Part shown: piece by piece, positions 1-63,484 of the stretch
How positions within the stretch are numbered: position 1 is the stretch's first letter
Layout of the letters: each line of letters starts with the position of its first letter
Source of the DNA: Clostridia bacterium
Lineage (GTDB): Bacteria; Bacillota; Clostridia; Oscillospirales; CAG-272
DNA: 63,484 nt
NCBI GenBank assembly: GCA_017959065.1
Contig: JAGDBK010000003.1
Coordinates: 1 to 63,484, forward strand
Direction of reading: 5' to 3'
Notes under the pieces: generated by a model
The model's input: only the letters and a program-made list of their open reading frames with translations
Told to the model about the DNA's origin: nothing
Database searches by the model: none
Position numbers and translations under genes: made by a program

Positions 1-1568
1 ATTTTTACAAATGAGATCAGTTTTTCTGCTGATTTGATTATGGAAACGTAAGTATCCGCTTTTTTCATAATCTCCATCATGCTTTTATTCTCGCATGCTG
101 ACAGCTGCTCCACAGCATTAATCGTGCTGTTCCCTATCTTCCTTTTCGGGGTGTTTATTATTCTCTTAAGATGAAGATTATCGCCCGGGTTCTTTATAAG
201 ATACAGATAAGCCAGAATGTCTCTTATTTCTTTTCTGTCGTAAAACCTTATCGATCCGAATACTCTGTAAGGCATTCCTGACCTGGCAAATGCAGATTCT
301 ATATTATTTGCCTGTGCATTTAGTCTATACAGTACGGCAAAATCTTTATATGTTTTGGTTCCTGATTTTACATATTCCGATATGGTGTCTACTATATATC
401 TGGACTCTTCGTTCTGGTCCTCTAACTCTTCCAGTACGATCTTTTCACCGGCCTGCTTTTCAGTCCAAAGATTCTTTCCTTTCCTTCCGAAATTGTTTTT
501 AATTATGCTGTTGGCCGCATTTAAGATCGTTTGTGTAGACCTGTAGTTCTGCTCCAGCTTTATCAGTTTGCAATCACTGAATACTGTATCAAACTCAAGG
601 ATGTTCTTGATCGTTGCTCCTCTGAATTTATAAATGCTCTGATCGTCATCACCCACGACCATTATGTTTCTGTATTTTCCGGAAAGCAGTTCAATTAGAG
701 CAAACTGCGCCATATTTGTGTCTTGATATTCATCAACGCATATATATCTGAATTTTGACTGGTAATAATCTAGAACGTCTTTGTTATCTTTAAGTAACAT
801 CACAGTTCTCATTATCAAATCGTCAAAATCCATTGCATTTGCTTTTTGAAGTTCACTTTGATACCTTATATATACCTTTGAAATCTGTGAAAGACGATAA
901 TCGTTTCCGGAATTCGCGCTGAAATCCTCTGGGGATATTAGGTTATCCTTGGCGCGGCTGATCTCAGTCATAACTGTGCGAACAGGCAGCATCCTGTCGT
1001 CAATATTCAGTGATTTTAAAATATCTCCTATGAGCTTTTTTGTGTCTTCGGTATCATAAATAGTGAGAGAACCGCTTTGAAAACCAAGAAGATCCAGATG
1101 ACGTCTGAGGATCCTGACACAAATCGAGTGGAAAGTTCCGGCCCAGATCTGTGAGGAAATGGATTCATCGTTCAGTGATTCCGCAAGCCTGTTCTTAATT
1201 TCGTCCGCAGCCTTGTTGGTGAATGTAATAGCAAGTATCCCGTATGCTTTTACAGGATCTACGGCATAAGCAGAAAGGATCATTTCCGCGTCTTCATTGG
1301 AAGCAAACTTATAAGCCTCGGTAAGCATCTCGATGTCCAGATCTGAAGGTTTGACTGAACCGTTCCTGAAGTATGCGTCACCATACTTTATCATATGGGA
1401 AATACGGTTGACCAATACGGTCGTTTTACCGCTTCCTGCACCTGCAAGGACTAACAGAGGCCCGTTAACGGTATAAATTGCTTCGCGCTGTTCCGGGTTC
1501 AGTCTTCCGTATATGCGGTCAAACAGTTCCCTTTTTGCTGCAGTGAATCTCTGTATCTCGTTTCCCAT
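1..1568 (-). CDS. pcrA: ATP-dependent DNA helicase, UvrD/PcrA family (N-terminal ~522 aa; C-terminus lies beyond the left edge)
   Basis: Absent from the ORF track because it is open to the window edge. My translation from the ATG at 1568-1566 is MGNEIQRFTAAKRELFDRIYGRLNPEQREAIYTVNGPLLVLAGAGSGKTTVL (Walker A). Further in are VDEYQDTN (motif II) and LEQNYRS. SD AAGGGGA lies upstream. Confidence 0.85.
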   Translation of the reverse strand, partial: MGNEIQRFTAAKRELFDRIYGRLNPEQREAIYTVNGPLLVLAGAGSGKTTVLVNRISHMIKYGDAYFRNGSVKPSDLDIEMLTEAYKFASNEDAEMILSAYAVDPVKAYGILAITFTNKAADEIKNRLAESLNDESISSQIWAGTFHSICVRILRRHLDLLGFQSGSLTIYDTEDTKKLIGDILKSLNIDDRMLPVRTVMTEISRAKDNLISPEDFSANSGNDYRLSQISKVYIRYQSELQKANAMDFDDLIMRTVMLLKDNKDVLDYYQSKFRYICVDEYQDTNMAQFALIELLSGKYRNIMVVGDDDQSIYKFRGATIKNILEFDTVFSDCKLIKLEQNYRSTQTILNAANSIIKNNFGRKGKNLWTEKQAGEKIVLEELEDQNEESRYIVDTISEYVKSGTKTYKDFAVLYRLNAQANNIESAFARSGMPYRVFGSIRFYDRKEIRDILAYLYLIKNPGDNLHLKRIINTPKRKIGNSTINAVEQLSACENKSMMEIMKKADTYVSIIKSAEKLISFVK

Positions 1569-1608
1569 TATTTCCCCTTAGTCCAATACTGATAATGTCA
1601 TAATAACA

Positions 1609-1637
1609 CAAAAAGCAAAACGCCCTGAGACCAGGGC
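1609..1637 (-). terminator. Rho-independent terminator downstream of hpf
   Basis: Minus strand reads GCCCUG-GUCU-CAGGGC followed by GUUUUGCUUUUUG. Confidence 0.7.
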
Positions 1638-1687
1638 ATTTTACTATTTATGATCAGAATCAAAGCAAAACCTGTGTACAAAACGAT

Positions 1688-2221
1688 TCAGTGTTCTTCG
1701 CTCGGTACGATCAGTCCGTATGCACCGTCTTCACGTTTGTATACGACACATGTTTCATTAGTCTCGGAATTGACGAACACATAGAACTTGTGACTTAGTA
1801 GATTCATCTGGAGGATTGCTTCTTCAGGAGACATCGGCTTGAATGAGAAAGATTTTACCCTGATCTTAAATTCTCCTTCTTCTGCTACTGCCTCTGAACC
1901 AAGTGATGAATAGTCCGCGAATGCACCCTGGCGGAGTCTTCTCTCAAGTCTTGTTTTGTTTTTCCTTATCTGTCTTTCGATATTCTCGACGCATCTGTCA
2001 AGTGAATTGTTGAATGTTTCGTCTTCGACCTCGCTGCGGAACAGCGTTCCGGAATACGAGATCGTAACCTCAAGCTTTTCTGTGTTTTTCTTCTTACTGA
2101 ACGTTACGAAAGCTTCTGCTTCATCGGAAAAAAATTTGTCAAACTTTGACAGTTTCTTGCTGACCAGTTCTTTCAAGTCATCTGTCACTGTAACCTGTCT
2201 GGCGATAATCGTAATCTTCAT
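1688..2221 (-). CDS. hpf: Ribosome hibernation promoting factor, long form
   Basis: 177 aa starting MKITIIARQVTVTDDLKELV..., with the C-terminal dimerisation-type extension typical of long HPF. SD GGTGA lies upstream. Confidence 0.85.
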   Translation of the reverse strand: MKITIIARQVTVTDDLKELVSKKLSKFDKFFSDEAEAFVTFSKKKNTEKLEVTISYSGTLFRSEVEDETFNNSLDRCVENIERQIRKNKTRLERRLRQGAFADYSSLGSEAVAEEGEFKIRVKSFSFKPMSPEEAILQMNLLSHKFYVFVNSETNETCVVYKREDGAYGLIVPSEEH

Positions 2222-2317
2222 GTGTCACCATTCCTTTCCGAAATTGCAGCTTAAAAAGCATGCATAGGTTTTAAATAACTGCCATGATAACCCCGGGAAG
2301 TACACTTCCCTGTCACT

Positions 2318-2326
2318 ATTATACCA
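2318..2326 (-). promoter_or_regulatory. Extended -10 element (TGgTATAAT) upstream of hpf
   Basis: Minus strand reads CATGGTATAATAGTG about 95 nt upstream of the hpf ATG. The -35 is weak. Confidence 0.45.
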
Positions 2327-2418
2327 TGTGCAGAGTAATAATGGAATGAAAACAATCTTTTTTGTGAAAAACCGCCAAACAATATGAATGAAAATAACAA
2401 CAGTATTAACTGATAGAC

Positions 2419-3501
2419 TCAGTGCCTGTCAAAGTATCCTTTTCTGTAAAGAAGCTCAGCCATGAGAACTCCGCCGCCTGCCGCACCGCGCAGTGTATTA
2501 TGTGCAAGACCTACAAACTTGTAATCGAAAAGGGAGTCTTCCCTGAGTCGGCCGAGACTGATCCCCATTCCTTTGTAAAGATCTCTGTCGAGTGCTGCCT
2601 GCGGTCTGTTGTCTTCTTCAAAATATGTGATGAAATGTTCCGGAGCATTGGGCAGGCTGAGTTCCTGGGGCAGTCCCTTAAATGAACGCCATCTTTCGAT
2701 TATCTCTTCTTTTGAGGGCTTCTTTTCAAAATTGACGAAAACGGCTGCGGTATGTCCGTCGGTCACTGGGACACGAATGCACTGGGTCGTGATCAGCGGG
2801 GAGACTGCTTTAACTATGACATCCCCTTCAACCTTACCCCAGATCTTCAGCGGTTCCTGTTCGCTCTTTTCCTCTTCCCCGCCTATATATGGGATGACGT
2901 TGTCGATCATTTCGGGCCACTGATCGAATGTTTTACCGGCGCCTGAAATAGCCTGATATGTCGTGGCTACTACTTCTTTAACGCCGAAATCCATAAGAGG
3001 AGTCAGAGCGGCCACATAACTCTGTATCGAACAGTTGGGTTTTACTACAATAAAACCGTGTTTTGTGCCGAGCCTTTTCCTCTGGCTGTCCAGGATAGAG
3101 ATATGGCTGAAATTAATCTCGGGTATGAGCATGGGGACATCGGGAGTCCACCTGTTTGCAGAATTGTTTGATACGACCGGGATCTCAGCCTTTGCATAAG
3201 CTTCTTCAAGAGCTTTGATCTCATCCTTTTTCATATCTACTGCGCAGAAGACAAAATCGACTTTTTTGGCGACTGAATCAACGTCATTGGCATTTTCTAC
3301 GATCATTCCGCGTACAGATTCAGGTATCTCTGCGGTCATCTTCCAGCGACCTTTAACTGATTCCTCATAGCTAACCCCTGCAGATCTCGGACTAGCAGCA
3401 AGGACTGATATTTCAAAATAAGGGTGGTCATGAAGGAGCAGGACGAATCTCTGCCCTACCATTCCCGTAGCACCTATGATTCCGACTTTCATTTTACTCA
3501 T
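2419..3501 (-). CDS. asd: Aspartate-semialdehyde dehydrogenase
   Basis: 360 aa. N-terminal NAD(P)-binding motif MKVGIIGATGMVGQRF and an Asd-like body. Confidence 0.85.
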   Translation of the reverse strand: MSKMKVGIIGATGMVGQRFVLLLHDHPYFEISVLAASPRSAGVSYEESVKGRWKMTAEIPESVRGMIVENANDVDSVAKKVDFVFCAVDMKKDEIKALEEAYAKAEIPVVSNNSANRWTPDVPMLIPEINFSHISILDSQRKRLGTKHGFIVVKPNCSIQSYVAALTPLMDFGVKEVVATTYQAISGAGKTFDQWPEMIDNVIPYIGGEEEKSEQEPLKIWGKVEGDVIVKAVSPLITTQCIRVPVTDGHTAAVFVNFEKKPSKEEIIERWRSFKGLPQELSLPNAPEHFITYFEEDNRPQAALDRDLYKGMGISLGRLREDSLFDYKFVGLAHNTLRGAAGGGVLMAELLYRKGYFDRH

Positions 3502-3538
3502 AGTATTAACACCAGCCTATACTTTAATTATGAATAAG

Positions 3539-3566
3539 ATTATACTCATTATATATAAAATGTCAA
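3539..3566 (-). promoter_or_regulatory. Sigma-A promoter of asd (TTGACA-16-TATAAT)
   Basis: Minus strand: TTGACA (3566-3561), 16-nt spacer, TATAAT (3544-3539). Confidence 0.6.
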
Positions 3567-3613
3567 CAACTGAAAGCCTCATATTGACTGAACTGATGGC
3601 TTTTATCGGTATT

Positions 3614-3655
3614 CTGAAAAGAGAGAGCGGTGCTGCCGAAAAACGACAGCACCGC
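3614..3655 (-). terminator. Rho-independent terminator downstream of the glycyl radical enzyme gene
   Basis: 12-bp stem GCGGUGCUGUCG / CGGCAGCACCGC, UUUUU loop, then UCUCUCUUUUC. Confidence 0.75.
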
Positions 3656-3686
3656 CTTGCGTTAAATCATTTAGGTGAAACTAATT

Positions 3687-5999
3687 TCAGGCGTTGCACA
3701 TTCCGCTGTATCTGAGGATAAACTCGTCCTGGGCATCTTTGTCGAACTCAATGAATTTCATTGAGAAGCCGCCGACTCTGACAATAAGATTCTCATGACA
3801 ATCGGGGTGGATCTGGGCGTCCTTCATCTCTTCGAGGGTAGCCGTGGTGATCTGGGCGAGCTGTCCGCCGATCTTCATGAATGTCATCATCGTAGCGGCA
3901 ATCTTTTCTCTCATTTCCTCGTTTTCCATCAGGGTCGTCGGAATAAGGACATTTGAAGTGCTTCCGCCAACTCCGAGTTCAAGAGGCATACGGGCCACTG
4001 AATTGAGCATAGGTGTCAGACCGTTTTTGTCAGAACCAGTGCGCGGACCGATAGTATTTCCGAGCGGAGAGCCTGTGAATCTTCCGTCAGGCAATGCCCA
4101 CGTATGTTTTCCGTAATAGGTGCCTCCTTCAAGAAGTGAGCATGCACCGGTAAATACATCTCCTCGGCGGGACTTGAATTTTCTTATCTCGGACCAGAAC
4201 ATGCGGAGCACTTTTGCGGACATTTCGTCCGCTTCCCTGTTGTCATTACCGTATTTCGGAGCGTTCAGAAGTTCCTGGCGTATGTCCTCGTATCCTTCAA
4301 AGTTGGCATCCAGAGCGTTATATACTTCTTCCAGAGTCAGTTTGCCGGTATCATATACAAGAGTCTTGAGCGCATAAAGCGAATCTCCGACAGCTCCGTG
4401 TCCGCCTGTCTCGATAACTCCGTAATTATAGATCGTACCGCCTTCATCATGCTGAAGTCCTCTCTCTATGCAGGCTTCGGTCATAGTCGACTTTACAAGC
4501 TTGGAGACGTTGGCGACTCTGATGTCTACGCCGATATTGCACAGGTCGATAAAGATCGGTATAAGGTACTGAATCTGCTTAACGAAAGCGTTCCACAGAT
4601 CATCAAATGTCTTATAATCCTTGAGATTGCCTGTGTCGATGCTGATCTTGTAGTCAGCATATCTGTCCCTGCCGTTGAAAAGAGTGTATTCGAATATCTT
4701 GGCAAGATTAACGAATCCGTCTTCACATCCGAAATTACTCTTTCCCGGTATCTCGATCTCCTGGCATCCAAGGATGGAGTAATCGCGCGCATCTCTCTCG
4801 GGAACGCCGTAACCCATCAGTGACGGAACGACGTTGAAGTCGCTTGCAAGGGTGGGATCGGACATCCCTTCCGACCACATCAGGACCACAAGTTTCATCA
4901 GTTCCCTGGGAGTTTTTTCATGGACTCTGACGGTCATTCTGGGATGGGTCTCATGAAGCGTGCGCATGACTCTAAGAACGTGGTAGGTGATCTCGTTCGT
5001 CGCGTCCTCGCCGGTTTCCGGGATGACACCGGAAATGGTCATATTGTGGACTCCGTGTTCCCAGAATTTCATAAATATGGCTGTCAGAACATCTTTGTCT
5101 TCATCCGATCCGGTCCAGAACGGAAGCATATACTGATCGAATCTCCCGATACAGTCGACCCAGTCCCACAGGCAGAAGAACCACATAAGCTGAGCAGCTT
5201 CAAGAAACGTTTTAGGCTTGCCGCGGGAGATGCTGCGGCATGTCTTCTCAATGGTGAGCAGCTGCTCTCTTTTTTCAATGTCTTCAGCCTTCGAGGCGAG
5301 TTCAGCCGCTTTGTCGGCATACTGGGTTATATAGGCAGAAAAACCCTCCATAATAATCCGGCAGGCTTTGTAGAAATCTTTTTTCTTCTTGTCAGCCGGA
5401 TCTGTTTTTGAGTCGTAGCTTTCGATCTGATCAAGGACTCCTCCGACACCCATTCCCAAAAGTTTCGGGTAACTGGGAATCGTGTGCCCCTGATATCCTC
5501 CGGCAGACCATGCATATCCCTTTACGTATCCGTACGCGTTTGCGTCTCCGCCGAATCTGCGGACCCCTTCATCGTCAAGAACGTTGTCATCCATAGGGAT
5601 CAGCCTGTTGTAAATCGCTTTAATTCTGTCAGTGCGGTGCATGTAGCAGTTTCCGAAACTGAAATGCTCGACAATGTTCCTGAATGGTCTTGGAAAACCT
5701 ACCAGTATGTCGTTATCAAAAAATATAGGTTCAGAATAGAGCCACGAATAAACGATGGCGTGAGCTTCGCACACGATGTAGCTCTCGTCGGCGTATTCCT
5801 CGAAAGCGTCTTCAAAAGGCGTCTTTTTATCGTCCGGCATGCCGGTCGCCGTATCTTCCCTTTTCCTGTTCGGCTTTACCCTTTTGAGCACGTCCTCATA
5901 GATGGCTCCGGTCCTTTTGGAAAACTCAAATTTTTCAAAGATATCCTGCATTTTGATACCGGAACGGACTGAACAGTTCCTTTCTCCTTTCATGGACAA
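3687..5999 (-). CDS. Glycyl radical enzyme, PFL-like fold, Cys-x-Glu (dehydratase/lyase) class; substrate unknown
   Basis: C-terminal glycyl radical motif RVGGFS (3779-3762). Thiyl loop GCQE (4769-4758). The start is uncertain: TTG 5999, ATG 5993 or ATG 5951, and none has a well-spaced SD. Confidence 0.8.
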   Translation of the reverse strand: MSMKGERNCSVRSGIKMQDIFEKFEFSKRTGAIYEDVLKRVKPNRKREDTATGMPDDKKTPFEDAFEEYADESYIVCEAHAIVYSWLYSEPIFFDNDILVGFPRPFRNIVEHFSFGNCYMHRTDRIKAIYNRLIPMDDNVLDDEGVRRFGGDANAYGYVKGYAWSAGGYQGHTIPSYPKLLGMGVGGVLDQIESYDSKTDPADKKKKDFYKACRIIMEGFSAYITQYADKAAELASKAEDIEKREQLLTIEKTCRSISRGKPKTFLEAAQLMWFFCLWDWVDCIGRFDQYMLPFWTGSDEDKDVLTAIFMKFWEHGVHNMTISGVIPETGEDATNEITYHVLRVMRTLHETHPRMTVRVHEKTPRELMKLVVLMWSEGMSDPTLASDFNVVPSLMGYGVPERDARDYSILGCQEIEIPGKSNFGCEDGFVNLAKIFEYTLFNGRDRYADYKISIDTGNLKDYKTFDDLWNAFVKQIQYLIPIFIDLCNIGVDIRVANVSKLVKSTMTEACIERGLQHDEGGTIYNYGVIETGGHGAVGDSLYALKTLVYDTGKLTLEEVYNALDANFEGYEDIRQELLNAPKYGNDNREADEMSAKVLRMFWSEIRKFKSRRGDVFTGACSLLEGGTYYGKHTWALPDGRFTGSPLGNTIGPRTGSDKNGLTPMLNSVARMPLELGVGGSTSNVLIPTTLMENEEMREKIAATMMTFMKIGGQLAQITTATLEEMKDAQIHPDCHENLIVRVGGFSMKFIEFDKDAQDEFILRYSGMCNA

Positions 6000-6181
6000 T
6001 AAACCGTTAGTTTATAAGTGACAGCATTCTGCCGGTCACAATAAGGATATATGGCTGAATAAGTATCGGTATTATTATTGTATTTTGCGGGCGGGTTGTT
6101 TTCAAGAAGAATTTTAATTAATGAACACCATAAATCATATTTCGGAAAACCTGGATGTTCCTATTTTCAATTTCAAAAAGC

Positions 6182-6210
6182 TTGACAAAGGGGATCAATT
6201 ATGATAGACT
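6182..6210 (+). promoter_or_regulatory. Sigma-A promoter of tRNA-Thr (TTGACA-14-TGaTAGACT, extended -10)
   Basis: TTGACA at 6182-6187 and TGATAGACT at 6202-6210 give a 17-nt spacer to the hexamer TAGACT. The tRNA 5' end lies 14 nt downstream. Confidence 0.55.
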
Positions 6211-6223
6211 AACTGAGCATTGT

Positions 6224-6299
6224 GCTGGTGTAGCTCAGTTGGTAGAGCAGCTGATTTGTAATCAGCAGGTCGGGGGTTCAAGTCCGTCCACCAGCTCCA
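6224..6299 (+). tRNA. tRNA-Thr (anticodon TGT), CCA encoded
   Basis: Cloverleaf by hand: acceptor GCTGGTG/CACCAGC, D stem GCTC/GAGC, anticodon stem GCTGA/TCAGC with loop TTTGTAA, T loop TTCAAGT. One G-G mismatch in the T stem (GGGGG/CCGTC). Confidence 0.85.
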
Positions 6300-6301
6300 T
6301 G

Positions 6302-6350
6302 ACGGGTATCTGTAACGGATGATTGGTTATGGATGCCCGTTTTCTTTTTC
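6302..6350 (+). terminator. Rho-independent terminator after tRNA-Thr
   Basis: ACGGGTATC (6302-6310) pairs with GATGCCCGT (6332-6340), followed by TTTCTTTTT. Confidence 0.6.
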
Positions 6351-6405
6351 CGCGGCATCCCCGATAATACAGTACATCATTTTTTTATTTCAGGAGGTTA
6401 TTGCT

Positions 6406-7341
6406 TTGATCAGACAGCAGGCTTTTTCGGACAAAGAGAAACGGTTTCTTAAAGGCGGGCTTCACTGTCATACAACGCGCTCGGACGGCAGCCGGTCGCC
6501 GGAAGATACCCTTAAAGCCGCAAAGGAAGAGGGTTTTGATTTCATGGCGCTGACAGACCATCAAGTTTATAATCTTAAGAATTTTGCCCCTGAAACAGGA
6601 GTTATCGTCATTCCGGGAATGGAACACAGCAATAACCTGTTTAAAGATCACGGATTCAGATGTTTTCATACGGTTTGTCTCGGTCCTACCAAAGAGGACG
6701 GGAACGGGTTTGATCAAGATGAAAGGTTTGATTGCGGCGAGGCGCCGGACGCCGAGGCATATCAGCCTTTTCTGGACGAGGTCCATCGCAGGAACAACCT
6801 GACCATTCTCTGCCATCCCCAGTGGAGCAACACCAGTGCGAGGTACTTTGAAAAGCAGAAAGGCAATTTCGCCATGGAGATCTGGAACAGCGGCTCCGTA
6901 TTGTACTGTGATTCAGATAACGACGCGGCTTACTGGGACGAGATCCTTGGCCAGGGTATCAAGTGGTACGGTGTAGCGACAGATGACGCTCATGCGCATT
7001 GGGAGTTCGGTAACGGTTGGGTAATGGTCAAGGCGGACAAAAACATATCGTCCATCCTTAAAGCCCTAGAAAACGGCGAGTTTTATTCCACATGCGGCCC
7101 GGAGATCCATGATTTTTACATTGAGGACGGTAAGGCCAAGGTGGACTGTTCTCCCGTCAACAGGGTTCTTATGCACTCCGACAAGCACACAAACGCCATG
7201 ATAAGGGACGATAACTCAAATCTTACGCATGCGGAGTTTGATCTTGAAGACTCGTGGGAAGGTCCTTACGATTATGTGAGGATCAGCGTAGTCGACAAGG
7301 ACGGAAAGAAAGCCTGGACAAATCCGATATTTCTATCCTGA
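6406..7341 (+). CDS. PHP-domain metal-dependent phosphoesterase
   Basis: PHP signature GGLHCHTTRSDGS...FMALTDH. I prefer the TTG at 6406, which sits 8 nt after AGGAGG (6392-6397). The ORF-track ATG at 6319 lies inside the tRNA terminator hairpin. Confidence 0.7.
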   Translation: MIRQQAFSDKEKRFLKGGLHCHTTRSDGSRSPEDTLKAAKEEGFDFMALTDHQVYNLKNFAPETGVIVIPGMEHSNNLFKDHGFRCFHTVCLGPTKEDGNGFDQDERFDCGEAPDAEAYQPFLDEVHRRNNLTILCHPQWSNTSARYFEKQKGNFAMEIWNSGSVLYCDSDNDAAYWDEILGQGIKWYGVATDDAHAHWEFGNGWVMVKADKNISSILKALENGEFYSTCGPEIHDFYIEDGKAKVDCSPVNRVLMHSDKHTNAMIRDDNSNLTHAEFDLEDSWEGPYDYVRISVVDKDGKKAWTNPIFLS

Positions 7342-7361
7342 GACGCTTAATGAGATAACTA

Positions 7362-7414
7362 TCCCCCGGATCAGCTGATTTTATTATCGGCTTTCCGGGG
7401 GACTCATTTTTTTT
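7362..7414. terminator. Terminator between the convergent PHP gene and trxB
   Basis: TCCCCCGGA (7362-7370) pairs with TCCGGGGGA (7394-7402), followed by a T8 run. Confidence 0.75.
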
Positions 7415-7426
7415 GATAAGCCGTTA

Positions 7427-8350
7427 TCAGTTCAGTCTGAGATATTCGCAGGCAGCCATCGCGGCAGACGTTCCGTCCGCTACGGCGGTAGTGAGCTGGC
7501 GGATCATTTTCGAACGGCAGTCTCCTGCGGCAAAGAACCCTGCTCTGCTTGTTTTTGAATTCTCGCCGGCATCTATGTACCCCTGAGCGTCCAAATCGAC
7601 CAGAGAGGAAAATATGGCGTTCTGAGGCTCCTGACCGACGGACACGAAGACCGCGCTGACCGGAATACTCTTGATTTCGTCAGAGACCGTGTTTTTCACG
7701 CTGATCCCGGAAACTGATTCTCCGCCGGTTATCTCATCAACAACCGAATCAAGGATGAATTCCACATTGGGCTTTGAAATCAGGGTCTCAACAAGTTTTG
7801 ATTCGCCTCTGAATTCCTGCCTTCTGTGAATGAGACTGACCTTGCTGCAGATCCCGCTGAGCAGTTCGCACGCGCTGAGAGCCGAACTGCCTCCGCCTAC
7901 CACGGCGACTTCTTTTCCGCTGTAGAAGGCACCGTCGCAGATTGCGCAGTATGACACACCTTTCCCCGCAAATTCCTCTTCGCCTTTTGCTCCTAGTTTT
8001 CTGTGCCTGCAACCCGTCGCTATGATGACGGCTCTGGCCTCGAATGAGGAGTACTCGGTCGTGACTTTTTTAACTGTGCCGAGATCTTCGACTCCGGTCA
8101 CAGTGTCAAATTCGGTCTCGACTCCGAGATCGGTCGCCTGAGTATATATAAGATCGGACAGCTCCATGCCAGATATCTCTTTGAATCCGGGATAGTTTTC
8201 TACCTTCGGTGAAACGGATATCTGTCCGCCTATGGCCGTCCCCTCGATAACAAGTGCTCTCTTCCCTGCTCTGGAAAGATATATTCCCGCTGTATATCCG
8301 GCAACTCCTCCGCCGATAATTATAACGTCATACATCGGCCCGCCGGTCAT
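7427..8350 (-). CDS. trxB: Thioredoxin-disulfide reductase
   Basis: FAD motif IIIGGGVAGYTAG, redox CAIC, NADPH motifs VVGGGSSA and HRRQEFR. The ATG overlaps the nrdD stop (ATGA at 8350-8347). Confidence 0.85.
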   Translation of the reverse strand: MTGGPMYDVIIIGGGVAGYTAGIYLSRAGKRALVIEGTAIGGQISVSPKVENYPGFKEISGMELSDLIYTQATDLGVETEFDTVTGVEDLGTVKKVTTEYSSFEARAVIIATGCRHRKLGAKGEEEFAGKGVSYCAICDGAFYSGKEVAVVGGGSSALSACELLSGICSKVSLIHRRQEFRGESKLVETLISKPNVEFILDSVVDEITGGESVSGISVKNTVSDEIKSIPVSAVFVSVGQEPQNAIFSSLVDLDAQGYIDAGENSKTSRAGFFAAGDCRSKMIRQLTTAVADGTSAAMAACEYLRLN

Positions 8351-10689
8351 CTTTCCTCGGCAAACTTCTTGATGTTGGAGGCGTTGATGTATTTTTCAAC
8401 GTTGCCGCTGTCGACGACTACGAGAGTCGGTGCCTGATTAACGCCGTACTTTTCGGTCATTTCTCTGTCTTCTTCAGCGTCGATGACCGTATATTTTACG
8501 CCGGCCTTGTCAAGCATGGCCTTTGCCATTTTGCAGTTGGGGCATGTTTTTGTCGTGAACAGGAGAACTTCCTTCTGTGTCTGACCGGCAGGATTGTTCT
8601 CATGCACAATATTGTCTATCATGACGTTGTAAAGTTTTCTTGCCTTGAACTCCGCAGCCTTGCCTTCGTTCCAGTTCTGGACGGGGCGGTAATACCCGGT
8701 TATTCGGCTGTAGACCTCGGTGACTTCGCCGCATTCCGGACACTTGTATACCTCTCCAACGATGTATCCGTGGTTCTTGCAGATGGAATATGTCGGCGAC
8801 AGAGTGTAATAAGGAAGCTTGTAGTTCTCCGCAATCTTTCTTACAAGATTGGCGGCTGATTTCCATGTCGGGAGCTTTTCGCCTATGAACGCATGGAACA
8901 CGGTGCCGGACGTGTAGAGCGTCTGAAGCTCGTCCTGAATGTCGAGAGCGGTGAAAACGTCGTCGGTGAATCCGACAGGCAGATGAGAACTGTTGGTGTA
9001 GTACGGAGCTGCGTCGCAGTTAGCGGACGCGGTAATGATATCAGGATAGAGTTCGACGTCCTTCTTTGCAAGACGGTAGCTTGTGGATTCGGCGGGAGTG
9101 GCTTCGAGGTTGAACAGGTCTCCGTATTTCTCCTGATAGTCGGAGAGCCGTTCCCTCATGTGGTCGAGAACTTCCTTTGTGAACTGGATCGATTCCGGAT
9201 TCGTAAGATCCTTCCCTATCCAGCATGCATTCAGGCAGGCTTCGTTCATTCCAACAAGACCGATCGTTGAGAAGTGATTCTTGAAGGTACCCAGATATCT
9301 GCGGGTATAGGGATACAGACCCTCGTCAAGAAGCTTTGTGAGTATGGTGCGTTTGGTGTTCAGCGACCTTGCGGCGATGTCCATGAGTTTGTCGAGTCTG
9401 CGGTAGAATTCTTCAGGCGTCTTCGACAGATAGGCAATACGCGGCATATTGATCGTTACGACTCCGACGGAACCGGTCGATTCTCCGCTTCCGAAGAATC
9501 CTCCGGATTTCTTTCTGAGTTCTCTCAGATCCAGACGGAGACGGCAGCACATGCTTCGGATGTCGCTGGGTTCCATGTCGCTGTTTATGTAATTCGAGAA
9601 ATAAGGTGTCCCGTATTTTGCCGTCATTTCGAACAGAAGACGGTTATTCTCGGTCTCGGACCAGTCAAAATCCTTAGTGATGGAATAGGTGGGAATGGGA
9701 TACTGGAATCCGCGTCCGTTGGCGTCGCCCTCGAGCATGACCTCGATGAACGCCTTGTTCACCATATCCATTTCCTTCTTGCAGTCCTTGTACTTGAAAT
9801 CCATCTCCTTGCCGCCGACGATCGCGTTGAGTTCGGCAAGGTCGTTCGGGACGACCCAGTCAAGAGTTATGTTGGAGAACGGAGCCTGAGTTCCCCATCT
9901 GCTCGGAGTATTGACTCCGAAGATGAATGATTCGATGCATTTCTTGACATCGCGGTAAGACAGATTGTCCGCTTTAATGAACGGTGCAAGATAGGTGTCG
10001 AATGACGAGAAAGCCTGTGCTCCTGCCCACTCGTTCTGCATGATGCCGAGGAAATTGACCATCTGGTTGCAAAGCGTGGCAAGATGGCTTGCCGGGGATG
10101 ACGTTATCTTGCCGGGGATGCCGCCGAGGCCTTCCTGTATGAGCTGCTTGAGAGACCAGCCCGCACAGTATCCGGTAAGCATCGAAAGGTCGTGAATGTG
10201 AAGATCGGCTCTTCTGTGAGCGTTCGCGATCTCCTCGTCATATATCTCGGAGAGCCAGTAGTTCGCGGTGATGGCACCGGAATTGCTCAGGATAAGGCCG
10301 CCGACGGAATAGGTGACCGTGGAGTTTTCCTTTACTCTCCAGTCGATGCCGTTGACATACTGGTCGACGACATCCTTATAGTCAAGAATCGTGGATTTCA
10401 TGTTGCGGATACGCTCGCGCTGTTTCCTGTACAGGATGTAGCACTTTGCGACATCTGCGTAGTCTGCACTGATAAGGACTTCCTCGACGCTGTCCTGAAT
10501 ATCTTCAACTGTCACTTTGCCGTCCTTTATCTTTTTCTCAAAGTTCGATGTGACCTTGAGAGCAAGCAGATCAATGATATCAGGGTTATACTGTCTGTTT
10601 TGAGCTTCGAAAGCCTTTGTTATGGCCGCACTGATCTTTGAAATGTCGAAATCAACTACTTTTCCGTCTCTTTTAACTACCTGATACAT
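8347..10689 (-). CDS. nrdD: Anaerobic ribonucleoside-triphosphate reductase (class III) with a fused C-terminal glutaredoxin/NrdH-like CPNC domain
   Basis: ATP-cone N-terminus, MCCRLRLD loop, C-terminal Zn ribbon (CKNH...CPECGE), glycyl radical motif SRITGYY (8706-8689). The last 73 aa (8568-8350) are VLLFTTKTCPNCKMAKAML...APTLVV, with CPNC at 8544-8533. Confidence 0.9.
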   Translation of the reverse strand: MYQVVKRDGKVVDFDISKISAAITKAFEAQNRQYNPDIIDLLALKVTSNFEKKIKDGKVTVEDIQDSVEEVLISADYADVAKCYILYRKQRERIRNMKSTILDYKDVVDQYVNGIDWRVKENSTVTYSVGGLILSNSGAITANYWLSEIYDEEIANAHRRADLHIHDLSMLTGYCAGWSLKQLIQEGLGGIPGKITSSPASHLATLCNQMVNFLGIMQNEWAGAQAFSSFDTYLAPFIKADNLSYRDVKKCIESFIFGVNTPSRWGTQAPFSNITLDWVVPNDLAELNAIVGGKEMDFKYKDCKKEMDMVNKAFIEVMLEGDANGRGFQYPIPTYSITKDFDWSETENNRLLFEMTAKYGTPYFSNYINSDMEPSDIRSMCCRLRLDLRELRKKSGGFFGSGESTGSVGVVTINMPRIAYLSKTPEEFYRRLDKLMDIAARSLNTKRTILTKLLDEGLYPYTRRYLGTFKNHFSTIGLVGMNEACLNACWIGKDLTNPESIQFTKEVLDHMRERLSDYQEKYGDLFNLEATPAESTSYRLAKKDVELYPDIITASANCDAAPYYTNSSHLPVGFTDDVFTALDIQDELQTLYTSGTVFHAFIGEKLPTWKSAANLVRKIAENYKLPYYTLSPTYSICKNHGYIVGEVYKCPECGEVTEVYSRITGYYRPVQNWNEGKAAEFKARKLYNVMIDNIVHENNPAGQTQKEVLLFTTKTCPNCKMAKAMLDKAGVKYTVIDAEEDREMTEKYGVNQAPTLVVVDSGNVEKYINASNIKKFAEER

Positions 10690-10741
10690 AGCCAGTCTCC
10701 TTAAAAGCGTGTATTTAAAGTGATATAAAGTCGCGTGTCAT

Positions 10742-10793
10742 AGTTTACCATATTTAGTGGTTGATGTCAACACAAAAACACAAGATATAGAAT
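10742..10793 (-). promoter_or_regulatory. nrdD promoter (TTGACA-17-TAAACT) with two candidate NrdR boxes
   Basis: -35 at 10770-10765 and -10 at 10747-10742. Box A CCACTAAATATGGTAA (10760-10745) fills the spacer and overlaps the -10. Box B ATTCTATATCTTGTGT (10793-10778) matches acaCwAtATaTwGtgt at 13/16. Box centres are ~31-33 bp apart. Confidence 0.6.
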
Positions 10794-10844
10794 TTTTTTT
10801 ATAAAATTTCAGATTGAGTGCTGCATTTTATATATGAAATCTAT

Positions 10845-10887
10845 AGGATAACAATAGAACAGGACGGACATAAGACTGTCCGTCCTG
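10845..10887 (-). terminator. Terminator-like hairpin between the 298-aa gene and the nrdD promoter
   Basis: CAGGACGGACA / TGTCCGTCCTG 11-bp stem with a 6-nt loop, followed by a moderately U-rich tail (UUCUAUUGUUAU). Confidence 0.5.
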
Positions 10888-10949
10888 TACAGTATCCGGA
10901 AAGAAGTTAAACATCGCGGCAAATGCCGCTTCTGCAATTATTGATATGA

Positions 10950-11846
10950 TTATCTGACGATGTTCTCGCCGTCAAACAGGAACACACCGTATCCGTTTCC
11001 CGTAACATTTCCGTTTTCCGCAAGAAAATCCGCCATCCGGCGCTGAAGGTCAGTATTACGAGGAAGAGTCGCCGGGTCGTATGAATCTCTGAATCCGAAC
11101 ACGCGCCAGAGGTCCCAGTTGTCCTTCGCATCATCAGAACTTATGATATCAAAGTTGTCCATAAATGCGCGGATGCGGGAATTGGGCGCGAGAAACGTAT
11201 AGTTCCCCGGCCACAGGAGCCATGATGCGCATACGAATACGGCGGGTCCTGTCTTTTTGAAATACCGGTATGCACGGCGGAAAGAATCGATCACCTTATC
11301 GGGATCCAGCGGACCGTCTTCAGGGATGTGCGTATTGATAACCTGGTCGCCGCCATTTACTATGAATCCGTTCTTTTCCCATGTGAATTCTTTATGGAAT
11401 TCGACTTCGTGGAATTCAAGGCGCCCGAGTCTTACTATGCCGGCGCTGAAGAAGCACGTGACCCAGCCCCATTCACGCAGGCCTATATGACCGAACTCCT
11501 TTGCACAGGTCTTGGACCATACGGTTATCTCACGCATTGACGGATAGTAGATATCGTCGCTTATCTCGTGATCACGATAGAATGCGTGTGCTCTCATCCC
11601 GATCAGAATACTGATTGCGAGGTTGGCCAGATCGTCCTCTGCCCCGGTGATCTTGCGAAATTCGCTCATGTTATCATCATCCCAGAGGTTCTTGTCGAAT
11701 TGCTTCTCTTTTATCAGAACGTCGATCTTCGGAAGGAGAGGCTCTGCGGCGGAAAAATATTCTTCCGGAAGTCCGATCTTTTCTGCAAATTCTTTGGCTC
11801 CGTCCCCGTTTACGGGATCGATGAGCCAGCTCTTCGTTTCTGTCAT
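10950..11846 (-). CDS. Hypothetical protein; possibly an acyltransferase-like (DUF5596/GNAT-like C-terminal domain) family member
   Basis: I prefer the ATG at 11846 (MTETKSW...), 7 nt after AAGGAG; the ORF track extends to 11876. The family assignment is from memory of similar sequences only. Confidence 0.55.
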   Translation of the reverse strand: MTETKSWLIDPVNGDGAKEFAEKIGLPEEYFSAAEPLLPKIDVLIKEKQFDKNLWDDDNMSEFRKITGAEDDLANLAISILIGMRAHAFYRDHEISDDIYYPSMREITVWSKTCAKEFGHIGLREWGWVTCFFSAGIVRLGRLEFHEVEFHKEFTWEKNGFIVNGGDQVINTHIPEDGPLDPDKVIDSFRRAYRYFKKTGPAVFVCASWLLWPGNYTFLAPNSRIRAFMDNFDIISSDDAKDNWDLWRVFGFRDSYDPATLPRNTDLQRRMADFLAENGNVTGNGYGVFLFDGENIVR

Positions 11847-11888
11847 AGGTCTGCTCCTTATAGTTAGTATAATCAAATAGGAATGCTT

Positions 11889-12584
11889 TTAAATCTCTTC
11901 ACCGCGTACGGTGACCACGGGTATATATTTCATTGCAGTATCCCTGAATTCGATCAGTTCATTCCGCGGTACGCCGTGAAGGCCTTCTGAGATCACTTCT
12001 CCCGAGTCCTTGAAATTCTGAATGTGGTATTCTCCTGCTCCGTTTATCCACCGGCAGATATTCTCTATGTCGTTTTTGTCATGGTATTCGGCAACTACAG
12101 TCGTTCTGAATTCGTATTCGATACCTGAAGAGATGAGGATCTCTATGCTTTTGCTTATAATGGAGAGATCCGTATCGGTCCCGGCAGTGAGCGAATACTT
12201 TTCTTTTGAATTTTTGATATCCATTGCGACTCTGTTGACGAGCCCTTTACCTATAAGCGATCTCAGCCTGTCAGGGAAAGTGCCGTTCGTGTCAAGCTTG
12301 ATCTTGAACCCCAGATCTGATACCTTTGAAAGGAAAACTTCTATGTCCTCGTGAATCAGCGGTTCCCCGCCGGTGATGCATACTCCGTCAAGGACAGAAA
12401 CTCTTTTTGAAAGGAAGTTCAGTATGTCTTCCTCGGGTATAGCCTTTGCTTCCCCTGCATGAAGCACCAGCGAGGCGTTGTGGCAGAACGGACACCTGAA
12501 ATTGCATCCGCCGGTAAACAGAGTACAGGCCACATTCCCCGGGTAGTCAAGCAGTGTCATTTTTTGTATTCCAAGTATACGCAT
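11889..12584 (-). CDS. nrdG: Anaerobic ribonucleotide reductase activating protein (radical SAM)
   Basis: 231 aa, LLDYPGNVACTLFTGGCNFRCPFCHN (CxxxCxxC cluster). NrdG2-like size. Confidence 0.8.
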   Translation of the reverse strand: MRILGIQKMTLLDYPGNVACTLFTGGCNFRCPFCHNASLVLHAGEAKAIPEEDILNFLSKRVSVLDGVCITGGEPLIHEDIEVFLSKVSDLGFKIKLDTNGTFPDRLRSLIGKGLVNRVAMDIKNSKEKYSLTAGTDTDLSIISKSIEILISSGIEYEFRTTVVAEYHDKNDIENICRWINGAGEYHIQNFKDSGEVISEGLHGVPRNELIEFRDTAMKYIPVVTVRGEEI

Positions 12585-12602
12585 TTTTCCCTCTGATGAT
12601 TA

Positions 12603-14345
12603 TTATTCTGAAACCGTGATCTGCAGCGGAACGTCAGCGCTGATCTCAAAATTGACCGGAAGCGTCTGAAAACCGCCGACAGGATTGAAACCGCGCGAAT
12701 TATCCTCCATATGAAGAGAGTCGCTTTCGGAACATGTTATCTTCAGTTCACAGGCACCGGAGATACTGCATGTTTCTTCGCCGACGGAAACACTATCGCC
12801 CGTGTCGGATATGATCGGGAAAGTGTATCTTGCGCCGCTTTTGCAGAAGATCCTGACAGACACGGCTTCCGAGATACGGTATTCGATCTCATACTCGGAA
12901 CCCTCCAGAGGCATACCGTCGGCGTCCTTAAGAATGCCGTGCGCTGTTATTACGATCTCATCGCATTCGGTGCGCGATTCGATCACGGCCGCCGTATCAT
13001 TGAGATTTGTGTATGTCTTTCCGCTGCATTCCTTTTCCAGTGACGGGGTACCGCACACTGGAGGCAAAAACGGCATCTGCATATTGCCGGATTCGATCAT
13101 TTTGTATTTTGTGGGAGTGGCGCTGATCACCGGCCCGTAATTTCTGTTCCAGAGCAGTGTAAGAGCACCTCCGGTCGGGTACAGTTCCCTGTGCTGAAGG
13201 AAGTCGTATCCTGATACCGTCATCACCCAGCCGTCCTTCTGAGCAGTTGCGACGTCCAGACTCTTCCAGTGCTTAACCCCCTCGCCGGTTTCTCTGGGAA
13301 GCATGAGCGTTCTGTCATGGACATAACCGGATTTGGACATCACTGTCATTGCCTTGACATGGCAGAAAGTGTGATGTACGCAAGCCGGTTCACCTGCCTG
13401 CCCGTACATAAGTCCGCCGGCCAAAAGTCCGCCGATAGTACATTTTCTGTAAAGGAGGTAATTCCTGTACGCAGCTTCGCCGAACACGGGATCGCGGTCA
13501 CTGAGCAGCACATAAGCCGACTGGCATCCGTCCGAAGTCCGGCTCCCCCAGTAGGTCCATTTATAGAACCTGCTTCCGAAGCTGTTGTCCCATCCGCCGT
13601 CGGGAATCATAAACTCAAGATGCGCTCTGAGAATTCCGCAAAGTCTGTCTTTTGCTTCCTCGTCTTCGGTTAACACGGAATACAGAACGAGGCTCGGCAG
13701 GGATTCCTCCACATTGTATCCTATATCTATGCTTCTGCACCCTTTGGCTGTAATTCCGTCCATCGGGATCCCTTCGCCGTATATCAGGCCTTCGGGCGTC
13801 ACCCATTTCATGCAGAAATTGAACCATTCCCTCGCCTTGCTTCCGAAAGATGCTTCCCCTGTGATCCGGTACCGGATCGCCAGAAGAGCCGTATAGCTCA
13901 TGGCGTAGTTTATGTTCGGCATCGATGTCTCAAAATAGCTGTCCATGAAACTGCACAGCCTGAAAAACACACCGTACAGCCTTTCGTATCTGTCTTTGCC
14001 GAGATCGTCTTTATGCTCGGCAAGAGTAAGTCCGTATGATATGGCAGCGAATACTGTGATTCCAGTCCATTCGCTCTTGGCACCGTTCTTGTAGCCGCCG
14101 GATGGAATCCTGAAGTTCTTCTCAGTCCATTCAAGCAGTTCGTCCGCAGCTTCAAGGTACTTTCTCTCTTTTGTCAGCGAATACATATATACGAGCGCAT
14201 ATACCATGTCTCCGCTTCTTCCGTGCTCTGATTTGCACGCGGGACACATTATCGCGCCGTCGAGCCAGCCGCTCCCTGTTCCGCCGATCTTGAGGCTCAG
14301 CAGCGAATCGAGCCATTCCTTCAGAAGGATCTGATATTCGTTCAT
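12603..14345 (-). CDS. Hypothetical protein, 580 aa, uncharacterised (no signal peptide)
   Basis: Long clean ORF with SD AAAGGTG and promoter TTGCAA-17-TAGAAT about 40 nt upstream. Only 18 nt separate it from nrdG. No motif I can name with confidence. Confidence 0.6.
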   Translation of the reverse strand: MNEYQILLKEWLDSLLSLKIGGTGSGWLDGAIMCPACKSEHGRSGDMVYALVYMYSLTKERKYLEAADELLEWTEKNFRIPSGGYKNGAKSEWTGITVFAAISYGLTLAEHKDDLGKDRYERLYGVFFRLCSFMDSYFETSMPNINYAMSYTALLAIRYRITGEASFGSKAREWFNFCMKWVTPEGLIYGEGIPMDGITAKGCRSIDIGYNVEESLPSLVLYSVLTEDEEAKDRLCGILRAHLEFMIPDGGWDNSFGSRFYKWTYWGSRTSDGCQSAYVLLSDRDPVFGEAAYRNYLLYRKCTIGGLLAGGLMYGQAGEPACVHHTFCHVKAMTVMSKSGYVHDRTLMLPRETGEGVKHWKSLDVATAQKDGWVMTVSGYDFLQHRELYPTGGALTLLWNRNYGPVISATPTKYKMIESGNMQMPFLPPVCGTPSLEKECSGKTYTNLNDTAAVIESRTECDEIVITAHGILKDADGMPLEGSEYEIEYRISEAVSVRIFCKSGARYTFPIISDTGDSVSVGEETCSISGACELKITCSESDSLHMEDNSRGFNPVGGFQTLPVNFEISADVPLQITVSE

Positions 14346-14593
14346 TATCAGGTTAACACCTTTCCGAAACTGTTTATCAATATTCTATCCCAAATCTTAT
14401 TTCATTGCAAGAGCTTCTCGGGGAGGGATGGACCTCCGGAGCGGAAAGGCAATGCAGGGACGTCGGCTTCGGTGATTCGACTGAAATAGGCGGAAAAGCA
14501 AAAGTTTACAGTTTATTATCAAAATCCTGCTTCTTTTCATATACAATTCTAATCAGGTACAGCTTTAGAACGGATTAATTACTACGAACGGAT

Positions 14594-15271
14594 GTGATAG
14601 ATATTAAGATCAAACGGATCATTCCGCTTATGCTCGTGCTTGCGTTATTGTTTCTTTCATCATGCGACGGGATGCAGTCCGCATTGATGTACATCGGGAT
14701 AGATCTTCATGACTATGATTCCGAGGAGACAATCAGGACGCTCAGAACTTTTGATGACGAATGCGCAAAGCTGAAAACGATTCTGGAAGTGATAATTCAG
14801 GATACGACAGAGATCCGCGAGTTCAACGGTTTCAGCGAGGCGGCTAATTATTTCACGGATGAGATACTAACCTTCCTGACAAATACCAGATTCTCCAAAT
14901 ACAACGGGAATGTCACTCTTATGAATGAACTGGAGAAGGAATATCCCGGTCTGTTTGTTACGACGATCATTCCGGCCAGCGATTTTGACACAGCGCTTCA
15001 GAAGTATTTCGGCGCGGGCAGCAGCGTGCCTCATCCCTCCGGAACTCTTTTCAGATATATGAAGAAAGTTAACATGTATATCACAGAGGTGCAGCCACCG
15101 AAACCCGACACTGAGATTACTGTCATCTCATGCGAAGAGACTGAGAATACATACAGGATGATAATAGAAGTATCGGCCGATGACCAGGCCACAAACACAT
15201 ACAGAGCCCTGTTTGCCAAAAGAAAGAATTCTGATCCGTATTTCAGATCTCTGAAGCCGATCGACGAATGA
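14594..15271 (+). CDS. Hypothetical lipoprotein
   Basis: GTG start. Signal peptide plus lipobox LFLSSC. Confidence 0.6.
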   Translation: MIDIKIKRIIPLMLVLALLFLSSCDGMQSALMYIGIDLHDYDSEETIRTLRTFDDECAKLKTILEVIIQDTTEIREFNGFSEAANYFTDEILTFLTNTRFSKYNGNVTLMNELEKEYPGLFVTTIIPASDFDTALQKYFGAGSSVPHPSGTLFRYMKKVNMYITEVQPPKPDTEITVISCEETENTYRMIIEVSADDQATNTYRALFAKRKNSDPYFRSLKPIDE

Positions 15272-15288
15272 GCATAAAGAAAACAGAA

Positions 15289-15321
15289 AGTCATCCCCTC
15301 AGATGAAGGGATGACTTTTTT
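15289..15321 (+). terminator. Rho-independent terminator after the lipoprotein gene
   Basis: AGTCATCCC / GGGATGACT stem followed by T6. Confidence 0.85.
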
Positions 15322-15359
15322 ACTTAATATTGGTATTATATCAAAAGGTCAGAATCAGA

Positions 15360-15953
15360 TTAGCTGAGCGGAATAACCCAGATGTTTCTGAACGAAACGG
15401 CGTTTCCGTGGTCCTGAAGCATAAGGGGACCTTTTGCTACTCTCTTATCGTTGGTGATGCCGCCCGGAGTAACGCTGTAAAGCTCAACGTTGTTGTGGAC
15501 TACGATGCCGTTCTGAATGACGGTCATCCTGCCGTTTTCGGCAATCTCGCCGTGTGAGTTGAATTTGGGAGCGCGGAGGATGATATCATATGTCTGCCAT
15601 TCAAGAGCCGGAAGACAAGCGTTGAACAAAGGAGCGTGCATCTGATAGATGCCCGAGCAGTCGTTATTGAGCGGCGGGTCTATGCCGTATGAATCAAGTA
15701 CCTGAACTTCATAGCATCCGTGTACGTATACGCCGCTGTTGCCTTTTCCCTGGCCGGTCGCCTCGGGCATGTCAGGGATCCTGAACTCGACGTGAAGCTG
15801 AGCGTCACCGAAAGTGTAATCCGAAATGATGTCACCGTTGCCTACGGTGCATATGCCGTCCTCGATCTTCCAGTTCGGAACGGTGCCTGAACCGCGGGTC
15901 TTCCAGTTTTCAAGGGATGTGCCGTCAAACAGCATGATTTTTTCAGCTTTCAT
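15360..15953 (-). CDS. DUF1080 (3-keto-disaccharide hydrolase-like) domain protein
   Basis: 197 aa: LFDGTSLENWK...WKIEDG...LMLQDHGNAVSFRNIWV, the typical DUF1080 signature. No signal peptide. Confidence 0.75.
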   Translation of the reverse strand: MKAEKIMLFDGTSLENWKTRGSGTVPNWKIEDGICTVGNGDIISDYTFGDAQLHVEFRIPDMPEATGQGKGNSGVYVHGCYEVQVLDSYGIDPPLNNDCSGIYQMHAPLFNACLPALEWQTYDIILRAPKFNSHGEIAENGRMTVIQNGIVVHNNVELYSVTPGGITNDKRVAKGPLMLQDHGNAVSFRNIWVIPLS

Positions 15954-16022
15954 GGTCTAATAATCTCCCTTCAAATATTAAATTCAATAATTCTGTTGCG
16001 GTGTTTCAGAGAAAACATCATA

Positions 16023-16982
16023 TTACTGATTTTTGTAAGCCTCGACCATCATGTGAGTCAGTCTCTTCGCTTCATCGATTCCGCATCCCGGAAGAATGTT
16101 GCCGGAGAGGAACTGCTTCAGCGGAGAGGGCTTGGCGTCATCGTGGCTGAGCTCGACGACAACGGTATCTTTGTCGGGGGTGTTTATCTTCTTTGTAATG
16201 GTGTCTCCGCCGTCCCAGAGAAGTGTACCCTTTTCGCCGCCTATCTCGAAAAGGCTCGGGAAACCGTAAGAAACGAATCCAGTCTCGTTGACTGCTATGC
16301 ATCCGTTATCATATGACATTACGGTGACAGCGTTGTCTTCTACTCTGTCGGTGTTGAGAGCAAGCGCATCGGGATTTATGCATGCGTTGGTGAAGCAGGA
16401 TTTGTAGCCTGTAGGCTGTCCGCAGAACCAGTCGATCTGATACATGCCGTGCGCACCGAGATCGATCATGGCGCCGCCGCCGCATTCCTTGGCGTCATAG
16501 AAATGTTTCGGAAGCCAGTTGTTGCTGCTTCCGGAATGGCAGTTCCTGAAACGTATGTAATTGATAGTGCCGATCTCGCCTGCGTCGACTATCTTCTTTA
16601 GAGTTATCGGACCAGGACCGTATTTCCAGACAAGTGAAATGACGAATTTAACATTATTCCTTTTAACAGCTTCCTCTACCCTGAGACAGTCCTCATCGCT
16701 GAGAGCTAGAACTTTCTCTGTAAAGATATGCTTTCCGGCATCCGCGATCCTGACCATCAGGTCTGCGTGCGTATCAGTCGATGAACAAACGATGACGCCT
16801 TCTGCGTCGGAGGCAAGAAGATCTTCAAAAGTATCGAACGCCGGGATCTCGTGCTTTTCGGCGAATTTGGCCTTTCTTTCAGGATTCTGATCCCAGACTC
16901 CGACCACTTCCGCATTTTCTTTCGCGGTTTTTGCGTAACCGCCGGCATGTACATGCCAAACTCCGCAAACAGCAACCTTCAT
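16023..16982 (-). CDS. Gfo/Idh/MocA family oxidoreductase
   Basis: I prefer the ATG at 16982 (MKVAVCGVWHVHAGGY...), with a GAGG SD 9 nt upstream. The ORF-track 5' extension runs into the promoter. Confidence 0.8.
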   Translation of the reverse strand: MKVAVCGVWHVHAGGYAKTAKENAEVVGVWDQNPERKAKFAEKHEIPAFDTFEDLLASDAEGVIVCSSTDTHADLMVRIADAGKHIFTEKVLALSDEDCLRVEEAVKRNNVKFVISLVWKYGPGPITLKKIVDAGEIGTINYIRFRNCHSGSSNNWLPKHFYDAKECGGGAMIDLGAHGMYQIDWFCGQPTGYKSCFTNACINPDALALNTDRVEDNAVTVMSYDNGCIAVNETGFVSYGFPSLFEIGGEKGTLLWDGGDTITKKINTPDKDTVVVELSHDDAKPSPLKQFLSGNILPGCGIDEAKRLTHMMVEAYKNQ

Positions 16983-17055
16983 AGCTATAACCTCGTCTTT
17001 CTGAAATAATAAAGTACTGAAATAAGTACGATCCAGTTGAGGAAACGTCGTTAGA

Positions 17056-17084
17056 ATTATAGCAAAAATGATAATTGTTGTCAA
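17056..17084 (-). promoter_or_regulatory. Consensus sigma-A promoter (TTGACA-17-TGcTATAAT) for the oxidoreductase/DUF1080 pair
   Basis: Minus strand: TTGACA (17084-17079), 17-nt spacer ending in TGC, TATAAT (17061-17056). Confidence 0.75.
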
Positions 17085-17116
17085 TAAACCGGGGATGCAT
17101 GAAAAAGCCGTTTCCC

Positions 17117-17145
17117 TTGATTTTTGAATTTCGAGGTGATATACT
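17117..17145 (+). promoter_or_regulatory. Sigma-A promoter (TTGATT-17-TGaTATACT) for the membrane protein gene
   Basis: TTGATT at 17117-17122 and TATACT at 17140-17145, with TG at 17137-17138. Confidence 0.6.
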
Positions 17146-17197
17146 CATACCCGTTAGGAATAACATAAAATAGCTTTTTCCGGCAGGTGAATTGGTC

Positions 17198-18019
17198 ATG
17201 GAACCTGATAAGAAAGATATCCCGATTAACGGTAATCCGGCTGAAGACGATGAGGTCATTGAGTCTAACATCTCCAAAAGGCTGAGCGCGCTCGAGGGCG
17301 ATGTTCCAGACGGTAGCGTCGTTATTGAGGATTCCCCGAAGACATTCAAAGAGAAGATCGCCAATTTCTTTTTTCATTACAAATGGCCTGTCATTGTAAT
17401 CGGGGTTTTTGTTATTATTATGGCGGTGTGCATCGTCCAGCTCGCGACGAGGAAGAAGGCGGACATCCTTGTAATGTACGCCGGTCCCGCCGTACTCACT
17501 CCGGAACAGATAAACGCCGTCGAGGCATCGTTCGATACAATCGCAGCCGAACCGGGGAAATCACACAGCACTTCCCTCCTGGACCTGACTGTTTATACCG
17601 AGCAGCAGATCGAGGATCTGAAGAAAAAATCTGCGGAAGATGGGGAGCCGGTAGCGGTAAATTCGATCGCAATATACAATTCGAGGCAGAGATTCAGCGC
17701 TGAGATAACTGTAGGAGACACCTGTATAGTACTTGTCAGTCCGGAGATGTACAAATCAGTACACGATGCGGGAGGCTTCATGAAGCTTTCAGAAATAACG
17801 GACAGCCTTCCCGAGGGTGTTCAGGCTTATGATGACAGCGCCGTGATCCTGTCTTCGACGAATTTCGGAAAGAAGTTCGCAGGACTCAAGGATCTTCCTG
17901 AAGACACGCTTCTCTGTATGAGGAGGCTCAAGACTATGAGCGTCTTCACCGGGGTTCAGAAAGCTCAGGACAGCCACGCTTTTCATCTTGAGATATTTAA
18001 GAAGATACTGAACTACTGA
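17198..18019 (+). CDS. Hypothetical single-pass membrane protein
   Basis: ATG at 17198, 7 nt after AGGTGA. One transmembrane (TM) segment, WPVIVIGVFVIIMAVCIVQL. No recognisable domain. Confidence 0.6.
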   Translation: MEPDKKDIPINGNPAEDDEVIESNISKRLSALEGDVPDGSVVIEDSPKTFKEKIANFFFHYKWPVIVIGVFVIIMAVCIVQLATRKKADILVMYAGPAVLTPEQINAVEASFDTIAAEPGKSHSTSLLDLTVYTEQQIEDLKKKSAEDGEPVAVNSIAIYNSRQRFSAEITVGDTCIVLVSPEMYKSVHDAGGFMKLSEITDSLPEGVQAYDDSAVILSSTNFGKKFAGLKDLPEDTLLCMRRLKTMSVFTGVQKAQDSHAFHLEIFKKILNY

Positions 18020-18045
18020 CTGCTTTTAAACGGATAAAAACAAGT

Positions 18046-18087
18046 AGACCGGCTTTGTCTGGAAATTTCCAGAAAGCCGGTCTTTTA
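18046..18087. terminator. Bidirectional terminator between convergent genes
   Basis: Long hairpin AGACCGGCTTTGTCTGGAAA / TTTCCAGAAAGCCGGTCT with U-runs on both strands. Confidence 0.8.
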
Positions 18088-18100
18088 TCATTGTATCCGT

Positions 18101-20632
18101 TCAGGCAGTCGGTATATTCATGTGATCCTCAAGATGAAGAGTCACGGCTGCGTCCTGCCTGATCTTGTACTTGAGTATCTTGCCTGCCGCGTTCATCGGG
18201 AACGAGTCGGTGAAAATGATATATCTCGGGACCTTATGTTTGGCCATATTGGCCCTGACATAATCCTTGATCTCGTCTTCGGTGGCTGTGCAGCCCTCTC
18301 TGAGTACTATGCATGCGCAGACCTCCTCGCCGTATTCCCTGTCCGGAACTCCGACGACCTGGACATCCAGGATCTTCGGATTGGTATAGAGGAATTCCTC
18401 TATCTCCTTGGGATAGATGTTCTCTCCGCCGCGGATGATCATGTCCTTTATCCGTCCGGTGATCTTGTAGTAGCCGTTCTCGTCCCTGCGGGCAAGGTCT
18501 CCCGAATGGAGCCATCCGTCGCTGTCTATGACGGCGGCAGTGGCTTCAGGCATCTTGTAGTAGCCCTTCATAATGTTATACCCGCGAGCGCAGAATTCAC
18601 CGTCGGTGTTGTCGGGTAGGTCTTCACCCGTCTGCGGGTCAACGATCTTGCATTCAACCGCGAAGATGGCAGCGCCGACTGTATTTACCCTGGTCTCTAT
18701 GGAGTCCGTCGTCTTCGACATCGTTGTCGCGGGAGATGCCTCGGTCTGACCATATGTGATACAGATCTCGGTCATGTTCATTTTTTCTATGACATCGCGC
18801 ATGTATTTTATCAGGCAGGGACTTCCGGCCATAATGCCGGTCCTCATGTGACTGAAGTCGGTATGCTCGAAATCTGGATGCTTCATCATGGCGATGAACA
18901 TGGTAGGTACACCATGGAAACAGGTTATCTTTTCCAAATTAATGCATTTAAGTGCCTTGGACGGTGAGAACGCAGGGATCGGAGACATGGTGACCCCGTG
19001 CGTCATAGAAGCGGTCATGGCAAGCACCATGCCGAAACAGTGGAACATGGGCACCTGTATCATCATTCTGTCGGCGGTGGAAAGATCCATGCAGTCTCCG
19101 ATGGATTTTCCGTTGTTGACAACACTGTAGTGCGTCAGCATTACGCCCTTCGGAAAACCAGTAGTGCCGGATGTGTACTGCATGTTGCAGACATCGTCCT
19201 TTGATATTGCCGCGGCCCTTCTGTAAACTTCCATTACCGGAATGCTGTTGCCGCGCGCAACAGCTTCCTCCCATGAATAGCATCCGGGCTGGACAGACTC
19301 GCAGGTAATTACGTTTCTGAGGAACGGAAGTCTTTTTGAGTACAGCGGTTTATATTTGTTATGGGTAGCCAGTTCCGGACAGAGTTCCTTGATTATCTCA
19401 ACGTAGTCGGAGTCTTTGAACCTGTCTGTCATTACAAGAGTATGTGTATCAGACTGTCTGAGAAGGTACTCTATCTCGTGAATCTTGTAAGCAGTGTTGA
19501 CAGTAACGAGAACGGCGCCGATCTTGACCGTGGCCCAGAAAGTGATGTACCACTGAGGGACATTCGTGGCCCATATCGCTACGTGGTCTCCCTGCTTGAC
19601 TCCAAGCGCTATCAGGGAGCGGGCGAATGCGTCAACATCGTCCCTGAATTCCGAATACGTTCTTGTATAGTCCAGTTCAGTATACCTGAAGGCGTACTGA
19701 TCCGGAAACTCCTCCACCATCTTGTCAAGCACCTGCGGGAAAGTCAGGTCGATGAGATGCTCTTTCGGCCATACGTATTTACCGGTCTTCCGGTTGTTGT
19801 CGATGAGTTTTCCGCTTCCCCTGTCTGTGTCCACGTATCTTGACATGAAATTGGAGAAATGCGGGAATACAATTCCGGCCGCCTCTATCTCTGGAGCGTA
19901 GTTTTTGACCCACTCGAGCGATACATATCCGTCATAGTTGATGGATCTCAGTGCCTGCATGGCATCGTCTATCGGGAGATCGCCCTCGCCCATCAGCTTG
20001 TATTTGACTTTTCCGTCGATCATCAGAGAGTCTTTTATATGAGTGTATTTAATGAACATCCCTAGGTTCGTGATCGTCTGTTCTGGACTCTCGCCTTTGA
20101 ATCTGTACGGATGGTGAATATCCCAAAGAGCGCCGACGTTTTCGCTCTTGAGTTCAAACAGAAGGCCTGACAGGCGGGCTGTGTCGGCATAGACACCGTT
20201 AGTCTCGATAAGAAGGGTCACGTTCTTTTCCTCGGCATATGGAATAAGATCCTTCATTACTGAGAGAATGAGAGAATCATCCACTTCTCCGTCTTCGTCC
20301 GCATGTTCATCCGCGAGGATACGGATGAAATTCGAACCCAGATTATGTGCAAGATCTATGTACTCTTTGATCTCGGCAATGTTCTTTTCCCTGCGGTCGG
20401 CGAACTTGAGGCAGCATCCGGATGAAAGACATGGGATCTCCAGATGTCGCTTGTCAAGTTCGGCTTTGGTATTCTGTACGTTCTCCGCCTTAAACGGTTT
20501 TGCTCTGACGGAGAAAATGTCTCCGCCCAGACCTCTCATCTCGATCCCGGAAAAACCGAAATCCTTGGCCATCGAATAAATGTCCGACCAGTCAAAATCC
20601 GGGCAGCCAAGTGTGGAAAAAGCAAGTTTCAT
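18101..20632 (-). CDS. Fusion protein: N-terminal xylose-isomerase-like TIM barrel (sugar phosphate isomerase/epimerase family) plus C-terminal AMP-dependent acyl-CoA synthetase/ligase
   Basis: ATG at 20632 (MKLAFSTLGCPDF...), preceded by AAAAGGAGATACC. TIM barrel spans roughly aa 1-245. The ligase part has YTSGTTGFPKGV, GQTE, GWLHSGD and KILK motifs. It is one uninterrupted frame. The ORF-track extension to 20800 crosses the T-box terminator. Confidence 0.8.
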   Translation of the reverse strand: MKLAFSTLGCPDFDWSDIYSMAKDFGFSGIEMRGLGGDIFSVRAKPFKAENVQNTKAELDKRHLEIPCLSSGCCLKFADRREKNIAEIKEYIDLAHNLGSNFIRILADEHADEDGEVDDSLILSVMKDLIPYAEEKNVTLLIETNGVYADTARLSGLLFELKSENVGALWDIHHPYRFKGESPEQTITNLGMFIKYTHIKDSLMIDGKVKYKLMGEGDLPIDDAMQALRSINYDGYVSLEWVKNYAPEIEAAGIVFPHFSNFMSRYVDTDRGSGKLIDNNRKTGKYVWPKEHLIDLTFPQVLDKMVEEFPDQYAFRYTELDYTRTYSEFRDDVDAFARSLIALGVKQGDHVAIWATNVPQWYITFWATVKIGAVLVTVNTAYKIHEIEYLLRQSDTHTLVMTDRFKDSDYVEIIKELCPELATHNKYKPLYSKRLPFLRNVITCESVQPGCYSWEEAVARGNSIPVMEVYRRAAAISKDDVCNMQYTSGTTGFPKGVMLTHYSVVNNGKSIGDCMDLSTADRMMIQVPMFHCFGMVLAMTASMTHGVTMSPIPAFSPSKALKCINLEKITCFHGVPTMFIAMMKHPDFEHTDFSHMRTGIMAGSPCLIKYMRDVIEKMNMTEICITYGQTEASPATTMSKTTDSIETRVNTVGAAIFAVECKIVDPQTGEDLPDNTDGEFCARGYNIMKGYYKMPEATAAVIDSDGWLHSGDLARRDENGYYKITGRIKDMIIRGGENIYPKEIEEFLYTNPKILDVQVVGVPDREYGEEVCACIVLREGCTATEDEIKDYVRANMAKHKVPRYIIFTDSFPMNAAGKILKYKIRQDAAVTLHLEDHMNIPTA

Positions 20633-20640
20633 GGTATCTC

Positions 20641-20926
20641 CTTTTCGTAACGCGGAGACAAAACAAAAAGCTTTCGTCTCCTGAATATGACAAGAGACGA
20701 AAGCATTAATCTTCCGCGGTACCACTCTTATTGATGCCGTAAGGCACCCGCTCGTCGACACTAACATGTCTATCTCTGTAACGGGAGAAACCGTCAGCAC
20801 CTATTTTTAATTCAGCACTGCCGCTCCGCGGGGAGTAGGACAGATGACAATGCCGCCGTATCGCACCGAACTACGGCTCTCTGAAGACATTCTGTCATGT
20901 CCGCTCCGCATCACTGCGTTTAAAAC
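20641..20926 (-). promoter_or_regulatory. T-box riboswitch leader
   Basis: K-turn CGC-AGU-GA-UGCGG...CCGCG-GA-GCG. AG bulge AGAGA (20882-20878). Distal helix GCCGUA/UACGGC. F-box-like GGUUUCUCCCGUUAC (20792-20778). T-box core AAUAAGAGUGGUACCGCGG (20732-20714). Mutually exclusive antiterminator and terminator. Confidence 0.85.
20659..20704 (-). terminator. T-box intrinsic terminator (attenuator)
   Basis: GCUUUCGUCUC, 13-nt loop, GAGACGAAAGC, then UUUUUGUUUU. Confidence 0.85.
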
Positions 20927-20932
20927 ATCGTA

Positions 20933-20961
20933 ATTTTAGCATACGTATATGGTTTTGTCAA
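20933..20961 (-). promoter_or_regulatory. Sigma-A promoter of the T-box leader (TTGACA-17-TGcTAAAAT)
   Basis: TTGACA (20961-20956), 17-nt spacer, TAAAAT (20938-20933). Confidence 0.7.
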
Positions 20962-21032
20962 TAATAATGTTTCGCGATTTATTATATTAATATTTCACTC
21001 TTCAAATAATTAAACCAGACATATGTGCACAA

Positions 21033-21503
21033 TCAGTTTCCAAGAATGGACAGGAGCGGTTTTACCAAGGAGTATTTAGTCTTTGAAAGATAATCGACAT
21101 CGTCAATACTTCCGTTAGATTCGCATTCTTGAATATAACTGCTAATTATTGAATATGCATCTTTTCTTTCCAACAGTTCTGCCAGCGGGGGAAACCTGTC
21201 CTCTACGGTTTCCAGTCCTAGACTTAAACTATCGAAAGCATATAAGTCAGCTAAATACGGATAATTCAAGACCGTAATAAACAATGCGTTTGTAGTCATC
21301 TTTTTTGCTGTATCAAGGCTGACATAACACATTTCTCTTTTTGCGGAAGTATCTAACTCTGCCCATCCTTTTGAATCTGGAGTAACAGGATACTCATAAG
21401 GTGTATCAATAGTGTATGAATTATCAATTATAGTTTCATTGCCGAAGCTGCACCCAAAACTTCCCCCGATGAGAATACATAAAAGAATTATTAAAGGAAT
21501 CAA
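21033..21503 (-). CDS. Hypothetical small secreted protein/lipoprotein
   Basis: TTG start overlapping the upstream stop (TTGA). Signal peptide MIPLIILLCILIGGSFGC. Confidence 0.55.
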   Translation of the reverse strand: MIPLIILLCILIGGSFGCSFGNETIIDNSYTIDTPYEYPVTPDSKGWAELDTSAKREMCYVSLDTAKKMTTNALFITVLNYPYLADLYAFDSLSLGLETVEDRFPPLAELLERKDAYSIISSYIQECESNGSIDDVDYLSKTKYSLVKPLLSILGN

Positions 21504-22483
21504 GACTTTACCTGCTTTTTCTTTTTGCGGTCAAATATATTGATAACTCTGTTTTGTACCGAACTGTATTTCTGACAAAACTGTGCAGCAAGTCTGTCGC
21601 TCTGGCATTTACAGTGTTTCATAATATACAGCAAGGATTTTCCGTATAAGATACGCTCATTATCTTTCGCACAGTACAATGCAGCTTCATCGCAGGAAAG
21701 TTCCATTTCCGAATTACATCTCTCCGCTGCTAAATATACAAGCGGATTGAACCAGTGCAATGCGCGCGCAAATACACATATCATCTTTAACCAGACATCT
21801 TTTCGTTTATAATGAATTATCTCATGAGTTAAAACGCATTCCAATACATCAGTTGATAGATCCATCTGCGGTAAAACAATACTGGGATGGAGAAAGCCGT
21901 ACATCACAGGAACCGGAATACCGCTGCTGATCTGAAAAAGCGGAGCACGGGTTACAGATTGTTTTTCGCAGATCAGTTTATAGTGATTAGAATACTCTTT
22001 CTGAGGGGATAACAGTGTATTCTTAATCTTCCTGACATAATAACCATAGCGAATGAGAAAAAACGATATGTATATTATCATCCCTGCAAACCAGATATAT
22101 GAAAGGACAGCAATAAATGCCGCAGGTGAAAATACAGCTCCGGTTCGGTTGCTTTCTGTTTTCGGTATGATCCTGTCTGATTCAATTACATTATTCTGTT
22201 CGGAATATGGCATATCATTAACAAGCCCCGTTTCGAAACTTCCGGGTACTGAAAGCTCCGCTGTCCGGACAATGCTTTCAGAGGTCATTCTAACTGTAAA
22301 TAACGGACGGATGATCATTGTTCCTAGCGGAAGACAGAGGCAAATAATTATCACAGTCCATACTTTAAAACGACAATTCGCAGTAAATCTGGTACCGAAC
22401 AGTCTAGAAAGCAGAAAGGTCAAGATAATCACAGACGATATCGTCAGTGAGGTCACTGCAAAAGTCAAAAACAATCCAGTCAT
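21500..22483 (-). CDS. M56-family (BlaR1/MecR1-type) membrane metallopeptidase lacking a C-terminal sensor domain
   Basis: HEIIH zinc motif and multiple TM segments. Only 327 aa, ending shortly after the peptidase domain. Confidence 0.75.
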   Translation of the reverse strand: MTGLFLTFAVTSLTISSVIILTFLLSRLFGTRFTANCRFKVWTVIIICLCLPLGTMIIRPLFTVRMTSESIVRTAELSVPGSFETGLVNDMPYSEQNNVIESDRIIPKTESNRTGAVFSPAAFIAVLSYIWFAGMIIYISFFLIRYGYYVRKIKNTLLSPQKEYSNHYKLICEKQSVTRAPLFQISSGIPVPVMYGFLHPSIVLPQMDLSTDVLECVLTHEIIHYKRKDVWLKMICVFARALHWFNPLVYLAAERCNSEMELSCDEAALYCAKDNERILYGKSLLYIMKHCKCQSDRLAAQFCQKYSSVQNRVINIFDRKKKKQVKS

Positions 22484-22497
22484 GTTAAAAGCTCCTG

Positions 22498-22884
22498 TTA
22501 ATCCTTTTTTAATTCGATACGCTTTTTTTCCAGGAGTTCAGCTATTTCACTGATCTCGTTTTCACCGATGTCATTGTTATCAAGAAGTGACGCCACCATG
22601 CTTTTTACAGACCCGCCCAGAATACTTCTGAGCATAATGGACTGATACTCATTTTTACTAATTGATGCTGCATAGAGATACGTGGAACTGCTGCGATTGA
22701 TTGAAATATACCCTTTTGTGCTGAGCCGTTTGAGCAGAACTGTTGCAGTCGGATTTTTCCATAAATGTTTATTTGAAAGCGCAGAAACGATCTCTGAAAC
22801 TGACATCTCTTTTCCGCTTTCCCATAACACACGCATAATGTCCAGTTCTGCTTCTGGAATCTGCCCTTGTTTTTGTAAATACAT
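22498..22884 (-). CDS. BlaI/MecI/CopY family transcriptional repressor
   Basis: MYLQKQGQIPEAELDIMRVLW... winged-helix N-terminus. I prefer the ATG at 22884 (purine-rich SD AGAGAGTG); the ORF-track ATG at 22911 abuts the operator. Confidence 0.75.
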   Translation of the reverse strand: MYLQKQGQIPEAELDIMRVLWESGKEMSVSEIVSALSNKHLWKNPTATVLLKRLSTKGYISINRSSSTYLYAASISKNEYQSIMLRSILGGSVKSMVASLLDNNDIGENEISEIAELLEKKRIELKKD

Positions 22885-22912
22885 TTTAATCACTCTCTTA
22901 TATTGAATCATC

Positions 22913-22965
22913 GTAAAGACAAAATGTCTTTACATCATAATAACACCTCGAAGACAATTTGTCAA
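22913..22965 (-). promoter_or_regulatory. blaI-operon promoter (TTGACA-17-TATTAT) with two GACA-N3-TGTC operator dyads
   Basis: -35 at 22965-22960 and -10 at 22942-22937. A perfect 9-3-9 dyad GTAAAGACA-N3-TGTCTTTAC (22913-22933) lies just downstream of the -10. A second dyad, GACAATTTGTC on the plus strand (22953-22963), overlaps the -35. Confidence 0.65.
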
Positions 22966-23034
22966 CACGTATCCAAAAATATTTATTCCCCTTTCCTACA
23001 TCCGCGCAAAACTCCGGTGAACCATAATTATTTG

Positions 23035-23070
23035 AAAAAAAACGACGCCCCCGAATCAACGGGGACGTCG
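23035..23070 (-). terminator. Rho-independent terminator after rpsU
   Basis: CGACGUCCCC / GGGGGCGUCG stem followed by U8. Confidence 0.85.
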
Positions 23071-23080
23071 ACAAATATTA

Positions 23081-23257
23081 TTATTTGTATTTGCGCTTTC
23101 TAGCAGCTTCAGATTTCTTTTTGCGCTTTACGCTGGGTTTCTCATAATGCTCTCTCTTGCGAAGCTCGGTAAGGACGCCGGATCTTGCACATTGACGTTT
23201 GAAACGTCTCAGAGCACTGTCAAGAGTTTCATTCTCTTTGACCTTGACTTCTGCCAA
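23081..23257 (-). CDS. rpsU: 30S ribosomal protein S21
   Basis: (M)[27 protein letters not shown]... I prefer the TTG at 23257, preceded by GGAGGGAGGG; the ORF track extends to 23293. Confidence 0.85.
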
Positions 23258-23307
23258 TTTATATCCCTCCCTCCGAATGTGCAACAGAGACACGAATTTC
23301 TGCGGTT

Positions 23308-23336
23308 ATTATACATGAACGGATAACAGATGTCAA
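23308..23336 (-). promoter_or_regulatory. Consensus sigma-A promoter of rpsU (TTGACA-17-TATAAT)
   Basis: TTGACA (23336-23331), 17-nt spacer, TATAAT (23313-23308). Confidence 0.75.
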
Positions 23337-23462
23337 GCAAAATTTATAAATGCATCATTCGTTTTTCGCTCGTCAATCGCTGCACCTACAACACTTGTCA
23401 CGAAAAAGACCTGAAAGTGTCCGGTCATGTGCAGAAACTGTTTTATAACAGATGTACTGATT

Positions 23463-25865
23463 TTACCTGACCACAAAATTAATAATCTTACCGGGAACGA
23501 AGATCTTTTTGACTATCTGTTTGCCTTCCGTGAAATCGGCGATCTTTTCATCCTTCAATGCAGCTTCGATGGCTGATGCTTCGTCAGTTCCGGCAGGCAG
23601 CTTGATCTTTGATTTCAGTTTTCCGTTGATCTGAAGGACATATTCAACGGTTTCGGAGATCGTAAGGCTGTCGTCATAAGACGGCCAGGCGGAAAGCGAA
23701 AGCAGATTGCTGTGCCCCAGCTGTTCCCACATCTCTTCACAGATATGAGGAGCAAACGGACAAAGCAGAGAGATATATGTCTCGAGCTCGTTTTTGGTAA
23801 GTCTTCCTACCTCAAATATCTTATTGAGCAGCGTCATCAGCTGGGCAATGGCTGTATTGAATTTCATGCCGTCAATGTCGGAAGTGACTTTCTTGACGGT
23901 TCTGTGGAAATCCTGTTCAAGTTCTGGTGTAATGCCCTCCCCGCTGACTATGTCGGTCAGAGAGAAGACCCTCTCAACGAATCTTCTGCATCCGCGGATA
24001 CTCTGGGGAGACCAAGGCGCCGATTTCTCGAAATCACCGACGAACATTTCATACAGCCTGAGCGTATCCGCTCCGAACTCGGCTACTATATCGTCAGGGT
24101 TGATAACATTACCCTTCGATTTGGACATTTTCTCACCGTTTTCACCGAGGATCATGCCATGGGCGGTTCGTTTCAGATAAGGTTCGGGACAGGAGAGCAC
24201 GCCGATGTCGTAAAGGAATTTAGCCCAGAATCTTGAGTACAGCAGATGGAGAGTCACATGCTCCATGCCTCCGTTGTACCAGTCGACAGGCATCCAGTAG
24301 TCCAGCGCTTCTTTGGAAGCAAGCGCATCGGCATTGTGAGGGTCACAGTAACTAAGGAAATACCAGGATGAACCGGCCCAGTTAGGCATGGTGTCGGTCT
24401 CTCTTTTTGCGGGGCCTCCGCATTTCGGACAGACGGTATTGACCCAGTCCTCGCATTTTGAAAGCGGGGATTCGCCGTTGTCTGTAGGCTCGTAAGCTTC
24501 AATGTTGGGAAGCTCGAGCGGAAGCTCTTCCTCGGGGATCGGTACCCAGCCGCACTTCTCGCAGTATACCATCGGAACGGGTTCGCCCCAGTAGCGCTGT
24601 CTGGAAAAGATCCAGTCCCTGAGCTTGTAGTTTATCTTTCTGTTGCCGAGACCGTTCTCTTCAAGCCAGTCTATCATAGCTTTCTTGGCTTCTTCTACGC
24701 TTTTGCCGTTAAGGAATCCGGAGTTTATGAGAGTCCCGGTAGCTACATCGGTGAAAGCTTCTTCGGAGATATCGCCTCCGGCGACGACCTCTATGATAGG
24801 AAGGCCGAATTTTTTGGCAAACTCGTAGTCCCTCGTGTCATGAGCGGGAACTGCCATTATCGCGCCGGTTCCGTAAGTCGAAAGGACATAATCGGAAATG
24901 TATATCGGTATGGTCTTTCCGTTCGCTGGATTGATCGCCGAAACACCCTCAAGCTTTACTCCGGTCTTGTCCTTGGCCAGTTCGGTCCTCTCAAAATCGG
25001 ACTTTTTGGCTGCATTCTTCTGGTATTCGCGTACTTCGTCGATATTGGAAATGCAGTCGGCCCATTTTTCGATAAGTTTGTGCTCAGGCGACATTACAAG
25101 ATATGTGGCTCCGAAAAGCGTGTCAGCCCTGGTCGTGAAAACCTGGATACCGTCACCGGCGGTGGAACTGAATACGATCTCAGCACCTTCGGATCTGCCG
25201 ATCCAGTTGATCTCCTGCGTCTTGACTCTTTCAATAAAATCAAGATCCGCCAGATCGTCAATGAGCCTCTGAGCGTAATCGGTTATCTTGAGCATCCACT
25301 GGCTCTTTACTTTTCTAACGACTTCGCTTCCGCATCTTTCGCAGACGCCGTTGACGACTTCCTCGTTAGCGAGAACTACCTTGCACGATGTGCAGAAGTT
25401 GACGGTCATTTCCTTTTTGTATGCCAGACCGTGCTTGTACAGCTGGAGGAATATCCACTGCGTCCATTTGTAATACGAGGGGTCTGTCGTGTTGATCTCC
25501 CTGGACCAGTCAAAAGAAAAACCGATGGATTTCAGCTGTTCCTTGAACCTTTTGACATTGTTCTTAGTGACTGTCGCCGGGTGGATCTTATGCTTGATCG
25601 CATAGTTCTCCGTGGGGAGTCCGAAAGCGTCCCAACCCATAGGGAAAAGGACATTGTATCCCTGCATTCTTTTCTTTCTGGAGACTATGTCAAGAGCTGT
25701 ATAGGGTCTTGGGTGACCTATATGCAGTCCCTGTCCCGAAGGATAGGGGAATTCTACCAGAGTATAGTATTTCGGCTTTGTGTAGTCGTTTTTTGCTTCA
25801 AAAGCGTGTTCCGCGTCCCAGCGGTCCTGCCACTTTTTTTCGAGTTGTCTGTGATCGTACTTCAT
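23463..25865 (-). CDS. leuS: Leucine--tRNA ligase
   Basis: [16 protein letters not shown]..., HIGH-type motif (HIGH), KMSKS. The ATG at 25865 is 19 nt after the rsfS stop. The ORF-track extension overlaps rsfS. Confidence 0.9.
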
Positions 25866-25884
25866 CTTGAGTAAACCATCCAAT

Positions 25885-26319
25885 TCAATTATTGTCGTTT
25901 CCGCTTTCCTCTTCGGATACTTCGGACAGTGGTTCGCTTGATTTGGTCTTGAAAATCTCCGTTCCCTGGTTCCAGAGCTTTTCAAGATTGTAGAAGCTCC
26001 TTAAGTCATGGTTGAAAATGTGAACTATAACTGATCCGAAGTCAACGACGATCCAGGTACCTTCGTTGTAGCCCTCTATGCGAAGAGGCGGCTTGCCTTC
26101 CTCGCCGAGCTTGAACTCGAGTTCGCTGGCAAGAGCCTTGATCTGCGTGTTGGACGTGCCTTCGCACACGACGAAATAGTCTGCGAGGATAGTCTGTTCC
26201 TCAACATGGAGTAGACTGATGCTGCGAGCCTTTTTCTCATCAAGGACAGCTATTATCCTGTCCGCAAGCTCAGCCGCCTGTCTTCTTTCCTCTTCGTCTG
26301 CCTGATTTTCTTTTTTCAT
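25885..26319 (-). CDS. rsfS: Ribosome silencing factor
   Basis: [19 protein letters not shown]...[15 protein letters not shown] prefer the ATG at 26319 (SD AAGGA). Confidence 0.8.
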
Positions 26320-26372
26320 ATATAATCCTTTCATTACCGTTCCCGAACGCCGACCGTAAAAAGGGCTTAACG

Positions 26373-27002
26373 TCAGAGAACACAATTGCACAGATAGTTT
26401 CTTGCACGGAATGTATCGGGAGCTATTATCTTCTTTTCACGTATAAGATCCTCTATCGTTAGGTCGAAAGAATAAAGAAGAGTCTCGTCAAGGACCTTGA
26501 CTTTATCTTCCGGAGGAGACTTTTCAAGGGATCCGTAAAAATGCTCTCTGAGGATCACGCAGTCCCTGAACTTTCTTTTAGGCTCTATGTAATCGGCAAG
26601 ATACAGGACCTTTTCTGAGAGAGTCATATTCTCTCTTCCTGTTGTGTGGTACCCGATGGCGGAGAGATATTCTTCTCCGATGCGGTCTCCGAACACTTCC
26701 CTTGCCAGCGCCTCACCGGTTTTTGCATGAAAGCATTTTGGGGATTTTTTCAGTTCTTCAGCGCAAAGTATACCATATTTGATGCACAGTTTCAACTGTT
26801 CGTCTTCCCCGAGCTCCTTGGTCACATCATGAAGTATCGCTGCGGCTCTGAGCGGAATTTCCTTGTCAGGACAGTATATTCCGCATAGCCTGGCGGTCTC
26901 TTTCTCAACAGATAGAGTATGTGTGATCCTTTTGCCGCTCAGTCTCGGCGTCACAAAATCCCTTATTTCATTCAGAAACCCGTTTTCTGTCTTGTTATCC
27001 AT
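26373..27002 (-). CDS. yqeK: HD-domain bis(5'-nucleosyl)-tetraphosphatase, YqeK family
   Basis: RITHTLSV...AAILHDVTKE HD motif and a conserved operon position. Confidence 0.75.
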   Translation of the reverse strand: MDNKTENGFLNEIRDFVTPRLSGKRITHTLSVEKETARLCGIYCPDKEIPLRAAAILHDVTKELGEDEQLKLCIKYGILCAEELKKSPKCFHAKTGEALAREVFGDRIGEEYLSAIGYHTTGRENMTLSEKVLYLADYIEPKRKFRDCVILREHFYGSLEKSPPEDKVKVLDETLLYSFDLTIEDLIREKKIIAPDTFRARNYLCNCVL

Positions 27003-27017
27003 ACCAGCGGCCGTACC

Positions 27018-27314
27018 TCATGAACGATCTAGTTCGATGGTCTTGTTCTCTTTGGATTCCCGGTAAAGGATGAAGATGGAACCAATAACCAGGACGGTTT
27101 CCGCTCCCAGTGCCTCGGAGATCCTTCCGGAGGACTCTCTGGCGTCCGTCGGAGAGGTTTCAAGGACCCTTATCTTTACCAGCTCGTTAGCTTCAAGCGC
27201 ATCGGAGATCTGTTGGACCATATTCTCATTTATACCTGATTTTCCGATCTGAAACGACGGCCTGAGCTTAGCCCCCAGCTTTTTCAGGAATGATCTGTTT
27301 CTGCTTGATAACAT
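27018..27314 (-). CDS. yhbY: RNA-binding protein YhbY (CRM domain)
   Basis: 98 aa, LRPSFQIGKSGINENMVQQISDALEANELVKIRV. Confidence 0.75.
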   Translation of the reverse strand: MLSSRNRSFLKKLGAKLRPSFQIGKSGINENMVQQISDALEANELVKIRVLETSPTDARESSGRISEALGAETVLVIGSIFILYRESKENKTIELDRS

Positions 27315-27328
27315 AGTTACCTCTTAAT

Positions 27329-27943
27329 TCAATTATCTGATTTGAGCATCAGGCTCAGTCTTTCGGCGAAAAGCCTCATCGCTTTTCCTCTGTGGCTTAT
27401 CCCATTCTTTTCCTCCATTGTCATTTCGGCCATGGTCTTGCCGTAAGGAGGATAGAAAAAGAACGGGTCGTATCCGAAACCTCCGTGTCCTTTCGGAGAA
27501 CGGAGTATCAGGCCTTCGCATGTGGCTGTCACAGTGAAGCCTTCTCTTCCGTCAGGAAAGCGGCAAGAGAGCGCGCAGACATATCTTGCCGTTCTTTCGG
27601 GATCAGGTGTGCCGGAAAGCTCTTCTATCAGTTTTTCGTTGTTTTTCTGATCGTTCGCGTCAGGTCCGCTGTATCTTGCGGAAAAGATGCCCGGCCTGCC
27701 ACCGAGAGCATCGACTGACAGCCCGCTGTCATCCGCAACTCCGATGAATCCAAGTTCAGCGGGAACCGAGGCCTTGATAACAGAATTTTCTTCGAATGAG
27801 TTTCCGTTTTCCTCGATCTCGCCCGTGAATCCGATGTCGTCCAGAGATAATACTTTAAGCGGGGTGGAGATCAGCTCGTCGAGCAGAACCTGCATTTCTC
27901 TGATCTTGTTTTTATTTCTTGATGCCAGAACAATTCTATTCAT
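27329..27943 (-). CDS. rdgB: Non-canonical purine NTP pyrophosphatase (RdgB/HAM1)
   Basis: IVLASRNKNKIREM...GFGYDPFF. Confidence 0.85.
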   Translation of the reverse strand: MNRIVLASRNKNKIREMQVLLDELISTPLKVLSLDDIGFTGEIEENGNSFEENSVIKASVPAELGFIGVADDSGLSVDALGGRPGIFSARYSGPDANDQKNNEKLIEELSGTPDPERTARYVCALSCRFPDGREGFTVTATCEGLILRSPKGHGGFGYDPFFFYPPYGKTMAEMTMEEKNGISHRGKAMRLFAERLSLMLKSDN

Positions 27944-27956
27944 ACTATCGTCTTTC

Positions 27957-28862
27957 TCATTCGAACAGCGCGGTGGTAAACTCGTCCACGTCGAACGGCT
28001 GCATATCGTCTATCCCTTCTCCCACGCCTATGAACTTAACCGGGATCTTCAGCTCGGATATGATCGGAATGACTATTCCGCCCTTGGCCGTACCGTCGAG
28101 TTTTGTAAGAATTATGCCGGTGATGTTTGCTGAGTTGATGAATTCCTTTGCCTGAACAAGTCCGTTCTGGCCGGTAGTGGCGTCGATGACGAGCAGAGTC
28201 TCTCTGCTGGCATCCGGGATCTCTCTCTCGATCACGCGGCTTATCTTGGACAGTTCGTCCATCAGATTCTTCTTGTTATGGAGACGGCCCGCGGTATCAA
28301 CGATCAGCACGTCGGATTTTCTGCTTTTCATTGAAGCTATCGCGTCATATACGACAGCTGCGGGATCCGATCCTTCCGACTGGGCTATTATGTCCACTCC
28401 AGCTCTTTCGGTCCAGACAGTGAGCTGTTCGATCGCTGCGGCCCGGAACGTGTCCGCTGCTGCGACCAGGACCTTTTTTCCGGAGTCCTTCAGGTATTTT
28501 GCGATCTTGCCTATGGAAGTCGTCTTGCCGACTCCGTTGACGCCTATTATAAGGATGACTGAAGGTGTTGAAGAAATATTCAGATTCCTGTTCTCTCCGA
28601 TGATGCCTTTCAGAATGTTGATGAACTCTTCCCTTACGAGCGCCGGATCAGAAATGTGCTCGTCTTTGACTTTTTCCCTGAGCTGCTCTATGATCTCCTC
28701 GGAAGCCTGAACACCTACGTCCGAAGTAATCAGTATCTCCTCAAGCTCGTCCAGAACATCTTCGTCTACTTTGGAAAAGCTTTTGAAGAAACTGTCTATC
28801 TTCCCGAAAACGGAATCTCTGGTCTTGGTGAGTCCCGATCTTAGTTTTTCAAAAAATCCCAT
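27957..28862 (-). CDS. ftsY: Signal recognition particle receptor FtsY
   Basis: NG domain: GVNGVGKTTSIGK, DTAGR, TKLDGTAKGG. Confidence 0.9.
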   Translation of the reverse strand: MGFFEKLRSGLTKTRDSVFGKIDSFFKSFSKVDEDVLDELEEILITSDVGVQASEEIIEQLREKVKDEHISDPALVREEFINILKGIIGENRNLNISSTPSVILIIGVNGVGKTTSIGKIAKYLKDSGKKVLVAAADTFRAAAIEQLTVWTERAGVDIIAQSEGSDPAAVVYDAIASMKSRKSDVLIVDTAGRLHNKKNLMDELSKISRVIEREIPDASRETLLVIDATTGQNGLVQAKEFINSANITGIILTKLDGTAKGGIVIPIISELKIPVKFIGVGEGIDDMQPFDVDEFTTALFE

Positions 28863-28863
28863 G

Positions 28864-31800
28864 TCAAACGTTGTTCTCCTCTTTCTGAAGTTCTTTTTTG
28901 TATTCCTCTATCTCGCTCACGTCGACAGAAAGGATCTTCGACACGCCTTTCTGCGGCATTGTGATGCCGTACAGTCTGTCCGCGGCATCCATCGTGCCTC
29001 TTCTGTGCGTGATTATTACGAACTGAGTGTTGTCGGAATATTTCTTGACATATTCTGCGAACCTGTCGACGTTGACCTCATCAAGTGCGGCTTCGATCTC
29101 ATCAAGAATGGAGAAAGGTGTAGGACAGTGCTTGAGAATCGCGAAAAACAGCGCTATCGCCACAAATGCCTGTTCGCCGCCAGAGAGGAGTGACAGGCTC
29201 TTTATTATTTTGCCGGGAGGGGCTGCTTTAATCTCTATTCCGCTGTTGAGCACGTCCTCTGGATCGGACAGATAGATCTCAGCCGTCCCGCCGCCGAACA
29301 GTTCTTTGAAGACAACGCTGAAATTGCTGTTGATCGCGTTGAAGGTCTCGGTAAACTTTGCGCGCATCTCGTTTTCCAGCTCGCTTATGATCCCCCTGAG
29401 TTCCTTCTCTGTCTTTTCTATGTCCTGCATCTGAATGCTGAGCTTGTCGTGCCTTGCCTTGACTTCGGCGTACTCTTCGATCGCGCCGACATTAACGTTG
29501 CCGAGAGATTTGAGCTTGTTCTTGAGTTCGTTCTGACGTGAGACGGCAGCCGCTCTGTCCTGAGCGTTTACAGGCTGGTAGCCCGACTCAATTGCGGATG
29601 AGTGTGTGAGCTCGTAATCATCCCACATCTTTTCGATGATCTTGTCGTTGTCGTTCTTCAACTGGAACAGTTTGTTCTCCGCCTTGGAAAAAGATCTGTA
29701 ACAGATCTCCTTCTGCCCGGATGTATCCTTGATCTCGTTTTTGAGATCGGAAAGCTTCTTTTCGAGTTTGAGGATATCGCTGTCTGTACTCTCTCTCATC
29801 GTGTTCAGAGAGTCCAGGCCCGATTCAGCCTCCGCAAGCTTTTTCCGGTTCTCCTCCATCCCGGATCTGAGATTTTCTATCTCCGATGAATAACCGACGA
29901 TCTGATCTTCGCAGTCACGGATATCGGAGCGAACCGATTCCATTCTGGCTTCAAGTCCGGTCACAGAGCCTTCCACCATCTCAAGTTCCTTTAAGAGCCT
30001 GGCGAGTTCAACGGCGGAATCGGAAATCAGACTGATGAGGGACGAGACGCGATCACCGGCTTCGGACATCTTTACGGATGTTTCTTCACGTTTCGAATTA
30101 ATCTCCTCCATCAAAGAACCGAGTTCCTCTGATCTCCCGCGGAGATTATCAATTTCCTGCTCATTGGTCTCGGTCCTGCCGGAAAACTTTGTGTAATCAT
30201 CCTCGAAATTATTTCTGGACTCCTTGTCCTGGGAGAGCCTTGCTTCCGAGAGCCTGAGTTCAGACTCCTCGTTGACGATCATCATTTTAATGATCATGGA
30301 GTCTTCTTCGGCTTTCTTGAGGCTTTCGTCCTTTTCGGAGACGATTGCAGATTCTTCGCCGATCTTCTTTTCTTTGGAATCCAGCGCCTTGTCCAGAGCA
30401 TTCAGTTCATTTTTGAGCTTTTCGATTTCCCTTGAACGAGTCAGCATTCCGCTGTCCCGTTTTACTGAACCGCCGGTATAGCTTCCGCCTACATTGATCT
30501 GCTGGCCGTCAAGTGTGACTATCTTGACCGAATATCCGAGTTTTCTGGCGGCGTCGGAAGCGTTTTCCATGTCGTCAAAAACTGCCGTTCTGCCCAGGAG
30601 ATATGAAATAATGTCATTGAAAAGCGGGTCGGTTTTGACGAGTCCGTCTGCAAAACCGACAAAACCCCTCTGGCTTTTCGCTTCGTCAAGACCTTTGGCG
30701 CGCTGCGGTCTGACTGAGGAGATCGGATAGAATGTTGCTCGTCCCGCGGATGCTCTCTTTAATGCATAGATCGCTTCCTTGGCCGTAGATTCGTTGTCGA
30801 CGACGATATTCTGTATATTAGCGCCCAACGCTGTCTCAACAGCGATCAGATACTCGTCATCAACTTTTATGAGCCTCGATACGGGACCGTGAACGACTCC
30901 TTTGATCTTCCCTTCGCCATACTCTTTCATCACGTATCTCACTCCGGCGGAGAAACCTTCGAGCTGTTCTTCCATCTTTGTGAGAGTGTCGATCTTCTGG
31001 GTGACAGTGAGTTTCTTTACGACTATTTCGCTCTTTTCCTTCTCCAGTGCGGCAAGCGATTCCTCGCGGGCATACTTCTCCTTTTTCAGGTCTTCGATCA
31101 GGGCGGAGGTGCTGCCGAGCTTTTCATTGTAATCGCTTATGCTGTCCCTGTGATTCTTTATGGATGATTCATGTTCTAGTATCTTTTTGTCCAGTTCTTC
31201 GATCTCGGTCCTTATGGAGCCGTAGTTCTCGGCGTCGTTTTTTATTGCGTTCTCGACGACGGATATCCGGACGTTGAGTTCGTTCCTTTCAGATTCAAGG
31301 CTGCGGTATTCTTCAAGGCTCTTTTCAAGGAAGTCAGAAAGTTCGGCTGCTTTAAGTCCTTCGTCCTCCTTTTCCTTCTCAAGGCCTGCCTTCTTATCCT
31401 CTTCTTCACGGATTAGTTGTTTCAGTTCATCGGTCCTTGATATATAACCTGTTTTTTCATCCTGAAGCGAGGCAAGGTTTGAATTGTGCTTCTCTATCGA
31501 TGCTTTGAGTTCGGTCTGCTTTTCCTCGAAGTGGGCAATATCGTTGGCCGCAACTTTGTATTCGCTCTCAAGAGAGTTGATCGAGTCGTTGGATTTTTTG
31601 ATCTCGTTCCAAATGTGCTCGGAACGCTGTCTGGAGTCCTGGGCGTTTCTGAATACCCGGTCGTTTTCTTCCTCCAGTCGGTCGTATTTGTCGCTGATGG
31701 CGGTCAGATCGGTTTTAGCGATTCCGAAATCGTTTTCCGCCTTTGCGATCGACTCTCCCATGGTCTTGATATCATACAGCCAAAGTGATACGTCGGTATT

Positions 31801-32475
31801 CTTTTTCTGCTCGTAGTAGTCAAGGTAACGGCGGGCTTTTTCGGATTCCTTCTCAAGCGGGCCTATTCTTGCAGAGAGTTCGGAAAAAATATCGTTTATG
31901 CGAACATAGTTCTCGTCAGCCGCTTCGAGTTTTCTCTCTGTCTCCTGCTTCCTGTGCCTGAATTTGGAGATCCCTGCAGCTTCCTCGAATATGTTTCTGC
32001 GGTCTTCACTCTTTTTTGACAGTATCTCGGCTATCCTTCCCTGTCCGATTATTGAGTATCCTTCGCGTCCTATACCCGTGCTCATGAACAGCTCGGTGAT
32101 ATCCTTGAGTCTCACAGGCTTGCGGTTGATGAGGTATTCGCTCTCGCCTGCTCTGTATAATCTTCTGGTGACGGTAATCTCGTCGTCGGGATAGTCTATG
32201 CGTCCGGTTTCAGGAGAGTTGTCGAATGTGACGGACACTTCGGCGAAACCCATCGGGGGACGGGAATTCGTCCCAGAAAAGATCACGTCTTCCATTCGGG
32301 TTCCTCTGATATTTTTAGAGGATATCTCGCCCAGGACCCATCTCATAGCATCCGAGATGTTTGATTTTCCGCTTCCGTTGGGACCGACAACGACGGTCAC
32401 ACCGTTTTTGAAATCGAGTTCTGTCTTGTCCGGAAATGATTTGAACCCGTGAAGCACAATTTTCTTTAAATACAT
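28864..32475 (-). CDS. smc: Chromosome segregation protein SMC
   Basis: 1203 aa. N-terminal GPNGSGKSN, long coiled coils, hinge, C-terminal LSGGE and Walker B. Confidence 0.9.
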   Translation of the reverse strand: MYLKKIVLHGFKSFPDKTELDFKNGVTVVVGPNGSGKSNISDAMRWVLGEISSKNIRGTRMEDVIFSGTNSRPPMGFAEVSVTFDNSPETGRIDYPDDEITVTRRLYRAGESEYLINRKPVRLKDITELFMSTGIGREGYSIIGQGRIAEILSKKSEDRRNIFEEAAGISKFRHRKQETERKLEAADENYVRINDIFSELSARIGPLEKESEKARRYLDYYEQKKNTDVSLWLYDIKTMGESIAKAENDFGIAKTDLTAISDKYDRLEEENDRVFRNAQDSRQRSEHIWNEIKKSNDSINSLESEYKVAANDIAHFEEKQTELKASIEKHNSNLASLQDEKTGYISRTDELKQLIREEEDKKAGLEKEKEDEGLKAAELSDFLEKSLEEYRSLESERNELNVRISVVENAIKNDAENYGSIRTEIEELDKKILEHESSIKNHRDSISDYNEKLGSTSALIEDLKKEKYAREESLAALEKEKSEIVVKKLTVTQKIDTLTKMEEQLEGFSAGVRYVMKEYGEGKIKGVVHGPVSRLIKVDDEYLIAVETALGANIQNIVVDNESTAKEAIYALKRASAGRATFYPISSVRPQRAKGLDEAKSQRGFVGFADGLVKTDPLFNDIISYLLGRTAVFDDMENASDAARKLGYSVKIVTLDGQQINVGGSYTGGSVKRDSGMLTRSREIEKLKNELNALDKALDSKEKKIGEESAIVSEKDESLKKAEEDSMIIKMMIVNEESELRLSEARLSQDKESRNNFEDDYTKFSGRTETNEQEIDNLRGRSEELGSLMEEINSKREETSVKMSEAGDRVSSLISLISDSAVELARLLKELEMVEGSVTGLEARMESVRSDIRDCEDQIVGYSSEIENLRSGMEENRKKLAEAESGLDSLNTMRESTDSDILKLEKKLSDLKNEIKDTSGQKEICYRSFSKAENKLFQLKNDNDKIIEKMWDDYELTHSSAIESGYQPVNAQDRAAAVSRQNELKNKLKSLGNVNVGAIEEYAEVKARHDKLSIQMQDIEKTEKELRGIISELENEMRAKFTETFNAINSNFSVVFKELFGGGTAEIYLSDPEDVLNSGIEIKAAPPGKIIKSLSLLSGGEQAFVAIALFFAILKHCPTPFSILDEIEAALDEVNVDRFAEYVKKYSDNTQFVIITHRRGTMDAADRLYGITMPQKGVSKILSVDVSEIEEYKKELQKEENNV

Positions 32476-32522
32476 CTGAAACCTTCCTTGGAAAGAAAAT
32501 TCAGTGATGATATCGATGATCT

Positions 32523-33560
32523 TTATAAATCTTCGGAACAGATCTCTGCTCTGACATCATATCCGCTCAGAGACGGGCTTTCTAAGAACCTGACTTTTCC
32601 GAAACCGAATTCCGACCTGAGCCTGCCGGCGTTCTCTCTTTTATGTCCGACTGCTTTTGACATGCATTTCTCCGGAACCGTGACTGTAAGTTCCTTTCCT
32701 GTGAACGGCCCCAGACCGTATTTATCTGTAAGAGATTTTGAGACGGAATCGAAAAACATGGAGCTTTCGACCATCTCTCTTATGGCGGGATGGTTGGGGC
32801 CGGCAAAATACTTCTCTTCCGAAGATACACCGTCAGAGGAACAGAGGCCGATCCTTATACAGGGAACGCCTTTTTTGCAGAATACTCCGTATACGTTTCT
32901 GGTGCGTTCGACAGCCTGATCCAGAGTGAGAGGCTCGTATTCGCCCCTTATCGTCATGTCGCAGAGCTCGCTGTCCCTGAAGACCACCGTGGGATAGATC
33001 CTCGCGGCGTCCGCACCCATTTCGCAGCACTTTTCCGCAGACATGATCTCGTCTTCGGGACCGGATGAAGGCAGACCTATCATAAGCTGGGAGACGAACT
33101 CGAATCCGAAGTTTTTTATCAGGGCGGCTGCTCTTTCGGAATCCTCGGCTGTGTGTCCTCTTTTAGAGCAACGGAGTACGCGGTCGCTCATGCTCTGTAT
33201 GCCGAGTTCAATAGTCTTTACGCTGTAGTGCGAAAGGACTGTCAGTATCTCCTCGCTAATATAATCTGGACGCGTCGATAATCTTATGCTATCAGCGCGC
33301 CCTTCTGAAACGAACGATTGCGCGGTATCCAAAAGAGAGGTCATCAGTTCTCTGTCTATACCGGTGAAGCTTCCGCCGAAAAATGCGATCTGGGCGCTCT
33401 GTCCTTTTCGCACAGTCGAAAGGGCCGTGTCGATGAGGTTCCGGACTCCGGACGGATCGAATCCTTCGCAGCCGGAAATATAGCGCTGGTTGCAGAAAAC
33501 GCACAGATTAGGGCAGCCGAGGTGAGGGATGAAAACTGGAATATTTACGTGATCCTTCAT
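32523..33560 (-). CDS. Radical SAM protein (Elp3-like core, no acetyltransferase domain)
   Basis: IPHLGCPNLCVFCNQ CxxxCxxC cluster. Sits between rnc and smc. Confidence 0.7.
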   Translation of the reverse strand: MKDHVNIPVFIPHLGCPNLCVFCNQRYISGCEGFDPSGVRNLIDTALSTVRKGQSAQIAFFGGSFTGIDRELMTSLLDTAQSFVSEGRADSIRLSTRPDYISEEILTVLSHYSVKTIELGIQSMSDRVLRCSKRGHTAEDSERAAALIKNFGFEFVSQLMIGLPSSGPEDEIMSAEKCCEMGADAARIYPTVVFRDSELCDMTIRGEYEPLTLDQAVERTRNVYGVFCKKGVPCIRIGLCSSDGVSSEEKYFAGPNHPAIREMVESSMFFDSVSKSLTDKYGLGPFTGKELTVTVPEKCMSKAVGHKRENAGRLRSEFGFGKVRFLESPSLSGYDVRAEICSEDL

Positions 33561-34297
33561 TTTTCTCCGAAATAAACGAGCGCTTCTTTAGCGGCGGCCT
33601 GTTCGGCCTCCCTTTTGCTGCTCCCCGTTCCTCTGCCTATAACGTTGCTGTTCAGGTGCGCTTCGACCGTGAAGACTTTTCGGTGGGCGGGCCCGCTCTC
33701 TTCTGTCAGCACGTATTCAAGCAGTTCGCTGTCCGCCTGCTGGACGATCTGCTGGAGCAGTGTCTTGTAATCCTTCATGGCGCCTTCGTTTTTTACTTTA
33801 TCGAGTTCCTTGAGTATGTGGGGCATGAGAAACTCTCCGGCCTTATCCTCGCCGTATTCTCCTGCGTCCAAGAATATAGCCCCGAGCAGAGCCTCGAAAG
33901 CGTCTGCAAGGATAGAAATCCGCTGTCTCCCGCCGTTTGCTTCCTCTCCCCTTCCGAGATACAGAAAGTCACCGAGCCTGATCTCAGACGCGATATCGCC
34001 GAGAGATTTCTCGCATACCACACCTGCACGGAGTTTAGTCAGTTCACCTTCCGGATAGTTTTTAAAATTAACAAACAGATATTTGCTCACGATAATCGAA
34101 AGCACGGAATCTCCGAGAAACTCTAGTCTCTCATTGTATTCAACATCTTTATGTAGCCTGGACTTTGCTTCATGAGCGTATGAAGAATGGGTGAGCGCGG
34201 TCTTGAGGAGCATCGGATCAGAAAACCTGTAGCCGATCAGTGATTCGAGTTCTTCCTTGTCCCGCGGGTATTCTGAAGCGCTGTTTATGCTTTCCAT
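33557..34297 (-). CDS. rnc: Ribonuclease III
   Basis: ERLEFLGDSVL signature and a C-terminal dsRBD. Confidence 0.9.
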   Translation of the reverse strand: MESINSASEYPRDKEELESLIGYRFSDPMLLKTALTHSSYAHEAKSRLHKDVEYNERLEFLGDSVLSIIVSKYLFVNFKNYPEGELTKLRAGVVCEKSLGDIASEIRLGDFLYLGRGEEANGGRQRISILADAFEALLGAIFLDAGEYGEDKAGEFLMPHILKELDKVKNEGAMKDYKTLLQQIVQQADSELLEYVLTEESGPAHRKVFTVEAHLNSNVIGRGTGSSKREAEQAAAKEALVYFGEK

Positions 34298-35296
34298 CTA
34301 TTTTATCTTCCTGTAGACATTAATAATGTTTTCTATGTCGCTTACCACATCGTTCTCCGCAAAACTGACGGCCTGACGTATGGCGTTCTTGAAAGCCGTC
34401 GCGTCGGAGGAACCGTGGGCTTTGATGACCGGTTTCGAAATTCCGAGGAAAGGAGCGCCGCCGTGCTTGGCGAAATCGTACTTTTCTCTCATGTTTCGGA
34501 GATCTTCCCTGACAAGGACAGAGGAGAGTTCGGACAGTTTGCTCTTCTTGTACATATTCTTGATCTCCGAAAAGAAGAACAGACCGATGCCCTCGCAAAG
34601 TTTCAGGACTATATTGCCGGTAAAACCGTCGGTAACGATTATGTCGCATGGCGCCAGAGGAATATCCCTTGCCTCAATGTTCCCCTTGAAATTGATCCCG
34701 GCTTCCGAAAGAAGCACAAAAGCTTCCTTTTCAAGCTCTTTGCCCTTGGTCTTTTCCGAACCGTTGTTAAGCAGCCCGACAGACGGATCTGCTATTCCGT
34801 AGAAACGGTTCATATATACGATACCCATCAAAGCCCACTGCAGGAGGTATTCCGGAATGACATCGGTGTTTGCACCGGAATCAAGCAGAAGCACAGGCTT
34901 TGCGAGCGGAAGTACAGTGCCAATTCCGGATCTGAGAACGCCTTTTATCTTCCGGACTATTAGCGATGAACCGACATGCAGAGCACCGGTGTTGCCTGCG
35001 GAAACAAATGCATCGGCATCTCCGTCGCGTAGAAGGTTGAGTCCGAGGCTTATTGACGAGCGCTTTTTTGAACGTACGACACTGACAGGGTCGTCATCCA
35101 TCATGATCCGTTCGTCCGTATGAACTATTTCGAATCTGTCCGGGTCAAGGCCGAGACTGACAGCGCTGTTCCATATTATTACAGAATCGCCCACAAGGAC
35201 CGGTTCAATACCGAGTTCAGAGGCTGCTTCATATGTGCCGCGGAGTATCTCGTCAGGTGCTTTGTCGCCGCCCATGACATCGATGGCAATTCTCAA
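34298..35296 (-). CDS. plsX: Phosphate acyltransferase PlsX
   Basis: MRIAIDVMGGDKAP... Confidence 0.9.
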   Translation of the reverse strand: MRIAIDVMGGDKAPDEILRGTYEAASELGIEPVLVGDSVIIWNSAVSLGLDPDRFEIVHTDERIMMDDDPVSVVRSKKRSSISLGLNLLRDGDADAFVSAGNTGALHVGSSLIVRKIKGVLRSGIGTVLPLAKPVLLLDSGANTDVIPEYLLQWALMGIVYMNRFYGIADPSVGLLNNGSEKTKGKELEKEAFVLLSEAGINFKGNIEARDIPLAPCDIIVTDGFTGNIVLKLCEGIGLFFFSEIKNMYKKSKLSELSSVLVREDLRNMREKYDFAKHGGAPFLGISKPVIKAHGSSDATAFKNAIRQAVSFAENDVVSDIENIINVYRKIK

Positions 35297-35348
35297 TTCC
35301 TGTACTCCTTAAATCAAAAATCAGGCGCGTGGTTAAGCGCGCCGCAAA

Positions 35349-36665
35349 TCATAGTGATCCCCTGAAAGAGTCGACTGCAGAAAGAGACCTTTCGGATATC
35401 ATTTCATATTTGATCTTCTTGCTGATTTTTTTCTTTATTCCGGATATCGGATCGACTATACCGAAATTCGCGTTCATAGGCTGAAAGTCGCCCAGACCGC
35501 CTTCGGAAACATATCTGGCCATGGCTCCTATCACGGTCACAGGAGGAAAAATGAAGCTTTCAAGGCATTGATATCTTCTTGCAGCGTTAATGCCGGCAAC
35601 GAAACCGGATGCCGCTGACTCTATGTAGCCTTCCACGCCAGTCATCTGCCCGGCGAAGAATACTCTTTCATTTTTTCTAAGGGAATAGTCCGCATCAAGA
35701 AGTCCGGGGGAATCAAGGAAAGTGTTCCTGTGCATGACTCCGTAGCGGAGGAATTCCGCGTTCTCAAGACCCGGAATCATGGAAAACACCCTTTTCTGTT
35801 CCGGGAACGCCAGATGAGTCTGGAACCCAACTATGTTGTAGCAGGTTCCCTCGTCGTTTTCTCTCCGGAGCTGGACAACAGCGTAATGCTCGCGGGGGTC
35901 GCGCGGATCGATGAGACCGACGGGCTTCATGGGACCGAATCTCAGTGTGTCCACTCCGCGCCTTGCCATGATCTCAACCGGCATGCATCCCTCAAAGACT
36001 TTAATGTCTTTTTCGAAATCGTGGACAGGAGCCTCTCTGGCGTTTATCAGTTCTTCATAAAAATTCAGATACTGCTCCCTGTCCATCGGGCAGTTAATGT
36101 AGTCGTCACCGCCTTTTCCGTATCTCGATGAAAAGAAAGCTTTGTTCATGTCAATGCTGTCAAATGAGACTATCGGAGCCACCGCGTCATAGAAATGGAG
36201 GCCTTCGCAGCCCAGCATATTCCTTATGAATTCCGACATAGGGTCGGATGTCAGAGGACCGGTCGCGATGACTGTGATCCTGTCCGGATCGACTGATGAC
36301 CTCTCCTCACGGATCACTTCGATATTGGGATTTGAACAGATCCTGGACGTGACATAGTCTGAGAACCGGGTCCTGTCGACAGCAAGCGCCCCGCCGGCTG
36401 CGACTCTGGTCGCGTCCGCGGCCTCCATAATGAGAGAACCCAGGCGGCGCAGTTCCTCCTTCAGAAGACCGACCGCGTTCGTGAGCGAATCGGATCTCAG
36501 GGAATTTGAACATACGAGTTCCGCCATGCCGTCATAAATGTGGACCGGAGAGTGCTTCTGCGGCTTCATTTCAAACAGTCTGACGCTAATTCCGCGGCTG
36601 GCTGCCTGCCATGCGCATTCGCAGCCCGCCAGTCCGGCTCCTATGACATCTATGCCCTGGATCAT
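35349..36665 (-). CDS. trmFO: Methylenetetrahydrofolate--tRNA-(uracil-5-)-methyltransferase TrmFO
   Basis: VIGAGLAGCECAWQ FAD motif. The ATG at 36665 overlaps the topA stop (ATGA). Confidence 0.85.
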   Translation of the reverse strand: MIQGIDVIGAGLAGCECAWQAASRGISVRLFEMKPQKHSPVHIYDGMAELVCSNSLRSDSLTNAVGLLKEELRRLGSLIMEAADATRVAAGGALAVDRTRFSDYVTSRICSNPNIEVIREERSSVDPDRITVIATGPLTSDPMSEFIRNMLGCEGLHFYDAVAPIVSFDSIDMNKAFFSSRYGKGGDDYINCPMDREQYLNFYEELINAREAPVHDFEKDIKVFEGCMPVEIMARRGVDTLRFGPMKPVGLIDPRDPREHYAVVQLRRENDEGTCYNIVGFQTHLAFPEQKRVFSMIPGLENAEFLRYGVMHRNTFLDSPGLLDADYSLRKNERVFFAGQMTGVEGYIESAASGFVAGINAARRYQCLESFIFPPVTVIGAMARYVSEGGLGDFQPMNANFGIVDPISGIKKKISKKIKYEMISERSLSAVDSFRGSL

Positions 36666-38938
36666 TTCTCCTCCTGCTCCTGTGACCTGTATCCGCATTC
36701 CTTATCTGCGCAGTATAGGATATTCTTTGCTTTTTTAATAAACAGGGTCTTGCCGCATTTCGGACATTTTTGATCTGTAGGCATGTCCCATGACGAAAAC
36801 TTGCAGTCCGGATATCTCTCGCAAACGTAATAGACCTTTTTGGTCTTTGTGAATCTTTGAACTATCTTTGCGCCGCAGTCGGGACAGGCAACTCCTATCT
36901 CGTTGTTGATCGGCTTTGTGTTTTTGCATTTAGGGTAGTTTTCGCAGGCATAGAAACTGCCGTATCGTCCTTCCCTTATCACCATGTCGGCACCGCAGAC
37001 ATCGCATTTGAATCCGGCTTTTTTGATTTCCTTCTCTTTCTTGGCAACGGGCTTCCCGTCCTTGCCGAGAGGCAGAGTGTTCTTGCAGGCGGGATAGTTG
37101 GGACATGCGGCGAATTTTCCGAATCTGCCTGATTTTACGACCATTCTGCTTCCGCATTTGTCGCAGATGATGTCGGTCTCTTCCGCGAACGAAGGCTGGG
37201 AAGAGTGGATTTCGCCCTTTCCGGACGACTCCGCGTCCGAAAGCTCGCTCTTGAGGATATCATAGAAATCCTCGAGAACGCTGTTCATCGAAACGGTCCC
37301 GTTCTCGATCTCGTCAAGCCTGGATTCCATTTTCGCCGTGAACGGGTAGTCGACTATCTCGGGAAAATACTCGGTCATTATCCGTGTGGTGACTTCACCG
37401 AGTTTGGTCGGGACAAGAGATTTGCCTTCTCTGGTGACGTATGACCTGGCGATGATAGTCGTTATAATCGGGGTATACGTGCTGGGACGGCCGATGCCCT
37501 TCTCCTCAAGGAACTTGATCAGGGATGCTTCGGTAAACCTTGCTGGAGGCTCTGTATATTTCTGCTGCGGTATGATCTCACCTGTCTTCATGACTTCTCC
37601 TTCTTTGACTGAAGGAAGTCTGATGTTGTCCTCGGGGACGTCGGAAGAGTCGTTGTCTTTTTCGTCCGCCGAATTCGAATAAACGGCAAGGTGACCGCGG
37701 AATGACACAACGTATCCGCTTGCCCTGAAAATGAATCCGCTGTTTTCGAAATCCATCGAGACCGTATCAAGTACGGCATTGGCCATCTGACTCGCGATGA
37801 ATCTGTCCCAGATAAGTTTGTAGAGCCTGTACTGGTCGGAGGAAAGATGCTTTTTTATTGCCTGGGGCTCAAAGCTGAGATTGACGGGCCTGATGGCTTC
37901 ATGCGCATCCTGCGCGTTTGCTTTCTGGGTGTAGATCCTGCGCTTTTCGGGGAGATAGTCTTCCCCGTACTTTTCCCTAATGTACTCTGAAGCTGCGGCT
38001 GCGGCCTCATCGGATATCCTGAGCGAGTCCGTTCTCATATAGGAGATAAGACCGTGTACTCCGCCGAATTCAGCTCCCAGATCTATACCTTCGTACAGTT
38101 CCTGGGCGACCCTCATGATGCGCTGAGACTGGAATCCGAGCTTCTTTGACGCTTCCTGCTGCATCGTCGAAGTCGTGAACGGAGGCAGAGGCGATTTCTG
38201 TTTTGCGGCTTTTTTGACGCTTTTCGCAACGAAAGAATTACTGCTGACGGCATCGATTATTCTGTTAGTCTGGTCTTCGTTCGAGAGAGTTATCTTTCCG
38301 CTGCCGTCTCCGACGAATCTCGCCCTGACGGTTTTGCCTTCGGAATTGATCAGAACTGCGTCGAGAGTCCAGTACTCTTCCGGAACGAAGGCGCGGATCT
38401 CATTTTCACGTTCGACGATTATCCTTGTGGCAACAGATTGAACACGTCCTGCAGAGAGACCGCTCTTGACTGTTTTCCAAAGGAACGGGCTCAGCTTGTA
38501 TCCGACGAGTCTGTCCAGGATGCGTCTGGTCTGCTGAGCGTTTACGGTGTTCATGTTTATCTCGCGCGGAGACTTGACGGCTTCTCTTACCGCCTTTTTT
38601 GTAAGTTCGTTGAAAGTGATCCTTTTCGTCTTTTTGCTGTCGAGTTCAAGCGCGTTGAACAGATGCCATGATATGGCTTCGCCTTCGCGGTCAGGGTCCG
38701 TCGCAAGATAGATCACGTCTGCAGCGGCGGATTCCTTCTTTAATTCCTTGATGAGTTCTCCCTTTCCGCGGATGTTGATGTAATGGGGCTCAAATCCGTT
38801 GTCTATGTCCACTCCGAGAGAACTTTTGGGCAGATCTCTGACATGGCCTTTTGAAGCGACGATCTTGTAGCCTGAGCCGAGATATCCTTTTATGGTGTTG
38901 ATCTTGAAAGGTGATTCCAGAATAATCAGGTGTGCCAT
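36662..38938 (-). CDS. topA: DNA topoisomerase I
   Basis: Toprim N-terminus, active-site region GLISYMRTDS, and several C-terminal CxxC zinc ribbons. Confidence 0.9.
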   Translation of the reverse strand: MAHLIILESPFKINTIKGYLGSGYKIVASKGHVRDLPKSSLGVDIDNGFEPHYINIRGKGELIKELKKESAAADVIYLATDPDREGEAISWHLFNALELDSKKTKRITFNELTKKAVREAVKSPREINMNTVNAQQTRRILDRLVGYKLSPFLWKTVKSGLSAGRVQSVATRIIVERENEIRAFVPEEYWTLDAVLINSEGKTVRARFVGDGSGKITLSNEDQTNRIIDAVSSNSFVAKSVKKAAKQKSPLPPFTTSTMQQEASKKLGFQSQRIMRVAQELYEGIDLGAEFGGVHGLISYMRTDSLRISDEAAAAASEYIREKYGEDYLPEKRRIYTQKANAQDAHEAIRPVNLSFEPQAIKKHLSSDQYRLYKLIWDRFIASQMANAVLDTVSMDFENSGFIFRASGYVVSFRGHLAVYSNSADEKDNDSSDVPEDNIRLPSVKEGEVMKTGEIIPQQKYTEPPARFTEASLIKFLEEKGIGRPSTYTPIITTIIARSYVTREGKSLVPTKLGEVTTRIMTEYFPEIVDYPFTAKMESRLDEIENGTVSMNSVLEDFYDILKSELSDAESSGKGEIHSSQPSFAEETDIICDKCGSRMVVKSGRFGKFAACPNYPACKNTLPLGKDGKPVAKKEKEIKKAGFKCDVCGADMVIREGRYGSFYACENYPKCKNTKPINNEIGVACPDCGAKIVQRFTKTKKVYYVCERYPDCKFSSWDMPTDQKCPKCGKTLFIKKAKNILYCADKECGYRSQEQEEK

Positions 38939-39015
38939 CAGATAATACAGCGCGTTCTTTGCGCTTCCCTTCTTAAGAAAGTGGTAAAAATCCGTTTAGT
39001 GTTTTCTGTGCGTGA

Positions 39016-39852
39016 TCAGACGCGGCCTTCGGAAACGTACTGCGTCCAGAGGCATACCGCTGCTGCTGCCGCGGCATTCAGAGATTCGATATCTTTTTCC
39101 ATCGGAATGAATATCTTGCCGCAGCAGCTGGATGCAAGTTCAGGAGATATACCGTGCCCCTCGTTCCCGATAAGAAAGACATCGCTTTCACATATGTCCG
39201 CCGACGCCAGGTTTTTTGCTTCCTTGTCAAGTACGGCAGCATAGACTTTTCGGCCTGCCGAAACAAGTTGTGAAACGGCAAGGGCCGTATCCGGAACGTA
39301 GTCTATGGATATGGCAAACGCCGAGCCCATGGATGCCCTCAGAGCCTTCGGTGACGAGATGTCGGCGCAGTTTCCGCCTGCGATGACTCTGTCCGCTCCG
39401 AACGCAGCGGCCGTGCGGATGATCGTACCGAGATTTCCCGGATCCTGGATGCCGTCGAGAACAAGCAGTTTTTCACAGTTTATTGACCCAAACGGATATT
39501 TTTTATCTATTTTATTGAAAAGTCTCCATTTGTCAAGATGCTTTATTTCGGCCACTATCCCCTGTGGGGCGCTCTCCGGCGTTATTTTTTCAAAACACTC
39601 GTCGGAAAGAAGAGTGACTTTTTCATCCAGCGTCATCAGTTCCGGAAGCTGTTCGGAAATCCGGACCAGAGAACTCTGCCGAACATATATTCTGCATATG
39701 TCCGCACCGAATTTTAAGGCTTCACGGATCAGTTTCACACCGTCGGCGAGGAAGCATCCTTCCGAACGCCGGAATGATGTGTCTCTGAGTTTATAGGCCC
39801 GTATCACCGCGGGATTCTTCCGGCTCGTTATGACCGGTCTTTCTTCGTCCAT
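39016..39852 (-). CDS. TrmH/SpoU family RNA 2'-O-methyltransferase
   Basis: DGIQDPGNLGTIIRTA, LIGNEGHGIS, ESLNAAAAAAV motifs. Confidence 0.8.
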   Translation of the reverse strand: MDEERPVITSRKNPAVIRAYKLRDTSFRRSEGCFLADGVKLIREALKFGADICRIYVRQSSLVRISEQLPELMTLDEKVTLLSDECFEKITPESAPQGIVAEIKHLDKWRLFNKIDKKYPFGSINCEKLLVLDGIQDPGNLGTIIRTAAAFGADRVIAGGNCADISSPKALRASMGSAFAISIDYVPDTALAVSQLVSAGRKVYAAVLDKEAKNLASADICESDVFLIGNEGHGISPELASSCCGKIFIPMEKDIESLNAAAAAAVCLWTQYVSEGRV

Positions 39853-39875
39853 TCAATCATTCCTCCGATCGGGGG

Positions 39876-41135
39876 TCAGTTATATGTTCTGTAGAAATCG
39901 CTGAGGAAATCCTGATCTATCGTGTCCGTCACATATTTTACCGCCCTTGAAAACGAGAAAGTGCTGTCATCCTTGTGGCAGCCGTGCTGCTTCGCAAGTT
40001 CTTCTGAATAGTTCTCGAGCAGATAGACCTGAAGCCCGTCCCGGTTCATGCTGTAATGTGTCACCGTGGGTATTATCTGCGGGGACTCTATGTATGGTGC
40101 CATGCCCTCTTCCTTAACAATAGTGAATGTGGCAATCGCGCCGACCATGTTCCACCCGTTGAGCATCGTGGAAAGAAGGTTGCCGAGCGAATAAATGAGC
40201 AGCATTTTTCCGCCGTCCTGTCTCGGTACCCATTTTATCTGCTGGAGAACATGAGGATGATGGCCAATGACTACGTCTACCCCGTTGTCGGCCATAAGCT
40301 GCGCCGTACGTCTCTGAAGCGATGAAGGGCTGAAATTGTCCTCGTCCCCCCAGTGCATTGAAACGAATACAAGATCGGCCATTCCTTTTGCCTTCTTAAT
40401 AAGGTCAACGAGATCTTTATCATTGATATAAGGAATAAACAGGCTGCTGCCCGAATCCAGAGATATGAAGTTGGTATGTTCGGTAAATGACAGAAAGGCT
40501 ATCCGGACGCCCTGCTCCTCATAGATCCTGATGTTCTCGAAATCCGCTCTGTTCCGGTAGCCGCCTAAAAGCATCACAGGCTGCGTATCCCAGAAATCAA
40601 GAGTATTTTCAAGTCCCTTGGCTTTCCAGTCCAGCATATGGTTGTTTGCTATGTTGACAATGTCGAATCCGAGTTCGACAAGAGTCCGTCCCATATCCTG
40701 GGGAGAGTTGAAATACGGGTATCCGTAATACTTCCCTCCGGAGAGTTCGATCCCCCCCATGATTGTCTCCTGATTGATGAATGCTATATCCGCGTTGCCG
40801 ATAAGCGGAGCGATATCGTTGTACATGGGAAGGAAATTATATTCCATCGAACTCTCATTTGCCCGTTTCTTGGCATCGGTGAATATCGCCTCATGTCCGA
40901 TGTTGTCTCCGGCTGCGAGAAAGGATATCCTTACAGCCTCCTGGACCGGCGGATCCGTTACCGGTTCTGTATCCGTCACGCTGATGCCTGAGGTGTCATT
41001 CCGCGTACCGGTACTGTCAAAGTGAGAAGTCGTATCGTTATCGTTTCCGGAATGATCGGCGCAGGAACAGAACAGCGCTGTCACGACGGAAAGAACCAGT
41101 ACGGCGGCGATCCCGCATCTGATCTTATGCATCAT
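39876..41135 (-). CDS. CapA-family (PGA_cap metallophosphatase-like) lipoprotein
   Basis: Lipobox LFCSC and CapA-like body (FLAAGDN..., HWGDE, GHHPHV). Confidence 0.7.
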   Translation of the reverse strand: MMHKIRCGIAAVLVLSVVTALFCSCADHSGNDNDTTSHFDSTGTRNDTSGISVTDTEPVTDPPVQEAVRISFLAAGDNIGHEAIFTDAKKRANESSMEYNFLPMYNDIAPLIGNADIAFINQETIMGGIELSGGKYYGYPYFNSPQDMGRTLVELGFDIVNIANNHMLDWKAKGLENTLDFWDTQPVMLLGGYRNRADFENIRIYEEQGVRIAFLSFTEHTNFISLDSGSSLFIPYINDKDLVDLIKKAKGMADLVFVSMHWGDEDNFSPSSLQRRTAQLMADNGVDVVIGHHPHVLQQIKWVPRQDGGKMLLIYSLGNLLSTMLNGWNMVGAIATFTIVKEEGMAPYIESPQIIPTVTHYSMNRDGLQVYLLENYSEELAKQHGCHKDDSTFSFSRAVKYVTDTIDQDFLSDFYRTYN

Positions 41136-41197
41136 ATATAAACCACCTGTGTGAGTATCGTTGTATTGCCTGTTATCATTATGGATGACATCGGGCG

Positions 41198-42691
41198 TCA
41201 GCTGAGTTTTGTCTTAGACAGCACGAGGAATCTGCCATAGGCATCATCCCACTGTGCTCTGGCTGAATTATCAGGCTCGTACGTTTTGATCTCGACCGAA
41301 TTTCTGACTATCTGCCTTGCTTCGGAAACGTTCTTTATCTCACCGGAGGCGATGATCTGCTCAAGGATATTGCCCATTGCAGTAGCTTCAACGGGTCCGG
41401 CATATACAGGTATGCCGCAGGCATCTGCCGTAAGTTCCGAAAGCATGACCTCCTTGGTGCCGCCGCCGACTATGTTAACGGCTTTGGTGCCTTTTCCGCT
41501 CACTTCGCGTATCCTTTCCACAGTGAGCCTGTATCTGAGAGCAAGACTGTCGAATATGCACCTTACTATCTCACCTTTCGTTTCCGGAGTGCCCTGACCT
41601 GTCTTTTCGCAGTATTCAACTATGCGTTTCGGCATGTTTCCTGGAGGGGCGAAAAGAAGATCGTCGGGATTGATAAGGAACTTGAGAGGAGTGCATTCCT
41701 TGGCCATATTTGTTAGACCGTCAAACGTTATCTGTTCTCCTTCCCTTTCCCACTGGCGCTTGGATTCCTGCTCAAGCCAAAGACCCATGATGTTCTGCAT
41801 AAAACGTATGGTTCCCTCTACACCGCCTTCGTTGGTGAAATCGTTAAGGCGGGCGTTTTCCGTGAGACACGGAGTTTTGAGTTCCTTGCCCATTAGAGAC
41901 CAGGTACCGCTGCTCAGAAATACGAAGTCATCATCGACCGCGGGAACTGATATCACCGCGCTTGCGGTGTCGTGGGAAGCGACATTGATAACTTTTGCGG
42001 ATAGTTCTCCAACTTCTTCCATGACCTCCCGGGAGAGTTCACCGACAGTCGTTCCGGGCGTGACCAGATTCCCGAAAAGTTTCCGCGGAATTCCGAATTT
42101 ATCGAGAATGAGATCTGAATAATCCCTGGTATTGGCATCCAGAAGAAGCCCGGTGGATGTTATGGTGTATTCCGACTGGCGGATCCCGGTCAGAAAGTAA
42201 TTGAACAGGTCGGGAGTGAACAGAAGTGCTTCAGCTATATTGAACAGTTCCGGGTTGTCCCTCTTTGCGGCTATGAGCTGGTAGAGAGTATCGAAAAACT
42301 CAGCCTTTATTCCGGCAATGGAATAAATATCGCTGAAAGGCATGACGGAATCGGCGAATTCCGGAACACCGCCGGTTCGGCTGTCTCTGTAATGAACGGG
42401 AAGCGAGAGAAGTTTCCCGTTTCTGTCCAGGAGTCCGTAATCAACGCCCCAGCTGTCAATGCCGATGGAAACGATGTCACGGTCATCGCCCGAAGCGCAT
42501 TTTCTGATGGCGTTTTTGATCTCGTGAAAAATGCGGGGAGAATCCCAGTGGAGAGTGCCGGCAAGATTCACGGGATCGTTCGAGAAACGGTGATTTTCTC
42601 TGAGAGAAAGCTTTTCACCGTCAAAAGTGCCTATGATGCCTCTTCCGCTCGAAGCGCCCAGGTCGATAGCGAGAAATTTCAGTTCAGACAT
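41198..42691 (-). CDS. rhaB: FGGY-family carbohydrate kinase, rhamnulokinase-like
   Basis: MSELKFLAIDLGASSGRGI...HRFSN..., preceded by GGAGGAAAGAA. The ORF track starts 21 nt earlier. Confidence 0.65.
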   Translation of the reverse strand: MSELKFLAIDLGASSGRGIIGTFDGEKLSLRENHRFSNDPVNLAGTLHWDSPRIFHEIKNAIRKCASGDDRDIVSIGIDSWGVDYGLLDRNGKLLSLPVHYRDSRTGGVPEFADSVMPFSDIYSIAGIKAEFFDTLYQLIAAKRDNPELFNIAEALLFTPDLFNYFLTGIRQSEYTITSTGLLLDANTRDYSDLILDKFGIPRKLFGNLVTPGTTVGELSREVMEEVGELSAKVINVASHDTASAVISVPAVDDDFVFLSSGTWSLMGKELKTPCLTENARLNDFTNEGGVEGTIRFMQNIMGLWLEQESKRQWEREGEQITFDGLTNMAKECTPLKFLINPDDLLFAPPGNMPKRIVEYCEKTGQGTPETKGEIVRCIFDSLALRYRLTVERIREVSGKGTKAVNIVGGGTKEVMLSELTADACGIPVYAGPVEATAMGNILEQIIASGEIKNVSEARQIVRNSVEIKTYEPDNSARAQWDDAYGRFLVLSKTKLS

Positions 42692-42725
42692 TTCTTTCCT
42701 CCAGTGATTCATTCATATTGGTTAC

Positions 42726-43580
42726 TCAGAGTTCTGACACGATCCTGCTGAGAGAAGCGAAACCGAATTCAAAAGCGGACTTGCCGTCGCTGAACCTTCT
42801 GCTTATAACGCTCTTTGCGTCTTCCTCAAGGGATGAAAGGCCGGCGAAGTCCCACAGATGAGGTTCAAGGGTAAGAATATACGTACGTTCCATTTTGTTG
42901 GCATCTGCCAGGATCTCCGGAATGTGTGCGACACCTTCGCCCGCAGGACATATGTCCCCGGATTCGCTGACGTCCTTAATGTGGAAATAGTCGATGCGGT
43001 CTTTCAGCATATCGTAAGCAAGAGGATATGCCTCGAATCTGTTCTGCCCGAAATTCGCGGGATCGAAAACGCATCCGAGTCTGCCGGGAAAGGCATCAAG
43101 AAGAATGAGGCAGTTCTCCGGAGATTCTCCGAATATGCCTTTCTCGTTCTCGTGGAACAGTCTGATACCTTCAGCGTCGGCGATCTCCAGCATCTTTCCT
43201 ATGCGTTCTATCACTTCATCCTTGTAATCCGTATAGTCCCTGGTCTTGTGAGGCATGTAGAAGCTGAACATCCGTATTCTGTCGGCTGAAAGGATATGTG
43301 CGGTCTCGATAGTCCTTTTGAGCTTCTCGATATGTTCGTCAAACTTCGCTGTTATGCGTATCTTTCCGATAGGAGAACCGATGGCGGAGATACCGATGCC
43401 CGAATCTTCAAGTTTGCGGGCTATCTCTTTTGCTTCGGAAGCATCGAGATCGGAAACGTTGGTTCCGTCCACTCCTCTTATCTCCATTAGCGGTATGCCG
43501 AGCTTTTTCAGCCCGAACAACTGTTCGTCAAAAACGCTTGAGTATTCGTCGGCGAATGCGCTGAATATGAATTTTGCCAT
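42726..43580 (-). CDS. Sugar phosphate isomerase/epimerase (xylose-isomerase-like TIM barrel)
   Basis: 284 aa, AP_endonuc_2-like pattern (...HENE..., ...LEPH...). Confidence 0.7.
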   Translation of the reverse strand: MAKFIFSAFADEYSSVFDEQLFGLKKLGIPLMEIRGVDGTNVSDLDASEAKEIARKLEDSGIGISAIGSPIGKIRITAKFDEHIEKLKRTIETAHILSADRIRMFSFYMPHKTRDYTDYKDEVIERIGKMLEIADAEGIRLFHENEKGIFGESPENCLILLDAFPGRLGCVFDPANFGQNRFEAYPLAYDMLKDRIDYFHIKDVSESGDICPAGEGVAHIPEILADANKMERTYILTLEPHLWDFAGLSSLEEDAKSVISRRFSDGKSAFEFGFASLSRIVSEL

Positions 43581-43612
43581 TCTGATCCCTCCGATGGATA
43601 TATTATTTAATG

Positions 43613-46003
43613 TTATTTTATCTTTACCAGTGTGACGCCGGAGTCCCCGTCTCCGAACTCCCCCTGACGGAAGTCAGAGACGCGGCTGTCGTTTTTAAGA
43701 AAGCCCCAGATCGCTTTTTTCAGAGCGCCGGTACCTTTGCCATGTATGATCTTGACTGTCTGGAAAGACGATACTCTCGCATCGTCAAGGAACTTGTCGA
43801 TCGCGATCCAAGCATCTTCCCCGTTTTGACCGCGTACGTCGATCTCCGGATTGAAGCTTCTGTTGACGCTGACAGTGTAGTTTCTGGCGGACTGCTTTTT
43901 CTTGTCCGGACCGATGACAGAGGTATCCGGCATAATAAGCCTGATCTCAGATCTTTTAACTTTTGTCTTGATTATGCCGGCCTGCACCTCGACCCAGTCC
44001 GACCTTTCAGGGATGGAGGTTACCACACCCTTCGTTCCTATTGAAGCTAGAACGACTTCGTCCCCGACCATAAGCTTTCGCGGAAGAACGTAATCGTCTT
44101 CGGGCGTCTCTATTACAGGGTCTGCTCTCTTTCCTGCGTTTCTGAGCTCCTCGCGTACAGCGTTGCGGGCGGTTTCCAGTTCGCTGGAAAAATCCGCAGA
44201 GTCTTTCTTCTTTCTTATCTTGTCCAGTTCCGCAAAAATAAAATCGCTCGAAGCGCGGGCGGAGTCGACCATCTTCTTTGCCTGATCGGATGCGCTGTCC
44301 CGTTCTTTTTTCGCATCGGCGAGAAGTGAATCGATCTGTTTCGTCTTCTCGGACATCATCTGCTCAAAACCCGATTTTTCCGAAAGAAGTTCTTCCCTTT
44401 CCCTGTCAAGCTTCATTCTTGTGCTTTCGAGGCTTGTGATGGTGTTTTCGAATTTACGGTCCTCTTCGCTGATCAGGGACTTGGCCCGGTCAATGACCGC
44501 AGAAGGCAGGCCAAGCCTTGATGATATCTCAAAAGCGTTCGAACGGCCGGGAGCACCGATGATCAGACGGAACGTAGGCTTGAGAGTCTCTACGTCGAAC
44601 TCGCAGGAGGCGTTTGATACTCCTTCAGTGTTGAGTGCGTATGTTTTAAGCTCGGGATAATGGGTCGTGGCAGCGCAGAGAGCTCCTTTGGATCTGAATT
44701 CTTCGAGTATGGATACCGCAAGAGCTGCGCCTTCGACCGGATCCGTGCCCGCACCGAGCTCATCGGTAAGCACGAGAGTCTTTTCGTTTACTTCGAGGAT
44801 AAACGAGATAATGTTCTTCATATGTGAAGAGAATGTGGAGAGCGACATCTCAACGCTCTGCTCGTCACCTATGTCCACGAAGATATCTTCAAATACCGGA
44901 AAGACGGAACCTGATTCAACCGGGACCTGAAGGCCTGACTGGACCATCATCGACAGGAGTCCGATGGTCTTGAGCGTCACTGTCTTTCCGCCCGTGTTTG
45001 GGCCTGTGACCACCAGTGTCGTGAAATCCGAGCCCAGGGAGACGCTGATCGGAACGACCTTGTCCTGTTCTATCAGAGGATGTCGCGCCTTCTTGAGTAT
45101 TATAAGACGTCTGTCGGTCAGGACCGGTTCTTCGGCCTTCATTTCAAAGGAAAGCTGCGCTCTGGCAAAAATGAACGACAGTTCCACCGCGATAGTGTAA
45201 TCGTTAACGATGTTTTCGGCAGATGCTGCTACATCTGCCGTAAGCGCGGCGAGTATCTTCTCGATCTCGTGCGTTTCGGAAGACTGCAGGACGCGAAGGT
45301 CGTTGTTGGCATTTATAACCGATGCCGGTTCGATGAATACAGTTGCGCCGGAGGCTGAAGTGTCGTGTATGAATCCGTTTATCTCGTTGCGGTACTCGCT
45401 TCTGACGGGGATGACATATCTGCCGTTTTTAACCGTAATGATGCTTTCCTGAAGGTATTTGGAGTATTTTGGTTCAGAAACGTAGCTTTGGAGCAGGTTC
45501 CTGATCTTTATATTGGTCTGTTTGATCTTTCTCCTTATGTCCGAAAGAGCGGTGCTTGCCTCGTCGGAGATCATGTCAGGTGCTATTATGGCTTTGGTGA
45601 TTTTGTCTTCAAGAAACCTGTCCGGAGCAAGACTGAAGAATATCCCGTCGAGGACCGTGTCCTGCCTTTTGTCTGTTTTGATATAACTTATAAGAGATCT
45701 CGCGGAGCGGAGAACCCCAGCTATGTCCAGCAGGTCTCCGGGCGATAGAGATGACCCCTTGACAGCTCTGCTTACAAGATCTCTCGGATCTTTAACTGAG
45801 CCGAAAGAGGGCTGTCCTTTTATCGTTATCAGATATCTCGCGCCGCTTGTCTCATCCTGAAGTCTTCTGACCTCGGTCATGCTTCCGGCAGGTGCCAGTT
45901 CCATCGCAAGTGATTTCGCACCTTCGACGGCACAGCATTTTTCAAGCATTTCCCTTATCCTGTAAAACTCAAGGGCTTTTACAGTTCTTTCCGTGTTTGT
46001 CAT
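43613..46003 (-). CDS. mutS2: Endonuclease MutS2
   Basis: 796 aa, TGPNTGGKT Walker A and a C-terminal Smr domain (IIHGKGTGALK). Confidence 0.9.
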   Translation of the reverse strand: MTNTERTVKALEFYRIREMLEKCCAVEGAKSLAMELAPAGSMTEVRRLQDETSGARYLITIKGQPSFGSVKDPRDLVSRAVKGSSLSPGDLLDIAGVLRSARSLISYIKTDKRQDTVLDGIFFSLAPDRFLEDKITKAIIAPDMISDEASTALSDIRRKIKQTNIKIRNLLQSYVSEPKYSKYLQESIITVKNGRYVIPVRSEYRNEINGFIHDTSASGATVFIEPASVINANNDLRVLQSSETHEIEKILAALTADVAASAENIVNDYTIAVELSFIFARAQLSFEMKAEEPVLTDRRLIILKKARHPLIEQDKVVPISVSLGSDFTTLVVTGPNTGGKTVTLKTIGLLSMMVQSGLQVPVESGSVFPVFEDIFVDIGDEQSVEMSLSTFSSHMKNIISFILEVNEKTLVLTDELGAGTDPVEGAALAVSILEEFRSKGALCAATTHYPELKTYALNTEGVSNASCEFDVETLKPTFRLIIGAPGRSNAFEISSRLGLPSAVIDRAKSLISEEDRKFENTITSLESTRMKLDREREELLSEKSGFEQMMSEKTKQIDSLLADAKKERDSASDQAKKMVDSARASSDFIFAELDKIRKKKDSADFSSELETARNAVREELRNAGKRADPVIETPEDDYVLPRKLMVGDEVVLASIGTKGVVTSIPERSDWVEVQAGIIKTKVKRSEIRLIMPDTSVIGPDKKKQSARNYTVSVNRSFNPEIDVRGQNGEDAWIAIDKFLDDARVSSFQTVKIIHGKGTGALKKAIWGFLKNDSRVSDFRQGEFGDGDSGVTLVKIK

Positions 46004-46015
46004 CTGTTCTCCGTA

Positions 46016-46831
46016 TCAATAGTTGTCAGGCCGGTCGCTGCAGACGGATTTGTAGAAATCCAGGGTGCGGAACCTCCTGTCGGTATGATAAATGATATAG
46101 TTCTCACAGACCTTGGAGAAGACTCTGTATGAACTGTCGTCAAGTCTGAACGAGAAAAGCCTTTCCTGTCTGCATCCTGTGACGTACCTGAGTGCGCTCA
46201 GGACATTTGTGTCTATTCGAATAAAGTATTCCGATACATCTCTGGGGTCCACCCCTTGCTCCCCGAGAAGCGCCGCGATGCTTCTGTCATCCCTGCATCC
46301 GCCGCATATTACGGCACCGCCGGTGACATCGAAGAGCATGTCGCCGGCCGGCTCCTTTCCGCAGGAAACACAAGCGTTAAGGTCCGGAAGAAAACCCAGT
46401 TCCGAGGCGATCCTCATCTCAAATGCGCCCTTGACGGCCCTTCGGTCGGAAAGATCGTTTGACAGAGCATAAAGAGCGTTCAGAAGAAGCTTCTCGATAA
46501 CGGAAATGTCTTCCTCATCTGTCGCGAAGTCCTCTGCCACGCTGCACAGATATGAGGCCAGGGCGCTCTTCTCGAGATCGGACCTCAGTCCGTAGAAGTT
46601 CTCTATGAGCTGCGATTCTCTCAGCCAGTACATGTCACCTTTGCTGTACAGAACGAAGCTGCTGTAGCAGAAGGGCTGCACTGAAGCCAGATTGGGGTTT
46701 TTTAGCGATTTGACTCCGTTTGCGATGACTGAAACGATCCCCAGCTCGCTTGTCATAACGGTGAATATCTTGTCCTTCTCACGGTACGGTGTCTCCCTGA
46801 GAACGATACCGGTAGCTTTCTCTAACAGAAT
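46016..46831 (-). CDS. recO: DNA repair protein RecO; the N-terminus probably starts at a non-canonical codon upstream of the first ATG
   Basis: The ORF track gives 46016-46756. The in-frame upstream sequence ..LLEKATGIVLRETPYREKDKIFTV encodes the RecO OB-fold start. The frame opens only at TAA 46849-46847 and contains only ATC/ATT/CTG candidates after GAGGAG. Confidence 0.7.
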   Translation of the reverse strand: MLLEKATGIVLRETPYREKDKIFTVMTSELGIVSVIANGVKSLKNPNLASVQPFCYSSFVLYSKGDMYWLRESQLIENFYGLRSDLEKSALASYLCSVAEDFATDEEDISVIEKLLLNALYALSNDLSDRRAVKGAFEMRIASELGFLPDLNACVSCGKEPAGDMLFDVTGGAVICGGCRDDRSIAALLGEQGVDPRDVSEYFIRIDTNVLSALRYVTGCRQERLFSFRLDDSSYRVFSKVCENYIIYHTDRRFRTLDFYKSVCSDRPDNY

Positions 46832-46856
46832 GATCCGCTCCTCTGCTTAAAGAATG

Positions 46857-47741
46857 TCAGTCCATTGTGTATCCGAAATTCGAGATATTGGCCTCACTGT
46901 CCCGCCAGTTGCGCTTTACTTTTACCCATAGGTTGAGATACACTTTTGTCCCGAAAAACAGTTCCAGGTCCTCCCTGGCGCGTGTTCCGACCGTTTTGAG
47001 CGTCTCTCCGTTCTTCCCGACTATGATGCCTTTATGAGAATCCTTTTCGCAGAAGATCTCCGCCCTGATCCTAATTATGGATTCTTCGTCCTTGAAATCC
47101 TCGATCATTACTGCGGTACCGTGAGGGACTTCCTTGTCCAGAGTCCTCAGAAGTTTTTCCCTGATCACTTCAGCCGCATACTGCCTTTCGGGCTGATCAG
47201 TGAATATCCCTTCGGGGAAAAACCACTCGTGTTCGGTGAGAAAGGCCGAAGCTTCTTTCAGTATAATATCTGTTCCGTCGTTCTTCTTGGCGCAAACCGG
47301 AACGACAGCATCGAAGCTGTAGTATTCGGAAAATACTTTTATGGTTTCGGCAATTTTCTCCGGCGTCGAAACATCGGTCTTGTTGATAACGAGTATAGAA
47401 TGCATCCCGCCGGACCTTATCTGGTCGATTATGTTTCTTTCGGTTGGACCTACCTTGTCTCCTGCTTCGACTGTAAGAACGGCAATGTCAGAATCCGACA
47501 GGGCCGAGAGCGCCGTCTTGTCCATGAACTCCCCCAGCTTGTTGTGGGGACGGTGCACGCCCGGGGTATCGAGAAAAACAAACTGATCGTCTCCCGAAGA
47601 TAGTATGCCTGTAATGCGGTTTCTTGTAGTTTGGGGCTTGTTTGAGACCATGGAGACCTTTTCACCCAGTATTGAGTTCAAAAGTGTAGACTTCCCTACG
47701 TTCGGCCTTCCGACGATAGCTATAAATGCAGTTCTTTTCAT
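46857..47741 (-). CDS. era: GTPase Era
   Basis: GRPNVGKST, DTPG, NKTD and a KH domain. Confidence 0.9.
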   Translation of the reverse strand: MKRTAFIAIVGRPNVGKSTLLNSILGEKVSMVSNKPQTTRNRITGILSSGDDQFVFLDTPGVHRPHNKLGEFMDKTALSALSDSDIAVLTVEAGDKVGPTERNIIDQIRSGGMHSILVINKTDVSTPEKIAETIKVFSEYYSFDAVVPVCAKKNDGTDIILKEASAFLTEHEWFFPEGIFTDQPERQYAAEVIREKLLRTLDKEVPHGTAVMIEDFKDEESIIRIRAEIFCEKDSHKGIIVGKNGETLKTVGTRAREDLELFFGTKVYLNLWVKVKRNWRDSEANISNFGYTMD

Positions 47742-47765
47742 AATACGCTCCGAAATAATAATGTG

Positions 47766-48230
47766 TCAGACTTCAAGGCCCATTTTTTTCATGACGGACC
47801 GCTGCCTCATGCGCATCTCTTCATCCTCTTCCGGATCTTCGTGATCGTATCCTAGAAGATGAAGAGTTGAATGAGCGCATAGGAAGGCGAGTTCCCTTTC
47901 AAAAGAATGGCCGTATTCCTCCGCCTGCCTTCTGGCGTGTTCAAGGGATACGACTATGTCTCCGAGGATCCGTATCCTTTTTCCGCGGATCACCGCATCC
48001 TCAAAAAACGGAAAGGAAAGAACGTCAGTCGGCGCGTCTACTCCCCGGTATTCTGCATTGAGCTCCTTGATATATGCGTCATCGCAGAACGTTACGGAAA
48101 GCGAGCAGTCGTCCGTGACCCTTTCGAGCAGAAGCGTGTTCCTGACTGCCGCTCTCACAAGCAGCATCTGGACGTATCCGACCGAGCTGTCCTTTATCCT
48201 GTTTGAGAAATCTATCGTTAACTGTTTCAC
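47766..48230 (-). CDS. ybeY: rRNA maturation RNase YbeY
   Basis: HSTLHLLGYDH metal motif. Confidence 0.85.
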   Translation of the reverse strand: MKQLTIDFSNRIKDSSVGYVQMLLVRAAVRNTLLLERVTDDCSLSVTFCDDAYIKELNAEYRGVDAPTDVLSFPFFEDAVIRGKRIRILGDIVVSLEHARRQAEEYGHSFERELAFLCAHSTLHLLGYDHEDPEEDEEMRMRQRSVMKKMGLEV

Positions 48231-49240
48231 GGCTTTCTTTTCACGGAGAACCTTGACGCGGCTCCCTCCCCTTTCTCGTATTTCTCATACGCACCGATGA
48301 TCTTCCTGACCAGTCTGTGGCGTACGACGTCCATCTCTGTGAATCTGTGCACGGAGATGTCATCGATCCCTTCAAGTATCTTCACTGCTGTGACGAGACC
48401 GCTTCGCTTGCCGAACGGAAGATCGATCTGAGTTATATCGCCGGTAACTACCGCTTTTGAATTGAAACCGAGCCTGGTCAGAAACATTTTCATCTGTTCG
48501 GAAGTGGTGTTCTGGGCCTCGTCCAGGATAATGAACGAATCATCCAGCGTTCTGCCTCTCATGTACGCGAGAGGTGCGATCTCGATAACGTTCTTTTCCC
48601 GGAGCTTTATGTAGGTCTCCGGTCCGAGAAGCTCGTACAGCGCATCGTAAAGGGGCCTCAGATAAGGTTCGATCTTGTTCTGAAGATCACCGGGCAGGAA
48701 GCCGAGCTTTTCTCCCGCTTCGACGGCGGGACGGGTCAGTATTATCCTGGAGGTCTCCTTGGATCTGAGGGAATTGACTGCCATTGCGACTGCAAGGAAC
48801 GTCTTTCCCGTTCCGGCAGGACCTATACCGAACGTAACTGTATTGTTTTTTATCGAATTGACATATGCGTTCTGACCGGTAGTTTTAGCCTTTATGAGCT
48901 TCCCTTTTGACGATATGCAGATATAACCCTTGGAGAAGCTTTCTACTTCGGGATCATGGCCGTTGATGAGCATCTGACAGATATAGTCGACGTTCTGTTC
49001 CGGAATGTTCTCTTCAGTTTTTGACAGCTTTTTAAGAGATTCGACAGCCTGGGCGGCCTTCTCTACCAGAAACAAGTCTTCACCGGATATCCTGACGGAA
49101 TCCCCTTCGTTCCCGGGAGCCGCGCTGTTGGAGACAGTTACTGAAAATGTATCCTCGAGCTTTTTGATGTTGGAATCGAAAGGTCCGAAGATCGAGGCCG
49201 TCTGACGGGCCGAGTCAGTTCTGACTGATTTTTCAAACAT
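48227..49240 (-). CDS. phoH: PhoH-family ATPase
   Basis: GPAGTGKTFLAVA Walker A, DEAQN. Confidence 0.85.
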   Translation of the reverse strand: MFEKSVRTDSARQTASIFGPFDSNIKKLEDTFSVTVSNSAAPGNEGDSVRISGEDLFLVEKAAQAVESLKKLSKTEENIPEQNVDYICQMLINGHDPEVESFSKGYICISSKGKLIKAKTTGQNAYVNSIKNNTVTFGIGPAGTGKTFLAVAMAVNSLRSKETSRIILTRPAVEAGEKLGFLPGDLQNKIEPYLRPLYDALYELLGPETYIKLREKNVIEIAPLAYMRGRTLDDSFIILDEAQNTTSEQMKMFLTRLGFNSKAVVTGDITQIDLPFGKRSGLVTAVKILEGIDDISVHRFTEMDVVRHRLVRKIIGAYEKYEKGEGAASRFSVKRKP

Positions 49241-49325
49241 ATTTTGACCTCTTTGAATGAAACCCGCAGTGGCCCGTATACAGAAAGCTCGCCGTTAATC
49301 GTATGAGCCCGAGGACACCCGGATG

Positions 49326-49354
49326 TTGAAATCGTTATCAGGCTATGGTATAAT
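49326..49354 (+). promoter_or_regulatory. Sigma-A promoter (TTGAAA-17-TGgTATAAT) for the small Cys-rich ORF
   Basis: TTGAAA at 49326-49331 and TATAAT at 49349-49354, with TGG immediately upstream. Confidence 0.65.
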
Positions 49355-49376
49355 CAAACAGGAGATGATTTGAGGA

Positions 49377-49592
49377 ATGAAAAAAAACAATTTGGAATAT
49401 GAGAAAAGCTGCGTGTACTGCGAGCACTCCATACCGCTTGCGGTCGATTCGGAAGTACTGTGCGCCAAACGGGGCGTCGTAGGCGTAAATCACAGATGCC
49501 GCAGATTTGTATTTGACCCTCTGAAAATCGTTCCGCGCCGCAGAGAGCCGGATCCCGCGCAGCAGTCGATAGAACCGGAAGCGCTGGAATGA
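49377..49592 (+). CDS. Hypothetical small Cys-rich protein (71 aa)
   Basis: CVYC...C...C pattern. Has its own strong promoter, an AGGAG 13 nt upstream and a downstream terminator. Confidence 0.5.
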   Translation: MKKNNLEYEKSCVYCEHSIPLAVDSEVLCAKRGVVGVNHRCRRFVFDPLKIVPRRREPDPAQQSIEPEALE

Positions 49593-49633
49593 GATCATTC
49601 ATTCACGATATTAAGAAAAATGTAGGACAAAAA

Positions 49634-49680
49634 CCGGAAAGGTCAGGGTCGACCTTACCGGCTTTCGTCCTTCTTTTTTT
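49634..49680. terminator. Bidirectional terminator
   Basis: CCGGAAAGGTC / GACCTTACCGG stem (one mismatch) with U-runs on both strands. Confidence 0.6.
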
Positions 49681-51178
49681 ATCCGTAGAAATTTTTGTGC
49701 ATCTGGTTTATCTTTCTTACTATTTTCTGAATGAAAGCGTTAACATCGTCGCCGCCCTCATCCATATCGGTCATGACGACAACCACGTAAGGCTTGTCAG
49801 CATATACGATGCCGGCATCATGGTAGGCGTCCGCGTCCCATCCGTACTTGTGGGCAGTCGTGGTCGGGTAAACGGCGCTTGGGATCAGAATGTTGAATTT
49901 GGTGGAAGTCAGATAACCCTTAAGCAGTTCGCCGAAACGCTCATCGCTCTCCATGAATTCGTATACGAACCTGAGAAATTTTCCAGCGTCCTGTGCGGAA
50001 AGGCTGTTGAAACCGTAATTTATGCTTTTTACCCCGAGTCTGGCTGCGTCGGCGTAAAACGAATCGTAGCCGAAAGTATTCCTCAGTTCGTAAAAAGCGG
50101 TATTGTCGCTGTCTCTGATGGAATACTCGATAAGCTGGAGATATGTGAATTCTTCCCCCGCGGGCGTGTTGTAGAGTTTTCCTGATCCGGTCTTTTTCGC
50201 GGCATCGGTGAGAACCCAGGTCTGATGTTCTATATCATATTTTTCATTCTTGAAAACGAGTTCCCCGTCATTGTTTACTCGGTCTTCCTCGGCCGCTTTA
50301 TAAGCGGCTGAGACGTCTTCGAGCAGCGAGGTTATGTAGAATGCTTTGATAACGCTGGCGCTGAACCAGACTTTGTCAGCGTTGTATGAATACCTGAAAC
50401 CCGTGGCAAGGTCTTCATAGTATACCGAAATCTGAGGATATTCGTAGAGGTCCTTCTCAGTTATCTCATTGCCGTCCTCGTCGAGATCGCCTACCTTGAC
50501 GACCTCAGGATCTATGCCTTCTTTGAGATTGTGGAGAGGAGCTTCTTCCTCGATTATCTCTGTCAGTTCGTTGACAAGCTCGACCTGAGTCCTAATGTCT
50601 ACGGCATAAATGGATTTGTAGCTTTCAATGCTTTCGGTGAGGGCCGCGATCTCCGCAGTCTTTTCTTCGATCTGTTTTGACAGATATGCCTCGCGGTCGT
50701 TGGAGTCAAGTCCGAGCATCTCGACCTTCTTTGTCAGTTCTTCTTTTTCGGACGTGAGGCTGCTTAACTCCTCGAGCGCTTCGCCGTATCTTTTCTGGAG
50801 ATCCGCAAGCTTTCCTTCAATTTCCTTCATATCGATCGCGGCATCGGAACTTCTGGACGCAGTCAGGACAGTTATGACCGCGGCTGAGATGATAACGGCG
50901 ACAAGAAGTATTATCAGTACTTTTTCAAGAGTTGTCAGCCCTTTTTTCTTCTCCCGCAAGGATCGGTTTGAAGGCGCGGAAGCAGTCTGGATCTGAACAT
51001 CCTGGCGCGGCTGAGAGCGCACGGCAGCCGGAGCCGCGGGGCGTTCCGCTTGAACGGCCTTTGTATTCGGAAGATTCTTTCCGGCGGGATATCTGGCCGC
51101 TCTTGGAGGATTGGTGCCTCTGATGTTCATATTATTCGCTGTTTTTGCCGGCTTGTCATTCTGATTGTAGATATTCAT
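49679..51178 (-). CDS. Membrane-anchored class A beta-lactamase-like serine hydrolase with an N-terminal coiled coil
   Basis: SVIK (SxxK), SDN and HKYG (KTG-like) motifs. One TM segment and a heptad-rich linker. I prefer the ATG at 51178. Confidence 0.65.
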   Translation of the reverse strand: MNIYNQNDKPAKTANNMNIRGTNPPRAARYPAGKNLPNTKAVQAERPAAPAAVRSQPRQDVQIQTASAPSNRSLREKKKGLTTLEKVLIILLVAVIISAAVITVLTASRSSDAAIDMKEIEGKLADLQKRYGEALEELSSLTSEKEELTKKVEMLGLDSNDREAYLSKQIEEKTAEIAALTESIESYKSIYAVDIRTQVELVNELTEIIEEEAPLHNLKEGIDPEVVKVGDLDEDGNEITEKDLYEYPQISVYYEDLATGFRYSYNADKVWFSASVIKAFYITSLLEDVSAAYKAAEEDRVNNDGELVFKNEKYDIEHQTWVLTDAAKKTGSGKLYNTPAGEEFTYLQLIEYSIRDSDNTAFYELRNTFGYDSFYADAARLGVKSINYGFNSLSAQDAGKFLRFVYEFMESDERFGELLKGYLTSTKFNILIPSAVYPTTTAHKYGWDADAYHDAGIVYADKPYVVVVMTDMDEGGDDVNAFIQKIVRKINQMHKNFYG

Positions 51179-51212
51179 GATAAATACCACTTTAATCGAA
51201 TCATAGCATGGA

Positions 51213-51506
51213 TCATTTTATAAGATCGTTGTAAAAGATGATCTCTTCAGGAAGTCTGAGATTCAGGCGTTCCTTGGCGACTCTCACTATGTAATCCTCA
51301 TCGATCGGGGTGTTGAGTTCGTTTTTAAGTTTGTCTATGCTGATGTTGTAATCGCTTACTGTTTTTTCAAGGTCGTTTTTCTTCTGCTGCAGTCGGTTGA
51401 ACTCCAGCTGCGTGTTGAGAACAAACAGGAAGCAGAAGATGATAAAAGCCCCTATAGCCAACCTGATGAAGATATTCATCTTTTTTCCGGACAGGGATTT
51501 TTTCAT
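51213..51506 (-). CDS. divIC: Septum formation initiator (FtsB/DivIC family)
   Basis: 97 aa, TM plus coiled coil, ...IVRVAKERLNL... Confidence 0.7.
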   Translation of the reverse strand: MKKSLSGKKMNIFIRLAIGAFIIFCFLFVLNTQLEFNRLQQKKNDLEKTVSDYNISIDKLKNELNTPIDEDYIVRVAKERLNLRLPEEIIFYNDLIK

Positions 51507-51551
51507 TTAAAACTCCTAATAATTGAAATAGCGATAATAACGAATGATCTG

Positions 51552-51794
51552 TCAGCTGATAATCTCATAAAGAGAAGAAGCTTCTTCCTTTTTGACCTGT
51601 TCTCTGACATCGCGGACGATAAAACGGAGAGTTTTATCACCGAATCTGATCTCCACGGTGTCTCCTGTCTTAACATTGTAAGAAGCTTTCGCGGGCCTCC
51701 CGTTCACTGTTACGTGATCTGCGTCGCATGCGTCGTTGGCAACAGTTCTGCGCTTGATTATTCTAGATATTTTGAGAAATTTATCCAGTCTCAT
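51552..51794 (-). CDS. S4-domain RNA-binding protein (YabO/Hsp15-like)
   Basis: MRLDKFLKISRIIKRRTVA... Confidence 0.75.
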   Translation of the reverse strand: MRLDKFLKISRIIKRRTVANDACDADHVTVNGRPAKASYNVKTGDTVEIRFGDKTLRFIVRDVREQVKKEEASSLYEIIS

Positions 51795-51937
51795 CTGAAA
51801 AATGACCTCCGGAAATACAGAATCTGTCTGTTAATGCGAGCTCCGGGAAAATGCCTTATACACGAATACTGGCAGTATGATAATTATATCATACTGCCAG
51901 CGTCAAATCTTTAGTTTATAAATAAATTTCTAAGGAA

Positions 51938-52222
51938 TTATTTCTTTTTGGAGTTTACAACAGTTTTAAGGGACTTGCCGGTAGTAAAGGAAACATGCTT
52001 GGATGCAGGAATCGTCATAGCTTTGCCGGTCGCAGGGTTTCTGCCTTTGCGGGATGCTCTCTTCTTAACGTCGAAAGTACCGAAACCAACAAGCTGTACC
52101 TTCTCGCCTTTCTTAAGAGAGTCGGTAATGGCAGCGATTGTAGCCTTAACAGCTGCCTCGGCATCCTTCTTCTTGAGATTGCCGGACTTTGCTACTGCAT
52201 CGATCAACTGTGTCTTGTTCAT
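51938..52222 (-). CDS. hup: DNA-binding protein HU
   Basis: MNKTQLIDAVA...VQLVGFGTF...GRNPATG. The ATG at 52222 is 7 nt after AGGTGA; the ORF-track GTG lies inside the SD. Confidence 0.9.
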   Translation of the reverse strand: MNKTQLIDAVAKSGNLKKKDAEAAVKATIAAITDSLKKGEKVQLVGFGTFDVKKRASRKGRNPATGKAMTIPASKHVSFTTGKSLKTVVNSKKK

Positions 52223-52425
52223 GTTAGTCACCTTTCTAAAAATTTTTATTTAAAGCCGCAGCGGAAAAAAACCGTAACTACAGCTTTACCATTGCAATAT
52301 TATATCACAGTAATAAAGGAACGACAAGAGGTTTTATTCATTTTTGACAGCGAAAATGCAAACAATATGAGTAAAATACGTTATTCGGATGCTGAGGGAC
52401 GATCCGCACCGAAAAATACCGGCGT

Positions 52426-53172
52426 TCAGCCGAGCCCTTCAGATTTGCGAACAGTGCGGATCTTGTCTTCAAGAACGTCATTGAGCGCCTTCTCGCTGTC
52501 GGTGCCAAGAATGCAGGACAGTCTTGTAATATCGAAAAGGAGGTTCCCGATCAGTTCTTCCCTCTCCCGGGCCGAACTGTCGGCTGAGATCTTTGAGAGA
52601 GCATTGATCTTTTCGAATGCGTCTGGGAGGATATCCCCGGTATCTGTCATCCGGGCGTCTGATGAGGAGATCAGTTTCCGGTACATTTTCGAGGCTCTCA
52701 TAAGTGCAGGCAGCGACGGAGGGATCGATTCAAGGGAACTGGACAGAGTCTTTCTCTGTTTTTCTATGTTTTTGGCTTTTTCCCAGTTTTTAAGAGCTTC
52801 TTCACTGTCCACTTTTCCTTCCGAGGAAAAAACGTGAGGATGTCTGTCGATCAGTTTGCGGCATGTTCCGTTTATCACGTCGCCTATATCGAACGATCCG
52901 GTTTCCTTTTCCATCTGAGCGTGGAAGACGATCTGCATCAGAACGTCGCCGAGTTCTTCCTTAAGAAGATCGGAGTCAGCTTTGTCGATAGCTTCTACGG
53001 CCTCGTATGTCTCCTCGATAAGGTTGCCCCTGATACTCAGATGATCCTGTTCGCGGTCCCAGGGACATCCGTCCTTTCCGCGCAGGATTTCTATTATCGA
53101 ACAGAGATCTCCGAATGAAAAGGAATCCTTTAGCATAAGTTCTTCTTTAGTGGAATTCGGGCTTCTTTCCAT
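52426..53172 (-). CDS. mazG: MazG nucleoside triphosphate pyrophosphohydrolase
   Basis: CPWDREQ...EETYEAVEAI... and a second MazG repeat. Confidence 0.8.
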   Translation of the reverse strand: MERSPNSTKEELMLKDSFSFGDLCSIIEILRGKDGCPWDREQDHLSIRGNLIEETYEAVEAIDKADSDLLKEELGDVLMQIVFHAQMEKETGSFDIGDVINGTCRKLIDRHPHVFSSEGKVDSEEALKNWEKAKNIEKQRKTLSSSLESIPPSLPALMRASKMYRKLISSSDARMTDTGDILPDAFEKINALSKISADSSAREREELIGNLLFDITRLSCILGTDSEKALNDVLEDKIRTVRKSEGLG

Positions 53173-53177
53173 GGCGC

Positions 53178-54479
53178 TCAGCCTTTCAGGTAGTCAAAAT
53201 AGTGTTCCTGGATATATCTGAACTCATGTTTCACTTTTTCGATGTCGAGAGTAAGGTATTCTCCGTTTTCGTAAAGGATCTTCCCGTCAGCCATCGTCAT
53301 GAAGACATTGTCCGATTTCATCGAATAGGCAAACGATGCACAGATGTCGTAGGAAGGAATAGTGTTGACGCTGTCCATATCGAGAAGCACTATATCAGCT
53401 TTGAAGCCCGGTTTGATCATTCCGCAGTCGTTTCTTCCCTGGGACCTCGCGCCGTTAACGGTTATGATCGGAACCATCTCGCTGGACCTCGTCTCGCTTG
53501 CATTCCTTGATATTCCCTTGTGAAGAATAGCGGCAAGTCTCATCTCGGAGATTATATCCAGCATATTGTTTGAAGAAGCTCCGTCAGTACCGAGCGCAAT
53601 ATTGACTCCTCCGTCGAGCATTTTTCTTATCGGCATGACGCCGCTCCCCAGTTTGAGGTTGCTCGCAGGGTTGTGAACGGCGGTGACGCCCTTCTCTGCC
53701 ATTATGCTGATGTCTTCATCGGTGACCCATACACAGTGAGCGGCGCTTGCGGGAACGTCAAAAGCGCCGCATCTGAGGAAGAAGCCCGCGGGAGTTGTTC
53801 CGTGTCTCTCGATACACTCGCGCTGCTCCTTCTCCGTCTCCGAAAGATGCATCTGCATGAGAAGTCCGTGTTCAAGAGCATATTCGGATGTGAATCTGAC
53901 AGATCTTTCGGTGTTTGTATATTCTGCGTGCACGCTCATGTCAACGATGATCCTGCCGTCGGCTTCCCCGTTGAACTCTTCGGCAAACGATTTTGCCTCA
54001 CTGAATCTGAAGTTGTCTTCCGGCTTTTCGTTCGGGTCGAATGAAAGGACGGGACGAGTCAGATTGGCCTTTATACCGGTCTCTGAGACAGCTTTTGCCG
54101 TCATCTCCGGAAACATATACATATCTGTGAAAGAGACGGTCCCGCATGAGATCATCTCCGCGATAGCGAGCATGGATCCCGAATATGTGCTCTCGGGAGT
54201 AAGATGATCCTCAGCCGGGAATATCCTCTCGGTCAGCCACTTGTCCAGAGGAAGATCCTCTCCGTAGCCTCTGAAAAGTGTCATCGGGCTGTGACAGTGA
54301 ACATTGTAGAAGCCCGGGCAAAGAAGTTTCCCGGTACAGTCAATTGTCCTGTCAAAACTGCCCTGCGGTCTGTCAGGACCGACATATGTGATCGTGTTTT
54401 TGTCCACGGCGACGAAAAGCTGTTTCTTCTCATCTGCATCGCTCGTAAGGATATTTGCGTTTTTAAACAGGTAACTCAT
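53178..54479 (-). CDS. mtaD: Amidohydrolase, 5-methylthioadenosine/S-adenosylhomocysteine deaminase-like
   Basis: GFYNVHCHSPMTLFRGYGEDLPLDKWL, and ...GTDG.. Confidence 0.7.
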   Translation of the reverse strand: MSYLFKNANILTSDADEKKQLFVAVDKNTITYVGPDRPQGSFDRTIDCTGKLLCPGFYNVHCHSPMTLFRGYGEDLPLDKWLTERIFPAEDHLTPESTYSGSMLAIAEMISCGTVSFTDMYMFPEMTAKAVSETGIKANLTRPVLSFDPNEKPEDNFRFSEAKSFAEEFNGEADGRIIVDMSVHAEYTNTERSVRFTSEYALEHGLLMQMHLSETEKEQRECIERHGTTPAGFFLRCGAFDVPASAAHCVWVTDEDISIMAEKGVTAVHNPASNLKLGSGVMPIRKMLDGGVNIALGTDGASSNNMLDIISEMRLAAILHKGISRNASETRSSEMVPIITVNGARSQGRNDCGMIKPGFKADIVLLDMDSVNTIPSYDICASFAYSMKSDNVFMTMADGKILYENGEYLTLDIEKVKHEFRYIQEHYFDYLKG

Positions 54480-54494
54480 AACTCTCCCAGCTTA

Positions 54495-55340
54495 TTATTC
54501 CGATTTTCTGTCGATGGAAATAACCATCTCTTCAACGAATTTTTCAAAAAGCGGCGCTATCCTGGCTGCGTTTTCAAGCACCTCTTCGGACGTGAGCGGC
54601 GACTCCGTGATCCCTGCCGCTTTATTAGATACACATGAGATGCACAGTACCCTGATCCCGCAGTGGGCCGCCTGAATGACTTCGGGAACTGTCGACATGC
54701 CGACCACGTCGGCGCCCAGAATCCCAAGCGCTTTTATTTCCGCCGGAGTCTCATACTGCGGACCGGACATGAAGGCATATACGCCCCTTGTCACCGGGAT
54801 CCCGTGTTCGGCGGCAATTCTTTCGGCCTCGACCAGAAGTTCCCTGTCATATGCATTCTGCATGTCTGGAAATCTTGTACCTATATCATCGAGGTTAAGT
54901 CCCCTGAGCGGAGACTGAGCGGTCAGCTTGATATGATCGGTGATAAGTACAAAAGTTCCGGGCTTGGCGGCATCTGTTATTCCGCCGGAGGCATTTGAAA
55001 TTATCAGCGATTTTATGCCGAGAAGCTTCATTACTACGACAGGATAAGCGGACTGCCACATTTCCCATCCTTCGTAGAAATGGAACCTTCCGTTCATCAG
55101 AAGTACCTGAACGCCGCTTATGCTGCAGCTTATCAGTTCGCCTTTCTGGTAGTCCACGGTGGAGATCGGAAAGTTAGGTATTTCCGAATAAGGAATTATT
55201 ATCCTGTCATCGGCTTTCTCGGCTATGGTATCGAGTCCCGAGCCAAGGATAACTGCTGTCTTAGGATGCCTTGACCCGATGACGTTCCGGATGAATTCCG
55301 CGCTCTGCACGTATGTCTCTATTCCAGGTCTGTTATTCAT
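54495..55340 (-). CDS. punA: Purine nucleoside phosphorylase (PNP family)
   Basis: AVILGSGL..., GRFHFYEG, MSTVPEV. Confidence 0.8.
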   Translation of the reverse strand: MNNRPGIETYVQSAEFIRNVIGSRHPKTAVILGSGLDTIAEKADDRIIIPYSEIPNFPISTVDYQKGELISCSISGVQVLLMNGRFHFYEGWEMWQSAYPVVVMKLLGIKSLIISNASGGITDAAKPGTFVLITDHIKLTAQSPLRGLNLDDIGTRFPDMQNAYDRELLVEAERIAAEHGIPVTRGVYAFMSGPQYETPAEIKALGILGADVVGMSTVPEVIQAAHCGIRVLCISCVSNKAAGITESPLTSEEVLENAARIAPLFEKFVEEMVISIDRKSE

Positions 55341-55364
55341 GATATTTGTTTTCCTTCCGTATTG

Positions 55365-56288
55365 TTATGGACCGATAAACTCTCTGTATATCGAACCTTC
55401 CGGAAGCATCTCATCCGGAACCGGTTCGACGGCGGAGAACACTTCACGCAGATAGTCGGCATGATCTCTGTTCGGACCGTTTCTGTCCACCCTGTCCAGT
55501 ATTTCGTCCAGGTCGTCTTTGATCACGCCCGGTTCATACGGCATGAGCGTATCGACTATAATATCGCTTGATTTGTAATAAGGCAGTATATTAACGTCCT
55601 CATTGTCGCATACGCCTTTCCAGAGAGAATATGAATAGTCGGGCTCAGCGGCTCGGAATTTGTAATCTCTGACGAGCCTTCTAAGAAAGCGTATCTCTCT
55701 ACCGTCAAAGACTTCTCCGAATATGCGGATCTTTCTCTCCACGGAAAGGAATATGCTCCCTGATTCATCTGACGGGATCATACTGACTACTTCAGGATAG
55801 ACCGCCTGAATTCCCTCGACGATTATCGTATCGTCTTCACGGGCTGTGACAGTGCTGGAACCGACTGCTTCTCCCGCTATGAAATCATAATCGGGTATGG
55901 TCGCTTCCCTTCCGTTAAAGAGATCGTCAAAAGCCTTTCTCATCGCTTCTAGGTCTATGGCATTTACAGAATCGAAATCCGGACACGGATTGCCATGGTT
56001 GTCTTTGATAGTGGCAAGCACCCTACGGGGTCTGAAAAAGTTGTCCAGCGATACCACTATGACAGGTCTTCCAAGATCTCTGAACCTGGATATAAGCTTC
56101 TTGGACATCGTCGTCTTGCCTGAGCATGAGGGCCCGGACAGCGCGATGATCCTGATCCCTTTTTTTGCCAGGACTCTGTCTACGGCATCCTCAAGTTTGG
56201 CGTCAAACTTTTTTTCGCAAGTGTTTACGTAACGTCTGAGATTTTTCGGATCATCTTGTCTGTTCTTGTATACGATCAAATCAATCAC
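55365..56288 (-). CDS. Uridine kinase-family P-loop nucleoside kinase-like protein
   Basis: LSGPSCSGKTT, SLDNFF, IIVEGI. The start is uncertain (GTG 56288, TTG 56279 or the ORF-track ATG 56336), and all candidates overlap or abut the hemZ stop. Confidence 0.6.
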   Translation of the reverse strand: MIDLIVYKNRQDDPKNLRRYVNTCEKKFDAKLEDAVDRVLAKKGIRIIALSGPSCSGKTTMSKKLISRFRDLGRPVIVVSLDNFFRPRRVLATIKDNHGNPCPDFDSVNAIDLEAMRKAFDDLFNGREATIPDYDFIAGEAVGSSTVTAREDDTIIVEGIQAVYPEVVSMIPSDESGSIFLSVERKIRIFGEVFDGREIRFLRRLVRDYKFRAAEPDYSYSLWKGVCDNEDVNILPYYKSSDIIVDTLMPYEPGVIKDDLDEILDRVDRNGPNRDHADYLREVFSAVEPVPDEMLPEGSIYREFIGP

Positions 56289-57777
56289 CCTTTTTTGACG
56301 AGAAAAAAGACTCGGTCCTGCTTCTTCTTTCGGCAAAGCGCTCTTCTATTGAACTGTCCAGATACTCATACGGGTATTTCGGATTGAATATCCTTATGAT
56401 CTTTTCACCTGATATGCCGGCGCCAGGCACAAGCTTTGTCACGGCCCCTGCTCCGATCCCGAATATGGAATGCACCTCTTCCATCATGAAAATGTTGTAC
56501 AGGCATTCCGATCCTTCGACAGCGAAGCCAACGTTCTCGTAATTACCGAGACTGTTCTTGTTTCTGTATAGATAATACGGCTTGTATTTCGCGTTTTTGG
56601 CCTTTACCTGTGAGTAATCTATACTCTTGCCTGTATCGCCGCCTGAGGCTGAGAAGTAGTCTGTCTCGCTCTTCAGTAGATCGGAGGCCTTTTTAACGCA
56701 GAAGGTGTGAACAGTGATATTGTCCGGATGCATTTCGATGATCTTGTCGACAGATCTTGAGAATCTTATGAAGTTGTCTCCGGGCAGACCGGCTATAAGA
56801 TCGGTGTTGATGTTTCTTATCCCGGATGCAAGAGCAAGATCATAGGCTTTAAAGAAACAGTCTACTGTATGATGGCGTCCGATGAACTGAAGGACCTCGT
56901 CATTGAGCGTCTGGGGATTTACGCTTATCCTGCTGACGCCGTGTGATTTTGCGATCTGCAGCTTTTCGGCGGTGATCGTGTCCGGCCTGCCGGCTTCAAG
57001 GGTGAATTCCATCAGTTCGTTTACGTCAACATTCCTGCTGACAGCAGACAGAAGTTTTTCGAGAAGGGGTGCGTCGAGAATTGTCGGAGTCCCTCCTCCG
57101 ATATATACTGTAGAGATTTTAAGCCCCAGAGATTTTATCTCGGAAAAAACATCATCCGCCTCTTTGATCACGGCATCTACATAATCCGGTACAAGGGACA
57201 GAAGTCTCTTGGTCGTGTACGAAACGAAAGAACAGTAAGCACATCTTGACGGGCAGAAAGGAACGGAGATATAGACGCTGCAGGTGTTTTCAGGCAGCTT
57301 TTTGACTATCTTGGCCTCATTGGAAGCGACATCTGTAACGAGAGAGGCCTTCTTGGGGTTAAGGAAATACTCAGATCTCAGAAGTTTCTTCGTCTTTTGT
57401 ATTCCTAGACCTTCCCGGAGATATTCCGAAGCGACCTTTGCGGGACGGACCCCAGTCAGGATGCCCCAAGGAGGAGTGACCCCCATAAGCTTTTCACCCG
57501 CGTCAAACACGGATCTCCCGACGGAGATCTTCAGGATCCTGTCCTTTGTGAAGCCCTCCTGGTATTCAATGAAATTCTCCGAAGTTACGGTTTCATTCCC
57601 AACTCCCAGGGAGAATCTTGTAAACACTCCCTCACCCGTCTCGGTCACTTCAAGATCGGCGCAGGGAACGTTTTCGGAAACTTCCTCAGCTTCCGAGAAC
57701 TTGGCCCCCGGGAAAAAGAGCATGCAGAGGCTCTGAACGTAATACTTGTTGATATTGCCTTTTATTGTAAGCTTCAT
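56281..57777 (-). CDS. hemZ: Coproporphyrinogen dehydrogenase-like radical SAM protein (HemZ/HemN family)
   Basis: VPFCPSRCAYCSF cluster and a long N-terminal extension as in HemZ. Confidence 0.7.
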   Translation of the reverse strand: MKLTIKGNINKYYVQSLCMLFFPGAKFSEAEEVSENVPCADLEVTETGEGVFTRFSLGVGNETVTSENFIEYQEGFTKDRILKISVGRSVFDAGEKLMGVTPPWGILTGVRPAKVASEYLREGLGIQKTKKLLRSEYFLNPKKASLVTDVASNEAKIVKKLPENTCSVYISVPFCPSRCAYCSFVSYTTKRLLSLVPDYVDAVIKEADDVFSEIKSLGLKISTVYIGGGTPTILDAPLLEKLLSAVSRNVDVNELMEFTLEAGRPDTITAEKLQIAKSHGVSRISVNPQTLNDEVLQFIGRHHTVDCFFKAYDLALASGIRNINTDLIAGLPGDNFIRFSRSVDKIIEMHPDNITVHTFCVKKASDLLKSETDYFSASGGDTGKSIDYSQVKAKNAKYKPYYLYRNKNSLGNYENVGFAVEGSECLYNIFMMEEVHSIFGIGAGAVTKLVPGAGISGEKIIRIFNPKYPYEYLDSSIEERFAERRSRTESFFSSKKGD

Positions 57778-57787
57778 AGTCTTTTCT

Positions 57788-58240
57788 CTACCTTCTCAAT
57801 ACTTCGCTGTCCATTACTATTGTCACGGGGCCGTCGTTTAAAATATCAACCTTCATGTCTGCGCCGAAAACACCGCATTTGACTTCGGGAACTTCCCGGC
57901 TGATGAATGAAATGAATCTCTCGTACAGGGGCACAGCTTTCTCGGGGGGTGCCGAGAGAAGAAAATTCGGTCTGTTTCCGTGATGATAGTCCGCAAGAAG
58001 GGTGAAATTGGAAACGACCAGAACACCGCCCCCGACATCGTTTACGGACAGGTTCATCTTTTCGTTTTCGTCCTCGAATATCCTGAGTTTGGAGATCTTT
58101 AACGCCAGATTCTCTGCGTCTTTTTCATCGTCCTCGAGACCGACTCCGAGGAGTACCAGAAGTCCCTTCCCGATGCTTCCCGCCGGCACGCCGTCAGCAG
58201 TGACGGACGCGTGACTGACTCTTTGTATTACTGCTCTCAT
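57788..58240 (-). CDS. dtd: D-aminoacyl-tRNA deacylase
   Basis: MRAVIQRV...SNFTL... Confidence 0.9.
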   Translation of the reverse strand: MRAVIQRVSHASVTADGVPAGSIGKGLLVLLGVGLEDDEKDAENLALKISKLRIFEDENEKMNLSVNDVGGGVLVVSNFTLLADYHHGNRPNFLLSAPPEKAVPLYERFISFISREVPEVKCGVFGADMKVDILNDGPVTIVMDSEVLRR

Positions 58241-58271
58241 GGCATGACCTTTCTGTGATGAAATGAATGCT

Positions 58272-60566
58272 TCAGCTGACTCTTCCCCTTGAGATATCGA
58301 TAATTCCCTTGATGTTCTTTAGCCTTGCTGCAATGTTCCTGCAGTGTTCGATGTTCTTGCAGGAGATCGTGATGCTGAGTATGACTAGATCCGGAGACCT
58401 TTTTATAGTATTGATCTGAAGAAGCGGCACCTTAATCTCCGCAAGAGCGGTGGAAATATCCGCAATAAGAAGATCCCTGTTCTCGGATTGAATCTGAAGA
58501 ACAGCTTCGTAGGAAAATCCCTGTCCTGAAGTATGGAGCTCGGAGTCTTCCCAGTGAGCTTCCAGCCATCTGTCGGCAGAGTCCGGATTTTTCCTTGAGT
58601 TTATGACATTCGGACAGTCTGCTTTATGAATGGATATACCGTATCCCTTGGTAATGAAACCGACGATCTCATCGCCCGGAAGAGGATTGCAGCATTTCGA
58701 AAGTCTGACCAGACATCCGCTCTCGCCGTCAACGATGATATTCGCACCGGATCCGCCGGGCTTTCGCTCATGAAGAACGACATTGTCTTCAGTGATCTCA
58801 GGAACGGGATCCGCGGGTTTAACCACCTTATCGAATTCTTCTCTGATCTTGGCGGAGATCTTTGAGACGGAGATCCCTCCGTAGCCAATGGCGTTGTAAA
58901 GGTCATCCGGACTGCTTATGCTGAGTCTGGATGCTATCCCTGCAGATATATCCGAAAGCTGGGATTCGGTATAAGGTCTGCCGAACCGTTTGAGTTCGCG
59001 TTCGAGCTCAGTCTTGCCGACGATTATGTTTTCCGGTCTCTTCTCTTTCTTGAACCATTGCCTTATCTTGTTTCTGGCTTCACTGGTCTTGACGATACTG
59101 AGCCAGTCGCGGCTTGGCCCTTTTGCTGAAGAAGATGTGATTATCTGAACGATCTCGCCGTTCTGCAGCTTTCTGTCTATCGGAGCGATCATGCCGTTGA
59201 CCTTGGCACCGGTCATTCTGTGGCCGATCTCGGTATGTATGGAATAAGCGAAATCGATTATAGTGGCACCCTGAGGAAGAGAGATCACGTCACCTTTGGG
59301 TGTGAATACGAAGATCTCATCCTGGAAAATGTCGATCTTCAGAGCCTGGATAAATTCTTCCGGATCTCTTGTATCGTCTTCAGTCTCGATCAGTTTGGCT
59401 ATCCATGAAAGTTTTTCGTCGATCTCGATCTTGCTCTTCTCGCCGGTCTTGTATTTCCAGTGAGCCGCAACTCCGTATTCGGCAATGTGATGCATCTCCT
59501 TCGTCCGGATCTGAACTTCAAACGGAATTCCGTCGCGCCCGATGACAGTGGTGTGGAGAGAACGGTACATATTGGGTTTCGGTGTGGAGATGTAGTCTTT
59601 GAACCGGCCAGGCATCGAATTGTATATCTCGTGAATAACTCCCAGAGCACTGTAGCATTCCAGTTCCGTATCGACTATGACGCGGAGCGCGTAAAAGTCA
59701 TAGATCTCATCGAAGCTCTTGTTCTGGTTGTACATTTTTCTGTAAATGCTGTATACGGATTTGACACGTCCTTCAAGAGTGAAATTGATTCCGTTCTCCT
59801 TAAGCTTTTCAGAAATGTACTCCTTTGCGTTTTCTATGAATCCCTGATTGGATCCGTACTTTCTTTCTATGTCGCTACGTACTTCCTCATACCCTATGGG
59901 ATCCAGATAGGAAAGCGCCAGGTTCTCAAGCTCCTGTTTTATCCTCTGCATGCCGAGACGGTGGGCCAGCGGCGCATAAACATGCATCGTCTCAAGAGCC
60001 GTTATCCTCTGCTTGCCCTCCGGTTTGGCATTGAGGGTTCGCATATTGTGAAGCCTGTCGCAGAGCTTTATGAAAATAACGCGGATATCCTTTGCCATGG
60101 CGAGGAGCATCTTTCGGAGGTTCTCCATGTGCTCCTCTTCCTTGTCTTCCACTTCGAGCTTGACTATCTTGGTAAGTCCGTCGACCAGCATGGCTACCTC
60201 ATCGCCGAACTTGCTCCTGATATCGAATATGTTGGTCTTGTCGTTGCAGTCCTCGACGGTGTCATGAAGGAATGCTGCGCAGAGGCTTTCGGTGTCAAGT
60301 CCCAGATTTGCACATATTTCAGCGACTGCAACGGGATGAGTGATATAAGGATCGCCGCTGATCCTGTACTGATCGCGGTGAAGTTCCTTTGCGTACAGAA
60401 ATGCGCTTTTGATTTTCGGAATGTCGTATTTTCTGTCCTGACTTTCCAGAATGTTCAGAAGATTTCTGATCAAAGAGTATTCGTCTTCGTTCCCTTCTTT
60501 TTCTGTGCCGGAATTAACGGGTTCCGTCACGGCAGAAACGGCGGGATTGTACGTGTCATTTTCCAT
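58272..60566 (-). CDS. relA: Bifunctional (p)ppGpp synthetase/hydrolase (RelA/SpoT homologue)
   Basis: HD domain (HDTVED), synthetase domain (YRSLHT), TGS and ACT regions. Confidence 0.9.
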   Translation of the reverse strand: MENDTYNPAVSAVTEPVNSGTEKEGNEDEYSLIRNLLNILESQDRKYDIPKIKSAFLYAKELHRDQYRISGDPYITHPVAVAEICANLGLDTESLCAAFLHDTVEDCNDKTNIFDIRSKFGDEVAMLVDGLTKIVKLEVEDKEEEHMENLRKMLLAMAKDIRVIFIKLCDRLHNMRTLNAKPEGKQRITALETMHVYAPLAHRLGMQRIKQELENLALSYLDPIGYEEVRSDIERKYGSNQGFIENAKEYISEKLKENGINFTLEGRVKSVYSIYRKMYNQNKSFDEIYDFYALRVIVDTELECYSALGVIHEIYNSMPGRFKDYISTPKPNMYRSLHTTVIGRDGIPFEVQIRTKEMHHIAEYGVAAHWKYKTGEKSKIEIDEKLSWIAKLIETEDDTRDPEEFIQALKIDIFQDEIFVFTPKGDVISLPQGATIIDFAYSIHTEIGHRMTGAKVNGMIAPIDRKLQNGEIVQIITSSSAKGPSRDWLSIVKTSEARNKIRQWFKKEKRPENIIVGKTELERELKRFGRPYTESQLSDISAGIASRLSISSPDDLYNAIGYGGISVSKISAKIREEFDKVVKPADPVPEITEDNVVLHERKPGGSGANIIVDGESGCLVRLSKCCNPLPGDEIVGFITKGYGISIHKADCPNVINSRKNPDSADRWLEAHWEDSELHTSGQGFSYEAVLQIQSENRDLLIADISTALAEIKVPLLQINTIKRSPDLVILSITISCKNIEHCRNIAARLKNIKGIIDISRGRVS

Positions 60567-62697
60567 TATTAATGGAGGTTCCTTTCAGGAGTTTGAGAAT
60601 TGCGGAACTGTTGAGGTCTTTCTTTTCGCTGCTTTCCCTCACCTTGTACCTTACTGTCTCTTCGTCAGTGATACCGTATTCGATAAGCCCGAGTTCGCTC
60701 AGCACTTCAAGAATGATTCTTGACTTGACGATGGACTGCGAGCATCTCCTCGCGATGTTCCTTATTCCTGAACAATACTGTTCCGATGCATTGTCATTCC
60801 TAAGGAGTGTAAAGAGAGTAGCGAAATCCTCACGTCCGGGCAGATCGGGCCCCGCACTGCCGGTTCCGTTCATTATATCTGCGAATCTCAGTCTGTACCT
60901 GTCGAATTCGTTCATATCATCAGCCGAAAACTGAAGTTCCTTTACAATGATCTGAACGTTTTTTTCATTCCGGAATTCGTTAATGTCGGCGCTGAAGAGT
61001 AAGTCGATGTGATCGCCTTTTCTGAGATCCGTCTCGTGCTGAGTGGAGCCGAAGCACAGAGCGGTGAACATTCGTGCACCCTTTTCGATAAGGAGCTTTG
61101 TGTGTTTTCCGGAGGAGAGCGGGATGATGTCGGCGACTTCGGCGTCTCTGAAGACGAAGAGCGGAACGGGATTTCCGTTTCCGAACGGCTCAAGAAGGTA
61201 CAGTTCCTCGCACAGTTCAACGGTGAGATCGGATGCAAGGAGTTCGACATCAGCGACCTCCGGATGAGAATGAAGTCTGTCCTTTAGTCCGGAAGCGTAT
61301 TCATTCACCGAGGATGAAAAAGCTTCAAGATCATCTCTGCTTATAGTAAGTCCGGCGGCCTGAGAGTGTCCTCCGTACTTTATAAGATGATCTTTTGCGT
61401 ATTCCAGGGCTTTTACAAGATTAAGATCCCCGGCGCTTCTTCCGCTACCCTTGCCTGTATCGCCGTCATCGCCGTCGAAAGTGATGAGTATGACAGGCTT
61501 TCTGAACTTTTCAGACAGTCTGGAGGCAACTATCCCGATTATACCCTGATGCCATTCGTCGTCCCAGAGAACGATAACTCTGTTATCGCTCATTTCAGGG
61601 CATGAAGTCATCTTGTTCAGAGCGCTTTCCATGATCCTGTTCTCTTCGTTCTGCCTCTTCTGGTTCACTTCGCAGAGCTGATCAGCAAGCTCGTAGGCTT
61701 TAACAGGATCCGATTCCAGCAATAGTTTAAGGGACAGAGTAGCGTCTCCGAGCCTTCCTGCGGCATTTAGCCTGGGCGAAAGAATGAAACTGACATTGCT
61801 GGACGTGATCTTCCTGTTTCTGGTGCCGCCCGCACCGATACCCGAAGCTTCGGCAAGAGCCGTTATTCCGACTCTTGACCTTCTGTTCATCAGGTTTATC
61901 CCGAGGCTCGTGAGAAGCCTGTTTTCGCCGGTCAAAGGCATGACATCCGCGATCGTACCGAGCGCAACAAGATCGGCGTACTCGTAGCACACTCTGCGGA
62001 TGCAGCTTATGGAAGAATCAAAAGGATTCAAAGCGCATTCAACGGCGCATGCAAATTTAAATGCTACCCCTACCCCGGCGAGATCCCTGAACGGGCAGGT
62101 ACAGTCATCTCTTTTGGGGTTTATGACCGCGCAGACATCAGGAAGGACATCCATGCATTCATGGTGATCAGTAACGATGACATCGCATCCCAGTTCTCGG
62201 GCAAGGACTGTCTCGTCAAATGCGGTCACGCCCGTATCTACTGTTATTATCAGGGTGCATCCGTCGGAACAGAGTTTTCTGACGGCATCCGAAGACATGC
62301 CGTATCCGTCGGAGAATCTGCTGGGTAAATAGAAGACAGTATCAGCTGATTTTGATCTTAAAAAAAGCGTCAGCAGTACGACAGAAGTAATACCGTCTAC
62401 GTCATAATCTCCGTAAACGGCGATCTTTTCCCCGCTGTTTATTGCTGAAACAGTCCTTCTGACCGCTTTATCCATGTCGTTCAAATCGAGCGGATCGCAC
62501 AGGGTCTCGGCCCGCTTTTCTATAAAATCAGCAGCGGCTTCAGGGGTATCGATCCCTCTGTTCATAAGGATCTGGGAAAAGACATCCGACCTGCCGATCT
62601 TTTTTGAGAAAGTATCAGCAGCGGTACGTTCTTCAGTAAATCCGCTTCGTTTAACGACCCATTCTCTCCTGCTCCCGGGAGCGTTAATCTTCCCCAT
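60556..62697 (-). CDS. recJ: Single-stranded-DNA-specific exonuclease RecJ
   Basis: DHH motifs (DYDVDGITS, DHH). I prefer the ATG at 62697, 8 nt after GGAG. Confidence 0.85.
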   Translation of the reverse strand: MGKINAPGSRREWVVKRSGFTEERTAADTFSKKIGRSDVFSQILMNRGIDTPEAAADFIEKRAETLCDPLDLNDMDKAVRRTVSAINSGEKIAVYGDYDVDGITSVVLLTLFLRSKSADTVFYLPSRFSDGYGMSSDAVRKLCSDGCTLIITVDTGVTAFDETVLARELGCDVIVTDHHECMDVLPDVCAVINPKRDDCTCPFRDLAGVGVAFKFACAVECALNPFDSSISCIRRVCYEYADLVALGTIADVMPLTGENRLLTSLGINLMNRRSRVGITALAEASGIGAGGTRNRKITSSNVSFILSPRLNAAGRLGDATLSLKLLLESDPVKAYELADQLCEVNQKRQNEENRIMESALNKMTSCPEMSDNRVIVLWDDEWHQGIIGIVASRLSEKFRKPVILITFDGDDGDTGKGSGRSAGDLNLVKALEYAKDHLIKYGGHSQAAGLTISRDDLEAFSSSVNEYASGLKDRLHSHPEVADVELLASDLTVELCEELYLLEPFGNGNPVPLFVFRDAEVADIIPLSSGKHTKLLIEKGARMFTALCFGSTQHETDLRKGDHIDLLFSADINEFRNEKNVQIIVKELQFSADDMNEFDRYRLRFADIMNGTGSAGPDLPGREDFATLFTLLRNDNASEQYCSGIRNIARRCSQSIVKSRIILEVLSELGLIEYGITDEETVRYKVRESSEKKDLNSSAILKLLKGTSINNGK

Positions 62698-63178
62698 TTT
62701 CCGCTCCTGCCCGGATGTCCGCATCCGTAGTTAATTTGCTTTCCCCGCTCTCATCGTAAAATGATGTGATACGAAGCATGGTGCTGCTCTTCTTGCTTTT
62801 TTCAACGGTAAAATGAATAACAGCGAAAACGAGAATGATGACGGAGGCGGATATAAGTGCGAGAACAGCGTCATTGCTGATAAAAAGAGAAAAGAGAAAA
62901 TAAGAGCCTATTCCTAAAACAAGGGGAATGATAAAAACAAGGAAAGAGACTGAGAGCACGGTTCTGGAGGGAGTCTCAACGACTACTACGTCCCCGGCGG
63001 AAGCACCGATGTCATTGACCGCATCTGCAGTTATCTTTCTTTTCAGATCCAGGATCGTGCAAGCAGCGCATCCGGATCCGTCATTTGATCTGTGACAGCC
63101 CTCGCATGCGGTTGCTCTGATAACCTCAACTTTAGCTTTATCGCCGTCTGTCGATATCACGGTTGCTTTCTGTATCAT
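62684..63178 (-). CDS. RseC/MucC-family (SoxR-reducing system) membrane protein
   Basis: N-terminal CEGC...C..C motif followed by two TM segments. Confidence 0.65.
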   Translation of the reverse strand: MIQKATVISTDGDKAKVEVIRATACEGCHRSNDGSGCAACTILDLKRKITADAVNDIGASAGDVVVVETPSRTVLSVSFLVFIIPLVLGIGSYFLFSLFISNDAVLALISASVIILVFAVIHFTVEKSKKSSTMLRITSFYDESGESKLTTDADIRAGAENGED

Positions 63179-63204
63179 AAATAACAGACCTCTGAAATGA
63201 TGAC

Positions 63205-63484
63205 CTATTTTAATGAATGCATGTATTCTGAAAGTGCGATCGCGGCTCTGATGCCGTCGACCGCAGCACTGGTTATTCCGCCTGCGTACCCCGCTCCTTC
63301 GCCTGCCGGAAACAGATTGTCGAATCCGATGGCTGCGAAGTTTTCTCCGCGAAGGATCCTTAGCGGAGATGAAGTCCTTGTTTCAGGCGCGGTCAGAAGA
63401 GCGTGTTCCGAATCAAAACCGGATATCTTTTTTCCGAACGCGTTAATGCCTTCCTTTAATGATTCCGCGACAGGATTCGGAAAA
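63205..63484 (-). CDS. FAD-dependent oxidoreductase (COG2509-like), C-terminal fragment; N-terminus beyond the right edge
   Basis: My translation is ...LFPAGEGAGYAGGITSAAVDGIRAAIALSEYMHSLK*, with the stop TAG at 63207-63205. Not in the ORF track because it is edge-open. Confidence 0.6.
   Translation of the reverse strand, partial: FPNPVAESLKEGINAFGKKISGFDSEHALLTAPETRTSSPLRILRGENFAAIGFDNLFPAGEGAGYAGGITSAAVDGIRAAIALSEYMHSLK

Follow-up and report, generated by a model that had tools for sequence, protein, structure and literature searches.

A canonical T-box leader with a leucine specifier upstream of a TIM-barrel::ANL-ligase fusion gene of Clostridia

When a T-box riboswitch is found in front of a gene of unrecognised function, the questions arise which amino acid controls this gene and what this tells about the encoded protein; the specifier is one of the rare features of a sequence by which a gene of unknown function can be linked to an amino acid. 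These questions are raised by a locus on the minus strand of a 63,484-nucleotide stretch of clostridial DNA (the whole stretch is called the window in the following). An earlier note, made from the sequence alone, had described a complete T-box leader in canonical order, located upstream of a gene for an 843-aa protein in which a TIM barrel is fused to an adenylate-forming ligase, and had proposed that the enzyme is related to amino-acid metabolism. T-boxes upstream of unknown or seemingly unrelated genes constitute a documented class that encompasses 8% of T-boxes (Wels et al., 2008, PMC2494555). Full-text searches of the literature yielded no paper that links a T-box to an AMP-binding/CoA-ligase gene or that describes this fusion, and the supplement of Wels et al. 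(2008) contains no AMP-binding/CoA-ligase T-box entry. The features of the locus are compiled in Table 1.

Table 1. Features of the T-box leader, the fusion gene and its borders (coordinates of the window).
Feature	Position	Strand	Details and basis
Sigma-70-type promoter	20933..20961	-	TTGACA, 17-nt spacer, TG-extended TAAAAT; 11/12 matches
T-box leader: Stem I, Stem II/IIA-B with F-box, Stem III, antiterminator	20690..20923	-	RF00230
Stem I: basal K-turn (GA motif), specifier loop, AG bulge, distal loop	20821..20920	-	Sequence, RF00230 and 38-sequence alignment
K-turn halves GC-AGUGA-UGCGG / CCGCG-GA-GC	20917-20906 / 20831-20823	-	
AG bulge AGAGA	20882-20878	-	
Distal helix GCCGUA/UACGGC, 6 bp, with loop GUUCGGUGCGA	loop 20871-20861	-	
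Specifier codon CUC (Leu)	20833..20835	-	One base before the basal-helix 3' strand CCGC
F-box region CGGUUUCUCCCGUUA	within leader	-	Read from sequence; RF00230 match
T-box core AAUAAGAGUGGUACCGCGG	20714..20732	-	UGGU bulge 20724-20721
Antiterminator helix AGAG/CUCU + GCGGA/UUCGU around UGGUACC bulge	20693..20728	-	RF00230 structure line and folding energy
Leader intrinsic terminator	20660..20704	-	14-bp stem 20704-20670, then UUUUUGUUUU (U-run 20669-20660)
Ribosome-binding site AAAGGAGA	20637..20644	-	4 nt (20636-20633) before ATG; read from sequence
CDS of the 843-aa fusion	18101..20632	-	ATG at 20632; stop codon (18103-18101) included
Xylose-isomerase-like TIM barrel, aa 22-243	19904..20569	-	PF01261 (AP_endonuc_2), E 2e-31
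ANL-superfamily acyl-CoA ligase: AMP-binding aa 304-692, AMP-binding_C aa 743-818	18179..19723	-	Pfam
Bidirectional intrinsic terminator	18035..18083	both	Hairpin 18083-18046 flanked by A and U runs

All parts of the T-box were found where the earlier note had placed them, and the Rfam scan that it had called for resulted in a match to the full RF00230 model (positions 1-219 of 219) with 109.5 bits (E 2.7e-23), which exceeds the gathering score of 93 bits. The promoter was confirmed as it had been read; the T-box model starts approximately 10 nt downstream of it, and transcription is expected to start about 7 nt past the -10 box. Stem I is conserved in sequence and in structure: AGAGA and GGUG(C)GA are invariant or almost so across 38 aligned Stem I sequences, and the helices that frame the specifier covary, with double-sided changes in 13 of the 13 tested pairs and 92.7% of the cells paired, a level attained by none of 500 shuffles. 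The canonical S-turn AGUA...GAA is changed to AGCG...CUA in the window leader, which counts against the main reading. The leader is a complete canonical transcriptional T-box, and the riboswitch itself is ordinary. In the Rfam scan of the whole window no second T-box was detected. A LeuRS gene is located 2.8 kb upstream in the window and has no T-box.

The leader terminator folds with approximately -24 kcal/mol (z-score -4.8; none of 200 shuffles folds equally well) compared to -3.3 kcal/mol for the antiterminator. The 3' strand of the antiterminator, UUCGUCUCU, is located within the 5' arm of the terminator, as the earlier note had recognised, and the two helices are therefore mutually exclusive. 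A hairpin equivalent to the terminator, followed by a U-run, is present in all of 41 leaders. At its distal end the unit is closed by the bidirectional terminator, the strong hairpin of which (-34.9 kcal/mol, z -8.9) directly follows the stop codon, while a convergent ORF on the plus strand ends at 18019. The regulated unit consists of one gene, as had been claimed. A longer ORF starting from GTG-20800 was rejected as the gene, because the 843-aa homologues cover 100% of the query.

The amino acid is given by the specifier. A leucine codon occupies the specifier position in 43 of 43 homologous leaders (CUC in 39, CUG in 4); these comprise 41 leaders (CUC in 38, CUG in 3) and those of two cultured isolates, Ligaoa zhengdingensis with CUG (leader at L081 9678-9931) and Yeguia hominis with CUC (leader at L086 2680-2926). 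The leucine specifier is kept while the downstream proteins diverge to 64% identity, which considerably strengthens the link to amino-acid metabolism postulated earlier. CUC is the commonest specifier of leucine T-boxes, accounting for 74% of them (TBDB preprint). The UGGU bulge is present in 40 of 40 core matches and would be placed to pair with the ACCA 3' end of a tRNA carrying the discriminator base A73. UGGU implies A73 as discriminator, as found in bacterial tRNA-Leu. With a leucine codon as specifier and an A73-compatible UGGU, the leader is assigned by its sequence to the leucine-specific T-box class. Within the window no tRNA-Leu gene was found.

In the T-box consensus, a purine follows the specifier codon. 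The window leader has C (20832) directly after the specifier, compared to a purine in 31 of 40 relatives, which again counts against the main reading. As both the GAA S-turn and the following purine are missing, the specifier register is not obvious from the window sequence alone, and the loop UACUCC might be read in another frame, yielding UAC (Tyr), ACU (Thr) or UCC (Ser). This can be regarded as highly improbable: when the leaders are aligned on their structure, every relative has CUC or CUG as the triplet located one base ahead of the 3' strand of the basal helix, and the bases preceding this triplet vary freely (GAA, AUA, GGA, UAA and others).

For the switch itself, the established mechanism of T-boxes leads us to infer that the leader binds tRNA and responds to its charging. 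By default, the leader would adopt the strong terminator, and RNA polymerase would halt ahead of the gene. Upon leucine scarcity, uncharged tRNA-Leu (anticodon GAG or wobble partner) would dock on Stem I, with its anticodon pairing with the CUC specifier and its elbow stacking on the platform formed by the AG bulge and the distal loop. The free ACCA 3' end of the tRNA would pair with UGGU in the T-box bulge and thereby stabilise the weak antiterminator, which would capture the 5' arm of the terminator and allow read-through into the gene. The leader very probably acts as a functional leucine T-box attenuator of the gene encoding the 843-aa fusion.

The Pfam domains bear out that the target is a fusion of a TIM barrel with an ANL ligase and neither a tRNA synthetase nor a recognised biosynthetic gene or transporter. 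In the ligase part, both AMP-binding (PF00501; E 6e-92, 308.7 bits) and AMP-binding_C (PF13193; E 1e-17, 65.3 bits) score above the cut-offs, and the motifs YTSGTTGFPKG, YGQTE and GRIKD and the C-terminal GK are present and are invariant among the relatives compared. The best NCBIfam model is PRK12583 (NF009233), which matches aa 291-833 with 699.4 bits, below the curated cut-off of 832, so that PRK12583 is the nearest family only. By sequence, the relatives of the ligase in the PDB are generic ANL enzymes, i.e., fatty-acyl, feruloyl, malonyl and 4-coumarate CoA ligases. P0251, an unfused relative with 47% identity, likewise has PRK12583 as best model with a score below the cut-off (797.6 bits). 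It is encoded in an atu-like cluster together with AtuA, a carboxyltransferase, an acyl-CoA dehydrogenase, an SDR and a thiolase. In the atu pathway 3-methyl-branched acyl-CoAs are processed, and the products enter the leucine/isovalerate (Liu) pathway (PMC4847356). The genomic contexts of the remaining unfused relatives were examined and were uninformative.

The TIM domain matches PF01261 with 109.9 bits compared to a cut-off of 31.1. Alignment to D-tagatose 3-epimerase suggests the residues E143, D171, H198 and E240 as putative metal ligands in an E-D-H-E pattern; among 80 sequences each of these positions is either invariant or conserved to 98.75%, and the barrel is predicted to be metal-dependent with an intact metal site. 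An AlphaFold2 model of the domain (pLDDT 89.7) confirmed the (beta/alpha)8 fold, and Foldseek matched it with a probability of 1.0 and TM values of 0.65-0.76 to epimerases, isomerases and AsbF. For the entire protein, AlphaFold2 gave a poor model (pLDDT 58, pTM 0.37), which was left out of the analysis. The best NCBIfam matches are the fructoselysine 3-epimerase FrlC with 48 bits (E 1e-12), IolO with 41.6 bits and, also among the best, 5-keto-L-gluconate epimerase; the domain stays far under every NCBIfam equivalog cut-off (~300 bits for ketose 3-epimerase, FrlC and IolO). No solved close relative is present in the PDB (identity at most 21%, best E 1e-5). An assignment of function from the structure was tried and given up, as the good model matches generic family members only. 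The earlier designation of the barrel as sugar-isomerase-like is valid for its fold, and a link to sugars was not found.

The protein is an obligate TIM-barrel::ANL-ligase fusion. It is 67-76% identical across the best 80 species genomes of at least 599 confirmed relatives. The carriers are mostly labelled as Oscillospiraceae, Ruminococcaceae, Clostridia, Clostridiales or Eubacteriales, and Christensenellaceae, Lachnospiraceae, Dehalobacter and others are also among them; in databases the fusion, an abundant protein of the gut microbiome, is named only 'AMP-binding protein' or 'fatty-acyl-CoA synthase'. Naturally split genes were considered and rejected: the 'stand-alone' TIM proteins come from frameshift-ridden assemblies in which the neighbouring genes are split as well, and the fusion is therefore taken as the native form.

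ORF calling combined with all-against-all BLAST revealed no recurrent partner gene in the 80 loci. The largest neighbour cluster, a MATE efflux protein, is found in 8 of them, and further neighbours (ABC ATPase, radical SAM, AroQ, P-type ATPase, MocA oxidoreductase, MurA) are explained by local synteny alone. An E2-like acyltransferase (PF00198) was considered as partner and rejected, since the adjacency is not general. An orthologous PF00198 gene comes after a divergent fusion (P0243, locus L091) and after an unfused ligase (P0247, locus L087); among 56 metagenomic loci with enough upstream sequence the PF00198 protein has a ligase upstream in one, and no PF00198 orthologue was found in the window or in the other loci. 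As neither a shared neighbourhood nor a solved structure nor a paper assigns a function, the T-box is the sole functional clue, and due to the lack of a conserved neighbourhood in the 80 loci nothing independent ties the enzyme to leucine.

The earlier note had proposed to look for a T-box upstream of homologues, and such conservation was found for half of them. Based on the core GAGUGGUACC(G/A)(C/U)G, a T-box is located directly upstream and on the same strand in 40 of 80 orthologue loci, and the other 40 have none. Twelve of the core-positive loci were scanned with Rfam, the calls for the remainder resting on the core motif. Nine of the twelve are at or above the gathering score; L009 and L071 show full-model RF00230 matches of 70.7-84.5 bits (E <= 3e-13) and L051 a match of 46.3 bits (E 5e-7), all of them below the gathering score. 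For L018 a match of 80.6 bits was obtained in only one of the Rfam scans. None of ten T-box-less loci (of the 40) that were scanned with Rfam showed a T-box. A decayed T-box or another riboswitch was also considered for the T-box-less orthologues, and none was found at the Rfam gathering threshold or at E <= 1e-3. Control of these orthologues by CodY was rejected as well, since its box showed no enrichment: it occurs with at most three mismatches in 2 of 40 upstream regions, compared to 0.8 expected. The absence of the T-box from half of the orthologues and its patchy distribution on the protein tree count against the main reading.

Overall, we read the locus with good confidence as a leucine-specific T-box attenuator that gates a one-gene operon for the 843-aa fusion. 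It is rather probable that the enzyme serves leucine supply or leucine sparing; an isovalerate-type substrate is a tentative suggestion. The most economical reading is that of a leucine-supply enzyme, acting in salvage or biosynthesis, as a newcomer to the known T-box target class. This limits the earlier statement that the T-box controls the fusion rather than a gene of biosynthesis. The ligase domain would convert an available 3-methyl-branched carboxylate, with isovalerate as prime candidate, to its CoA thioester. The thioester could yield leucine by reductive carboxylation to 2-oxoisocaproate and subsequent transamination, or it could replace leucine-derived isovaleryl-CoA, and the TIM domain may contribute a coupled step (isomerisation, epimerisation or dehydration) that acts on this acid or on a precursor of it. 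It is conceivable, and at present doubtful, that many gut and rumen Clostridia possess an unrecognised route of leucine salvage and that the fusion, under control by leucine, catalyses its committing step. The route would start from an acid of the environment, either isovalerate or a keto- or hydroxy-derivative that is first converted by the TIM domain, and would proceed via the CoA thioester, its reductive carboxylation to 2-oxoisocaproate and transamination to leucine. Several findings count against a branched-acid role: the idea rests on one atu-like context, that of the unfused relative P0251, 67-76% identity between families is more than expected of an optional salvage enzyme, and the TIM domain is without a role in a simple isovalerate scheme.

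The same evidence, i.e., a PRK12583-like ligase under a leucine-specific T-box, would also fit an enzyme by which leucine is spared and not made, external isovalerate being converted to isovaleryl-CoA as primer for iso-branched lipids when leucine is scarce. A monocistronic gene without partners is consistent with a single activation step that feeds existing pathways. The data do not separate sparing from leucine synthesis and the TIM domain stays likewise unexplained, but the T-box targets of known function are synthetases, biosynthetic genes and transporters (PMC2494555), and sparing is considered fairly unlikely. The TIM domain is given more weight if the substrate is something other than a simple branched fatty acid. 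It would then act first and isomerise, epimerise or dehydrate a keto- or hydroxy-acid such as 2-hydroxy- or 2-oxo-isocaproate, or a conjugate derived from a sugar such as an Amadori-type leucine adduct, and the ligase would activate the product; the order of the domains would be like that of AsbF followed by AsbC in petrobactin synthesis. Coupling of the two chemistries is probable, as the domains are always fused and the active site of the TIM barrel does not vary; the NCBIfam matches to fructoselysine 3-epimerase and 5-keto-L-gluconate epimerase and the presence of AsbF among the top Foldseek matches point in the same direction. All these matches are remote, though, with at most 21% identity, TM values of ~0.7 and scores far under the family cut-offs, and no kinases, deglycases or transporters are conserved nearby, so that such an order of reactions is judged unlikely.

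It is also improbable that the enzyme is unrelated to leucine and that the T-box represents either a captured sensor of general starvation, tRNA-Leu being abundant, or an inconsequential drifting element. The 40 of 80 orthologues without T-box and the variable neighbourhood would agree with this, but in an element that drifts or senses starvation in general, changes of the specifier or decay should be seen, whereas the 43 leaders keep a leucine codon, including the synonymous exchange of CUC and CUG, at protein identities down to 64%, and the leaders possess a complete terminator and antiterminator. Wherever this has been verified by experiment, the T-box specifier agrees with the function of the gene (PMC2494555).

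The fusion gene is very probably a new member of the leucine T-box regulon, and with leucine supply as the preferred role its family would be tied to leucine supply in gut Clostridia. If the fusion activates isovalerate-type acids and feeds leucine, it would be the entry enzyme for the use of branched short-chain fatty acids by many gut and rumen anaerobes, and the T-box regulon would be extended to acid-activating enzymes; branched short-chain fatty acids matter for cross-feeding and ruminant nutrition. The salvage route, if true, would assign a gene to a pathway known from labelling physiology alone and would reveal a new chemistry of PF01261 barrels coupled to an ANL ligase. If the role in leucine metabolism is false, the locus still constitutes a clean annotated example of a canonical leucine T-box.

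Among known systems, the proposed ATP-dependent activation of exogenous short branched-chain acids resembles, by analogy only, MbcS, the short branched-chain acyl-CoA synthetase of Staphylococcus aureus, and the reductive carboxylation of isovalerate to leucine described physiologically in rumen anaerobes, a pathway to which no gene is tied here. MbcS presumably belongs to another branch of the ANL enzymes and is without TIM barrel. With the PF01261 barrels, i.e., ketose 3-epimerases, FrlC, IolO/IolI, UlaE, Art22 isomerase and AsbF, the TIM domain shares the fold and the E-D-H-E ligands; in contrast to these, it is fused to a ligase and no sugar-pathway genes are conserved around it. In petrobactin biosynthesis, the TIM-barrel 3-dehydroshikimate dehydratase AsbF makes 3,4-dihydroxybenzoate, which is activated by the adenylating AsbC. 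This constitutes a precedent for a PF01261 barrel producing an acid that an ANL enzyme activates, although AsbF and AsbC are separate proteins of a siderophore cluster that act on an aromatic substrate, without a T-box or a link to leucine, and the similarity to AsbF (Foldseek match 3dx5) is no better than that to sugar epimerases.

The ligase resembles PRK12583-type ligases, among which we count human ACSF2 and B. subtilis YngI, in its best HMM match over the whole ligase domain and in its intact adenylation and thioester motifs. It differs from them in the sub-cut-off score and in ~290 extra N-terminal residues of TIM barrel and linker. We know of no PRK12583-type ligase under T-box control. 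Leucine T-box leaders precede leuS and ilv-leu/leuA in Bacillus and Clostridia; in C. difficile the leucine T-box genes are CD2521 leuS and CD0989 leuA (PMC11477304). Unlike for these, the target in the window does not encode a synthetase and is not recognised as a gene of biosynthesis or transport, and the window leader deviates by the pyrimidine after the specifier and the degenerate S-turn motif. It shares with the known leucine T-boxes all modules, the CUC specifier, the UGGU/A73 pairing and the overlapping antiterminator and terminator.

The earlier note had described a complete T-box upstream of the TIM-barrel::ligase fusion gene and had proposed a search with the Rfam T-box model RF00230; the match obtained spans the complete model (window 20923-20690, minus strand; model positions 1-219; 109.5 bits, E 2.7e-23), exceeds the gathering score of 93 bits and is the only T-box in the whole 63-kb window scanned. 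Every part that had been listed (promoter, K-turn, AG bulge, distal loop, F-box, core and terminator) was recovered in place. The terminator region folds much more stably than shuffled sequences (z -4.8), its hairpin has a stability of about -24 kcal/mol compared to -3.3 kcal/mol for the antiterminator, and the 3' strand of the antiterminator, UUCGUCUCU, is contained in the 5' arm of the terminator. This is the standard arrangement of a T-box, in which termination is the default outcome and the alternative helix, being weak, depends on the tRNA acceptor end. A longer ORF from GTG-20800 was excluded as gene start, the homologues being 843 aa long with full coverage. The stop codon (18103-18101, minus strand) is directly followed by a strong hairpin (-34.9 kcal/mol, z -8.9) with a convergent ORF opposite, ending at 18019, and the regulated unit therefore is a single gene, as had been proposed.

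Features of the window and domains of the fusion protein (nucleotide positions unless marked aa)
Feature	Position	Strand	Remark
Promoter	20961-20933	-	TTGACA, 17-nt spacer, TG-extended TAAAAT
K-turn halves		-	base of Stem I
AG bulge AGAGA	20882-20878	-	Stem I
Distal loop GUUCGGUGCGA	20871-20861	-	caps 6-bp distal helix
F-box region CGGUUUCUCCCGUUA		-	
T-box core AAUAAGAGUGGUACCGCGG	20732-20714	-	
Antiterminator	20728-20693	-	
Leader terminator	20704-20670	-	14-bp stem, then UUUUUGUUUU
RBS	20644-20637	-	precedes ATG at 20632
Closing terminator hairpin	18083-18046		A and U runs on both sides
Xylose-isomerase-like TIM barrel	aa 22-243		PF01261, E 2e-31
AMP-binding domain	aa 304-692		Pfam, E 6e-92
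AMP-binding_C	aa 743-818		Pfam
Leucyl-tRNA synthetase (LeuRS) gene	23463-25985	-	2.8 kb upstream of T-box unit
BlaI-like repressor	22498-22911	-	
BlaR1 M56 peptidase-like sensor	21500-22483	-	
156-aa ORF without Pfam match	21033-21503	-	ends just upstream of T-box promoter
GFO/IDH/MocA oxidoreductase	16023-17084	-	perfect TTGACA-17-TATAAT promoter at 17084-17056
3-keto-disaccharide-hydrolase-domain protein	15360-15953	-	adjoins MocA-type gene
Anaerobic ribonucleotide reductase NrdD	8347-10689	-	ATP-cone and NRDD
Pyridine-nucleotide disulphide oxidoreductase	7427-8350		directly downstream of NrdD
tRNA-Thr(UGU)	6224-6299	+	sole tRNA gene in window

From the window sequence alone the specifier register is ambiguous, as the specifier loop has UACUCC on its 3' side, with neither the usual GAA S-turn nor a purine after the codon. 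In all 41 leaders, i.e., that of the window and those of 40 T-box-bearing orthologue loci, a Leu codon occupies the triplet that lies one base 5' of the basal Stem I helix (3' strand): 38 leaders, among them that of the window (20835-20833, minus strand), have CUC and three (loci L005, L006 and L008) have CUG, and the bases 5' of the codon vary freely. The Stem I helices that fix this register covary strongly, with double-sided changes in all 13 pairs tested; 92.7% of cells pair, a value equalled by none of 500 shuffles, and registers shifted by 1-3 columns pair in only 36-59% of cells. The cultured species Ligaoa zhengdingensis and Yeguia hominis, counted apart, carry CUG and CUC, respectively. 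The UGGU bulge pairs with an A73-CCA end, as found in bacterial tRNA-Leu. A terminator hairpin with U-run is present in all 41 leaders, and all therefore act on transcription. Judged by its sequence, the RNA upstream of the fusion gene is a leucine T-box, and it very probably is a functional attenuator of this gene. The earlier interpretation, an amino acid-related enzyme whose expression responds to uncharged tRNA, was supported in part, and the Leu codon in every leader narrows the amino acid to leucine. From the directly observed anatomy and established T-box biology we infer that uncharged tRNA-Leu would pair with the CUC specifier and stack on the Stem I platform, its free ACCA end locking the antiterminator, and that charged tRNA would be unable to do so, resulting in formation of the terminator.

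At least 599 stretches encoding relatives of the fusion protein were confirmed. The best 80 of these, sampled from one genome per species, all encode fusions, which share 67-76% identity with the window protein and align with 827-843 of its 843 residues. Conservation of the T-box was found in part, as the core GAGUGGUACC(G/A)(C/U)G lies upstream of the fusion, 83-260 nt 5' of the start codon and on the same strand, in 40 of these best 80 loci, while the other 40 are without it. Nine of the 12 core-positive loci tested with Rfam reach the gathering score; the other three and L018, for which the first Rfam scan gave no match above that score, match the whole RF00230 model below threshold (three loci at 70.7-84.5 bits, E <= 3e-13; L051 at 46.3 bits, E 5e-7). 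No T-box was detected by Rfam in ten core-negative loci, also upon rechecking two of them (L021 and L025) at E <= 1e-3, and the scanned T-box-less orthologues have no other Rfam element upstream. Control of these orthologues by CodY was rejected, CodY boxes not being enriched. T-box presence is patchy across the protein tree, with T-box-bearing proteins diverged to 64% identity, a pattern consistent with an ancient association lost several times, or with several gains.

Further regulatory RNAs were observed at these loci, none of them upstream of the fusion gene. L013 has an extra T-box (9922-10155, minus strand; 118 bits) whose UGGC bulge indicates that it serves a different amino acid, and in L019 a core motif only was found near 14264 (plus strand), 5.7 kb downstream of the fusion gene. 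A NiCo riboswitch (L015, 6799-6881, plus strand) lies immediately downstream of the fusion and ahead of a cation-diffusion-facilitator gene; a ZMP/ZTP riboswitch (L021, 1877-1988, minus strand) and a TPP riboswitch (L005, 10694-10801, minus strand) are located near the fusion gene.

That the regulated gene encodes a TIM-barrel::adenylate ligase fusion is borne out by three Pfam domains on the 843-aa protein. The ligase part has adenylation and thioester motifs, and its best NCBIfam model is the fatty-acid CoA ligase PRK12583, matched at 699 bits (next family 434 bits) and under the cut-off of 832 bits; relatives of known structure in the PDB are fatty-acyl, feruloyl, malonyl and 4-coumarate CoA ligases of generic type. 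In the TIM domain the E-D-H-E metal ligands of its family are retained as E143, D171, H198 and E240, which are invariant or 98.75% conserved in the best 80 of at least 599 relatives. Its predicted fold is confident (pLDDT 89.7) and shows generic likeness only to solved structures (TM about 0.7, identity at most 21%), i.e., an unannotated protein, Art22 isomerase, AsbF, ketose 3-epimerases, IolI and UlaE; the AlphaFold2 model of the whole protein was of insufficient quality for use. Its top NCBIfam matches, fructoselysine 3-epimerase and IolO, are far under their cut-offs. As its scores reach neither the curated PRK12583 threshold nor that of any TIM-barrel equivalog, the protein belongs, by these profile comparisons, to an unnamed family. 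The fusion is its native form, apparent stand-alone TIM genes being located in frameshifted assemblies. The full-length family falls into few clusters at 50% identity, and the ligase domain has 47-53% identity to its closest unfused counterparts. In the public assemblies of L083 and L084, frameshifts fragment the fusion and several neighbours (FGGY kinase, MatE), and many database entries that seem to be stand-alone TIM-barrel or AMP-binding proteins of this family are therefore spurious fragments.

Conserved neighbours of the fusion gene were not found among the best 80 of at least 599 loci. In the window it is flanked by two unrelated groups, upstream the BlaI/BlaR1-like pair with the LeuRS gene farther away, and downstream the convergent ORF of unknown kind and sugar-oxidation genes; the remainder comprises housekeeping genes of an anaerobic Firmicute. 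The NrdD encoded in the window has a C-terminally fused glutaredoxin/thioredoxin-like domain (aa 705-772). The LeuRS gene directly follows an HD-domain gene (26373-27002) and has no T-box leader detectable with RF00230; the leucine T-box of the window belongs to the fusion gene instead of leuS. The MocA-type and hydrolase genes look like a 3-keto-sugar module; MocA-type genes adjoin the fusion in four other loci (L066, L069, L075 and L080), which probably reflects synteny.

Function was argued from the Leu specifier in every leader, the ligase being nearest to PRK12583, and the context of P0251, an unfused relative (47% identity, 798 bits on PRK12583) neighboured by AtuA, carboxyltransferase, acyl-CoA dehydrogenase, SDR and thiolase genes, i.e., an atu-like cluster. 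Acyl-CoAs with a 3-methyl branch are processed by the atu pathway, which feeds into the leucine/isovalerate (Liu) pathway (PMC4847356). In the simplest reading the ligase domain would activate a 3-methyl-branched short acid, e.g., isovalerate, at low leucine, and the CoA product could either stand in for leucine-derived isovaleryl-CoA or be converted to leucine. Reductive carboxylation and transamination form such a route from isovalerate to leucine in rumen physiology. An isovalerate-type substrate is a tentative proposal, since a single context points to it and it assigns no role to the invariant active site of the TIM domain. It is plausible, alternatively, that a keto- or hydroxy-acid, or a conjugate, would be the initial substrate of the TIM domain and the product would then be activated by the ligase, an order for which the AsbF/AsbC pair is a precedent. 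A role of the fusion enzyme in leucine supply or sparing is somewhat favored.

An E2-like acyltransferase (PF00198; about 330 aa, stand-alone, DHRxxD motif, no lipoyl domain) is encoded directly downstream of the divergent fusion P0243 (L091, 2690-3700) and of the unfused ligase P0247 (L087, 7847-8815), the two copies being 52% identical. As a general ligase partner it was rejected, the pairing being missing in 55 of 56 other acyltransferase loci and in all main-family loci; the acyltransferase family, with 292 matches, is frequent in metagenomes from termite and human guts, usually without an adjacent ligase. The neighbours of other unfused ligase relatives were uninformative.

In a full-text literature search, neither a CoA ligase under T-box control nor this TIM-ligase fusion was found to be described. 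Genes that are unknown or apparently unrelated follow a recognised minority of T-boxes, 8% in a survey that holds no AMP-binding or acyl-CoA entry (Wels et al., 2008, PMC2494555). Compared to RF00230 and the Leu T-box class the window leader is an ordinary member, and CUC is the most frequent Leu specifier, present in 74% of Leu T-boxes (TBDB preprint). Its only two oddities are the degenerate S-turn and the pyrimidine after the specifier, the latter also found in 9 of the 40 relatives by programmatic tally and in Yeguia hominis. The switch itself is textbook; the fusion gene is a newly recognised member of the leucine T-box regulon, which provides a functional handle on a very widespread, uncharacterised enzyme.
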